Assembly (NCBI RefSeq): GCF_006345805.1
Contig: NC_043007.1
Location: 32,488,001 to 32,552,000, forward strand
Reading direction: 5' to 3'
DNA: 64,000 nucleotides
Source: Octopus sinensis
Lineage: Eukaryota
A model generated the notes under the pieces. It did not search any database. It saw only the letters and a list, made by a program, of their open reading frames with translations, and had not been told where the DNA came from. Below are positions 1 through 64,000 of this stretch, in pieces (the first letter of the stretch is position 1; each line of letters opens with the position of its first letter). A program made the translations under genes and the position numbers.

Positions 1-172
1 CAAAGGGCCGGCCTTGTCACTCTCTGTTTCACGCTGAATATCCCCGAGAACTACGTTATGGGTACACGTGTCTGTGGAGTGCTCAGCCACTTACACGTTA
101 ATTTCACGAGCAGGCTGTTCCGTTGATCAGATCAACCGGAACCCTCGTCGTCGTAACCGACGGAGTGCTTCC
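1..172 (+). mobile_element. 3' part of a tRNA-derived SINE (family B), cut by the window edge
   Basis: Reverse-complement match to the full copy at 37846-38163 (GAGAACTACGTTA, TTAATTTCACGAGCA, CGTCGTCGTAACC). Confidence 0.8.
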
Positions 173-1304
173 ATTTCATCTCTATATACATTTAGTGACA
201 GTATCATGTGTGGTGTTTTAAACTGCCGCCACCCCCTTTATTACTGCTGCAGAGCATTTAGTTTCAGTCTTTACCCACCTGAAACAAATCCAATAACGCT
301 GGCCTTCTTTATCATGCTACCAAAGTAATGATATGATTTGAAAGAAATTCAACTGACGGAGGTGTTTTCAGACAGTTTGTTGTTATGTCACACCTCAGGT
401 TTCTGACACCTCAATGAAATAAACATGAGAAGTTTTACAGACCACGTTTTGTCACAAACTTGTAATGACAAAAGGACAGGGACACACATATTGAGAGACA
501 TGACAATAAGAATGAAAATTTTAATTTGATGACCACCTCTACGGAATTAGAATATTTATGGGAAATAACCAAATTTACAACAAACGATTCATACTCATTG
601 AAACAAATATAGACGCCTTGTGAAAAGTGGGGAAACTGTTAAGAATTTAGACAAACAAATCTTCAAAAATATCGCAAGACTATCTTTGATTACTAAATAG
701 ATAAATCCTACTTTAATGTCCAACTTTCCCTTCTCCGTCTTTGAGAATGGAGAAAGATTTAATATTCAGAATCATTCAAAAATATTCAGATGAAATAATC
801 AATAGAGACAGAATTGTCACACACACACACACAATATTCACACAAGTCTAAGCTGAGTATATATAATCTATCTTTCCCAACCATGTAGTTTTAAGTTCAA
901 TCCCACTGTACAGCACATTGGGTAAGAGTCTTCACTAAAACCCAAAGCAAACCAAAGGTTTACAAGTGGAATTGGTAGCCAGGAATCGAGAGAAGACCCT
1001 GTGTGTGTGTGTGTGTGTGTATGTGTCCATGCACATGTTGCTCATTTTGAAAAAAGTGAAGTACAGGCCATGCTGTTGAGTGAACAAATCATCAGCTTGC
1101 GTCAATCTTTCAAAGTTGCATGAAATAAGAGATCTCTTACTTGAAAAAAAAACAACAAACAAATGAATGAAAAACAAAAACCAGGTATAGATTAGCAACA
1201 AGAAGAACATTTAGCTGTAAAACAATGCCTTCATAATGTATTCATCTAACCTTTTTCAAGAAGCAGCTGTATGACTAAAAAAAATTCAAAGCAATTTTTT
1301 ATTC

Positions 1305-1444
1305 GATCATCATCGTTTAACGTCCGTTTTCCGCGCTAGCATGGGTTGGACGGTTCGACCGGGGTCTGGGAAGCCAGGGGCTGCTCCAGGCTCCAGTCTG
1401 ATCTGGCAGAGTTTCTACGGCTGGATGCCCTTCCTAACGCCAAT
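1305..1444 (-). mobile_element. Short 5'-truncated copy of the RTE LINE 3' tail
   Basis: CATCATCGTTTAACGTCCG...GCTAGCATGGGTTGGACGGTTCGACC is the reverse complement of 19940-20079. Confidence 0.85.
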
Positions 1445-1632
1445 GTCGATATGTCATTCAAAAAGTCCCACAGGTCAGACGGTTGCCTATGGCCAATCTG
1501 ACCCATACAGGCATAGAAAAATGGACATAAAAATCAATGAAAAAGAACATGTTTCCGAGTTACCAAATCAAAGAGGAAGTATTTTGGTTTTGCACAACGA
1601 ATAAAAGCTTCCAGTTTTTAGATATCCAAGGA

Positions 1633-1852
1633 TAACCCTTTAGCATTTGGATTCCTCTGTCAAAATCTAATACGGATTCACATTGTTTTGAATTAATCCT
1701 GCATTATCTGGAGCCAAGAGATTTCAATGATGTGACATTTATTTTTAGAATAACGTTGTACGGTAAGTATGAGGTTGGATCTCGCTGGTTTGACCATAAA
1801 AGAAGTAGAATATTAAGGTCGGATATGACTGGTTTGAATGCTTAACAGTTAA
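1633..1852. mobile_element. piggyBac-type MITE (TTAA-CCCTTTAGCATT family), diverged
   Basis: TAACCCTTTAGCATT left end and GAATGCTTAACAGTTAA right end; interior matches copies at 43951, 49858 and 54197. Confidence 0.65.
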
Positions 1853-2541
1853 AGACTTTCTGTCAGTTGTTTTCTACTTAATTTAAGCAGAATACACACA
1901 TCTGCATCTTATGATAGTTCTATAAAAGATGGGAAGCCATAAGAAGTGTCCTTTTCTGAACACTGCTATAACAGTTCTGATGGAATATGATGCACAAAGC
2001 AAACAGGATTTGGCAAGGGAACAATGCAATTAAGAATCGGTGTCTACTGGAAAAACCTATGTTGCCTGTTAGAACTGGTTTATCCAACACACACACAACC
2101 TTGTTTATCACTGATTCATTTATCGCTGATCCAAGACAACATGGCACACCCCTACATGTGTCTCAAGTAATTTCTATTTTGTTTTCGAAATTCTCCCTGC
2201 GCCATAAAACACTTCGATTTACAGAATATGTGAATCAGAATTTTCTGTTCATTTAAGAATGTATAAAATTTCAGTAGGTCTTCTTTTTGTTTTTTTACCC
2301 TGTACCATTATAAATCACCACTTTCATCATATACAAAAAAAAACAAAAACAAACAAAAGCCCAACATATAATAGAGAATAATGTGATATGTTTGGGTAAG
2401 TATATTTGTGCTTCACTTCATCAAAACCAACATTGGTTACTAAAAATATTCAATTGTTTACTTTCATCCTAAGTTGAATTTAATGTTAGCGTCTATGAAG
2501 CTAAATTTATAAGTTCTAAAATAAGAGAAGAATTCATTACT

Positions 2542-2614
2542 GGGCAGTTTAGCTTAATGGTAAAGCACTTGACACATAATCACAGGGATGTGAGTTCAAG
2601 TCTCATGGCTGGCC
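2542..2614 (+). pseudogene. Degenerate tRNA-like sequence (Met-like; tRNA pseudogene or orphan SINE head)
   Basis: 73 nt with A-box TAGCTTAATGG, B-box GAGTTCAAGTC, T-stem GTGAG/CTCAT, acceptor stem 6/7 paired and CAT in the anticodon position; the anticodon stem is broken. Confidence 0.35.
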
Positions 2615-3084
2615 GGTAAACATATGCTTCTGCAATGTATGGATAATTTATCCTGTTCACGTGTTTGAGAATAAAAAAATTCATTTCTGCATCTTTCAAA
2701 TCAATTACTTTTTATTTATTTCTCTTATATCAGCCAATCACTTTTACAGTCAAGCTAAATAAATAACAGCCACATTTCGAGAAGTTACTTTCATACGAGC
2801 TTTTCTATCAGTTAACACTGTTCTGCATGTCAGCATTCACTGACCATATTTCACAGCCACACCTCATGTTTATATAATCTATTGTATTTTATTGTGCAGA
2901 AAATAGTCTGTGCTGTTAATCAAACATCCGAATCTTCATAATCTGGTCTTCTAATAAGTATTTCTTTCCTTTATTTTTTGTTAATCCTATTGATACCAAC
3001 CTGCCTGAGACCAAGCTTGGCCCTGAGGTACAAAGTTTCTGTTATAAACTGATCTCAGTTAAAACCTGCCATCAAAATTACATT

Positions 3085-3502
3085 CTTTTATTCTTTTACT
3101 TGTTTCTGTCATTTGACTGCAGCCATGCTGGAGCACCACTTTTAGTCGAACAAATTGATCCCAGGACTTATTCTTTGTAAGCCTAGTACTTATTTAGTAC
3201 TTATTCTATCAGTCTCTTTTTGCCAAACAGCTAAGTTAACAGAACATAAACACACCAACATCGGTTGTCAAGCGATGGTGGGGGACAAACACAGACAAAT
3301 AACAAATACATACATGCACACACACACGCGTGCATGCGCGATGGACTTCCTTCAGTTTCCATCTACCAAATCCACTCACAAGGCTTTGGTCAACCTGAGG
3401 CTATAGTAGAGGACACTCGCCCAAGGTGGTACGCAGTGGGACTGAACCCAGGACCATGTGGTTGGGAAGCAAGCTACTTACTGCATAGCCACTCCTGACC
3501 TA
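3085..3502 (-). mobile_element. tRNA-derived SINE (family A, CORE-like middle, internal CA/TA microsatellite)
   Basis: Full-length reverse-complement match to 12549-12962. Confidence 0.9.
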
Positions 3503-4034
3503 TATTAATTTATATTGCAAACACCAGCTTAAAAATGACACAAACATTTTATTGAATTATTGGTTGTATTGTTTTCATAACAACTAGCTCCAATAGTCAA
3601 TATAGTCAACTTGTAGAGAACTAAGCAACAGTTCTCCAGTGAGCCAACTAATATATAAAAAGATAAGGTTTTTCCTATCATATATTTGAACATATTTAGT
3701 GCATCTGTGGTTCTGTCAATCTGCTAGAGGTTTTACTTCTTCAACCTTTGTGCATCAATTGTTTGTAATGTCCAAAAAGAACTGATTCTTGTACATTCAT
3801 TCAATAATAATAATAATAATAATAATAAAACAAAAACACCAGGACTTACAAACACATATAACATACAGAAAATTGCACTACTAGGCACTGCACACATCCT
3901 ACGCAAAACACTTTCAATACAGTAACCATCAGAGCATCACAACAAACCACAGCATATACCCAAGGCACACAGAGCTGCGCTCGGTAGTGAAGTGAAAGCA
4001 CGCTATAAAAATAAAACTACTGAATAATAATAAT

Positions 4035-4486
4035 GATGATAATAATAATAATAATAATAGTCATCGTTTAACATCCATTTTTCATGCTAGCATTGATTGA
4101 ACTGTTCGACTGGGGACTGGCAAGCCAGGAGGCCACACCAGGCTCCAATCTGATATGGCAGTGTTTCTACAGCTGGATGCCCTTCATAACGCCAACCACT
4201 CCGAGAGTGTAGTGGGTGCGTTTTACGTCCCACTGGCATGGGGGCCAGTCAGGCAGCACTGGCATTGGCTACATTTGTATGGTCATATTTCCGTGCTACC
4301 GGAACAGGAGGGGGCAGGGACTGGCATCGACCACATTTGAATGGTGCTTTTTACATGCCACCGGCACAGGGAGCCAGTTAGTCGGCACTGGCAATGATCC
4401 ACACATGAATGGTGCTTACTGTGTGCCACCAGCACAGGTGCCAGTCAGGTGGCACTGGCACTGGTCACAACTACAATTTCCAATTG
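4035..4486 (-). mobile_element. RTE LINE 3'-tail copy with (TAA)n run
   Basis: TCATCGTTTAACATCC...GCTAGCAT...CAGCTGGATGCCCTTC; matches the reverse complement of 19800-20079. Confidence 0.8.
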
Positions 4487-4781
4487 ATAGTGATTTAATT
4501 TTGATTTATTTTACATATTAAGAAAGGCCATGTCAAAATAGATTTTATACTCTTAATTAATAATTAAATTTTTGCCATGTTAAATAACTCATTAGACATG
4601 TTAATTCTGGATCATACGTCTAAGTTGCATCCTTTTACAGAATTTCTTCAAATGGCTCTGTAATGAGAACTATACCATCAACATATAAAATTTTTTAAAA
4701 TGATGACCAATTCTGAAATTCTGTAAGTGGCCCTTAAAAAAAAAGTAAAATACCATCTTATTTCCTAGGGATCATAAATCC

Positions 4782-5018
4782 AGTTACCTGGTTACTGGGG
4801 TGCCATAAGTGACCAAGATCACAAAACAACATTCCCCCCTCATCCCGAATGGCAACACCAGTCCATCACAGGGTCTACTTTACAGCTGAATGAACTGGAA
4901 CAAGATCAAACAAAGTGTTTTGCTCAAGAGTACAATGCACCACCCAGTCTGGGAATTGAAACCACAATCTTGCAACCACGAGTGCAATGCCCTAACCACT
5001 AAGCCACATGCCTTCACA
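4782..5018 (-). mobile_element. tRNA-derived SINE (family B-related), diverged
   Basis: TGTTTTGCTCAAGAGTACAATGC and GCCCTAACCACTAAGCCAC resemble the head of 37846-38163. Confidence 0.65.
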
Positions 5019-5172
5019 ATTGCTCTTTGTACTTTGATGGTGTGAGTGTGGGGAGGTTGCTGAAAACAGTATCACCAACATAAATTTCTCAAGAAAACCT
5101 CTATCTTGCATATTATACGGACTGAGTCATTGATCCATAGTTTTTTTCTTCTCATTGAACATATACTGCCTC

Positions 5173-5188
5173 GTGTGTGTGTGTGTGT

Positions 5189-5232
<44 letters not shown>

Positions 5233-5246
5233 GAGAGAGAGAGAGA
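5173..5246. repeat. (TG)n-(GA)n compound microsatellite
   Basis: Direct inspection. Confidence 0.95.
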
Positions 5247-6639
5247 TAATATCTAATTTGGCACTTCTTCTGGAATTAAGTCCTGGTAGTATTGGCAATC
5301 TATCAATGTTGATAAAATATCTTGTGGCATCGTTCACACAAACACAAAAAAAATCCTCACAAACATTTTGGTCTTACAGCAAACAACAAACGACACATAT
5401 AACAAAAGCCCTATATTTTGAGCAGAGAATACGACGACAATAATAATAATAATAAATAGATAAATAAATAATAATAACAACAATAAAAGTAAAAAATTTT
5501 AAAAATCGAGATTTCAAAGAAGAAAAAAAGAATTTTTATTACTAATTCTATGAAACAATAAGACATTTAAATATATAGACAAAAAAGAAATTTGGAAAAG
5601 AATTATGTTCTTAGAATCAAATGCATCAGTCACTATTCTTAAACAGTCATTTTTGTGCTATTTAAAGAATTACTAATAATAGTATTTCTTGAAATAATTT
5701 ATAAATTGCCCTAGTTTTCACAACAGTCCACCACTAAACCAACACCATCCACCATACGTAACCCCTCTGCACATGCCAGCACTGAGAAAGCGAATGTTGG
5801 CCCTTTTTTGCAACCTGCTGATGAAGTAGAGTTATGCCGTAGGGTTTCCAGCCTTTAATGTTTTTTTATCTCTTATCAGTTAAAAGCTTATTTAATGCTT
5901 ACTCAAAACCAGGCAATACTCTTATTAAAACCATTTATTCAATTTTTCTGTGTGTGCATGTAAATATGTGTGTGTGTACGTACACACATGCTGAACTAAT
6001 TCTCACATAGTCTTTTGTCTTAAGCACTGGGTTGCTTTCTCATACATTATCCAACCTTAGTTTTTTCTTGTTTATTACCAAAGACATAACCAAATGGTCT
6101 GGAATGAAAGCAGATGCTGGTATTTCTACCTCAAACACTTTTAGTAATTTTGTGGTGTTAAGTGCAAAATGCCTGGTGTAATGGTAAAAATACTGGCATT
6201 GTAGAAGTATGTGTGTGTGTATGTATATATTGGTTGGTTGGCATCCTTTTTGTCTCGGGAGACAATGGAGTTGCGCAATAAAATAGTTTAGTCATATACA
6301 CACATACATACACTGCACCAATCATCATCATACACACACACATATACATAGATACACATACATATGCTTATCAGCCACAATATTCTTTTTTTTTTTTTTG
6401 TCTAAGACGGACACCCAATATCAATGTCACTTTATCCAGGTCTGCAATAAAGCACTGTCTGTCGCAGATGCCTTTTCTGCTCTAATGTTACAGATCAGTG
6501 AAATTCCATAATCATATTTTTGTACGCATTAAAATTTTTTTCACTTTTACTTTTTTTTTTTTTTTTTTTTTTTATTAAAGAGATCTTATTTTTAGGCATA
6601 GAAAATCCTGTTTCTCTCTATAAAAATAACACTAGCTTT

Positions 6640-6920
6640 TACAAATTGCTAAAAGCTCCAAGGTCCTGATGACAATCCACATCCTTAAGATCTAAAAAAT
6701 ACTTCTGTCGACACCACGCTACCAGAATCTCCGTTACCCGCAACACAAATCTGAAACCATCTCTCTCAATCAAGTCCAGCCAGCCTGTGTGGTGAGTCAG
6801 TGGGCTTGTGGTCTTCAGCGTCTCTGCAGAAGGCGGTCCAAATTGTCTGGTAGCATCCTGGTTGCCATGTTTCTTAGCATATTCAATCACTTGCAACCAA
6901 TTACAATTTTGTTGGTGTGT
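6640..6920 (-). mobile_element. Relic of a pogo-family DNA transposase (Brinker-type N-terminal DNA-binding helix)
   Basis: Minus-strand ORF 6639-7046 contains LQVIEYAKKHGNQDATRQFG, resembling the KLxVIEYAExHGNRAAxRxFG pattern of pogo/POGK transposases; the rest is unalignable. Confidence 0.5.
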
Positions 6921-7474
6921 CCATTGTAGTTGGGTATTGGTTAATCTAAAATTATAACAAATATCCAAAAACAAGGAACCAGTGACTATATTTATAACAT
7001 AAGAAACAAAGAGGGTGGCAAAAAGCATCAAATATACAAGTATCATTGACCAAACTCGTTAATAATATAAAGTGCAGGACTATCTTGTTATTAGGTCTGG
7101 ATTAAACCTGACGAAGTCGTTGCTGGCCGCATACAGCATCGGTTACTTCAGAAAACATTAATTTCCCCTTGACAGCTACTATTATTTACTAATTACATTG
7201 GATTACTGGATTTTTAATGGTTATCATTATATATATAAGTGGTGAGATACTGTGCTGGAACAGACCCATCCAACCCACACCAGTACACACGCAAGCGGGG
7301 AGAAAAGATGAACATGATGAAGGTGGTGGTCGCAGTGATGGTTATGGTCGTGGTGGTAGTGGTGATAGCCATGAGAGTGGTGGTTGTGATGGTGACTATT
7401 CTTCCTTGCCTTATAAGGTTACAGGATTGGACTGACTTGAAAGAAAGAGACATTTTATGTTTGAAAAATTAATT

Positions 7475-7753
7475 GTAGACTGGGCCAATGCCAGCGCCAC
7501 CTCAACTGGCCTCCGTGCTGTTGGCACATAAAAAGCACCAACCGATTGTGGCCGTTGCCAGCCTCGCCTGGCACCTGTGCACCCACTACACTCATGGAGT
7601 GATTGGCGTTAGGAAGGGCATCCAGCTGTAGAAACACTGCCAGATCAGACTGGTGCCTGGTGCAGCCTCCTGGCTTCCCAGATCCCAGTCAAACCGTCAA
7701 ACCTATGCTAGCATGGAAAACGGACGTTAAACGATGATAATGATGATGATGAT
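7475..7753 (+). mobile_element. RTE LINE 3'-tail copy ending in (GAT)n
   Basis: GTTAGGAAGGGCATCCAGCTGTAGAAAC...GCTAGCATGGAAAACGGACGTTAAACGATG; same as 19800-20079. Confidence 0.9.
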
Positions 7754-7779
7754 TTGCTTGTGATGAGAGGAGTTCATAA

Positions 7780-8200
7780 ACCGAGGATCCACTGTATGAG
7801 AAAAACAATAAAACCACACTCCAACCATAAACACTGTCATCAGACGTGTACCACCAAAGGCCTGAAAACCAAGGGACAAACCATAAATACCCATCTTCCT
7901 CTGGCAGGAAGATTTTGAGCCCTACATTTCAACAGACACTCAAAAAAACAACAGAGGAATTTCATAACTCAAAAAGTATTGGGAACTGAGAAGATCATAA
8001 ACAATATTCCTAAAACACCTGGGGTGCAAAGAAACCACTGTACTAATCAATATCTACAACTACTTTGTACCACTACCCGACCTGAAAGAAGTTGAAGCCC
8101 ATTCTCCCTGAGACATTAATGTAGTCTTGAAACAGTTAAAACATACAAGATAAGCTTAATTCCAATTACATTGGATAAAGAAATGGGATGATCAGAGCTT
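7780..8200 (+). mobile_element. Highly decayed non-LTR retrotransposon RT C-terminal relic (possibly I/Jockey-like)
   Basis: Frame-broken KILxxTFxxxL and xWGAKKETxVLxNIY-like remnants; many stops. Confidence 0.3.
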
Positions 8201-10867
8201 TGCAGTATCTATTCCATCCCCCCCCCCTTCTTGAAGGCAACACTTGTGATAATAACTGTGCCAAGACCCTAGACATTATCAGTGGTCCGTGACATGGAAA
8301 GGGAAGAATTGTATGCATGGGCTGTCACTAGACTTGTCTGCCACAGAGTGGACTCCACTAAAGGCTCCGCTCAAAGGCCAGTTGGTGGTGTCAAAGCAAG
8401 CTAACAGATTGATTCTGCTGCTCAAGGAAAGAAACACACATCCCCCATGAACTCCAAATGCTTCAGCTCAAGAAGCATTTACCATGCTTATCTTTCTGTC
8501 TTCTTAAACACCAACCACCCTGACCCTGACTCCATCAATAGCATGCTTTGGAGGGGCACTTTCTCACTCACAGGCACTAATGAATGCCTCTCAGTCTCCA
8601 AGCTTACATTAGCCTTGCCCTTCTTCATTTTCTCTGATTAACCTTTTCTCAACCACCAGTTATGCAGCAGCAACCAATGCTCTCTTTAATGCATGCATTG
8701 TGCACGCCTATGTGCATACACACATCACTGGACCCAAGAAATGGATAAACTGTCTGTGTGGCATTTTGCTTGTAATAGACAAATCTACTCTACCCAACAT
8801 TTATACAGAGCATGCATTTGAACTCTGGTCTTTCCAACTCCATACTGGGCACACATACCCCCACAACACACACACACAATTCGAAACAAGCTTTTCTCTT
8901 CATCCTTCGCTGTCTTCCCTTCTGATCTTAACCCATTCCCTTTCATCTCTCGTAAATTTACAAGTGGTCTTGTTGATTAACTCTTCACTCCAGCTTTATT
9001 GATCTTCCACTAACATCCATTTCCTTTTGTTGCATCACCACCTCATTCTTCACTTCTTTTTTCTTTTCTTTTTCTTTCTTTTTTTCTTCTCATTCACTAT
9101 TTCCAATCTATTCTTCGCCATTATCACCCCAGCACTCCCACACGCATCAACAAAGGGTTCTGTCCAAAACTTGCCATATGGCAAAATAATTTATTCCACC
9201 TTGCCAACTTTGTCGCAGACAACAAGGGAGGAGAGATCATGGTGCCTTATTGAGGGAATCGTTTGGTATGTGCGAATGAAATAAGGGGAACACAAAAGCA
9301 TGAAAAGAAAAAAAATATAGCTGGCTTTTAAAATAAAACGGGGCTCTTGTTAAGAAACCCTTTCTTGTTAGTGGAAAAAAATAAAGCTGGTAAATAAATA
9401 CAAAGAACATTCAAGGAAACAGTGATTGCAAATTTTTCAAAGTTATACAACGGTTAATCAAATACGTGTCCAGTTCTAAAACATGTTATTTCTGTTACTG
9501 GCATTTAATTAATTGTTATGTTCCTATGGCCTTTTGAGTTAAACGCTCATTGTACAGTTTCCCCAACCCATGTAGAAACCAGTGCTCTTTTACCCTAGCC
9601 ATCGAAAAAACAAAGAACACAGTCTGCTTCCATGATCTAATATCGGTTTTAAATTTTGACCCGAGGCCAGTAATTTCAGGGGAAGAGGTAAGTCGATTAC
9701 ACTGACCCCAGTACTCAACTGGTACTTATTTTATTGATCCTGAAAGGATGAAAGGCTAAGGTGACCTTGGCAGAACATAATGGCACCTTTCTTTTTGTAG
9801 AACATAATTTCGACACAATGATTAAAATTTGGAAGCATAAACAGTCAGTCTCTCTCAACAACACCAAGACATAAGTACAGAACGTTGGGGGGGGGGGGCG
9901 ATGATAATGACGATGATGGAAATAAACATAAAAGAAAAATCTTACAGCTCTCTCCTTTCACAGCTAAATCATAATAGTGATGATGATGATGAGGAGGAGG
10001 AGGAAAAGGAGGGTGATGGCGATGATGTGAGCATCCAGAACATTATGATGTTCCCTTCTTTTTAAGATGCCAGACGTAGCTTAAAGTGGGTTTGATTTAC
10101 ACATCAATAATAAATGAATACACGTGTTTAATTATTGTTACTCGAAGACAATTAGAGTATAACTAATTAAAATACAAATAAATAAAAAAAATACAAAACT
10201 TTACCAGTGTGAAGACTGCATTCTGCACTAACGATAATTATGTTCATTGAATTATTAGTTCATTAAGTAAAGATATGACGAGTGGGTAATTTGTTTCCTT
10301 TTAGCTGTAGCATACAGTTGACTGTAAATTTCTAATATGTGCAAAAGAAAGTTTACCAATTTTTATAGTGTTCAAAAGGCAATGATATGGCTGTGTGGTT
10401 AAAGTGTTTTGCTTTAGGACTCTGATTTCAGGTTCAAACCTACTGCATAACACCATTAGTGTTCTCTACTATGAAAGACCAAAGCCTTTCTGAGTAAAAT
10501 TTGGTAAATGAGAACTATGTGGAAGCTCATGAGAGGGACCAGTCTTGTTGTTGGATAGTAAGCTTAATCTGTTATTTGGTTTAACACTAGCACTTGGCTG
10601 TTATGGTCTTGTTGGTGCAAGCGTTTAAGCCAAGTTTTCTATCCAAGGATAACCATCTCTCTTCCTCTCACAAATGTCAGAGGCCCTGAGAAAGGTCATG
10701 GACACTGACCTTTTCCTGCTTTGACTAAAGTAATACATAAAATAATTATAAAAAATAAAAAGTCGATCTGACATTTCTAATTATCAGTTTGTCTTTTTAT
10801 CATTCTTTTATTTGTTTTGGTTTTTTGACTGCAGCCATGCTGGAGCACCACCTTTAGTTGAACAAAC

Positions 10868-11012
10868 TTCGAAGTTCTTTTACAAGGCTTAGAAGAAATG
10901 AAGGGCCGCTGCAGTAAGTGCATGAACCTGAGAGGGGAATATGTTGAATAAAATCATAGTTAACTGTCCCTCTTGTATTTTCTTTTACTCAAAGCCAGGA
11001 ACTTTTCAGCAC
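10868..11012 (+). mobile_element. Mariner-derived MITE, 3' half
   Basis: Encodes QGLEEMKGRCSKCMNLRGEYVE*, like the mariner transposase C-terminus, then the TIR AAAGCCAGGAACTTTTCAGCACCCCC; same family as 23977-24199. Confidence 0.75.
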
Positions 11013-11017
11013 CCCCT

Positions 11018-11050
11018 CATATATATATATATATACATACATATACATAC

Positions 11051-11103
<53 letters not shown>
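11018..11103. repeat. (TA)n/(TACA)n microsatellite
   Basis: Direct inspection. Confidence 0.95.
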
Positions 11104-11104
<1 letters not shown>

Positions 11105-11480
11105 TTTTATCTGTTTCAGTCATTTGATAGCAACCATGCTGGAGCACTTGAAGGGTTTTTAGTTGAACAAATTAACCCCAAGACATTTTTTAAAGCCTAG
11201 TACTTATTCTATTGGTCTCAATAGTTGAACCACTAAGTGAACACACCAATACCAGTTGTCAACCAGTGATGGGAGTACAAACATATGCACAAAGACATAC
11301 ACGCATAAACACAGACAATCACGATGGGCTTCTTTCAGTTTCTGTCTACCAAATCCACTCACAAGGCTTTGGTCGGCCTGCGGCTATAGTAGAAGACAAT
11401 TGCCAAAGGTGCCACATAGTGGGACTGAACCCAGAACCATGTGTTTTAGAAGCAAGCTTCATACCACACGGCCACTCCTT
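11104..11480 (-). mobile_element. SINE family A
   Basis: Reverse-complement match to 12549-12962. Confidence 0.9.
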
Positions 11481-12150
11481 GAGTGTATGTGTGTGTGCAT
11501 GCGCATGCAAGAATGGTCTGATTGGAACACTTTGGGAAATGAAATATCTAGTTTAAAATGAGAGAAAACTCTTCAAACCTGTCAACTCATATTTTCATAT
11601 ACATACTCTAAAACTAGTTTGATATCCAGTTAATGCTCATCAAAATATAACATGATGGACTGTTAAGTAGCTTACCTTCATTAAGTGTAAATTTATTTCC
11701 CTAAGATGTAAGAAGCTAAAAAGTGTGCACGTAATCCTAGCCACCACTGAGTCGAAAGCAAAATTACAGCAACATCAGAGAACCCAGCCGCTTTTCTATC
11801 ATTCATTTCTTGATCAATATGTATAGATGAGACTATAAAAATGGAATCAAACTAGGGTGGGACATGGGTGCCTTTCTTTGCATATATGTCTACTTATGCA
11901 GACATGTCAATAAAAAATGGATGTTTTGAGTTAACTTAAATAACTCATACCAGTTAAAATGTTTGTTTGCCTTCTTTTCAAAGATAATCTCATTTCATTT
12001 ACATTTAAGATAAGTAAGGTTATCAATAAACTAACGTAGACAACCTAGTCCATGTTTAGACACAGCACTAAAGCCTACATTTCTACTGCTTCAACCACAT
12101 ATCATAGCATCCAAGCATTTCAAAATAATTCACAAGATCATGAATAAATA

Positions 12151-12540
12151 GGCGCAGGAGGGGCTGTGTGGTAAGTGGCTTGCTTACCAACCACATGGTT
12201 CCAGGTACAGTCCAACTGCATGGCACCTTGGGCAAGTGTCTTCTATTTATAGCCTCAGGCCGACCAAAGATTTGCAAGTGGATTTGGTAGGCGGAAACTG
12301 AAAGAAGCCTGTCGTGTGTGTGTGCATGTATGTTTATGTGTCTGTGTTTGTCCCCTCCAACATTGCTTGACAACTGATGTTGGTGTGTTTACATCCCTGT
12401 AGCTTAGCAGTTCAGCAAAAGACACCGACAGAATAAGTACTAAGCTTACAAGGAATAAATCCTGGGGTCGATATGCTCAACTAAAGGCAGTGCCCCCAGC
12501 ATGGCACAGTCAAATGGATGAAACAAGTAAAAGAATAATA
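12151..12540 (+). mobile_element. SINE family A, first of a head-to-tail pair
   Basis: GGCGCAGG head, CACCTTGGGCAAGTGTCTTC CORE-like block, tail GAAACAAGTAAAAGAATA. Confidence 0.9.
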
Positions 12541-12548
12541 TATATATG

Positions 12549-12962
12549 GGCGCAGGAGTGGCTGTGTGGTAAGTAGCTTGCTAACCAACCACATGGTTCC
12601 GGGTTCAGTCCCACTGCGTGGCATCTTGGGCAGGTGCCTTCTGCTATAGCCCCGGGCCGACCAATGCCATGTGAGTGGATTTGGTAGACGGAAACTGAAA
12701 GAAGCCTGTCGTATATATGTATATATATATGTATGTGCGTGTATGTTTGTGTGTCTGTGTCTGTCCCCCTAGCATCGCTTGATAACCGATGCTGGTGTGT
12801 TTACGTCCCCGTCACTTAGCGGTTCGGCAAAAAAGAGACCGATAGAATAAGTACTGGGCTTACAAAGAATAAGTCCCGGGGTTGAGTTGCTCGATTAAAG
12901 GCGGTGCTCCAGCATGGCCGCAGTCAAATGACTGAAACAAGTAAAAGAGAAAGAGAGAAAGA
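12549..12962 (+). mobile_element. SINE family A, young full-length copy
   Basis: A-box-like TGGCTGTGTGG, B-box GGTTCAGTCCC, internal (TA)/(TG) tract, tail GTAAAAGAGAAAGAG. Confidence 0.92.
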
Positions 12963-15900
12963 TATATATATATATTACTGGTTTAACCAACTTAATGTTT
13001 GCTGCATGGAGCCAAAATAGGCTTCTTTTTTTTCTTTTCTTTAATGATAGTCTACAATGAAGGCATTAGGCTTCATTATTTAATGTTGAAAAAGTTGGTC
13101 TTGGTAGTCTCTGACAATTTGCATTACAGTAGAGTTAAAACACAACCTTAGAAAGAATTAAAGAATAAAAGCAGTGAAAAACAAAAAGTTTCCAGGGTAC
13201 TGAAATATGAGTAATTATACGGCAAACCAGCCAGCAGATATCTATTTACTATCATTCACTACCTGTAACATTGGCCTGTACAGCACCTAATTTAAATTAC
13301 AAATGAATTAGGCCATTGAGTTGGGTGTCTTTGTCAATGATACAACCCAGTAGCCGTGATGGGATTCATGATGTACTCATGGCTGAATTAACCTAACCAT
13401 TCACCCTGTAAAAAAGGGCCACTTCTCTTACGTTCACCTTCCAGTCACCTGATCGTGTGCCCTGACATTTCTTCACCATCTTCTCTCCTTTTCCAGCTGA
13501 AGTAGAAATGTATCTCCTTTTCCAGCAAAACACCTGTTTCTGTCTCTCTCTGTCATACTCCAGTTTCTCATCTCTTGGCATACAGTCGCTTCCTTTAACA
13601 CTTCACCTCTACCGTCCTTAGTTGAGGAGGGGGTCCTATCTTGCAAGTTACTTGGTGAACTACTAGTGCCAGTAATACCTAAAAATCACCCAGAACACTG
13701 TGAAGAGGTTGGCATTAGGAAGGGCATACAGCCATCGAAACCCTACCAGTATGGGAAAATGAATGTTGAACAATGCTGAGGATGGTTTCAAGTTTAGAGA
13801 AGTCTACTTAACTGAACAGCAATAAAGTGCTAGTTCAGCATGCGTACACACACAAATAAATATACTATTTCACAAACTCTATCTAGAAAGAAAGAAAGAA
13901 AGAGAGAAAGAAGGAAGGAAGAAAATTCAATTTTAATTTCATAAGTTCATCAAGTTCATCAATTATAACAACTGCAGAATAATGAAGCCTTAAATTTTTA
14001 AGGTTGTCATATTATGCCTCAAGAAAACCATATTAAAATTATACATCGTTATGTCTGTAATAAGGACAAAAGTATTTTACTAAATTCTTCATTATTTTCA
14101 AAATTAATTAAAACAAAAATAGTGTATTCCAACAGAAACATGGCAAGAAAAGGGTTAAGAAAAATCCAGAGAAATTTACGCAGAATCTCACTGAGTCACA
14201 CTTCAAACTCCTCAGTAAATATAATTTAATTCCTGTCCCTGCTCATCTAAGGGGTGAGCAGGCATCACCCACTTCCTTTTACTTCACTACTTAAATATAG
14301 CAGTTCCAAAAGGACTTTTTCTTTTTTTCCTTTCTTGTGAGTCAAATATTTCTCAGCTGCTCAAAAACTCAACAAGCATTTACGGGTTACATAAGGAAAT
14401 AGTCATCAAGATTCAAGTTTTCTTAGAAACTATTCTATCTCTGCATATGTCAAGAACACTTTTTCAACCATCTACCTCGTAGTATAAAGATTAATATCCA
14501 CTGGCCTATATCTATCAACCTTGTAACTGAGCACAATAAATTGTGGGATGTTTAAAGTATGAGAGAACGTGGGCTTCAGCAGCTGGGAAGCCACTCAGAC
14601 GGTACTTTCAGTTCGAATCAGCGACTTTCTAACCATTGTTCATCAACTGCAATTTGTCAGTTCGATGTTCATGTTACAGTAGTTTCCGTATTTCAATGTT
14701 TGTAGCTGATGTCTTGGTGAGCAGGAGGGTTAAGTACCCCAGATCTTATTTTCCACACAAGACATACAAAAACACGAGGGGGACATTTAAAAAGAAATAC
14801 AAAACAAGAGATATTGGCAAGAACTAAAAGTTAGTTTGAGGTCAAATCATACAAAATAAGACAGAAACTGTGAAACTGAGGTGGGTTCTTAGTAAGATTT
14901 TCTGTAAACAGGAATCATTTGGAACATGCTTCCATAGACTGTCTGACTTATAACATAATTACAAACATCTTGAGTAAGAAGAAGTGGAAGACTATAATAT
15001 TTACGAGGAGATAATGCTGATTATTTTAAGAGGTGTGCTCGTTTGGCAAATGACTGAATATGAGGCTGTAGATGTAGATTATGTAGTGTGTAATATACCT
15101 GATTAATATGTACCAACAAGCCCTTCGTTAAAACAGAACTTCTGTAAAAGCTATGTATAGCTTCAATTGTAAGTCATTTTGACGTCAAATGTTTACTCTT
15201 GGGTAATAAATCAAAAGTTATCATCAAATGCCAACAAGGACAAGATTTTGTAATTCCATATTTAGGTAACAACTACCAAGACATATAACGTATATATGCA
15301 CACACAAGGAGACAGAGGTACGTACACACACACGAATACATAAATGTGTAGAATACAAATGCACATACATGCATACATATCTATGTGCATATACACACTG
15401 ACCCACATACATGCAAACAAACAAAAAGAATGCAGTTCGGATAATGGACAGAGTCAATGACTATTGAAAAGGTTGCAAGACACAATGAAAATTTTACAAA
15501 AAATAAATAAGCAGAAATCGAACCGGTGAGTGTGTTAAATACTAAGGTACTAAAAGAGAATGACTCTCCTCCAGACACAATATATATACACACACACACA
15601 CCCTCTCCTCAAATTACAATCTATGCAACATATGACCATCTGCACTTACGACCACAAAAAATAAGGAAATAAAAAATAAATAAAAAATTGATTTTTGGGC
15701 GTTGGGCAGCTGTGTGTAGGATAACTATGGCAGCATTTGGCAACGCAGGCTTCCTTCAGACCCAGGTATCCACTGCCTGTCACTGACTCTCACTCAGTCA
15801 CTTTCAAATATCAGTTGTGTTTGAATGGAAATAAGTGTTGAAAAATATAAATCCAACACATCACCAGATTGACCTATGACCTGTCAGTCAGAACGGAACA

Positions 15901-16133
15901 GGGTCGTAAGTTGAAGAGGTGTGTGTGTGTACATGCACTCTACTAATATACATCTAGTCGGAAGTTTCTGTTTTCTATCTTTCTTGACCCCGCCCTCCCA
16001 CCCCTCTACCAGAACCGGAAGTTTCTGTTTTCTATCTTTCTTGACCCCCCCCCTCACCCCTATGTAGGGTTTATTGTGATCATATAGCGCAAAAACTTTG
16101 AAATTTATGCAGGTTGTAGTCTAGAGTCTCAGT

Positions 16134-19100
16134 ATGATATCTGGCAAATGCAAGCTTTCTTTTCAGGTACAGAACACTGCGGCCCCTCATCCCAGGGTCT
16201 CAGAGGCCCACACCTCCCACACCCTCAGGGTAGGCACCCTCAACGTTGGCACATTGAAAGGTAGGTCTGGCGAGATAGTCGAGATGCTTGAACGGAGACG
16301 TGTTGATGTATGTTGTATGCAAGAAATAAGGTGGAGAGGAGGATCTGCTAGGGTCCTCACAGGCAAGGGACACAGGTACAAGATTTTCTGGGCAGGGAAC
16401 ACTGACGGGGTTGGTGGCGTGGGTATAATTATCGCTGAGAAATGGATAGATAGAGTAATTGAGGTAATCAGAGTAAGTGACAGAATACTTAAGATTAGAA
16501 TAGTGCTTCATAATAGATTAGCAACCATATATCGTCGGCCTATGCCCCTCAGCCAGGGCTACCTGATGGACAGAAAGACAGTTTCTATGACACCCTACTG
16601 CAGACCACCTCATCGACGAACGACAGGGACCTTCTCTTTGTGGCTGGTGATTTCAATGGGCATGTTGGACGACATGCTGGGGGCTTCCATGGCGTACATG
16701 GAGGCTACGGTTATGGTTCCCGCAACGAGGAGGGAACCAGGCTGCTGGAGTTCTGCGATGCGAATAGTCTTATGGTCTGCAACACTAACTTCAGGAAACC
16801 AACAAGCCACCTGGTCACCTACCGATCGGGCCGGCATACTAGCCAAATCGACTACATCCTTGCCAGAAAAAGGGAAAGATGGCTGCTTAAAAATGCCAAA
16901 ACCTTCCCAGGCGAAGAATGCACCCCACAACATAGACTGGTAGTTAGTGACTTTAGGATCAGGACTAAGAGGGCGACTAGAAGACGACCAACATGGAGAA
17001 GAGGGTCTGGAAGCTTAAAGCCCCTGCGAATGGACAGAGATTTAGAGATATGTTACTTGAAGCCTTTGACGAAGTGGAAGGGGGTATAGCTACACATGGG
17101 GTAGAAGACAACTGGACGTTTCTGAGGGACAACCTGCTGAAAGCCGCTGACCAGATCTGTGGCTGGTGCAAAGTCCCCTTAAGACCCAAAATAACGTGGT
17201 GGTGGAACAATATTGTTGACAGGGCTATTAGACAAAAGAAACAGGCTTGGAAGGCCTGGAAGAACGGTGGTAGCAGGGAAGGGTATCAGACTGCCAGAAG
17301 GGAAGCTAGGAGACAGGTCTATCTAGCCAGAGGGGAAGCAGATAAGAGAAAATTTGCCAATGTCCTGCGCCGTGAGGATGAAAGACTTGAGGTATTTCGT
17401 GTTGCAAGACAGTGTGTGAGAGAGAATCGTGATGTGGTAGGGAGAAATGTGTTCGCATGGAGGATGGTTCACTTGCGCTAAATGAGGATGCAAAGAGAGA
17501 AGCTTGGAGACGCCACTATGAAAGGTTACTGAATGAGGAAAATGAATGGGATAAAGAGAGTCTGCCGAATGTTGACCCTACAGAGGGACCAGCTATCCGA
17601 GTTGATAGTTCCGTGGTAGCTAAGGCAATTAGAAGCATGAAGGCAGGGAAAGCCCCAGGCCCATCAGGAATTACTGCAGAGATGCTCAAAATATCTGGCA
17701 GTGTCGGCTATAACCTAGTCACCCGTATAGTCAACCAGGTGATACACGAAGGAGTCATACCCAATGACTGGTGCAGCAGCATACTAGTCAACTGCTACAA
17801 AGGTAAAGGTGATGCCCTAGATACAAATAATTACAGAGGTATCAAGCTGTTGGATCAAGTAATGAAGGTTACGGAGAGGGTCATAGCCCAACTAATCAGA
17901 GAGAGAGTTAGTTTAGATGAGATGCAGTTTGGGTTCGTGCCAGGAAAAAGTACCACTGATGCTATATTCCTGGTAAGGCAGCTGCAGGAGAAATACCTAG
18001 CCAAAGATAAGCCCCTGTACCTGGCTTTCGTTGACATGGAGAAAGCTTTTGATAGGGTCCCCCGATCCCTTATCTGGTGGTCAATGAGGAAACTAGGGAT
18101 AGATGAATGGCTGGTGAGGACTGTGCAAGCCATGTACAGAGATGCCGTAAGTAAGGTTAGGGTTGGCAACATGTACACAGAAGAATTCAAAGTAGAGGTT
18201 GGGGTCCACCAGGGTTCAGTACTCAGCCCCCTCCTATTTATCATAGTACTCCAGGCAATTACGGAGGAATTCAAGACAGGCTGTCCCTGGGAGCTCCTCT
18301 ACGCTGACGACCTTGCTCTTATTGCTGAGTCACTATCAGAACTGGAGGAGAAGTTCCAGGTGTGGAAGAGGGTTTAGAATCAAGGGGCCTTAGAGTCAAC
18401 CTAGCTAAAACCAAAGTACTAATAAGTAGAAAGGTAGACAATCCACAAATATCTTCAGGAAGATGGCCCTGCTCGATCTGTAGAAAAGGTGTAGGTAGAA
18501 ACTCTATAAGATGTACCCAGTGTAAGCTATGGACACATAAGAGGTGCAGCAATGTCAAAGGTAGGCTAACTGGGAAGATAGTTTTTGTATGTGGCAGATG
18601 CTCGGGAGCATTAACCCCGAAAATCTGCAGAAAACAACTTCCGTCACTTTCCAGGGGGAAAAACTAGAAGTAGTTGATAGCTTCCGTTATCTAGGTGACC
18701 AAGTCAGTAGTGGGGGTGGGTGCGCTGAAAGTGTAACTGCTAGAATAAGAATAGCCTGGGCAAAGTTTAGGGAGCTCTTACCTCTGCTGGTGACTAAAGG
18801 CCTCTCGCTCAGAGTAAAAGGCAGACTGTATGATGCGTGTGTACGAACAGCCATGCTACATGGCAGCGAAACATGGGCTGTGACTGCTGAGGACATGCGT
18901 AAGCTCGTGAGGAATGAAGCCAGTATGCTCCGATGGATGTGTAATGTCAGTGTACATACTCGACAGAGCGTTAGCACCTTGAGAGAAATGTTGTACCTAA
19001 GAAGCATCAGTTGTGGTGTGCAAGAGAGACGATTGCGCTGGTATGGTCATGTGGCGAGAATGGATGAAGATAGGTGTGTGAGAAAGTGCCAATCCCTAGC

Positions 19101-19253
19101 AGTTGAGGGAACCCGTGGAAGAGGTAGACCCAGGAAAACCTGGACGAGGTGGTGAAGCACGACCTTCGAACTTTAGGCCTCACTGAGGAAATGACCAGAG
19201 ACCGAGACCTTTGGAAATATTCTGTACGTGAGAAGACCAGGCAGGACAAGTGA
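16134..19253 (+). mobile_element. RTE-clade LINE ORF (APE endonuclease, reverse transcriptase, PHD-type finger), six single-base frameshifts
   Basis: Six abutting ORFs stitch into about 1,040 codons. EN motifs TLNVGTL, MQE, SAYAP, GDFNGHVG, QIDYIL, PQH; RT motifs KAPGPSG, NYRGIKLL, FVDMEKAFDRV, GVHQGSVLSP, YADD (about 18300); C-terminal RGRGRPRKTW...DL; stop TGA at 19251-19253. Confidence 0.97.
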
Positions 19254-19337
19254 GCCCAGCCCACTTATGAATGCCTTTCCTCCCTTGGACACAAAGACCA
19301 GTTGAGGCAAGCGAAGTCGATATAGAACCTCATCCGA

Positions 19338-19795
19338 CGACAGACACCCATCCCAACCCCCCATGCTTGCGAAGACATGTTGGGGCAAGCGAAATCGAAA
19401 TCGAAACCGAATTGAACCAGCCAGGATCCCTGGCCTGGTGGTGGTACGTAAAAAGCACTATCCGACTCGGGGCCGTGGCACGTAAAATACTCCAATGCGA
19501 CCGTACGACAGGCACCCATGCCAACCCCCTTTGCTTGTGAAGACATGTTGGGGCAAGCGAAATCGAAATCGATTTGAACCAGCCAGGATCCCTGGTCTGG
19601 TTGGTACGTAAAAAGCACTATCCGACTCGTGGCCGTGGCACGTAAAATACTCCAATGCGACCGTACGACAGGCACCCTTGCCAACCCCCTTTGCTTGTGA
19701 AGACATGTCGGGGCAAGCGAAATCGAAATCGAATTGAACCAGCCAGGATCCCTGGTCTGGTGGTACGTAAAAAGCACTATCCGACTCGTGGCCGA
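19338..19795 (+). repeat. About 2.8 tandem copies of a 160-168-bp unit in the LINE 3' UTR
   Basis: CGACAG(A/G)CACCC unit starts at 19338, 19506 and 19666. Confidence 0.9.
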
Positions 19796-20079
19796 TGCCA
19801 GCACCGCCTCGACTGGCTTCCGTGCCGGTGGCACATAAAATACACCAATCTGACCGTGGCCGTTGCCAGCCCCGCCTGGCACCTGTGCAGTGGCACGTAA
19901 AAAGCACCCACTACACTCACGGAGTGGTTGGCGTTAGGAAGGGCATCCAGCTGTAGAAACATTGCCAAATTAGACTGGAGCCTGGTGCAGCCTTCTGGCT
20001 TCCCAGAACCCCGGTCGAACCGTCCAACCCATGCTAGCATGGAGAACGGACGTTAAACGACGATGATGATGATGATGAT
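19796..20079 (+). mobile_element. 3' terminal tail of the RTE LINE ending in (GAT)n
   Basis: Contiguous with the LINE 3' UTR; ends GCTAGCATGGAGAACGGACGTTAAACGACGATGATGATG. Confidence 0.9.
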
Positions 20080-20279
20080 TAACAAGTGTTAATTTGTAAG
20101 AAAGCATAAAATGGTTAATGAATTCCATCTCCATCACATATAATAAGCAGCTACTTTCCAATATTTTCATTCGGGGAAACAGTATAATAAGAACCATGGA
20201 TCACTAAGTAAACCAATTAGCTCTACAATCTGTAAAAGTATTCCAATTTCTTCAACAAACCATCCTTGTTTTTCTCAAT

Positions 20280-20510
20280 TTAACCCTTTTGTTACCAACC
20301 TGGCTGAAACCGGCTCTGGCTCTTTAATATACATGTCTTGTTTTCATAAGCGTTGAATTAAAAATCTTCCACCAAACCTTAGTCACAATTTATGTTCCTA
20401 ACACTAGCTTAATGATGACAAAGTTATATTACTAAATTCTTTGTTATATTTAAAATTAATGGAAAGAAACACAGAGCATCTCAAAATAAATTCAGTAATG
20501 AAAGGGTTAG
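20280..20510. mobile_element. piggyBac-type MITE, second family
   Basis: TTAA|CCCTTTTGTTAC ... GTAATGAAAGGG|TTAG terminal inverted repeats. Confidence 0.65.
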
Positions 20511-21258
20511 ATTGATATGAAAAAGGCATAAAGAATTAACAATCAGCAAACCCTATTGTTTGTTTCTCTTTCTCAACTAAAGGCATCTGCTTCAGTGAGT
20601 GTCCCTTGATGAAGATTATGTAGGAGGTGCAAAGTTACTGATCTGCAGAATTTAATCTACTGCAATTTTATCTAAACTTGAATTTATTTATTTCCGAAGT
20701 ATATTCAGTTAATTTAGATGTTTGAACAGAGGTCTTCATCTTAATCTTTTTACTTTTTAAATTGTGTAAATGAATCTTATAAAAATTCAAATTTCAAACG
20801 GTCTAAATTTCACTGAGGCCATCACTCAGAATCAAAGATGACGTGATGGCAGGTATCAGGCTTTCACTAATTACTTCAGCAGGTGTGTAAGTAGTCATGA
20901 GCAGATAGCCACCTCAACCCTTAGCTTGTACTTTCTTTATCAACCCAAAAAGGATGAAAGGCAAAGTTGACCTTCGTGGAATTAGAGCCCAGGATGCAGA
21001 GAAGTCAAACAAATATCATAATACATTTTATCTGAAGCTCTAATAACTCTGCCAATCAAAAGCCTTAAGATTTCACTACACAAAATCAAAATCAATCTTA
21101 GATAAGTTTGTAAAATTGGAGCAGAATTGTTTTACCCCATTCAAAAGCAAGAGTACTTCTCACTTTTTGGAGTTAGCTAGCACTCATTCAAAATATTTAT
21201 TATTATATCATGTACTTAATATATTATTAATATTTACTGCAAGAATAATACAGAAGAA

Positions 21259-21463
21259 CTTTTTAAACCAACCATATCTGGCCTAAATATTCTACCTTGT
21301 TTTATTTTCAAACTAATCAGATATAGCCTCTCACACCTACACTACAATGTCGTTCTAAAATTAAACAATTACATCATCAAAATCTTAAAGCTATGAGATA
21401 ATGTATAATTAATTCAAAATTATGTGAATAAATAAGTATAACATTTGAATGCTAAAGGGTCAA
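21259..21463. mobile_element. piggyBac-type MITE, partial
   Basis: CCATATCTGGCC...AAATATTCTACC...GAATGCTAAAGGGT; matches 54197-54428. Confidence 0.65.
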
Positions 21464-22245
21464 GCAAGAATGATAAATTACAATATCAGGATTTGGTACA
21501 TATAATGCTCATTAACCATGAAAAAAATTGCTAAAAATATCTAATTTGATGATAGTAACTGACACTAGAATTGGTTGCCCCTGGTGCTGGTTCCAAAATA
21601 ATAGTGCACCAATTAAATAAGAACTATTTGGATTTCAGATTTCAGATTTACTTCATTGAGAGACATGCAGGGTTCATGAAGAAAAAAACCGAGTCAGTAT
21701 TTCCCCTGCATATTGCAAAATGGGGAATATTCCATTTGCCAAGGTATATCATAAGAACTAGCCTCCCTGTGCTGGATAACTGTTAACCAAGGCATAAAAG
21801 AATCTATGTGTTGTGTGTGAGTGCATGCACACAAGCTGCCCGGTTGAATGAATCCACCGATGTAAAGCTCAGCTTCTAACATTCACAAGATTTTGTTTGT
21901 AATAAAGACATCAGGGAGCAATTTTATTTTGTAAGTCATTATCAGAAGCAACAAGAGGAAAAGATATTTTTATGTCAAGTTATTTCTACTCCCATAATTA
22001 ATCATGGAAAATATATATCTGCATAGACGGTGTATGTTGAGAATGCAATTTTTTTTTTTTTCTTATATACACCATTTTATCTGCAGAAAAGACCTCATCT
22101 CAAAATCATAAACTTCTGAACTTTATGCAGGGAAAAAGGAAATATTCTTAGTTGCACTGACAAAAATGAATTCTTTTAAAGAAAAACTAACATGATAAGA
22201 GTCACACAAACACATTATATATACATATATATATACACACACACA

Positions 22246-22408
22246 CGATGGGCTATTTTCAGTTTCCGTCTACCAAATCCACTCACAAGGCATTGATCAG
22301 TCCGAAGCTATAGTAGAAGACACTTGCCCAAGGTGCCATGCAGTGGGACTGAACCCAGAACCATGTGGTTGGTAGGCAAGCAACTTACCACATAGCCACT
22401 CCTGCGCC
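22246..22408 (-). mobile_element. SINE family A, 5' half
   Basis: Ends CCACATAGCCACTCCTGCGCC, the reverse complement of the head. Confidence 0.85.
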
Positions 22409-22709
22409 TATACATCTTCAGTGGATAAGAGGGACAGATGTCAATGCTAAACATGTCTGAGTCAGTGAAATTTACCATTTCAGAAGAAGATAAGTATCCA
22501 GAAATCAGAAGTGGGAGGCTGAAACTGCAGCAGGCATCAACAGACACAGCTTCATCCTGGTTCACTCTCCCGTTTAGCAACTCCTTCATCACAACAAAAA
22601 CACTCAAAGCAATCCTTTTCTTAACTTCATATCTTTGGGAAGTTTGTTTCCCTTCCGTAAACATGATAACAACAAGTACGGGCAATACAACCAGTATTAC
22701 TAAAAAAAT

Positions 22710-23420
22710 GTAGCAGATTGTCGTTGCTCATAATCCCTGCTGGACATATGAAAGGGGCAACAGTGGCGAGTGGGCCAGTTTTGTCGATTGTGCCCTGCTG
22801 GACATATGAAAGGGGCAACTGTGGCGAGTGGGCCAGTTTTGTCGATTGTGCCCTGCTGGACATATGAAAGGGGCAACTGTGGCGAGTGGGCCAGTTTTGT
22901 CGATTGTGCCCTGCTGGACATATGAAAGGGGCAACTGTGGCGAGTGGGCCAGTTTTGTCAATTGTGCCTTGCTGGACATATGAAAGGGGCAACTGTGGCG
23001 AGTGGGCCAGTTTTGTCGATTGTGCCCTGCTGGACATATGAAAGGGGCAACAGTGGCGAGTGGGCCAGTTTTGTCGATTGTGCCCTGCTGGACATATGAA
23101 AGGGGCAACTGTGGAGAGTGGGCCAGTTTTGTCGATTGTGCCCTGCTGGACATATGAAAGGGGCAACTGTGGCGAGTGGGCCAGTTTTGTCGATTGTGCC
23201 CTGCTGGACATATGAAAGGGGCAACTGTGGCGAGTGGGCCAGTTTTGTCGATTGTGCCCTGCTGGACATATGAAAGGGGCAACTGTGGCGAGTGGGCCAG
23301 TTTTGCCGATTGTGCCCTGCTGGACATATGAAAGGGGCAACTGTGGCAAGTGGGCCAGTTTTGTCGATTGGGAAGTAGTGCTTCTTTAGACTGGAGTTAA
23401 CTGTGGAGATGGAACCACTT
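22710..23420 (-). pseudogene. Degenerate duplicate of exon segment 26852-26989, expanded internally by the 58-bp array
   Basis: Left flank GTAGCAGATTGTCGTTGCTCATAAT vs exon GTAGCAGGTTGTTGTTGCTCATGAT; right flank TAGACTGGAGTTAACTGTGGAGATGGAACC vs exon TAGACTGGCGGTAACTGTGGAGATGGAACC. Exon Tyr TAT has become TAA (23386-23388), plus a 5-bp deletion. Confidence 0.85.
22735..23370. repeat. Minisatellite, 11 x 58 bp
   Basis: Unit CCCTGCTGGACATATGAAAGGGGCAACTGTGGCGAGTGGGCCAGTTTTGTCGATTGTG starts at 22735 and recurs every 58 bp to 23315; only a few substitutions. Confidence 0.97.
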
Positions 23421-23976
23421 TCAATGTCTCGACTCTGTAGTCTTTCTGCCCAATCTGTTAAGTACTAACAACATTTACGCCAGTGCAAGTTGCACCTTTT
23501 TCGTTCATACACTACACCCAGTGAGTGCATATTCCTTTGAAACAAAGTGCAATGTGTGCACTCGTGTTTGTTTTAAAACAATTTTAATGCTCTCGTTTCA
23601 TTTTTATATGTTACAAAACTTCTAAAAATCTGATGGTCTGCCATAACACTCTTGGCACTTTATTCACACAGATGTGAATTGAACCAGACTGAAAATCACA
23701 GAAATTCTCAGAAATTACAATATTACAACAGTGAATAAGTTCATCTAAGAATAATGATGATATATTATCCGTTAAAAAATGTTGTTCTCATAATACAAGT
23801 GCTATTTCACACAATCCCACACCTCATGTAATTGCTATGGAAACAATTATAATCACAGGAAAACATAGAATGTAATTTAAGTTTAACATGATATCAGTCT
23901 GAAGAGTTCCAATTTTTTTTAGAACCATCTCTACTTTTTTTTTCTTTTTTTTGGTTAAAATTATGACAAATATATA

Positions 23977-24199
23977 CAAGGGGGTGCTGAAAGGTTCCTG
24001 GCTTTAAGGGCATCGCAAAAGGCTTGGTTGGAGGCCCAACTTTCTGAGTTGTTTTACAGGGCTTAGTAAAACTGAAGGGTCACTGCAATAAGCATATAAA
24101 TCTCAAAGTGGAATGTGTTGACTAAAATCATAATTAACTGATCCTCCTGTGGGATTTTTTTTTTTTGTCCAAAGCCAGAAACTTTTCAGCATGCTTTCA
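23977..24199 (+). mobile_element. Mariner-derived MITE, complete
   Basis: TA|CAAGGGGGTGCTGAAAGGTTCCTGGCTTT ... AAAGCCAGAAACTTTTCAGCATGCTTTCA|TA, with a transposase C-terminal remnant inside. Confidence 0.75.
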
Positions 24200-24504
24200 T
24201 ACACAGCATGAAATAAACAAATTCCACCATAATATCGAATGAACGGGACAAGCCTATCATTGTCATCAATAATTGATACAAGGCAACTTTCAAGTCAATG
24301 GGATGTTACCTAGGTTGGCCTAAGCAAGCAGAATATGGCAGTGACAAGGTTCAACTCAAGACACATAAACCAAAATCTTTCAGGAATAAAACATTCATTA
24401 GCATTTTTAAAAAAAAAGAGCAATACAGTTAATTTAAAACAGGTTCTGAGAACATAAAAACCTGGAAAAAAATATTACGAAATGGAACTAAAAGTCTGAC
24501 TTAC

Positions 24505-27500
24505 CATTTTTGCGCTTTCTTCGTGTGAGGGTTTTTTCTTTTGCCTTACGAGAAGAAGTTTGCCTTAAAGGTAACACAGGTACAATGGGTTTTTCAACAT
24601 CGTTTTCTGTTGTTCCTTTATCAAAGAACTCCATAACTTCTCTTTCACCAGAGAAAGTTCGGCTCCTACCACGTGCTCGTTTTGCACGGGGCCCTCTACT
24701 GCCACGGCCTCCCCGCCCACGACGAGGACCCCGTCCAAACTCTACTGACTGTCTATGCATCTGATTGTCAGATTCAAAGTTATCACAAAGATTCTGAAAT
24801 AAATCTTCAACTGTATTAATACTGTTCTCCTCATCAGAAAAAGGGGTTGCAGGCTGATTCATGCCCAATGTATCATTCAATTTAGAACTGCCCAAATCTG
24901 TTGTAGTAGTAAGAGGTCTTTTATACCCAGTTCCAAAATCACCAACTGGCAAATTATTTAATATAGAATTATAAAACCTTGGATCATATTTCGTAGCATG
25001 GGTGCGTCTAGTAATATTAGAATAACTCAGGCTGGAGAGCGTCTCTGTTTTTTTACCTTGTAAGAAATTTATGTAGCTTTCTTGGAAAGCATCAAAACAC
25101 TTTTTGGATTTATTCTCCGTTTTTCTCAGCAGTTCACCATCAAGCATAACTTTATCTTGCAAGTGTTGGAATTCTTCATCAAACTCAGCCTGGAGTGTAA
25201 CAGCTATTACATTGGTAGGCATTTGTTTTTGTTCTGCTTTAGTACGACTTCTTTTTTGCTTTTTATCGGACAAAGAGAAGTCAGCAGAAATGGTAGCCAT
25301 AGCTGCTCCAATGGTCTCGTCTTCTTGAGAGAGCAACTGTCGCTTCGTATCAGCAGTGTTGGCATTAACTAAATCATCGAATTCGGGTGCATCACCATCT
25401 TTATCCATAGCTAAATCTTCAAAACTGTTAGAAGCAGGTACCAAATCTTTTGGCGTTGATACCTGAGAGAAGTTCATGTAAGATGGAGGAGGTTGCATTT
25501 GCAAAGATGCATTCTGCTTAGAAAGCGTCATACTGTCTTGGCACATTGGATCCTGCTGGTGCAAATTCATCTGGCCGGGGCCAAGTTGGGATGCCATCGT
25601 ATTAACATAAGATGATTCAGTCAAGCGCCTCATACCATAGTTCTGAATATCTGGTAGATCTGGCGTTGTTGTGGGTGGAGTTAAACTATCTGAGTATTGG
25701 TCAGTAATGGCAGATGGCTGTTCAATACGTTCAGAGAGAGGTGTAGCGGCACTGGGCATATCCTCCGATAAAACACCTTGTGGACTACCAATACTACCAG
25801 ATACTGATGGGGGGTGCATGTTTGTCACATGATCAGATCCATGTTGAGAGCTCTCAACATTACCTCGTACTGAAAACTGTTGCATACTTACAGGAGATGC
25901 ATCCTGGTGGTGGTCATTTAAGCGACCGACAGATAAAGAAGGGTCTAAAACAGGACTGACGTTCTGAACTTTGAGTCGCTGTTCGTCAACGTGGTCTTGG
26001 TAAGTGGGGCTCAGGGTATCTTCAGTTAATGGTTGTGGAGGAAGGGTGTCATGGCACTGCTGAGACATCACCTGTGCCATGTTGGGGAATACATTGGCTG
26101 TTCCTTGCGTCATATTTAGGGGTTCTTCATTAAATAAATGTTCTTGTCCAAGTTCAAGAGCTTTGTCATAAATTATGTCTTTCTTCTTGCGTCCACGTCC
26201 ACGTTTGGGTTTGGTTGTTGAATCAGCAACCGCTTGAACTGGAGGAGGTGCTTGCACTATAGTGGAACTGGGAAGAGGAGTCTGCGGGCTTCCAAGTGCT
26301 ATTGGAGCCTGCGGACTCCCCACACTGATAGGTGATTGCTGCATGGGACTGTGAACACTTTGAGAAAGTTGGCCATTATGCATGTTGTGTGCTGCTGGAA
26401 TAGTCTGAGGGCGTGAGGTGATACTCTGGACAGTCTGCTGCAGATCAGAAAGTGAAGGAGAGACTCCCTTATTGGCAGTACTGTGCAGCATGATATGAGA
26501 GGTTTCTTGAAGCAACACACTTTCTCGATTTTTCATATCTTGCATGCGGTCTTGACTAGATCCAATTGAAGCCAAATCTTGCAAAGAGACTGTACAGAAA
26601 GAATCCCCCTGTTGATGCTGTTGAGATGGTTGTTCGGAGAGTGGTTGAGTTGGACTAACAGGATCATAGCCCATCTCGGGTGTCACATGATTTACAGAAG
26701 AGTAAGTGGGAGCACTAGATGCTACAGAATAACTTTTAGTACTGATGCAGCTGTAGGGATCATACATGGGTGACTGTGAGCCAGACATATTTTCTAAGTC
26801 CTGGGGGGAAGAATAATTTGATGGTCTTGGTGTTGGAGGTTGAGAGAGGGGGGTAGCAGGTTGTTGTTGCTCATGATTCATGTTGGACATATTGTATGAA
26901 GAAGGCAACTGTGGCGAGTGGGCCGGTTTTGTTGATTGTGAAGTGGTGCGGCTATAGACTGGCGGTAACTGTGGAGATGGAACCGACTTACTACTAGGTA
27001 GAGAAGTTGAACAGTAGATAGGGTCTGGCTGGTAGGGGCTTCTTTGAGAAAGACTACTGATTGCTCTGTTGGTGCTGTGAGCTGGGGGAGGAATGTGTTG
27101 TTGGGGACTAGGAGACGCTGGCGCATAATTTCCTGGTCCAGAGAGCTCGTTAGTGAGATTTGCAAAGGGATTTGATGAGGTTGGGACAAAATTAGACAGA
27201 CTCCAGCTTTTGCTACTTGCTTCAGGAACATGAGGATTGGGTGACATAGGAGATGGGGTGAGGCTGCTGGCTAAATCTTTGCTTGAATGAAAATCTTGAT
27301 TGAAGAGAGATTTACTGTGAGCAGGAACTCCACTGTGAGAGGAGGTCACGTACCTCCCCGAGCTGTAACAGGTTGGTTGTTCTGCCGATGACCGAGGAGC
27401 TGAATCAAAAGGAAAAGAGGTGGGAACCGGTTTGTAATGTGATTGGCTAGGGAAGGATGATTGTAGATTCATACTATCCAAAAACTGAGTGACTGAATTG

Positions 27501-27600
27501 TGTAATGGATGGCCATAGTTTACTTGTGGAATACCCCCAAGACCACGAGCTGGTGGTAAACTTGTATGTGGGGAGAGAGATGGGGACAATGCCCCTAGAC
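24505..27600 (-). CDS. Large internal coding exon (1,032 codons) of a Ser/Pro/Gln-rich putative nuclear/chromatin protein; tentatively QSER1/PRR12-like
   Basis: 1,051-codon ORF in AT-rich DNA. Acceptor TTTCTTTTTTCTTTGTAG| (27601-27602) and donor G|GTAAGT (24504-24503); 3,096 nt, phase 1-1. AT-hook-like KPKRGRGRKKK, an RG-rich tract and basic TRRKRK. Family assignment rests on architecture and a recalled motif only. Confidence 0.88.
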
Positions 27601-27768
27601 CTACAAAGAAAAAAGAAAGAAAAAACATTGAGACAAATGCCAAAGGAAGTTATTGAATTTTGTGTTCGTATTTCTAGATAGAAAAAAAAAGGGTCAATAT
27701 TTGGAAAAGGATTCTCAAAACATAGCTATTTGGATTTTTAACAGTTTCTTTTTCAAACTAAATTACAA

Positions 27769-27773
<5 letters not shown>

Positions 27774-27809
<36 letters not shown>

Positions 27810-27820
27810 TGTGTGTGTGC
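27774..27820. repeat. (TG)n microsatellite
   Basis: Direct inspection. Confidence 0.95.
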
Positions 27821-28467
27821 ATGTGTAAGATGAATAAATTTAACATTAAGAACTAAAATATTTTTTACTAAAACGAATGAAGTTCATTGATGTTTCTATT
27901 CCTTTATTTCTATGGTTAATATTTAATCAAACATTTATCTTTTTAAGACATGTCTTTCTTTTGTAATGAGTATAACAAATATAAGATTAATTTCTACATT
28001 CAAAATAAACAGGTCAGAATTTACATATCAATCCAACATGTACCACAAGTATTCTGGTTCCTTACAATCTAAATATCTGTTTTATAATAAGCAGTGTGTG
28101 ATACTTTAATTTAATCAAAGCATAATAATGCCGATGGGCGAAATAAATAAATATTATAATCAACAGAATTTGTGCTTGATAAATACCTGCCAGGAAAAGG
28201 CAGCTTGAACACAAAACGAAATCTCAATGAATTATAAAATTAAAGTTATCACTTTGCTTCTTTTATTGCAGCTGCTGTACAGGGTGGTGGTTCCTTTTTG
28301 CGAATGTTAAGACTCAAAAAGTTGCTGAAACAACCGTTCTGTACAGCTAGATGGCCCTCTTGATGCTAATCTCTGAATCAGCAAGTGAAGATGGAAACTA
28401 TTTTCAGGTGGACAAACTAAAGCAGTCAATTTACTACATCATACAATAAGATATCTCACAATATGGC

Positions 28468-28915
28468 TACCTGCATGGTTCTTGGTCTCAAGAATTTGTC
28501 TTATGAAGAAAGGCTGAAGACGCTCGACCTTTATTCTCTAGAATAAACGCCGCTGCCGTGGTGATCTCATTCTCGCTCACAACATCATAAGCGGAAAGTG
28601 TAACCTCTCGAAAGAGCTGTTCTTCACTCCTGCTCCAGAGCGTCGGCTGCGGGGTCATTCCGAAAAACTCCACCTGCGACGATTTCATCTCAATCGAAGG
28701 CGAGGAGCTTTCTCCGTCCGGGTTGCGGATCCGTGGAACAAGCTGCCAGACGAGATGGTGAAGATGCCGACGACTGCTTTGTTCAAAGTCTCCCTTGACC
28801 TCAAGTGGCCTGAACTCTTTACATGAACACCACCCTGTACTTAACTCCATGTCCCCCTACATGGCCTTGCTTTTTGCTTTTGAGCCAAAAAATTAACTAA
28901 CTTAACTAACTAACT
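28468..28915 (+). mobile_element. CR1-clade LINE 3' fragment
   Basis: Translates, with one frameshift, as SYEERLKTLDLYSLE/KRRCRGDLI...RLRGHSEKL...FSVRVADPWNKLP...FKVSLD, the CR1 ORF2 C-terminus pattern; (TAAC)n tail. Confidence 0.9.
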
Positions 28916-29678
28916 AATATTTGGAGAAAAATTCAAACTCATAACTATCACCGATAGCCTGGCATCTTCTAATTATTACAGTTTCATTGTGTTATCATTA
29001 ATATAATTTAAACTTGGGAAAAAATAACCGATTTTTATAATACGGAAACGAGAAAAAATAACAAAGACAATATTTGAAGATATAGAATTTAAATGAGGAA
29101 AGAAAATTTTATTTCCTGCAGAAGACTTTAAAAATGAAAATCAAGTAACAAAGAACGAAATATAAATAAGTAAAGAATATAGAAACAATTTAAGCCAAAA
29201 TAAATTCTTATTATCGTAATTATCAACAAGGAATTTGGATCAGTATCTTACAGTGTTTTATGGCTAGGCACTAAGAACATTTAACTTAAATGCTTAGAGG
29301 CAAAAGGGACAGCAAAACATCAAATGAACTTGATCTGAATTTAACTATTAACATGTCATCTAGTGTTCAAACTAAAACATTTAAAAACAGAAGTCAGGCA
29401 AACAACTTGTTCAAGGCAAATTACATATTTTAAAATACATATCTCACTACATTGAAAAGAAACATAGAAAATGTCAACTGGACAGGACAGTCATCGACAA
29501 CCCAACCCTAGTATACAGACATGAATTTCTACCCCTTTTTTTTTTTATATCATAATGTCATTGAGAAAAAAAGCAAAAAGAACAGGAAAAAGCAACTGCT
29601 GAAGCTCAATGGAATCATATCCTATTCTCTATTCTACAGAAGCATCAGGAAGGAAACCAACAAAACAATGACATATAA

Positions 29679-29731
29679 TGGTGGCAATGGTGGTGGTGGT
29701 GGTGGTGGTGGTGGTGGTGGTGGTGGTGGTG
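29679..29731. repeat. (GGT)n microsatellite
   Basis: Direct inspection. Confidence 0.95.
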
Positions 29732-30371
29732 TGTCTATGTCCACCAGTCCTCTCACACATCCAGTTAAAACAACTGAAGACCACAACTTAAACAATGGAA
29801 TCTGGAAACATAAATATCATCGTGCAAGCAATGTTTCTGCAAGTGGTAGGAAACCACAAAAGATTGGGGTACACGACAGAAGCAGTTATGTTCAGTAGGC
29901 ACAATAAGAATTGTAATGATCATGATATTTGTGTGTGAAAACATCCAGGGTGTTTAGTGGAGGGGGAAGAGTGTGTGAGAAAGAGAGAGAAAGAAAGACA
30001 GGAAGAGGGTGGGTGGGGGTCAGAAAGACTTTTTTTTTTAAAGGCAAAAATTAAACAAAACAGAAAGACTCACAAAACAAAAAGTTACTAAACTCTCTTA
30101 CTGGAGATTATTTTAATCATATAATAACTCTTGCCTACATCAATATGCTTGTCGCAACAATACATCATGATTTAGTTAAAAGTTAGCCTAATTTTTCATG
30201 TGTAAAGGCTCCGGGAAAACTTATATTTTTAAATCTAATTTGGCAACTAAAAACTGATTGTAATTTTCCCAGTGCCAGAAAATTCTGCATTCTGCTAGGA
30301 TAATTTATATCAACTTCAAATCCTGGTTTTGTCAGGATTAAAGTATATTTCCATGCTTCAAAAACTTATAC

Positions 30372-30766
30372 TCTTTACTCTCTTTCTTGTTTCAGTCATT
30401 TGACTGCGGCCATGCTGGAGCACCGCCTTTAGTCGAGCAAATCGACCCCAGGACTTATTCTTTGTAAGCCCAGTACTTATTCTATTGGTCTCTTTTGCCG
30501 AACCGCTAAGTGACGGGGACGTAAACACACCAGCATCGGTTGTCAAGCACAGACACACAAACATATACACACACACTTATATATATATATATATACATAT
30601 ATACGACAGGCTTCTTTCAGTTTCCATCTACCAAATCCACTCACAAGGCATTGGTCGGCCCGGGGCTATAGCAGAAGACACTCGCCCAAGATGCCACGCA
30701 GTGGGACTGAACCTGGAACCATGTGGTTGGTTAGCAAGCTACTTACCACACAGCCACTCCTGCGCC
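30372..30766 (-). mobile_element. SINE family A, young full-length copy
   Basis: Close reverse-complement match to 12549-12962. Confidence 0.92.
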
Positions 30767-31329
30767 TATTTTGTTTTTATAAAGGAAATCAATAACATTA
30801 AAATATAAAACATTAAATAACATACACTTTACATTGGAAATATAACGACCTAAGGTTTGTTTTTTGTTTTTGTTTTTTTCACTACACCTTTTCAGGTGAT
30901 CATGCATCTTTCCTGTCAAATTAATGTCTAACAGTCCAATAAAGAGCTTGATGATATACACAAAGTTGGGAGCGAACCAAGAAGATTGTTATAAGTCAAA
31001 CAAACTTAGATCATGCTTGGACTGTTTTTAAAACAGACACGAGTTTCTCCATCTGTTGTTAAGTTTAATATTTCCTGTCCATGATACTGTAACTAAAAAC
31101 ATGTAGCAAAAGATTTCAAGAGCTTTCCTTGAGGGTTTTCCCCAGCCATATTCCTTCATTCACATCCAACGTAGAACAAAACAGCTCATTTGCAATAATT
31201 GACTGAAATAATTAGTTTTTCTTATTCTGGTCAAGTGATGGACAACAGCTGTTGTCAGGTGTTTGTTTTACGTTGTGCCGTCAGTGCTTATCTAGCAACA
31301 CAGATAAACTAACAGAATTGATGGTATCT

Positions 31330-31670
31330 ATCATCATCATCATCGTTTAGCATCCGCTTTCCATGCTAGCATGGGTTGGACGATTTTGACTGAGGGTGGC
31401 GAACCAGACGGCCGCACCAGGCTTCAATCATGATCTGGCAGAGTTTCTACAGCTGGATGCCCTTCCTAACACCAACCACTCCGAAAATGTAGTGGGTGCT
31501 TTTTATATGCCACCGGCATAGGGGCCAGTCAGGTGATACTGGCAACAACCTTGCTCAAATTTTGTTTTTTTACACATGCCAATGGCACAGGTGCCAGTAA
31601 GGCAACGTTGGTAACGATCACGCTCGAATGGTGCCCTTTTACGTGCATCACACTCGAATGGTGCCCTTTT
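31330..31670 (-). mobile_element. RTE LINE 3'-tail copy
   Basis: (CAT)n CGTTTAGCATCCG...GCTAGCATGGGTTGG. Confidence 0.85.
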
Positions 31671-32129
31671 TTATCTAGCTTTATATTATTCAATAGATTG
31701 TCTGAATTACAAATGTAAGAATCATAGCAGTGACTAAGATTAAAATACAGATGAGAATTATGCCAACATGTTCACATTGGAGGGGATTTAGTACACTTTT
31801 AGCCCCCCAATTTAGAGTTCAAGAGAAAGGTGCTGGATTGCAAGATTAGGGTCTTGGTAGCAAAGGAGGAGAGTTTATCAATAGCAATACATTTACAAAA
31901 CATTTATTAGACAATTTCTAACCAATACATTGGGAGGCATTATGTGTTAAATAGAGAAGGATGGTCTTCATTAAGACGAATATGTACATGATTTGAAATT
32001 CTCAACTGGAGGTGCATGTATTCCCAAGATCTACATAATAAGATAACCGTGTATGGGAGTACAACTGTGCATGGTGTACACTGCCATGCAGTATAATAAA
32101 TGCATCACAAAACAACTGACACATGCAAC

Positions 32130-32312
32130 CATCATCATCACCATTTAACGCCCATTTTCCATGCTGGCATGGACTGGGGTGAGGTGGGGGTGGGGTGACA
32201 GGAGCTGGCAAACCAGAGAGCGGCACCAGGCTCCAATTGCCTGTCTCTACATCTTGAAACCCTTCCTAATGCCAACCAATCTACAAAGTGTGCTGGGTGC
32301 TTTTTACATAGC
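32130..32312 (-). mobile_element. RTE LINE 3'-tail copy, diverged
   Basis: CATCATCACCATTTAACGCCCATTTTCCATGCTGGCATGG...CCCTTCCTAATGCC. Confidence 0.7.
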
Positions 32313-32677
32313 ACCAACTAATTACCAATTATTTCAATCCCCCCCCTTCTTTCGTGTTACAAAGAATTCAAATCGACAATAGATTTTTAGCCCCACCATA
32401 CTCAAAGAATTCCATTACTGAGCATCTTATGAAGCGAAAACAGAAACTTAATGGCTACTTTCTAAATCTTTCATCACAAATAATCAACTGTTTGCAGGCT
32501 GCACAGGTATGCAAGAGAAGCTAGTGGTAGACCTCCAGTATGATAATTCTGGACTGAGAAGAATTTGCGTGATTTTTGGTTTTGGATGTGAAATACATAC
32601 AAATTGCTAAATGTTTTATTCAAACAATGCTTCGATTTCCATCAAAATGGGTTTGTGGGTCAACATTTTCAGGTCTC

Positions 32678-32780
32678 AGATCATCATTGTTTAACGTTCG
32701 CTTTCCATGCTAGCATGGGTTGGACGATTTTGACTGAGGGCTGGCGAACCAGATGGCCGCACCAGGCTCCAATCTTGATC
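32678..32780 (-). mobile_element. RTE LINE 3'-tail copy, short
   Basis: TTTAACGTTCGCTTTCCATGCTAGCATGGGTTGGACG. Confidence 0.8.
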
Positions 32781-33560
32781 AAACCTTAAAATTATCTTTG
32801 TTGTGCAGTTGCTAACGTTTTCCCTTTATAATAAATAATGAACTTGTTGCCAAATGAACAGACACAACAATTTCACAATTTAAGACTGACATATTCGAAG
32901 AATATCTTATGAAGAGTGAAAAGGAGGGGAACTGAAGGAATTTGCCCAAGCTTCTCACTAACAAAATGTGTTTCTTGTTAAAATCAATATTTTTTATACT
33001 TAATTTTTGAGGGTACATAGGGAGAACCTACCAAATTGCACATTATTAAATGAGAAAAAGAAAGATCGCAAGCACTACCCCCTAAAGGTACAGAGGGGCT
33101 CTATACAATAACTCAGAGATACTAAATCTGATGGGCCAAATTTAATGGTTACGCAAGATGAAAATGGTGATACAAAATGAAAATGATGGTCAAAAACAGA
33201 ACATGACATAATGATGATTACAGTATAGATAATGTGATATGATAACAACAACGAGAACAAAAACAAGGCTTCAGACATGAATGCAAACATTTTGGTTCTT
33301 CACAGAATAGTAACAATAGCTACTTTTGTTCTTAAACAGTTACAACAAACGATAAATGGATTTTGTGATACTATGTCAAGAAACCACAATAACTAATGAA
33401 TAAAATTTCTTTATAATTCACTAGTTATTTATTAGTATATATTATACAGCTATTAATATGCAAAAATAAAACATTTCTTAGAAAGTAAAGTGGTATCATT
33501 GAAAACTGAACTAGTTCTCCCGGTTTGCCAATAATTTATTGCAGTTCTGCAAAAATATGT

Positions 33561-33870
33561 ACATCATCGTCGTCATCATTTAACGTCTGCTTTCCATGCT
33601 AGCATGGGTTGGACGATTTGACTGAGGTCTGGCGAACCAAACTCTAATCTGATCTGGCAGAGTTTCTACAGCTGGATGCCCTTCCTAACGCCAGCCATTC
33701 CAAGAGTGTAATGGGTGCTTTTACGTGCCACCGGCACAAGGGCCAGTTTGGTGGAACTGGCAACGGCCACGCCCAAATGGTGCTTTTTACGTGCCACCTG
33801 CACAGGAGCCAGTCCAGCGGCATTGGCGACAACTTCACTTGAACGGTTCATGTGCCACCAGCACAAGTGC
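33561..33870 (-). mobile_element. RTE LINE 3'-tail copy
   Basis: TTTAACGTCTGCTTTCCATGCTAGCATGGGTTGG...CTACAGCTGGATGCCCTTCCTAACGCC. Confidence 0.85.
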
Positions 33871-34499
33871 TAGTAAAAATGATTAAATTTCATTTTCTTC
33901 TCTTTCACTTTCCTTCCTTAAAAGCCCCCACCACCAGTTTTTCTAAATGGTAGTGGTATTACTGCTGCCAGTAATAGGGCTTGATACTCCAGCCACTGGT
34001 ATTCTGTAGTTCAGTATTTTTTATTTCAAATCCAGACAGGGCTTAATTTGCTTTTCATCCCCCTTCAGAGTAATAATTTGATAAGATATCATTTATATAC
34101 AGATTAGATCATTTAACCACCACCAACATAATCACAAAATGTGCACAAAGAAGAGATTTATTTAGTACAAAAAGTATAAAATTTTCTTCAGTCTTCTAGC
34201 ATCTCATTCAACTTCTTCACCAAGACTGATAAGTTTCATAAATAACATTGGGATACATGCAACTCACTGTCAGACGTCTCTAACATTATCACATTATATC
34301 TATGAAATACTGATATCGACTACCAAATTTAACTTGTAGAATGAATCTTTCCTGGAAAAGATCCCTTCTTGTTTTGAAACGGTATCAAAGATGATGTACC
34401 AAAGAAGCCTACTACACTCCGTTATTTAAAGAAACAAGTTATTTATTCTTTCGATAAAGTAGCTATACAAATCAACTAATGAACATAGAATAGTAAATT

Positions 34500-34714
34500 T
34501 AGCCATGTCCAGACTAAATATTCTAGCTAAATTTTCAAACCAGCCAGATCTAGCTGCTCACATCCACCCTACAACGTCATTCTAAAAATATACAATCACA
34601 TCATTGAAATCTCAAAGCTACGAGATAATTCATGATTAATTCGAAACAATGTGAATAAATAAGTATTACATTTGACAGAGTAATCTAAATGATAAAGAGT
34701 TAATCAAAATTACT
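34500..34714. mobile_element. piggyBac-type MITE, diverged
   Basis: Interior CTCAAAGCTACGAGATAAT...TTACATTTGACAGAGTAATCT matches 54197-54428. Confidence 0.6.
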
Positions 34715-35560
34715 GCTTGACCTAATGGCACTAGATGCTGTGACAGATCACATTAACGAGCTGTGAGTTAGTTACAGTCAAGCACCTCATCAACCTCGGT
34801 AAATTAGAATTAGATCACGCTCATGTCAGTTTGCTAATCTATATAATCAATAGCATATATGTGTATAGGGTGTTTTTGTTTTGTGTTTTTTCTTTCTTTG
34901 TGATATATATCAATCTTCGATCTTAATTTCTTCATAAATATAATATGCTAACACACTCTCCATAGCAACATGGATTTTACAAATAAACACATTTGAAAGC
35001 TCTTGCTTTTATTACGGCTTCTCAGTTGAAATGTCGTCAAAGTTTGTTTCCCTAACGAGGTAGCTTGATTGCTTTACTGAGCCAGTTACTTCAACAATTT
35101 ACTCATAATCTTCATCCAAAACGCAAATTAAAGTTTAGAAAGATTTCTCAAAGATAATAAAAACCATTCCCTTTTTAACAAGCTTTCGCAAGTTTTTTAT
35201 AACAAGCAACATTTCAGTAAATGCATTTAATACCATGTATTCTCTCTGTTTGTAGGCAATAACACCCAAAGAATTTCATCATAAATGCATAATAAATTTA
35301 CTGAGTAATTCGCCAGAAAGGAATGTATTATAATTGCACTTTGGAGTGCAGTTATAAAAATGTTCTGTTTAAATTAATTCTGTGATTAGTGTTAGACCAG
35401 TGACAAATAACTGAGAAGACATTCTTTAACTAAACCAAAACTACATATATATATATATACACACCAACAAAACTAAGCAGCAATCAGCAACAACTAATTT
35501 GCAAGCAGAGCAATGAACAAAAACTTATTAAAACAGCTGAAGAATATTTTCAGGGGGAAA

Positions 35561-35592
<32 letters not shown>

Positions 35593-35958
35593 AGGCACAA
35601 AAACAATTAGAACATGGAGGAATTTGTAACTACCAAATAAGATATAAAAACAGAAAAATAGAAAAGGGTAATGATATGAAAAGAAAATTGCATTACTAGC
35701 AGGAGTAAAAAAAAAAAATGAACCCTTAAAAAGCATCCACAGTTGGAAAAAAAACCAAGATGAAATTAACATAGAGCCTACAACCAGAGAAACTGCTGCT
35801 CTCATCAAATAACAACCGATGTTGGAATGATTTTGGTTGCAAAGATTGTGAGAGGAATGTTGTCACTTAATTGCAAGTTCTCAGGCAAGGGACAATGTGG
35901 GGAAGGGGAGAAAAACTAAGTGAGCACAGTGTAACTGGCAGTAAGGAGGATTATTTAC

Positions 35959-36015
35959 CTGTTCCAAGTCCTTGATCCAGTAGCGGCAAGTCATAACGGT
36001 TAAGGCAGGAAACAG
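35959..36015 (-). CDS. Candidate 57-nt symmetric coding exon upstream of the large exon
   Basis: Acceptor GATTTTCCAG| and donor CAG|GTAAAT; open in phase 1: (A)VSCLNRYDLPLLDQGLGT(G), which joins in frame to (G)LGALSP of the large exon. Confidence 0.5.
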
Positions 36016-37021
36016 CTGGAAAATCACGATTTTAACGCAGTTTGTAAGTTTTCAGTTATTAATTGCTACTGAAAAGCACAACCTACTCGCCCATCCACCC
36101 ACTCACTCTATGGTTTATTCTTAAATAAAATGCATAACAAAATTGCTTTGGGAATGAAATGAGATTTGTTTTAAAGCTTCAATTAACACAAGCAACTTGT
36201 CATAAAGAGCAAATTGTTACTACATAAATGACATCTTGACTTTCATTTAGTCCCAATGTTTTTAGAGTTATTAATATTTCAGAAGCACAGTTTTTAAAAG
36301 CTAAATTTAAAAAGTAAAAATTTTTTTAATGAAGCAAGCAAAAAAAAAAAAAAAAAGTGGTGGAAGGAACTTACTGAAAACCTCGAAGACTATTTTATAT
36401 CAAATGGGCATTAAATTATTTTTTTTTTTTTTTTTTATCCAATACTAAACATAATACAAATACACCTAAATCTGTTTAAGATTTGCATTTGACAAAATAG
36501 TTCTTCCTAATTAACTTTATTTTCAATTGAGAATTTCAAGAATTATTTTCCTACAATATAAAAGGTTTTTTAATGATTATGAGATATTAAATTCTAAACA
36601 ACATAGAGGAAATAATATATGAAATCTAGCAACGTATATTTTAAAAACCATTTATATTGAGTTTATTATGATTTGTGTATATTTTAGGAGATATATTTTA
36701 GCAATTAGTGAAATTATTTATTAACTTATATATTGCATTAAACATGTGTACGATTAATTTTTTATCCCGTTAAATTACTATGTACTGCTGCTGTTTTATT
36801 TTCAATTAGCAAGACCATGGAAATTCCAATTTTATAAATTTTCTCATTTCTGTTTTGATGCAAAAATTCATAACAATGTTTCGATATATTTTGTTGATTA
36901 TGGTTTTGATATCACTCCACAGTTAAAGTTGATTAAAGCATAACACTCAAACATGAGTATGAAGAATAAAGAGCAAAAATAAAAACCCTTTCATTTTATG
37001 GTTTATATCAAAAAATACCAT

Positions 37022-37284
37022 AACCCATCGTGGCCGTTGCCAGCGGCACGTAAAAAGCACCATCCGATCGTGGCCGTTTGCCAGACTTGTCTGGCACCTC
37101 TGCCGGTGGCACGTAAGAAGCACCCACTACACTCATAGAGTGGTTGGCGTTAGGAAGGGCATCCAGCCGTAGAAACATTGCCAGATCAAACTGGGCCTGG
37201 TGCAGCTTCCTGGCTTCCCAGACCCTAGTTGAACCGTCCAACCCATGCTAGCATGGAAAGCGGACGCTAAACGATGATGATGAT
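37022..37284 (+). mobile_element. RTE LINE 3'-tail copy
   Basis: GTGGTTGGCGTTAGGAAGGGCATCCAGC...GCTAGCATGGAAAGCGGACGCTAAACGATGATG. Confidence 0.9.
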
Positions 37285-37845
37285 AATTATCAGCAACAGT
37301 GTTTTTATGCCCACTTTTTACAGGAATTGGACAGGGGTTGCTTAGAGAGAGTTCTACAGAACAAAACATCCTTCCTGTTTCCAACCTTTACTTCTTTTTC
37401 AAGTAAGATGATTTTGCTCCACTGGTCTGTGCAGGCTACAACATTGCCATGCCAAGCTGTGGGGTGTGTTATTTATCAGATATAAACACTGTCACCATTT
37501 TTGCTCACACAATAACAATGTGAAGATATGCAGAAACATTCACACACACACTCACATGATGGGCTTCCATATAGTTTCTGCCAATAGAATTTCACTCACA
37601 AGGCATTGGTCAGCTCAAGGTTACAGTAGAGATCATTTGCCCAAGGTGCCATACTCTGCAACTATGTGGTTATGAAGCAAACTTCTTAACCACACAGCCA
37701 TGTTGGGCATCAGATCTGGTTTAAACATGAATTAATGAAGTTGACTTAATTCTTAGAAATGATTGCATTTGAATTAAAATTATCCTTTCAAGCTCATTTC
37801 AAACATTCATTTAACTAAGTTTGTTAAAAGATTCTATTAAAAAAA

Positions 37846-38163
37846 GACTCCGCCGGTTACGACGATGAGGGTCCCAGCTGATACGATCAACGGAACAGCT
37901 TGCTCGTGAAATTAACGTGCAAATGGCTGAGCATTCCACAGACACGTGCCTTAACGTAGTTCTCGGGGATAATCAGCGTGACACAGAGAGTGACAAGGCT
38001 GACCCTTTGAAATACAAGTACAACTCATTTTTGCCAGCTGAGTGGACTGGAGCAATGTGAAATAAAGTGTCTTGCTCAAGGACACAACGCGTCGCCGGGA
38101 ATCGAACTCACAACCTTACGATCATGAGCCGAATGCCCTAACCACTAAGCCACGCACCCTCAC
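37846..38163 (-). mobile_element. tRNA-derived SINE family B, full-length
   Basis: Minus-strand head GGTGCGTGGCTTAGTGG...GAGTTCGATTCCC (A and B boxes), then GTGTCCTTGAGCAAGACACTT central block. Confidence 0.88.
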
Positions 38164-38427
38164 TGAAAAAAAAAAAGATTCTATTAGCATAAAGAGAACA
38201 TCGTTATCATTATTTCAATGTCCACTTTCCCATGCCTGCACGGGTCAAATGGAATTCACCGAAGTAGATTTTCTGCAACCTGATGCCCTTACTGTTAACA
38301 AATCCCTCTCGTTTCCAAGCAGGGAATCATTTCCTCACAGCCAGATATGTTTGCACAAAAGTGACATTCATTTACAACCATTGTGTGATGCAAAGACAAG
38401 GAGACATAAAAAAAACACACACACACA

Positions 38428-38587
38428 ACAGGCTACTTTCAGTTTCCATCTACCGAGTCCACTCAAAAAGATCATGGTCGGCCCAAGGCTACAGTAGAAG
38501 ACACTTGCTCAGGGTGCCATGCAGTGGGACTGAACCCTAAATCATGTGGCTGGAGAGGAAACTTTTCAACTACACAGCTATTCCTGT
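38428..38587 (-). mobile_element. SINE family A, 5' half
   Basis: TTTCAGTTTCCATCTACC...GTGCCATGCAGTGGGACTGAACC. Confidence 0.75.
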
Positions 38588-41500
38588 TATATTCCTATTA
38601 TATTCCATATAATTAGGAAAAAGCTCTGCAGCATGATTTCAAACCAGATGTAGAAGATCCAATTTTCTAACACAGATCAGCAATCTATGTTCTTAAACTG
38701 TATACTTCACTTCCATAATCCACTTTCCCCTAATTCTCCGTAACAAATGAAAAGTTGCATCCAACAAGATTCCTGAAACATTCTTTATTTTCATGATATT
38801 CCCAACAAATATTAACAAGCTTTTATCAGATGCTGTGCAACATCATTTAAGCTTTTGAAGCTGCCACTACTTTTTATAAGCAGTGCTCATGCATACTATA
38901 TTACAAATGCCATTATCAGCTTACTTCTATAACCTACAAGTTTTAAACCGTTTTAGAATATGAAATAATGACAAATGACCACATCCCATGTCTTTCAGCA
39001 AGTATACAATATGAAACGCCAGCGATAAACAAAACTGTCTTCAGAAGTAACATGCTACTCCTTACCAACATTACAAGAATTATTCAAATATACATTTCGT
39101 AAATAACTCTACCAAGACCAAGAACTTTTCCAAACAAAAATTATATGGTGTCCCAACATGGCCACAGCCTTGGGGATGAAACATAAAAAAGAACAAAAAA
39201 ATTTAACACATAGATTTAACCTTCTAGTATTCACACCAGCCATATCTGGCCCAAATATTCTACCTGTTTTATGCACATTATGCTATTGGTAGTCACTGTA
39301 ATTGTAAGCCAAAAGATGACAGACATTTCCTATGGTGTATGCTGTGTCTTGAATCAATGTGTATAGATAGATAGGTAGACAACATAAATACACCACATAT
39401 GCTTAAACATATACATACACCTATAAGAATAACACACACATACACACAAACAAAAGATAAAAGTATAGAGAAAATACTGTGATAAAGGTGAAATATTTGT
39501 ATTAAAAACTTGAGAGATCTGCATTGCTAAAAGTTTCACAAACGCAAAAACATGTTTGGCCATTAAGGTGCAATGATAGTGAATGGGTGAGGCAGTGATG
39601 CCTTCTAAATAAGGCTGATTGTCATTTTTTGCTGATGTATAAGGCTCGTTTTTATAAGGAAGAGCCTTGATAATAATGTTCCCGGTTATACCAACCAGCT
39701 CATTTCCTTCATCCTGAATCCTCCAGCTAAGACAGAATAAGGAAATGGAGTTTTCCTTGTCCCTGGGTCCTGAAAGCATGCATATGCTGAAGAAGCAGCC
39801 ATTGAAACCAATGGTTGCGAGTCTTATGTAGCTTCTCAAGATACCATAAAGTGAGTTAAGAGTTGCTCTATAGGCCACTACCTTCAAAAAGACAGAAACC
39901 CCTCAGTGAACAGGGAGATTTGATTTTTCTTTTTTTAACTGTAGCAAGTGATCAGCAGGATCAAGCCTGGACAAGTGATGTTGAAAGGGATGCCATTTCA
40001 ACAAGAACTAAACTCATTATGCACAAGCAAAAAGTTCATGGTATTTGTATGCTTGCTAATTTTGCCTCATTAGGGACCAAAAATTTCTTGGCTAGAAACA
40101 TCAAAGATGTAGAGAGAAGTGTTTCCCTCTTCCTAAATCCCATTCTGAAGAAGAGTGGGATATCCTACATGTACCCTAACTTCTCATTAAAGTCACTACA
40201 GCTTGTGTTGTCTCTGTTTCTCAATCCTTTCATACAGTATACTAGGTTAGAGAAAGGGGTGGTTTTGGTACAACTGGGATCAAACCAGGGAACATCTTAG
40301 CCACTCCATCATACTTCAGCCTAAATGCCACCTCCACCATCATCATCATCATTGCCACTGTTGTCCTCATCATCATTATTTTTCATCCATTTTCCGTGAT
40401 ATAACAACAATGCTCATAATCTATTTCTCTGTGTGTTCCTTACATTTTATAAAAACAGTCCAGTGTACTGCAAGAATTTTTTTGGCCCTTGTCCACATAA
40501 ACGCAAATCCTGTCTAAAATTCCCCCTACTTCTGACACCTCAAATGGTCAAAACAAACTTTGTTCCTTATTTTTACTAACACCATTGATAGGAAAGAGAC
40601 ATAAGAAAACACATACACATTAACATAACAACAACAACAATAACACAAATACATAATTAGATGCAGACAACACATACATATCCAACACACATCAAAATAA
40701 AGCACAATGTATAGACACATTTTACAAGGCTTCGGACCTTTTATACACACATCATGTTTATATCATTAAAAAAATTAGAAACTTTGAGAGAGTGTGAAAT
40801 AATTTATTTTAATTGTTGAACTCAAAGTGAACAAAGCTATAAATAATAATGCGTAAAATATTGGGTTAAAAAACCCTTAGAATAGAAAAAGCCAAAGACC
40901 GCTAGTGGGACAATGGTAGGACATGTGTCATACGTACAGAAGATGTGGGTTCGTGTCCCAAGAGCAACTTTGGACTCATTTAATCAAAGCGTTTTTTTAA
41001 CCTAATATTTACAAGCTATTTATTATTTACAGTTTTATCCACTTGTTCAACAGTTTAAATGAAGAGGAAAGGGAGGGGGACACGCAAGTTCTTTATATTT
41101 AGTCGGGAACAATAACTAGAAGATTAACGTTCTCGATTCCATCAGTCAGACATTTCCAGACTTTCATAATTTCATTTTCAAATTAAAAACTGTTATAATG
41201 GCATGTTATATACAATAAGTGCTACATGGCCCACATTAAGTTGCACAGGGTCTTGGGAATCATTTTTATAGCAGATAAAAATCCTCAATGCCAAATTTAA
41301 AATCATAAAACAGAAAATCCTAGATTTCATTTATATCACAATATATTTTTTTACATGATGTATTTGTGCATTTGATTTTGGTTTGTATTTTGTTACAAAT
41401 TACAAACCCCCTTCTTACACATATGTTAGACATACATACCAAAATACATGCACCCGTAATAATGCATGCATGTACACAGACACACATGCACACCCATGAC

Positions 41501-41723
41501 GGCTGCATTTGTTACATGTAGACAATAACGGGGACTCTCACAGCTACTGTGTATGCAAGCATATGTGCATAAAATATTGGGGGATTTTCTCGTAAATACA
41601 GATTATCTAACGTAATTGTTATCAAGCTAAATCAGTTCTCATTAGCTTAATGTTACTTGTTAGTTATTTTTAGTGAAAGCTTTTGCTGCAAAGTGATAAC
41701 AAAAGCATGACATACATGTATGG

Positions 41724-41724
<1 letters not shown>

Positions 41725-41789
<65 letters not shown>
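41725..41789. repeat. (TA)n(CA)n compound microsatellite
   Basis: Direct inspection. Confidence 0.95.
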
Positions 41790-41790
<1 letters not shown>

Positions 41791-41795
41791 TACAT

Positions 41796-42124
41796 CAGTG
41801 TTGCTCAAACTTTTTACCCTTGCATAACCCTTAAAATAAATTACATGTCTCAAAGAACACCCGAACAAAAAAAAATTATATACCATATCTTTCTCATTTT
41901 TTCATTGTAGTTCACGTGGCAAATATCATTTATATATATATATATGTATAAGAGATAATGGTGTCATTGAGGCCCAAACTAACTATGACTTAATTTTTCC
42001 TCTCATACCGTCTCGGATGAAGGGATATTATTAATTAATATTCTAGAAAGAGCTATAAGACTCTCTATCTATAAATGCTCTAATATCTATACAACCTTGG
42101 TTTTTTATCTCATTATGCAAAAAA

Positions 42125-42160
<36 letters not shown>

Positions 42161-42389
42161 GTCCATAAATTACAGACATCATTAAATATATCCCCAATGG
42201 TTGTTATATTTTTTTGATAACATAATAGGTTAGATAGGATGATGTCTATATTACAATAACCAAGATATGTTGTGCATGTCTAGTAATATTACAATAATGA
42301 AATTAGTATTAGCTTATCTTTCTCGCGAGAGCCCTAGGGACCTTTTGCAGAACCCTAGGGTTCCAGGGAACCCCAGTTGAGAAACACTG
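41796..42389. mobile_element. hAT (Charlie-like) non-autonomous element with perfect 8-bp TSD
   Basis: CATTACAT|CAGTGTTGCTCAAACT ... AGTTGAGAAACACTG|CATTACAT. Confidence 0.85.
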
Positions 42390-43400
42390 CATTACATAGA
42401 CACACACAGTGAATGATGATGATGATGATGGGGGTCATAGTAAACTCTACCATCAAGAACAACACATATACATTCAGTACCTCTGACCTGCTCACTGGAT
42501 TAATATGCAAAATGGCTTTGCATTCTGCAAATGTGGGTTAACTTAAATGCAATTCTCATGGAGAGAGTGTGGCACAAAGTAGCCAGGCCGGAACTCTGAC
42601 TTACAAAGGGTTTCTCCACAGCTGCTGTTAATGTAATTCCACTCATAAAATTTGGGTAGTGCTAAGACTATGAGAAAAGAAACATTTATGGAAGATGCCA
42701 CGCAATGGGGCAGAACTTGGGACCTTGTGATTGTGAAGTGAACTTCTTAACCACTCAACCATCCATACACACACACACATATACACACCAAAACTGCAAA
42801 GAGATAGACACAAACGTACAAGTACAGCACGCATATATAGAGCCTGATAATTAGATGTATGTGCACATGTGCACGCACGCACACACACACGGAAGACAAA
42901 AGGAACAAATGAATATTCATTATACACAAATTCATACATACCCATGCATATATGTATATATACATACATACACACACAGACACACACACCAAAATCATCA
43001 TCATCATTCAACATCCATCTTCCATGCTGGCATGGGTTGGCCAGTTTGACAGGAGCTGGACCAGACTCCATGCAAAACCAAAATTAAACAGATACATCAT
43101 ATGAAGAAAAACAATGAAATGCCATATAAGTTTGAACTAGGCATTGATTATTTTAAGAAACACATACATACAGATGCACACACGTGCATGCATGTGTGTG
43201 TGTGTGCAAGGGCTATGGTGTTGGCACACAAAACCATCAACTCTGAATCTCAAACTTATGGTCCTATTGGCTCCAACTATTAACTGCCCTATCTTTAATT
43301 GGACTTCCTGCATATATTTATAAATTCACTGATAAAAGACAACATACATGACCCTATGTGGAATAATAATCAAATTACCTTCTCGCCCTGGAAAAGTTTA

Positions 43401-43442
43401 TGCTTAAAGGCTCTGCTTAAAGGCTCTGCTTAAAGGCTCTGC
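43401..43442. repeat. 13-bp unit x3 (TGCTTAAAGGCTC)
   Basis: Direct inspection. Confidence 0.9.
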
Positions 43443-43617
43443 GGTTGTGGCTTTCTTATTTATTAAAGAAGTTACTGACAATTGAATGTAACATGAAGCT
43501 TACAAAGAAGCTGTTTTTATCAGAAGGTTATAAACTAAAAGAATCTATAAAATACAATGTAAAAATATTAGAAAATGAAATCAAGAGCATCTTTGTTTGC
43601 TAGTTCAAAAATCCAAA

Positions 43618-43787
43618 TCCTCATCATTTAATGTCCGTTTTCCGTGCTGGCATGGTTTTGATGGTTTGACTGAGGTCTGGAAAGCCAGCGGTTGCACCAG
43701 GCTCCATTCTGATCCAACAAAGTTTCTACAGCTGGATGCCCTTCCCAATGCCAACCACTCCAAGACTGTAGTGGGTGCTTTTTACGT
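43618..43787 (-). mobile_element. RTE LINE 3'-tail copy
   Basis: TCATCATTTAATGTCCGTTTTCC...CTACAGCTGGATGCCCTTCC. Confidence 0.75.
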
Positions 43788-43950
43788 TTTTTATGTAAAG
43801 TACATCAAAATTAATACTAAGAAATTGAACAATTAATGTAACTTTAAAAAATGACTATTTTAAAAGCAATATGCCTAATTATTTAAGTAACCCTTTATTC
43901 TTCAGGCTAAACTGTTATTTGAATATAAAATTTAAACATTGAGATTAACA

Positions 43951-44175
43951 TTAACCCTTTGGCACTCAAACCAGACCATATCTAGCCCAAAGAATTTATC
44001 TGTTTTATGCACAAACTGGGCAAATCTGGCCTCTCCCACTTACTCAAAATCATTTTCAAATATAAACAATTACATCATTGCAATTTCAAAGCTATGAGAT
44101 AAGCCATGATTAATTCAAAACAATCTGAATAAATAAGCATTACATTCAACAGAGTGATCTGAATGCAGAAGGGCG
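43951..44175. mobile_element. piggyBac-type MITE
   Basis: TTAACCCTTTGGCA ... GAATGCAGAAGGG. Confidence 0.65.
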
Positions 44176-44214
44176 TTTAATAAAAGGAAAACAGGACTAT
44201 AAAATATTCTTTTC

Positions 44215-44588
44215 TACCCGAAATTTTGGGGGAGAGGGCCAGTCGATTAGATCAACCCTAGTACACAACTGGTACTTAATTTTTTGATTCTGAAAGGATG
44301 AAAGGCAGAGTTGACCTCAGCTAATTTGAACTCAGAACGTAAAGACAGGCTAAATACCTATTTTTTTACTACCCACAAGGGGCTAAACAGAGAGGACAAA
44401 CAAGGACAGACAAATGGACTAAGTCGATTATATCGACCCTAGTGTGTAACTGGTACTTATTTAATTGACCCCAAAAGGATGAAAGGCAAAGTCAACCTGA
44501 GTGGAATTTGAACTCAGAACGTAACAGTAGACGAAATACTGCTATGTATTTCGCCCCAGTGTGCTAACATTTCTGCCAGCTCACCGCC
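44215..44588 (-). mobile_element. Two adjacent copies of tRNA-derived SINE family C (Nin/Deu-like central domain)
   Basis: Twice AACTGGTACTTA...AAAGGATGAAAGGCA...GACCT; the second ends TGCCAGCTCACCGCC; matches 52669-52898. Confidence 0.8.
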
Positions 44589-45633
44589 TTATGACTAAAA
44601 AATATTGAAGATATAATCCCTCCAAGATTTATGAAAGTAACACCGTATTTATAGAATAAAGGTAAAACCAGAAATAAATATCTAAAATTTACTAATATAC
44701 CTGGTACTTAGAAATAGGATTGCTTCTACCAGATCTTATTTCATAGTAGACGTTACAACTGATTTAATTATTGTTTAAAATGTGAGACATTTGAAATTTC
44801 TACGTATTGTATTACAATTTACATTTAGTCAGAGTAAGAACAATCTTATTGACACCAGTAACCTAAGATTCACTTTCAACTTCAATTTTACATACCTCGT
44901 ACATATAAACACACACATTCATATCACATAAATATATTAAATGCATCTATAATGACTAATACACACATAGAGAAATATAGGTTTGGTTGAACAAACAGGG
45001 GAAAAAAAACAATACATAATAGTATCTTTTTAATGTAACTTTTACATATTACATTCAAGCCAAATAAAATACACACATACACACACAAAGCACTTTCCAT
45101 ATACATAAGTGCAAATACAAACATACACACACACAAATGTACATACACATACATGTATATATGCTAATACAGATCTTTTATATTCTGTTGTGTACATATC
45201 TGAATGTTTATTTGTCACATTTGTGCTCAAAGAAATCTGCAAGCTATGAATGCAAGTATTGTTGTTGTCACCTCTCCTGTCAACAGATCACCCACTCTGC
45301 TCCCTTTATGCTATCAAAGACATGTGAAATAAGAAATCTTATACTAGCAAAACTAGTATGGATCAATGACAGAAGAGATACCTGTCTGCAAAACCAAGCT
45401 TCAATGATAGGTAGACAAACTCCCAGGCTGTTTCAAGGGCTGAATGAATATCTTGGTATCATGAAGGGTATCTCGTTATAAAATACGAGCTCAAAATGTT
45501 TTGCCCAACTCATGGTACCATGGAAAAGCAGACTTAAAAACTATGAAGATGTTGTTCGCACACACACACACGATGAATGCACACACAAGCAGTAGAGTGT
45601 GTGCAGTTAAGATATTTGTTTCCCAATGATGCA

Positions 45634-45775
45634 ACTTTGGGTTCAGCCCCACTGCATGGCACTTTGGGTTCAGCCCCACTGCATGGCACTTTGGGTTCAG
45701 CCCCACTGCATGGCACTTTGGGCAAGTGCCTTCTACTGTAGTTCCAAACCAACCAAAGTTTTGTCAGCGAAAGAA
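45634..45775 (+). mobile_element. SINE family A head fragment with a 27-bp unit x3
   Basis: ACTTTGGGTTCAGCCCCACTGCATGGC at 45634, 45661 and 45688, then ACTTTGGGCAAGTGCCTTCTACT. Confidence 0.85.
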
Positions 45776-47149
45776 GCTCATCATGTGCATAAGTGCATTG
45801 TTGTTGTTAAGCAACAAGACAGGTAAAGGTGATTAGGTGATGGTCTAGGGCTTGGGAGTGGGAGACCCCAGACCTGGGGGTGGGGGTGGGGCTTTGGTCG
45901 TCTTGTTGTAGTCAAGGGCTCTTTGTTGACGCCCGACACCACTGGGAGGAGGTGGCCCTCGAAGTCGCTGGAAATGGAGATCTCCAGGTGCAAATTCTCG
46001 GACGGCTGCATATTTGCGTGGGTGTGCGTGCACACACCCACGCCTGCACAAATGTGTGTTTCATTACATTTATGCCCTGCAAAAGTTGTGAACTACAAAC
46101 AGTATTTTTTTTCTGTCACTTCTATCGGTAAATCATCCATCTGACTCATTTTGTACCATCAAACACAAATGAAATGAGACATCCCTTACTTGCAACAACA
46201 GATAAGGGATAACAACAGGGAGGATATTTAGCTGTTAAACAATGCCCTTTGTATTCACCTAACCCATGCTAGCACGAAAAAGCAATAGTATAAACGAACA
46301 AATTATATTTGTTGATTCTACATACTTTCATCATGTCTGGTGTTTTGCAAAAGATTCCATCAAGAGAAAGCAGATTTTTACATCTACATACTGCCAAGAG
46401 GTGGGGAAACATGTTTCTTTCTCAGCAACCTGCCCAAATCCCCCACTCCCATACACACCTCCAATCTCATAAAAGTGTATCGTGAATCATACATGATGCA
46501 TCCTCTTAGCTACTAGTATAAAGAAAATAGTTCTGATCTCTGATTGCTACCACATGTGGCATTCAGTAAGCCCTCTTAATACACACACACTACTACTGCT
46601 GCAGTGTGTGCATGTGTTTATGTGCATGCTCCCACTTCTCCAGATCCAAAAGGTAATCGGTGATTGGCTGTACTAATAATTTAGTACATGAAAACGCCTG
46701 GTCATATGGGAACCCACTGGCCATCAACAAAACAACCACACAAACTCTCTGTTTTTGAGATGCAGAAAACAAACATCAAATTATTTATTCACCCTCCAAG
46801 AGAAAGGTCATCACCTCTTTCACTGTCACTATTTACATAAGCACAACAAAAGCTCTGAACAACAAGCAAGACGAAGCAAAAGCTCAACTAGACTCTTCGT
46901 GACAAGGAACAGAGTTACAGATTCTCTTGGGTGGGTACCAATGAGGGGTGGGTGGAGTAGGCAAATTGCTGACAGATAAGGTAGCTGAGGTTTATCAGTG
47001 TGTGCCATAGAATAATTAAGCTTTGTCACAAACAACATGATGGTGACGTCTCTGCATATGAACCACAATGAAGGATGACAGGTGAATGAATGGACCGTTT
47101 TTATAAGGCCCACTTGCAGACTGTTTCACTAACAAATGAAGGCAACCTT

Positions 47150-48030
47150 GTTATCATGACTGTTGTCCTTAATAAGCATGCTTCTCCTATGTACATGCAG
47201 GCTATGGATGTGGTGAGTGACAGAGAAGAATAAAAGCTCCATTTGCTGTGACACAAATGACCTAACGATTTGCAACACTAACTTCAAGAACGTGACCAAC
47301 CATTTGATTGTCTACAACTAAGGCAGACATGCAAACAAAATAGACCACATATTCACCAGGAAACAAGATATGCAACTGACTGTGAATACTGTGGCTTGCC
47401 TTGGAGAATAATGAGTCACACAATATTGACTGGTGATCAGCAACCCTCAAGATAAAAAAGAGCAAGACAGACAATCTGGTGAAGGGAACTACAGAAGCTG
47501 AAACACTTTTTGATTGGCTGGTGTATATGACTGGCAAAAAGAGGAGATGGAGGACAACAGGGAATTTTTAGAGACCTGTTTTGAGTAACAGCCCAGGTCT
47601 GTGCCTGATGCAAGGTTCAAGCTAGGCATGAGGAACAGTGTGAATCAATAGAGCCATAAAAATTAAGAGGTTGGAAAGACTGGAAGAAAAAAATGAGAGA
47701 AAAACCAGCATCTGTTAACTAGAAGACAAAGTAGACATAACAAGAGGGGAAGCGAAAAGTAAGAGGTTTGTAGGTTCTACAATATGGATCAGGGGCATAA
47801 AACACTCTGGATTGCAAAGCAGTGTACCAGAAAGAATTAAGCCTTTGTTCAAGAGAAGTGCGTAGGGAATTACTGTGATGTGCTTGCCTTCACTGATGCT
47901 GGAACAAAACAGGCATAGAAAAGAGAGAGCCTGCCCTAACTAGACCCAAGAAACAGGCCAGTCATTATTGTAGCAGTTGAAAGCATGGTTAGAGTACGAA
48001 GGTAGGGCATGTCTCCTCGTGATTATTACA
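47150..48030 (+). mobile_element. Decayed RTE-like LINE relic (end of endonuclease and linker)
   Basis: Frame-broken TKxTHIFTRKQD...VACLGE..VTQYxLVIS, like QIDYILxRKR...GEECTPQHRLVVSD of the 16-kb element. Confidence 0.45.
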
Positions 48031-48789
48031 ATCATCTAGCCCATATCAGAGGGGTTTAAGGCAGCTATCCATGGTAACTTCTCTATACCAAATACATAGT
48101 CCTCATAGCTGAACCAGTGAAAAAAACTGGCAGAAGAAAAGCTTAAAGAGACTACAAAGGGTCTCCCTCTAATCCTCTGGCACTCATGTGATACAAAGAG
48201 TTTAGATGAATTTCTGCCAACCACACCAATTTGTGCCATCTCTCTGAAGTCAACTTCACATTATCTACATCTCTCGTCATCACATTTCTCACAATTTCCC
48301 TCTTCCACCACTGGCTGTCTATCTCACCCATAAACTAGTTCAAACCAACTCCAATACAGCAATCTTATTAAGTTGTCAATCGGTGTTGCATTTATTTCTC
48401 TCACCCCACACATTGGTCCCTTGATCTGACCACCCGATTCTCTATATTCTACATCAGGCTTTATGCTAGGGGATTTTGCAATGAATGTAATGTGCCGAGA
48501 TAAAATAAGAAATAGAAATAAATAAGAAATACCATTCGTCTATACAAATTTTTATCATTGGGTTTGTCAAAAGATAATTGGACTTTCAATTCAATTTTAA
48601 CTCACACATTCTTGTTCTTTTTTTTAGTTATTCCCCCTAAATGCAAACCAAACAAGTCATTAATTGCAGCCATAGTTCCCAGGTACTCAAAGTCATCATA
48701 CTGCAACTGGATGGATTGGTTATTATTCATATTCATCGTTTCTGTTAATAACCAGACCAACTTTGCTTCCAACTGTTATTAAACTATTT

Positions 48790-49060
48790 CAATATTAATT
48801 GCATTTCTTTTGCTGTTCTTGTAATCGGTACCAGGTTATTGGCATTAACGAAGATCAGTGGCAACTTATTTATTCCTTGTATTCCACCAAACTCTTCCTT
48901 ACAAGGTTTTTTTTTTCCTATCACATAATCAGTCAATAACAGAAAAAGTGAAGGGAGCAAAATGCTTCCTTGGACAACACCAGGTTTTGACTTCAAAAGG
49001 TTCACTGAGAGTTCCATCCACCCTGTTCTGATGTGGTTCCTTTGCAGAAAGGAAGAAGAC
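48790..49060 (-). mobile_element. Decayed non-LTR RT fragment
   Basis: ORF 48784-49200 has PGVVQGSILLPSLFLLLTDYV...FVNANNLVPI, a degenerate GVxQGxxLSPxLF...YADD region. Confidence 0.7.
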
Positions 49061-49267
49061 CAAGGAAGACATAGGCAGAAGTAATGAAAACAGATTTCAG
49101 AAATGTTGAACTTCCCCAGAAGAAATGACAAGTGAGCACAGAAAGTAGTGAGATGTAAATGAAGATGGTGATGATGAAAACGACAATGAAAGAAAACCAT
49201 TTAAAAGTTGTCTCTCTAAGTTGATGACCACTAAAATTAGCAGTGACATCTTTCATAAATACATTTC

Positions 49268-49497
49268 CATGACATGGCCAATGTCAGTGCTGCCCTGACT
49301 GGCCCCTGTGCTGGCGGCACATAAAAAGTACGCACTACACTCTCAGAGTGGTTGGCGTTAGGAAGGGCATCCAACTGTAGAAACACTGTCAGATCAGACT
49401 GGAGCCTGGTGCAGCCTCCTGGCTTCCCAGACCCCAGTTGAACCGTCCAACCCATGCCAGCATGGAAAACAGACATTAAACGATGATGAAGATGATT
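49268..49497 (+). mobile_element. RTE LINE 3'-tail copy
   Basis: GTGGTTGGCGTTAGGAAGGGCATCC...CCAGCATGGAAAACAGACATTAAACGATGATG. Confidence 0.88.
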
Positions 49498-49556
49498 TAA
49501 TCTAAAGTTTATGAAAAAAATTATCCTACAAATCTTATAAAATACAACAAAGATTT

Positions 49557-50086
49557 AATTTAACACTTTAGCATTCACATTGTCAAATAATGTAAATTTT
49601 ATTTATTAAAACTGTCTTGAATTAATCACGCGTTATCTCATAGCTTCAAGATTTCAATGATGTGATTGTTTATTTTTACAATAACATTGTAGGGTAGGTG
49701 TAAAAGGCTGGATCTGGCCAGATTATGTGTAGCCCCAGATCAAACCTGAATGAGCAGCCTTATAATCATAAGCATTCTGTGAACAGCCAACTTTTTTTTT
49801 TCTTGCAGGCAGGTCTTCTAGAACTACACCATCCAATGTGCCATTCCACAAGTATTTTTAAACCCCTTAGTATCCAAACCTGCTATATCTGGCCCAAATA
49901 TTCTACCTGTTTTATGTTCAAACTGGCCATATCTGGCCTCTCACACCTACCCTACTATGTCATTCTAAAAATATGCAATCACATCATCATAATCTCAATG
50001 CTATGAGATAATGCATGATTTATTCAAAACAATGTGAATAAATAAGCAATACATTTGACAAAATAATCTGAGTGTGAAGGGGTTAA
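49557..50086. mobile_element. Two piggyBac-type MITE copies in opposite orientation (49557-49725 and 49858-50086)
   Basis: First reads TCTCATAGCTTCAAGATTTCAATGATGTGATTG; second reads CAATCACATCATCATAATCTCAATGCTATGAGA (mutual reverse complements). Confidence 0.75.
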
Positions 50087-50618
50087 GATGGCATGGTATA
50101 AAATGATAGGGTTTGGCTGTTATTTCTAGCAGGTGATTTGTCTAAGGTTATCGAGTCAAACTGTGCTAACAGCTTAGATTGGTGTTTTACTCCCAAAGTA
50201 TTAAATGCATTCATTCATGAACACCTACGACTCACTGGTTGCTATTTATAAAGCATTGCAATCAAGCTCTTTATAATACAATAGTGAGTGACCAGCACAT
50301 GCCATCGGTGAATTGTTTCATTGCAATTGTTATGGTCAAGCATATAAAATCCTTTAAAGTAATTTATTTTATTATTATTTTAAAATAATTTATTTTTTTT
50401 TTTTTTATCTTTCAGGATTTTCTTAAGCTCCTCCTTCACTTTTTATACAAACTAATACTAGTAGCTTAAGGATGTCTCACAATTGAAGCCCTATTTATAG
50501 CTGTCCCCACAAAAAAGGATCTTTTTCCTCTCTCTTTTAGTGCAATGGTCATCTGATTAAAAATCATATTTCTATAGTAACTGACTGAATTGCAACTTCT
50601 TATTCTAACAATTCTTAA

Positions 50619-50622
<4 letters not shown>

Positions 50623-50688
<66 letters not shown>

Positions 50689-50801
50689 TTTAAGTTTCAG
50701 CTCAGAGCTGCGGCCATGCTAATGCACTGCCAATTTTATATATGTATAAAATCCTTAGGTATGCTGCGACCATGCTGATGCACCACCGATTTTATATATA
50801 T

Positions 50802-50831
<30 letters not shown>
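50623..50831. repeat. Duplicated (TA)n blocks with short SINE-tail fragments
   Basis: Two (TA)n-TAA-(TA)n tracts with CTGCG(G/A)CCATGCT...GCAC motifs between them. Confidence 0.7.
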
Positions 50832-50833
<2 letters not shown>

Positions 50834-51034
50834 AACCCTTAGGTGTGGTTTTGTCTATTTGTTTAACCGGTTTACAGAAACCTCTAGTTGACAACATTTA
50901 ATATTCAAAAGAGAATACATTCTTGCTAAGGAGTCAAAAGCAGTCGCTCATATTCATGACATTTTGATGAGTGATTGCTAACATTGGTAGTTGACGGTAG
51001 AAGAGATGAGTTTCTTGATTAAATTCTTCAACGC

Positions 51035-51070
<36 letters not shown>

Positions 51071-51702
51071 GTGCACACATATGCATGTACATTCACCCAT
51101 TTGATTATGACAGAGTACCTGCCAGCCTACACAATATATCAAGACTTTCATTAATAGGCATTCACATAGTACCCAGAAGTTGTATTTCCATATTTTGCAA
51201 GCAGGAGTGCTCTGCAAATTCCGCATAAGAATACATGAACCATGGATCTTTAACGGATAACATGCTATTCATGGGGAATAAGCTAATTTCTATCCAATCC
51301 AACTGGACTAATAGGCTATGCCGTTAAGCATATGATTAAGTTTATGAATCACCAGCTAACCACCCAAAATTTCCCTAATATATTCAAGCCAATGGCTTTA
51401 ACGAACACACACATACACGCAAAACAGGTTGCAGGACAAAGCAATTTACATTCAGATATATATGTAAACAAAAGGCATGCACAAACAGAACACCACTGCT
51501 ACCAACATCATATTCCTAAATTCCACTTTATTGCATTTATTCTGTACTAAAAAAAAAACGGATTTATCATCTCAACAGTTTTTAATTCAGGGCAAATCTA
51601 TTTAAGCGATAGCTGTTACTAAAAACTAGATCACAAATAATAAATGCATACTACATGAACTACAAATTCTATTGGGTAAGAACACTGGGGTGGTTGGAAC
51701 AG

Positions 51703-52095
51703 ACATATATATATATAAAGCTGAAGTTGTCTGTGTATGGCAGGTTTGGTAGCCTTCGACTAACACTATCTCCTCCGAGACCCTGTCGCACAAGTTGACT
51801 AAAATTGAGAGTATGATAGAAGAAGGCTTGCTCTTCATTTCGTAGAAGATAAAATTCAAATCGGACCATGTTAACACCAAAAATTATTTACATCAAGAAG
51901 GTGCTTTTTTTTCTATGAAAATCCCTATTTTTTACGATTTTTTGACTGCTGTGTCGCCATTTTTTGGTGTATTTCAACCAAAAAATGTTCACTTACAGAG
52001 AATAACAAGCTACATAATGCGATATTTTTACTTTTCAAAAATTCCAATTCTAAAGGGTTGAAATAAACCCGAGTAACGCCGGGCGATACTGCTAG
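51703..52095 (+). mobile_element. Non-autonomous Helitron
   Basis: 5' end xTATATATATAAAGCTGAAGTTGTCTGTG; 3' hairpin CCCGAGTAACGCCGGG followed 8 nt later by terminal CTAG|T. Confidence 0.72.
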
Positions 52096-52169
52096 TAGAG
52101 AATAAAAATGTATTGAGTAATTGAGGTTGTCAAAGTCTGTAACAGCAAAATTAAGCTTAGACTAATGAA

Positions 52170-52400
52170 ATGCAAGCCAGCAGCAACGGTGATCATTGCA
52201 TATACATCACATTTAGGGCTGACAGGTGAGCAAAAAAGTCCATTTCTATGGTGTCTTTTGTACACTTTCTCATCAATGATTGAGAATCTAGTTATTATAA
52301 CTGGTGACCACAACAGGCAGGTTGGTAAAATCAAGATTGCTACTCTAAATGTACATGAAGCTTATGGATACATAACAAAGAACGGAGATGAATTTAAGTT
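52170..52400 (+). mobile_element. Decayed RTE endonuclease fragment
   Basis: TVIIAYTSHLGL...ITGDHNRQVG...VHEAYGY mirrors ISAYAPQ...AGDFNGHVG...VHGGYGYG. Confidence 0.7.
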
Positions 52401-52668
52401 TCCTGGAATTGCATGGCACAATTTTTCCACTTACTTCAGCCACTTTGTCAGCTCTTAATCTGTCAAGCATCAGCCAAATAAACTTCATATTGACCAGGAA
52501 ATAAGATAAACAAGTCATTGTAAACACTTAAACCTCTTTCATTAAAGAATGAACACTCAGCATAGACAAGGATCGGTGGCTTTGGAATAAGAGTGACACA
52601 GACTCAGAGAGATAGATCCAGAGAAGTACTAGGTGACATGTGATGAAGAGAAAGAGATAGAGGAAATA

Positions 52669-52898
52669 TATTTCTTTACTATCCACAAGGGGCTAAACAC
52701 AGAGAGGACAAACAAGGACAGACAAACGGATTAAGTCGATTACATCGACCCCAGCGCGTAACTGGTACTTAATTTATCGACCCCGGAAGGATGAAAGGCA
52801 AAGTCGAATTTGCGGAATTTAAACCCAAAACCTAACGGCAGACGAGATACGGCTACGCATTTCGCCCGGCGTGCTAACAATTCTGCCAGCTCGCCGCC
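52669..52898 (-). mobile_element. tRNA-derived SINE family C, young full-length copy
   Basis: Minus-strand head GGCGGCGAGCTGGCAGAA; central CGACTTTGCCTTTCATCCTTCCGGGGTCGATAAATTAAGTACC; tail GTAAAGAAATA. Confidence 0.88.
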
Positions 52899-52929
52899 TA
52901 GAGATAGGAGAAATAGGAGTTTGAAGGAG

Positions 52930-53830
52930 CCTGCAGCAAGCCATAGTCTAGTTGTGTAGGTGGAGCAAGGTGTTAGCCAGCTGGAAGGCAACATGGTAAT
53001 GGGATGATGAAGCCATAAAAATTAAGAGACAAGTTTTGGAAACAAAATGAAGAATCAAGAAACTTTAAACTTAGTAGACAAGACAAAAGCTTCAGTTCAC
53101 AGAAATGACAAGACTCTCTTGGTGTCTGGGAAGTAGCCCAGCTCCATATATGCTGAAATGGAATTGATAATGATTCCATACTGTGTGCTGAATGTAAACA
53201 ATAGCTGCACAGGTGGAATAAAATGACAAGCAGGTGGGTAAGTGACATATGTCGAATATGCAAACGAATCGTTAGCAGTAAGTGACCTATGAAATAAATT
53301 CTTTCAAATACCCAGAAGGTTCCATAGAAGTAATTGATAGCTTCTACTATGTATGTGACATAATCAGTAGTGGAGGAGGTGAATGTTCTGATAGCAGAGT
53401 AGCTAGAATGAGAATAAAATAAGAACCGTGGGAAAGGTTCAAGGAGCTGTAAGCTAGGGTCTTCTCTCTTTGAGTGAAAAACAGATTGTCTGATATTTGT
53501 ATGCAAAGTGCAATATAGCACAGAAGCAAAACATGAGCACTGAATGCAAAGGATGCACAAAAGGTTGGAAAGAATGAAGTTTAATATCTTCCACTGGGTG
53601 CATAATTTTAGTGCTAATGAAGAATTTTAATTTAGTGTTAATTGAATGATTTGAAATTTAAATGTAAATTTGTGTGTGAATGATCACAAATGAGCAAAGA
53701 GAAGAACTGGACAGAAGTGGAAATGGCTGTAGTGTGCAAGAGAGACTATATCAATATAGATGTATGACATAGGTGAGGATGATAGCTGAGTAAAGAAGTG
53801 CCAGGTAGCCCCAAATAGAAGAAATTTACA
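52930..53830 (+). mobile_element. Old RTE LINE RT C-terminal relic, same lineage as the 16-20 kb element
   Basis: EVIDSFYYVCDIISSGGGECS...WERFKEL aligns with EVVDSFRYLGDQVSSGGGCAES...WAKFREL at about 18665-18780; many stops. Confidence 0.7.
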
Positions 53831-54196
53831 GAAGGGGAAGACATAGGAAGAGATGAAGATCAATTATCAGGATAGTTAACTTCATGAAAAAGATGAGAAT
53901 GGAACAAGGTATTACAGTATAGTCATTCAACCCATGAGAGCATGGAAAAACTGACGTAAAAGGATGATGGTTGTGACTGATGAAACACAAGCATCCACAC
54001 GAACATACACACACACACACATCCCATACTTTTTTATTTACATTTATCTCGTATTCATATAACACTAAATATCTGTATTTTTGCTTTTATTTCAGCCTGT
54101 TATATGTATGAGTATGGTTGGAGTGTCCTACAGATTTCAACAATAAAATAATTCTGACATTCTTGCCTTATCCAATGACATTAGCAACCCAAGTGC

Positions 54197-54428
54197 TTAA
54201 CCCTTTGGCATTTAAATCAGCCATATCCGGTCCCAAATTTTCTACTTGTTCTTTTTTATGTTAAAACCAGCCAGATATGGCCTCTCACATCTACCTAACA
54301 ACGTCTTTCAAAACATAAGCGATCACACCATCGAAATCTCAAAGCTACAAGATAATGCATGATTAATTCAAATCATCGTGAATGTTATATGTTACATTTG
54401 ACAGAGTAATCTGAATGCTAAAGGGTTA
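54197..54428. mobile_element. piggyBac-type MITE, complete
   Basis: TTAA|CCCTTTGGCATT ... AATGCTAAAGGG|TTAG. Confidence 0.75.
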
Positions 54429-56324
54429 GGAAACTGCACTAAGTAGGGACTGAAACCAGTCTGACAAAATGCCTAACTCATCCCTTGCACCATCATCTCG
54501 TCAACACCGTTATGTTACATACGTATAACACTCACAATAAATTTATTTGCCATAGATGAGCACTTCCAAATCTTTTTTCATTTTTATATGAATAAGATTT
54601 TAGAAAATAAAATCTTAAGATTTAAAGATAAACCAAAATTCAATAACAGTAGAATTCAAATTAATTCAAATTACAATATAAAGATTTTTTTCTTTCAAAC
54701 CTGAATTTTAATTAAGTTTTATATTTTAAGTTTAGTTTTTGAGGCATTTTCGATTTTATTTCATTTTATATTCCTCGTAACTTTTATTTATGAAAACATT
54801 TCTGTTTAAGCAATTTGAAATTTTATATAAAAGCAGTGAAAAAGAAACTTAGAATTTCCATGTTAATAGATTTCTTGTGAAAGATTGTCTGTAGCATTGC
54901 AGCATTATATTAAGATTGCAAAAGTCATGAAGACAATGGTAAAATGAAACGATTTCAAGGTTAAGTTAGCTTGATTTTTAACTATGAATAATGGAAGAGC
55001 TGTTCAAATAACTAGAAAATCTGCATCTAGTTATCTATTAATCTATATCTACACACATACAATTTTTAGTAAGCAAAGTGAGAGGGACAGTGGTCCCTGA
55101 CCATTGTAGGGTTTCTCAAACAAGGAAACACAGCTGATAACCATTTTAAGGTTCTGAGGATCTGATTGACAACTGCAAGAAATTTGTGACTGGGAGAAAA
55201 TTCCAGAGAATTTTAAAGGAAGAGAGGACATGTGAACTGTAATTCAGTTGTGTCAGAGGCCTACACGAAACCAGACAGACACAGATATACATACACACTA
55301 ACAAACAGATGTGTGCACAAATTAATAATTTATACATCATTAATATTTTTAATAATAAAAAAGCCACTATTGATTTTAGAATTTTGTACAGTCTGGCAAA
55401 ACTTGGGAGGAGAGTGTGTAGCCAGTTTTTTAATTGACCTTGATGTTCGTTTTACAGGCACAGGAAATATGATAGGCAAAGTTAAACTCCGAACAAGAAG
55501 AGATGCAACTAAATACTGTATTTAATGTTCAGCATTTCCAAGAATTTGAGGGGGGAAAAAACAAGAATGAAATCATGTCATTTAGCTCAACTACATTACT
55601 TTAATTAATTTTTTAGCTCTACTCTATTACTTTATTTGTTTGTAGGTAAGTGCAACAAACAATTATGCTTAATTAACAGTACCTGCAGCCTTAGAAACAC
55701 ATTTTGAGAGGAGATAGGTGAGATGAAAGATCATCATCACCATAATTTTACATGTGCTTTGCATGTTGGGCAACAGTTGAACAGGATTGAATTAGTTATT
55801 TGCAGTCACAGCCCACCTAGATGAGTGAAGGGACCACGTTTTGCTCATACATTCAACTTTGTTGTTTCCACAGTAGGAAGCACTTCATAATACAAACTAC
55901 TTTACAATACATAAAAATAAAGAAAAAGTGATGGGCATGTATACCTCACATAAAACATTTTATAACTAAACCCAGATTATTATTATTCATACCAGCAAAA
56001 CCTTTGACATCCTCTTAACCAAATTCCTTAATTAAGATTAAACTTTTCTTAAAGATAAAGTATGATAATCACTCAGTTTTAAGAATGAAGTAACATTTGT
56101 TTATCAAGGTAGAAATACAATCTTAAAATAGACATCGTTAACCCAGCTTTTTATGAATTTTAAACTTCAGAATTGTCAAACAAATACTACAATTACTGGT
56201 TGTTTACAGTGATCTAACGTTTAAAATTTATGTTTTTACTTTAGTGAAATATGACAAATTACGGAGACGTACTTGCATAGCAAGTGACCTGATCTGAGAT
56301 CGTGTGCTAGAATGAAAACAATTG

Positions 56325-56551
56325 CAGCGTGGAAGGTGTTTATAAACCATTTAAGAAACACACAAAAACCGTTAGATTCACTTCAACATTTAAATTTAAT
56401 TTGTCGAAATATTTTCGTCGCTTTGAGACCGCAACCTCTTCACTGACAAATGGTCTCAAAGCGACGAAAGTATTTTGACAAACTAAATGTTGAAGTGAAT
56501 CTAACGGTTTTCGTGTGTTTCTTAAGTGGCTTATAAACACCTTCCACGCTG
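56325..56551. repeat. Long imperfect inverted repeat (arms about 105 bp, 21-bp spacer); possible Penelope-like pseudo-LTR remnant
   Basis: CAGCGTGGAAGGTGTTTATAA...CGTCGCTTTGAGACC / GGTCTCAAAGCGACG...TTATAAACACCTTCCACGCTG. Confidence 0.9.
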
Positions 56552-58166
56552 AATATGACAAAGTATTGTGAATTACTTCAATATCAAATTCTAAGGGAAA
56601 TCCAAGAAAAAGTTTTCTGCTGTTACTAATTTCCTGACAGAGAAATTATGGTTCTTAGAACAGGTTTTATTAAGAAATTAATGTACAGCAGAGATATGAT
56701 TTAAAGCATTTAAATCAAACAGTTTAAAATTACCGACAGAATTGTATTTTGAATGCACTTAGCTACTGAGGAGTCTTGTAAACTCACAAATACAACCAAC
56801 AAAATTCAACCGTCAAACTACAAACAGGAATGAGAATATTTGGTGTGACATAAATATTTATTTGCTAACGAAATCATAGAATGTGGATGATTTTTAAGAT
56901 TTGGTGAAACAATTTTGAATGCCAAAAATTTACTTCCGTTGAAGATGTTTTTGAATTTCTAAAGTTATCTAACTTCAGATCTTTAATTTAAAATATCATA
57001 TATTTGACAATAATTAGTATCAGACAATTTAGACACTATCTATCACAAATTCTCTTATTTTCTTGGGTCTTAAAAATAATATTTGCTTTAATTACCAGTA
57101 ATTTATTACAATCTGACAGGTATTTATCAGCTGTTGAAAAATTACCCATCAAAATGAATATATAGAAAAATATATTTTGTTGAATTCTGCATGAACATTT
57201 TTTTTGTTTTTAAGGATTTCTATACACTCAGAAAGGGACTCATAAACAAACAGAAGGAAGGAGTTACTTTATCGATGAAAAATGTTGCTATAACTAGGTA
57301 TCACTAGAGAGTGCCATACAATGGAGACAAGTACAGTTTGAACAAGAAAAAAACACATTTTTTGCTTATCATTTTCATGTCAAAATACTGTTTTCCCATG
57401 GAAAATTATACATTTGAAAAGCTTTGGGTGTGAACATTCTTACATATAGTTTTAATTAAAATCCAACAGGTACATATCATGTCAGGGGTTCCTCAAAAAC
57501 CCTGATAGTTTCACGCATTTTCAAAGTTGGTCCCAGTTTTCTTTTTTTTTTAATCTTCTGAACAGTAGCTCTCGTTCTACATCAATGCACTCGGGCGCCA
57601 TAAGTCAAGTTTTGTTAAAAATTGTATATTCTTATAGATTTAATGTCTTAGCTTTATTTTGATATAAAACTCAATGAGGGTAGGTCGTCAGATACTGTCG
57701 CAAAATATGAAAGCGAAATGTTTATTGCTAATTTTTACTCAGAAAAGAAGATAATTTCCTTCAAGATTTTCATACTATAAGAAAGAAAAATTTCTTGCTA
57801 AACCATCATGGACATTGCCGATTCTGGTCAAGGTATGGCCGAAAAGCATAAAGTGAAAGAAGAGGGTGGTATATTGACACTTTTTGTATACATACAACAC
57901 ATATTGACGCCACTTGTCAAATTGACAGATTCCTTCTTAGCAAGAAGAAAATGAATTTAAGGATTCAAATACCAATTCTGATTCAAATTCCAAGAAATGA
58001 ACAAATTAATTGGTAAGTAAACATATTTCTACAGGAATTCGCACTAAGTTGAGTTCAATAGGGCCTCAAGAGTCCAAAATTAGCATGTAATCGTCATATT
58101 GATAATGTTGTTTATTCTCTATCACTTTGTACCAAGTGACCTTGCGCATATTCTTCGAATTTTGTA

Positions 58167-58570
58167 TTTACTCTTTTACTTGTTTCAGTCATTTGACTGT
58201 GGCCATGCTGGAGCACCACCTTTAGTCGAGCAAATCATCCCCAGGACTTATTCTTTGTAAGCCTAGTACTTATTTTATTGGTCTCTTTTGCCGAACCGCT
58301 AAGTTACGGGGACGTAAACACACCTGTATCAGTTGTCAAGTGATGTTGGGAGGACAAATACAGACACACAAACATATACACACACATACATATATATACA
58401 TATATATGACAGGCTTTTTTTCAGTTTCCGTCTACCAAATCCACTCACAAGGCTTTGGTCGGCCCAAGGCTATAGCAGAAGACACTTGCCCTAAGTGCAA
58501 TGCAGTGGGACTGAACCCGGAACCATGTGGTTCATAAGCAAGCTATTTACCACACAGCCACTCCTATGCC
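58167..58570 (-). mobile_element. SINE family A, full-length
   Basis: Reverse-complement match to 12549-12962. Confidence 0.9.
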
Positions 58571-60420
58571 TATAAAATATTTCTTAAAGAAATACTGGTC
58601 TCTATTTTCATCAATAAAAATTATATTGTACAATGAATATTATTATGTAGGCTATGTGATTTTTGAATCTTTTTTCCCATGATTTAAACATAGTCAGATA
58701 TTTTTGTCACACTGTTTACATTTTCACAAGAGCAGGATGTGGTTTTCCCTCTTATGTTTCGTAACGATTATTTGACCTATCACCATCAAGATTTATAGCA
58801 AAATAAATATTAAAAAATCGTCTACCTGCATATACGATTATTAACACAACTTGAGTTTATAGTGTTCAAGAGCACTGAACTAGATCGAGAGCTAGCATTC
58901 AGCAGTCAAAAATAGCAAAAGAAAATGGGATTAACTTTGTGAATGGGTGGAGACACCAGGATGTTTGAGGGACCGTGACATCTTGGGTAAGTGTCAGATT
59001 TTGATTAAAACTATATGAGAACAAAGTTCACATCCAGAACTTTTCAAATGATATATAATTTCCCAAAGAAAATTGGTATTTTATCATGAAAATGATGTAC
59101 CAAAAAAATGGGGTTTTGTGTGGTCATATTGTGTGTGTGTCACCCCCTCCACAGAACTCTCCAAGGATACTTATTAAATTTATTGTAAAGCTCCAAACTT
59201 AGAGAAGATTCAGTTTTATACCCTGTACCAGTGTATCAAAACTGAGCCCCCTGCAGATAACGGATCACAATATAACCATAGGAAATGCTTGCAATAGCTG
59301 GAATTTAATTTTTTTTTCATAAGAATCTTCCCCTCTTCATTTCCAAGGCCATGGTGAGAAAAAAAATGGGGAAAATCCCTGTCAAAACTAAGAAAATGCA
59401 ACTTATGTGGGCATCCTGATCCAAAATTCCACTATTTATAGTCATTTTTAATAGTCTAATTAAAATTTTATGGAAATGCTGCCATGTCCCAAAATCTCAT
59501 GATTTATTTATTTACCTCCAAACCTACTACAAAGGTGCCAAAGCTCAAGTTCCTAAAGTTTGTAATTTTGGATTTAGCTAGGTCTGAAAACACTGCAAAA
59601 ACCAACCATTTGTTACATGTAACAAAATAGGTTTTACTTATTTCAAATATTGTCCAAAAAAAAAAAGTTTTCTTTCCAAGAAACTGAAAAAAAATTAAGC
59701 AACTACTATACCATGGTCACTATTAATTTGTGGAATTTGAAACCGATCATCACCTCAGTTTCTAAGTTATGACATCACAACTATAGCTACTTATTCATTT
59801 ATGCAAATTAGGCAAAATCTTGACCATTTCACTGACCATTCAAGTTGTCATATTTCCTAAAATATTTATTCAAATTTCACAAACGAGCTATCAAAATGTT
59901 TCTTTTTGGATGTTCTCCAACAAAAAGCAGAGTAGAAATTACATTTAAATATTTTCAAAAATTCATAACGATACCTACTCTGACTAACCAAAATCTAATT
60001 GAAAATAAAATACTGGCTACCAGAATTAAATAAAAGTGTCCAGCCAGTACCTCCTGGCTCTATGTAAATTCATATTTTATTATTTAGTTACCATGACAAC
60101 CGACAATCACTATAAAGAAAATTTTAACTTGTCAAGATTAACAAAACTAAAAGTTTAAATATAAAAAAAAAAAAAAAAAAAACGTGTCAGGGTTAAGTTT
60201 TCAAAGAGTTTGAAAACTGAAGGCAAGAGCATGATGGGAAATATACTTTAAACCCAAAATATAAGGGGGAAATAGTAGCTACTTACTTGTAACAAACTTT
60301 AAATGTACTAAGCATAATTTTTGAATATTAATGTATATTTGGTTTGAAACAAGTTATCTTGTTTATTCTTCATTTTTGTCCCATCTCTAAATGAACTGAA
60401 TGGTAACTGATGTTTTAAAC

Positions 60421-60663
60421 CAGTGGCTCTCAGCCGTTTTTTACTTACGGCCCTTCTGGTCCCTATTTCACTCTACTGGACCCCTGCAGCCATTCAATGC
60501 TTCAAAAAATCCCATTGCATTTTTAATTAAATATTATAAGGGATTGTATTAAAAAATTGTTAAAATATTTTGTGTACTGTAGAATTATAACAACTTATTG
60601 TACATTAATTTTAACAACTAAACCTTATAAGGACTCGCGTGGACTCCAGTTTAAGTACAACTG
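60421..60663. mobile_element. hAT (Charlie-like) MITE, diverged
   Basis: TTTTAAAC|CAGTGGCTCTCAGCC ... GTTTAAGTACAACTG|CTTTAAAT; TSD matches 6/8. Confidence 0.55.
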
Positions 60664-61176
60664 CTTTAAATCACAATAAGATCATGTTCAAATATTTATT
60701 CCAGTTAATCAACAGTTAATTAGTGTACAACAGTTTCCTTGCTTAATAAACATGGACTGACAGAATCACCTGAGTATCAGACAAAATGCATGCAATATTT
60801 AGTGACAGCCCTTTTTTTAACACTCTGAAGCCTGTACTGCTTTTCACCTCTTTAGGGTCAATAAAAAATAGAGTACCAGTCAGGTATTCCAGTTGATTAA
60901 ATCAAATGTTCTCTTTTTCCAAAATTGATGATGGTCTTTTATGCTAGTGTTAGAAATCAATATTCTTGTTAATATACAGAATTCTACCAGAATGGGAATA
61001 CAATCTAAACCTAAATAAATGGAACCAAACAATCAATGAATGGCCTACCATAAAAGAATATATAAATCAGAATTACAAAAACAAAACAGAAACATCTAGA
61101 ATATTAACTTTCTAACAAACTGAAAAATCTTAAAATCAATAATAAAAAATACTGATGATTAAGGTGCATGTAATTA

Positions 61177-61209
<33 letters not shown>

Positions 61210-61280
61210 TTATTATTGATAAAAACGGTAAGATAACAAAACAAAGAAAGATACCTCAATATCATGTAAATAGAGGAATT

Positions 61281-61448
61281 TATCTGTAAATGTAATATGT
61301 GACAATTATTCGGTAGCCAAGATAAAACTCCGAGGTGGAAATCCACACCACCACCTCTTCAGTTATCCGGCCATCGAAAAAACCGCTATGAAAAATCTTT
61401 TTTTTATCTTGGCTACCGAATAATTGTCACATATTACATTTACAGATA
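61281..61448. repeat. Perfect 47-bp inverted repeat enclosing a 74-bp spacer; possible Penelope-like remnant
   Basis: TATCTGTAAATGTAATATGTGACAATTATTCGGTAGCCAAGATAAAA (61281-61327) and its reverse complement (61402-61448). Confidence 0.92.
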
Positions 61449-61859
61449 TATATATACATCTTAAGAGAAGGGGAATTCAGGAAATCCAAGCAAACACCTC
61501 AATCATCAATCTAAGTGAAATCCTAGTTAACTGGATGTATAGGGAGAAGGGGGGAAAAAATCATCCACATACAGCAGAAATGTTCTACCAACTGAAAATC
61601 CAAGTAATGTACTGATTTAAAGAATAGAGCAGTCATCACAGAATATAAAATAAAAACGGCTCTCTCACATTTATTATAAATAAATAAATGCAATACCACC
61701 ACCTTTGTTCCTTTTTGTTTTATTTTACACACACACAATGTGAGTATCCATGCAGTGGAGTATGCTCAACAGGTGCCTGCTGTCTCCTGTCCCTCATAGT
61801 GTTCCCCTTGTCTCCAAACATAAAGCAGGCCCCCGGTACTCCCCCAGAGTTCTAAGTCC

Positions 61860-62112
61860 TGTGAACTGCACAGTGGCCTCTGGTGCACGTACCACGAGAA
61901 AAGCAACCGGTACTTGCTGTGGCCTCAATGGTGCATGTACCACGAGAAAAGCAACCGGTACTTGCTGCAAAGTGGTTGGTGTAAGGAGGGACATCCAGCT
62001 TTAAAAGCCGTGCCAAAGTAAACATTGAGGCTTGACACTGTCCTTGGACACACTGGACCCTGTCAAATGGCCCAACCAATGCCAACATGAAACAGGGACG
62101 TCAAATGATGGG
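61860..62112 (+). mobile_element. Diverged LINE 3'-tail variant with an internal 46-48-bp duplication
   Basis: GTACCACGAGAAAAGCAACCGGTACTTGCT twice (units from 61873 and 61919), then AGTGGTTGGTGTAAGGAGGGACATCCAGCT...GGACGTCAAATGATG. Confidence 0.65.
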
Positions 62113-63339
62113 GCTGGGAGGGAGGACACAAATATTGGCTAGAATGAGTTGTGGTATTTGTTTCAACATAGTGCTGTGTTGAAATCCTGCTGGAGTCATA
62201 CTTATTGTTGATCATTTCAAGGTCAATAAACAAGCGTCAAAACAGGCTGGTGGGTTGGAAGTACTATTATAGCATCAGACAAAAAAAAACTTCTAACAAT
62301 ATCTGTTCTGGCCCTTTGCAACCCTTGCAATAACACCAGTGCCAAGTAGCATAATCCCTGAAGTGACACCCTTTCCAGAGACAGACAGACAGACAGATTT
62401 AAATGCACAGAAAGCTGCCAAGTCTTCCACAAAAGCACTGTGCCCTAGCTTGTACATATAGGTGACCCTAAGATAGAAATGTTCTGCCTAAATTGCACAA
62501 TGATTTATCCAAGTTATTATTGTCTGTTTTAACCTATATGAAACTGATAGACAATTGATTTTATCTATAGATGAATTAAACAAGATGACTTGGTTTAGAA
62601 TATATTTTTTAAGAAAAAAATATACATAGTATTATTTTATCTTTTTATCAGTTAATTAACCTATCATTATGTTATTTATATAAGGAGAAACCCAACAGTG
62701 TGATTTGGAAAAACATAGCGTATCACACTCTATATTTATTTCATAGCTTATGTTATTTTTTTAACAGTTAAATTTAATAGACTGCTGCAAAATTTATAGC
62801 CAAGCAATATAAAAGGTAGTTGGTTTAAAGTAATATCAAATTTTTTATGTAAAGCACAAGACCAATTTTTGTAAAAGTAAGCTGTACCTAATTCAGTTTA
62901 ACAGGTTAAAAAAAACATTATTGGTACTCATTTCAATAATCCTGTGGATATGAAAGCCAAGTCAATTTCAAAACCAAATGGGCTTTTTAAGGATTTTTTT
63001 CAGTAAATTTTAACCAATATGATTAAATATTTAAATGCTAAGATGGATGAAACAATGTCAAATTATTTGTTTTTGTTTTTTTAAATACCTAATTAGTTGT
63101 TTTTTAAATTTTATAACACATTTTATAAATGATGATGTTTTTAGTTATACATTCCCAATGAAGTTTGTCTTGTAACGAAATCCGAGCAAATATCACAACA
63201 GAATTCTGTTTTAAAGCACCAGTTGAATGGTTTTCTTTTTGCTCTTTACATTTAAAGCTGGTAACTACAATATTTTGGTTAAAACAAGCACTAATAATTG
63301 CCATCTCTAATTCTACCTACTTCTCATAAACATTCAGAG

Positions 63340-63830
63340 CTCTAATTCAAAGATGTTGTCTTACTTCTTTCACCTCCATCTATCTATCCATGAGCAATTG
63401 TCTTTCTCCTTTTGAAATCTTCAGTTCTAAGAACATAATGTTTTTCTGATGTCATCCACCATTGATTCAGACATGACCAAGGAATTTTAATCTTTGACAA
63501 TCACTGCTTCCTTCACTTTCAGTAGTATTGATCCGTTTGTTCTTTTTGTCCACGACATTCCCAGTAATCTTCAGCACCATATTTCAAATGCATTCATTTT
63601 CCATCTACCTTGCTTATTAATTCGTATCCAGAGACATCATTACAGAATATACCATTGATTTCGACAGTCTTCACATTGTTATTTAGGATATGCTTTTGTC
63701 TTTGATAATTTTCTCTAGTCCGATCAATGCAGCCTTCTCATGAGGCCATTCTACTTTCACTTTCATTCAAACATTCCCCACGTCTTTCAATCTTGCATCC
63801 AAGTAAAACAAATCAGCCACTGCTTCCCCC
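63340..63830 (-). mobile_element. Decayed RTE (BovB-like) LINE C-terminal relic
   Basis: CAGCACCATATTTCAAATGCATTCA and CAGCCACTGCTTCC resemble the antisense of BovB-type WAFEMWCWR and GSCSQEI regions (pattern recalled, not aligned). Confidence 0.4.
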
Positions 63831-64000
63831 ATCTAATCTCTAATCTTAAATTCTTTTAAATTTAAATCAGACTTTTTTTTTTTTTACTTTTAATTCCAAT
63901 CCACCTTTACACTTCTTCTATCAACAATGTTGTGTCATCCACTTATCTCAGGTTGTTGACTGCTATTTTTAACTCCCCACTTATCTCACCTGACCCTGCT

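What the first reader, a model, noticed from the sequence alone, without database searches (positions are those of the whole stretch)
22710..23420. Minisatellite born from a degenerate copy of the host gene's own coding exon
Seen: exon segment 26852-26989 (VPSPQLPPVYSRTTSQSTKPAHSPQLPSSYNMSNMNHEQQQPAT) is duplicated in the same orientation about 1.1 kb downstream of the exon's donor site. The copy has a TAT>TAA change and a 5-bp deletion, and its central 58 bp is amplified 11 times almost perfectly. The flanks have diverged noticeably from the exon while the units are nearly identical. Inference: an old intragenic micro-duplication followed by recent or ongoing array expansion or homogenisation. 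It could be a length-polymorphic VNTR, a splicing-factor decoy, or a gene-conversion/deletion partner for the real exon. I do not recognise this as described.
Basis: partly seen in the sequence, partly recalled or inferred. Interest (0 to 1): 0.72.

Follow-up and report, generated by a model that had tools for sequence, protein, structure and literature searches.

The report
Intronic minisatellite seeded by exon fragment
A 133-base decayed copy of part of an Octopus sinensis gene's own coding exon sits 1.1 kb into the next intron, and 58 bases of it have been amplified into 11 near-identical tandem units; this is a real but probably functionless minisatellite whose source sequence can still be identified.

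Summary
Window 22735-23372 holds exactly 11 head-to-tail units of 58 bp, with 8 substitutions in 638 nt and no indels. With its two single-copy flanks (22709-22734 and 23373-23424) the array reconstructs a ~133-bp copy of exon segment 26853-26989 (E 1e-22). The copy has the same orientation as the exon and starts 1,084 nt past the donor of a 3,096-nt exon on the minus strand.

The gene is the Octopus sinensis QSER1/PRR12-like DUF4211 gene; the exon translation is identical to XP_029642576. The copy differs from the exon at 17 of 133 sites, spread evenly over codon positions, and carries TAT>TAA and a 5-bp deletion. All unit-versus-exon differences are shared by all 11 units, so decay came first and amplification later.

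The assembled O. bimaculoides orthologous intron lacks the copy. It has a 139-bp SINE fragment where the window has a 9.9-kb TE-rich block (13624-23489), and the array lies at the exon-proximal edge of that block. No other copy of the unit exists in 183 kb examined.

I found no sign of function: no RNA family match, no excess folding, no gene conversion into the exon. My verdict is an ordinary neutral minisatellite with an unusually traceable, exon-derived origin. Genome-wide dispersal and copy-number polymorphism could not be tested.

The parts
22735..23372 (-). Minisatellite: 11 complete 58-bp units. Consensus on the + strand: CCCTGCTGGACATATGAAAGGGGCAACTGTGGCGAGTGGGCCAGTTTTGTCGATTGTG.
   Evidence: TRF; unit-by-unit listing (8 substitutions, no indels; T28A shared by units 1 and 6); the repeat finder family D1.
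23373..23424 (-). Single-copy 5' flank (gene orientation) of the pseudo-exon patch. It contains the TAT>TAA change at 23386-23388.
   Evidence: Alignments; blastn 23327-23420 vs 26895-26989, 85.3%, E 2e-24; tblastn 75% over aa 267-298.
22709..22734 (-). Single-copy 3' flank (gene orientation) of the pseudo-exon patch. It ends ...CTGCTACA and is followed by T7.
   Evidence: Alignments; blastn 22710-22792 vs 26853-26940, 80.7%, E 2e-17.
26853..26989 (-). Source segment inside the coding exon (VPSPQLPPVYSRTTSQSTKPAHSPQLPSSYNMSNMNHEQQQPAT).
   Evidence: The segment is identical at all 17 copy-variant sites in the O. bimaculoides exon.
24505..27600 (-). 3,096-nt coding exon of the QSER1/PRR12-like DUF4211 gene (O. 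sinensis LOC115217116).
   Evidence: ORF; homologues; identity to P0058; splice sites.
13624..23489 (.). 9.87-kb TE-rich block present in the window. The O. bimaculoides assembly has a 139-bp SINE fragment here (L002 29484-29622). The array lies at the exon-proximal edge of the block.
   Evidence: Synteny; no Ns at the junction; sensitive blastn; boundary alignments.
16134..19155 (+). Degenerate non-LTR retrotransposon (APE endonuclease, reverse transcriptase, PHD-like finger) inside the block, antisense to the gene.
   Evidence: ORFs; Pfam PF03372 and PF00078 (1e-26); relatives at most 65% identical.
22204..22411 (.). Copy of a ~210-bp dispersed SINE, 300 bp beyond the array. At least 8 copies occur in the window.
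   Evidence: blastn; inverted pair with 12542-12730.

Best explanation
This is a neutral, lineage-restricted intronic minisatellite with three inferred steps.

1. Seeding (inferred). About 133 bp from the middle of the gene's own large exon was copied, in the same orientation, into the following intron 3.4 kb away. I think a short templated patch laid down during repair of a DNA break, or a local replication template switch, is most likely. The junctions do not look like retrotransposition.

2. Decay (shown). The patch decayed as non-coding DNA. It has 17 substitutions spread evenly over codon positions, a stop codon and a 5-bp frameshifting deletion.

3. Amplification (timing shown, mechanism inferred). 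Much later an internal 58-bp segment was duplicated in tandem and expanded to 11 units. The likely mechanisms are replication slippage, unequal sister-chromatid exchange or gene conversion. The units have stayed 98.7% identical to their consensus.

The array has no demonstrated function. Its expected properties are copy-number variability and a GC-rich, exon-like island in an AT-rich intron of more than 24 kb.
For: - Array anatomy.
- Homology to the exon only.
- Direction, exon to copy. The exon segment is conserved in distant cephalopod proteins. The copy shares the Octopus-specific Thr codon that L001 lacks.
- Loss of coding constraint. Substitutions fall 6/5/6 over codon positions. Twelve of 15 changed codons change the product (11 amino-acid changes and 1 stop). 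There is also a frameshift.
- Order of events. Every unit carries the same 8 differences from the exon and the same deletion, and post-amplification variation is 8/638.
- No retroposition hallmarks. There is no poly(A) at the 3' end in either orientation and no flanking target-site duplication (criteria from PMC5110952).
- Not dispersed as far as could be seen. There is no other copy in the 64-kb window, the 98.7-kb O. bimaculoides locus or the 20-kb L001 locus.
- No sign of function. There is no Rfam match. Folding z-scores are 0.44 (DNA) and 0.19 (RNA). None of the O. sinensis or O. vulgaris isoforms read contains array-derived sequence (P0058, P0053, P0056, P0059).
Against: - The seeding mechanism is not shown. 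The junctions are old and show neither clear microhomology nor filler.
- The patch lies only 70 bp from the edge of a 9.9-kb TE-rich block absent from the O. bimaculoides assembly. It may have arrived with, or because of, other events there.
- There is a timing conflict. Divergence from the exon is 12.8% (95% CI 7.6-19.7%). That is about three times the ~4% per-lineage intron divergence since the O. sinensis/O. bimaculoides split. Yet O. bimaculoides lacks the patch.
- Neither published signature of minisatellite birth is present: no 5-10-bp flanking direct repeats and no truncated terminal unit (models as summarised in PMC3389668).
- Genome-wide dispersal, copy-number polymorphism and transcript effects were not testable here.
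Confidence: 0.7

Rival explanations
1. The patch plus array is part of a mobile or composite element, comparable in layout to SINE-VNTR composites. Alternatively it came in with the 9.9-kb TE-rich block from another locus. In either case the exon fragment was captured by a transposable element, and the unit exists elsewhere in the genome.
For: The array lies 70 bp inside the edge of a block that O. bimaculoides lacks. The block contains a LINE, several SINEs and another tandem repeat. A SINE copy lies 300 bp beyond the array. TE-internal segments do form minisatellites in this same window: the 27-bp x 3.3 array at 45634-45722 is made of SINE sequence.
Against: Neither the unit nor the ~300 bp and ~70 bp immediately flanking the patch match anything else in the window or in 98.7 kb of O. 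bimaculoides. There is no target-site duplication or poly(A) at the patch ends or at the block ends. The patch is closest to this gene's own exon, 3.4 kb away and in the same orientation, which favours a local event. A search with the array's translation found nothing and a metagenome scan for the unit junction found nothing; both are weak tests.
Confidence: 0.13
2. The array is functional in cis. It could act as a reservoir of exon-like binding sites (a decoy or enhancer for splicing factors that define the 3.1-kb exon), or as a source of cryptic 3' splice sites or an alternative exon.
For: The units derive from exon sequence and keep exon-like composition: 55% GC and positive GC skew in a 30-35% GC intron. 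Each unit contains a pyrimidine-rich stretch ending in CAG (GCCCCTTTCATATGTCCAG|CAG), read directly from the sequence. The minus-strand frames stay open over 199-240 codons.
Against: Open frames are expected for a 58-bp unit derived from coding DNA; I estimate roughly a 6% chance for any such unit. There is no plausible donor inside the unit, judged by reading the sequence. None of the O. sinensis or O. vulgaris isoforms read contains array-derived peptide. The array is absent from the O. bimaculoides ortholog, whose exon is 97.6% identical and is spliced the same way. There is no excess structure. The patch accumulated a stop and a frameshift before amplification.
Confidence: 0.05
3. The array, or its copy number, is an assembly artefact.
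For: None directly. Tandem arrays are error-prone in assemblies, and no reads were available here.
Against: The single-copy flanks are 12% diverged from the exon, so this is not a mis-join of exon reads. The units carry 7 distinct substitution variants and no indels, and all are exactly 58 bp. That is not the pattern of a looped consensus.
Confidence: 0.05

Closest known systems
Minisatellites / VNTRs that arise by tandem amplification of a segment of pre-existing unique or TE sequence (birth models of Haber & Louis 1998 and Taylor & Breden 2000, as summarised in PMC3389668 and PMC6947457)
   Same: Head-to-tail array with a unit in the 10-100 bp range. It is amplified from a segment whose unamplified form is still visible in the flanks. 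The units are highly homogeneous compared with the age of the parent sequence. It is intronic and GC-rich.
   Different: The parent sequence is a decayed copy of the host gene's own coding exon, not a TE or anonymous DNA. Neither birth signature is visible: there are no 5-10-bp direct repeats bordering the unit and no truncated terminal unit (exactly 11.00 units). Polymorphism was not tested.
Class 2 templated sequence insertions (patches of genomic or transcript sequence used to repair double-strand breaks; Onozawa & Aplan 2016, PMC5110952)
   Same: A short (~133 bp) patch templated from transcribed sequence. It has no target-site duplication, no poly(A) and no endonuclease-site signature, and it lies wholly within one exon.
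   Different: The donor is only 3.4 kb away in the same gene and in the same orientation, which would also fit a DNA-level replication template switch. No clean empty-site allele is available, and the junction features are eroded. TSIPs as described are not followed by tandem amplification.
SVA-type composite retrotransposons, whose internal VNTR sits beside SINE-derived parts and which can pick up host exon sequence (from my own knowledge, not tested here)
   Same: A VNTR adjacent to a SINE copy, with host exon-derived sequence involved.
   Different: No other copies were found in the sequence available. There is no poly(A) tail and no target-site duplication. The exon fragment is from the gene in which it sits.

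Membership tests
Minisatellite / VNTR | Head-to-tail tandem array with a unit of roughly 10-100 bp | tested here: met
   58 bp x 11.0 copies, 97% matches; register confirmed.
Minisatellite / VNTR | Copy number varies among individuals | not testable with these tools
   Only one assembly of this species was reachable. The O. sinensis and O. vulgaris loci could not be fetched because the gene range exceeds 100 kb.
Haber-Louis minisatellite birth | Amplified segment bordered by 5-10-bp direct repeats (the array ends with an extra copy of the short repeat) | tested here: not met
   The unit junction is GTG|CCC. The left flank ends ...AAT and the right flank starts AAG..., so there is zero shared bases at either border. 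Later mutation could have erased a short repeat.
Taylor-Breden slipped-strand birth at non-contiguous repeats | Terminal unit incomplete (shorter than the others) | tested here: not met
   The array is exactly 638 bp = 11 x 58. Both terminal units are complete and continue into exon-homologous flanks.
LINE-mediated retrocopy / class 1 templated insertion | Target-site duplication of at least 5 bp, a 3' poly(A) tract, and insertion at a TTTT/A site | tested here: not met
   In gene orientation the copy ends ...CTGCTACA followed by T7, not A-rich sequence. The other end has no A run. No duplicated flank was found. Criteria are from PMC5110952.
Class 2 templated insertion (break-repair patch) | Short templated patch without TSD or poly(A), with end-joining features (microhomology, microdeletion, filler) at the junctions and a matching empty site | tested here: inconclusive
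   Absence of TSD and poly(A) fits. There is possible 4-nt AAGT microhomology at the 5' junction. No clean empty site is available, because O. bimaculoides lacks the whole surrounding 9.9 kb.
TE-derived or dispersed satellite | The unit matches a repeat family present at other loci | tested here: not met
   There is no other match in the 64-kb window, the 98.7-kb L002 locus or the 20-kb L001 locus. There were 0 hits for the translated array and for the unit junction in metagenome contigs. No whole Octopus genome was available, so this is a limited test.
DUF4211 / QSER1-PRR12-like gene (host gene) | Full-length product carries Pfam PF13926 (DUF4211) and matches named QSER1-like proteins | tested here: met
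   The exon is identical to O. sinensis XP_029642576. Cluster members and mollusc homologues carry PF13926, and one is named 'glutamine and serine-rich protein 1-like'. The domain itself lies outside the window: the exon alone has no Pfam hit.

The most novel reading that the evidence does not exclude
The array is maintained because it works in cis on its own gene. Eleven exon-like units 1.1 kb past the donor of an unusually long (3.1-kb) exon would titrate or recruit the splicing factors that define that exon. Alternatively they would supply regulated cryptic acceptors in an intron of more than 24 kb. Copy number would then tune the splicing or expression of a QSER1-like chromatin gene. That would be an example of a gene building a regulatory repeat out of its own coding sequence.
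Probability: 0.04. Interest if true: 0.65.

Novelty: new member of a known kind. Interest (0 to 1): 0.3.

Why it matters
The origin of minisatellites is rarely observable, because the unamplified parent sequence is usually unknown (PMC3389668). Here three things survive together: the parent (a dated, decaying copy of a conserved exon), the exact 58-bp segment chosen for amplification, and the complete flanks. The order and relative timing of copying, decay and amplification can therefore be read directly. The two published birth signatures can also be tested, and both are absent. This makes a tidy case study and a candidate length-polymorphic marker for the O. sinensis / O. vulgaris complex. 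It does not, on present evidence, reveal a new mechanism or function.

Tried and rejected
- O. sinensis and O. vulgaris genomic loci. I tried to fetch them to compare copy number and found them unreachable. The gene ranges are 137 kb and 135 kb. The shorter isoforms and the window ORFs next to or in the array are not on record. XP_014781450 is not on record either.
- Third close species (Logan contigs L003/L004). The contigs stop 163 bp past the ORF end, short of the array position.
- Protein search with the 240-aa array ORF: 0 hits.
- Metagenome scan for the unit junction: 0 hits.
- Protein search with the LINE reverse transcriptase. I hoped for an annotated nested gene in O. vulgaris that would bring the array in its flank. 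The best hits were only 63-65% identical, so no ortholog was found.
- Rfam on the whole window: only a weak tRNA-like hit far away.
- Hairpin or structure-driven slippage, or a structured RNA: rejected, with z-scores of 0.44 and 0.19.
- Period set by the exon's internal SPQLP..Y direct repeat: rejected. The two CCACAGTT motifs are 60 bp apart and one lies outside the unit (read).
- LINE 3' transduction or template-switch chimera: rejected. The LINE is on the opposite strand, its 3' end is 3.4 kb from the patch, and there is no poly(A) or TSD at the block edge.
- Remnant of a larger exon duplication: rejected. Homology stops sharply at both ends of the 133 bp.
- Literature searches for exon-derived minisatellites or Octopus minisatellites found no direct precedent in the held library.

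Full report
**1. What is there**

TRF reports one strong array in the region: 22735-23370, period 58, 11.0 copies, 97% matches, score 1223. Read in register, it is exactly 11 units of 58 bp (22735-23372). There are 8 substitutions against the consensus in 638 nt and no indels. One variant (T28A) is shared by units 1 and 6, and the terminal unit 11 carries two private changes.

A blastn search of 22000-24400 against the whole window finds only one other sequence related to the array and its immediate flanks, at 26853-26989:
- 23327-23420 vs 26895-26989: 85.3%, E 2e-24.
- 22710-22792 vs 26853-26940: 80.7%, E 2e-17.
- Each internal unit: 87-89% over 46 bp.

nhmmer with the reconstructed monomer gives the same single target at E 1.1e-22. 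This is far beyond chance.

**2. The host gene and the geometry**

A 1,051-codon ORF on the minus strand (24488..27643) is 98% identical to O. bimaculoides XP_014781450. Over the exon proper it is identical to O. sinensis XP_029642576. O. vulgaris differs by one residue. The window is therefore O. sinensis.

Full-length homologues carry Pfam DUF4211 (PF13926), and one mollusc homologue is named glutamine and serine-rich protein 1-like. The exon alone has no Pfam match.

The exon runs 27600..24505, with acceptor ttgtag| and donor G|gtaagt. The copy begins at about 23424-23420. That is 1,084 nt into the following intron and 3.4 kb from its source, in the same orientation. The next coding exon is not in the window, so the intron is longer than 24.5 kb.

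**3. Anatomy of the copy**

Collapsing the array to one unit gives a ~133-bp sequence colinear with the exon from GGTTCCATCT to CTGCTACA. Homology ends abruptly on both sides.

Against the exon the copy has 17 substitutions (12.8%; exact 95% CI 7.6-19.7%) and one 5-bp deletion. The substitutions fall 6/5/6 on codon positions 1/2/3, with 11 transitions and 6 transversions. Twelve of the 15 changed codons change the product: 11 amino-acid changes and the TAT>TAA stop at 23386-23388. The copy has therefore evolved without coding constraint.

At all 17 sites the O. sinensis exon equals the O. bimaculoides exon. The changes are therefore on the copy's lineage, and there is no trace of gene conversion from the copy into the exon.

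The copy contains the Thr codon that Octopus exons have and that the distant cephalopod L001 lacks. Its last base (A in CTGCTACA) matches the O. bimaculoides/L003 state rather than the O. sinensis exon's C. The exon motif is conserved in distant cephalopod proteins, so the direction is exon to intron.

**4. Order of events**

All 8 substitutions that separate the 58-bp unit from the exon, and the 5-bp deletion, are present in all 11 units. The units themselves differ by only 1.25% from their consensus. Divergence from the exon is about the same in the unit (8/58) as in the flanks (9/76).

So the patch decayed first and a 58-bp internal segment was amplified or last homogenised much later. By simple proportion this happened in roughly the last tenth of the patch's history.

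**5. Comparative evidence**

I retrieved the O. bimaculoides locus (L002; CM046611.1:6057271-6155997). It is colinear with the window, with 80-94% identity over the aligned blocks. Substitution-only distance is about 8% in introns and 2.4% in the exon.

Colinearity runs from the exon through the first 1.0 kb of the intron to window 23490. It then resumes at window 13623. In between, O. bimaculoides has 139 bp of a dispersed SINE fragment (L002 29484-29622) with no N run.

The 9.87 kb specific to the window contains:
- a frame-broken LINE on the opposite strand, with APE, RT and a PHD-like finger;
- a 160-bp tandem repeat;
- several SINE copies;
- unique stretches.

The pseudo-exon array lies at the exon-proximal edge of this block, 70 bp from the breakpoint. 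nhmmer at E<=10 finds nothing but the true exon in all 98.7 kb of L002.

A much more distant cephalopod (L001, ENA; 75% nucleotide identity in the exon) has no copy and no array in 7.3 kb downstream of the exon. Its introns are not alignable with the window.

**6. An unresolved tension**

If the patch evolved at the intron rate (about 4% per lineage since the O. sinensis/O. bimaculoides split), 12.8% divergence puts its origin well before that split. Even the lower confidence bound is about twice the per-lineage value. Yet the O. bimaculoides assembly lacks it. I see four possibilities:
- O. bimaculoides lost the region, with a SINE at the scar.
- Its assembly jumped across the TE-rich block through a SINE.
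- The copying was error-prone.
- The locus mutates faster than the surrounding intron.

A third Octopus species or long reads would decide between these. I could not reach any. The O. sinensis and O. vulgaris gene ranges exceed the fetch limit, shorter isoforms and local ORFs are not on record, and the Logan contigs of a third species stop short.

**7. How it was made**

*Seeding.* The patch has no poly(A) at either end in either orientation and no target-site duplication. It therefore fails the criteria for a LINE-mediated (class 1) insertion and resembles class 2 templated patches used in break repair (PMC5110952). The donor lies 3.4 kb away in cis and in the same orientation, so a DNA-level template switch during replication or repair is equally possible. 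Because the patch lies within one exon, RNA and DNA templates cannot be told apart.

*Amplification.* The two published birth signatures are 5-10-bp direct repeats bordering the unit (Haber-Louis) and a truncated terminal unit (Taylor-Breden), as summarised in PMC3389668 and PMC6947457. Both are absent. The junction GTG|CCC shares no bases with either flank, and there are exactly 11.00 units. The first duplication is therefore unexplained. Later growth by slippage, unequal exchange or conversion is inferred from general knowledge. The shared T28A in units 1 and 6 hints at a 5-unit block duplication.

**8. Function**

I found no evidence of function:
- No Rfam family matches the array.
- Three units fold no better than shuffles, either as DNA (z 0.44) or as sense RNA (z 0.19).
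- None of the O. sinensis or O. vulgaris isoforms read (P0058, P0053, P0056, P0059) contains array-derived peptide.
- The long minus-strand ORFs across the array (199-240 codons) simply reflect a 58-bp unit with no stop in any sense frame.
- O. bimaculoides splices the same exon without the array.

Each unit does contain a pyrimidine-rich ...TCCAG|CAG acceptor-like motif and keeps exon-like composition (55% GC against 30-35% around it). A cis effect on splicing therefore cannot be excluded, but it is speculative.

**9. Dispersal**

I could test this only on 183 kb of Octopus and related sequence. Two weak database probes, the translated array and the unit junction in metagenome contigs, added nothing. 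All results were negative. A whole-genome BLAST remains the decisive missing step.

**10. Verdict**

The core interpretation, an exon-derived patch that decayed and then underwent recent 58-bp amplification, is supported.

It is best filed as an ordinary intronic minisatellite with an unusually legible, exon-derived origin. It lies at the edge of a TE-rich, lineage-variable part of a long intron of the O. sinensis QSER1-like gene. It is a new member of a known kind and of modest interest. Its value is as a clean natural example of minisatellite birth and as a likely polymorphic marker.

Noticed in passing
window 16134-19155 (+): Frame-broken non-LTR retrotransposon antisense to the gene. It has APE endonuclease, reverse transcriptase (PF00078, 1e-26) and a PHD-like zinc-finger ORF (18362-18667). 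The closest database proteins are only 63-65% identical, and many of them share the RT+PHD layout.
   Followed up: partly
window 19337-19794: 160-bp x 2.8 tandem repeat (93% matches) about 180 bp past the last LINE ORF. Part of it matches dispersed repeats in the O. bimaculoides locus.
   Followed up: no
window 45634-45722: Perfect 27-bp x 3.3 array whose unit is an internal piece of the common SINE (matches 22308-22357 at 92%). This is a second, TE-derived, very young minisatellite in the same window.
   Followed up: partly
window 22204-22411, 30567-30769, 12542-12734, 58362-58574, 12148-12331, 3289-3504, 11305-11479, 38415-38553: A ~210-bp SINE family with at least 8 copies at 80-87% identity. 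Copies 12542-12730 and 22227-22415 form an inverted pair (86%) bracketing most of the 9.9-kb block.
   Followed up: partly
window 13624-23489 vs L002 29484-29622: A 9.87-kb versus 139-bp length difference between the O. sinensis window and the O. bimaculoides assembly in the same intron. The O. bimaculoides side is a SINE fragment, so this could be a real deletion or insertion history, or an assembly jump.
   Followed up: partly
window 2543-2614 (+): Rfam tRNA match at 34.8 bits (gathering score 29), but ARAGORN calls no tRNA. It is probably a tRNA-derived SINE head or a decayed tRNA gene.
   Followed up: partly
window 35897-36016 (-): Sequence matching aa 44-74 of isoform X1 at 65% identity. 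These residues span the second of two similar 19-residue repeats (...NRYELPLLDQGIGT / ...NRYDLPLLDQGLGT). The O. vulgaris product P0053 lacks the second repeat, which suggests an alternatively used duplicated mini-exon. The gene also has paralogous internal exons further 3' in L002.
   Followed up: no
L003 / L004 (Logan SRR11869384, SRR11869394): A third, unnamed Octopus-type species whose exon is intermediate between O. bimaculoides and O. sinensis. It shares states with each at different variable residues. Its contigs end too early to show the array site.
   Followed up: no
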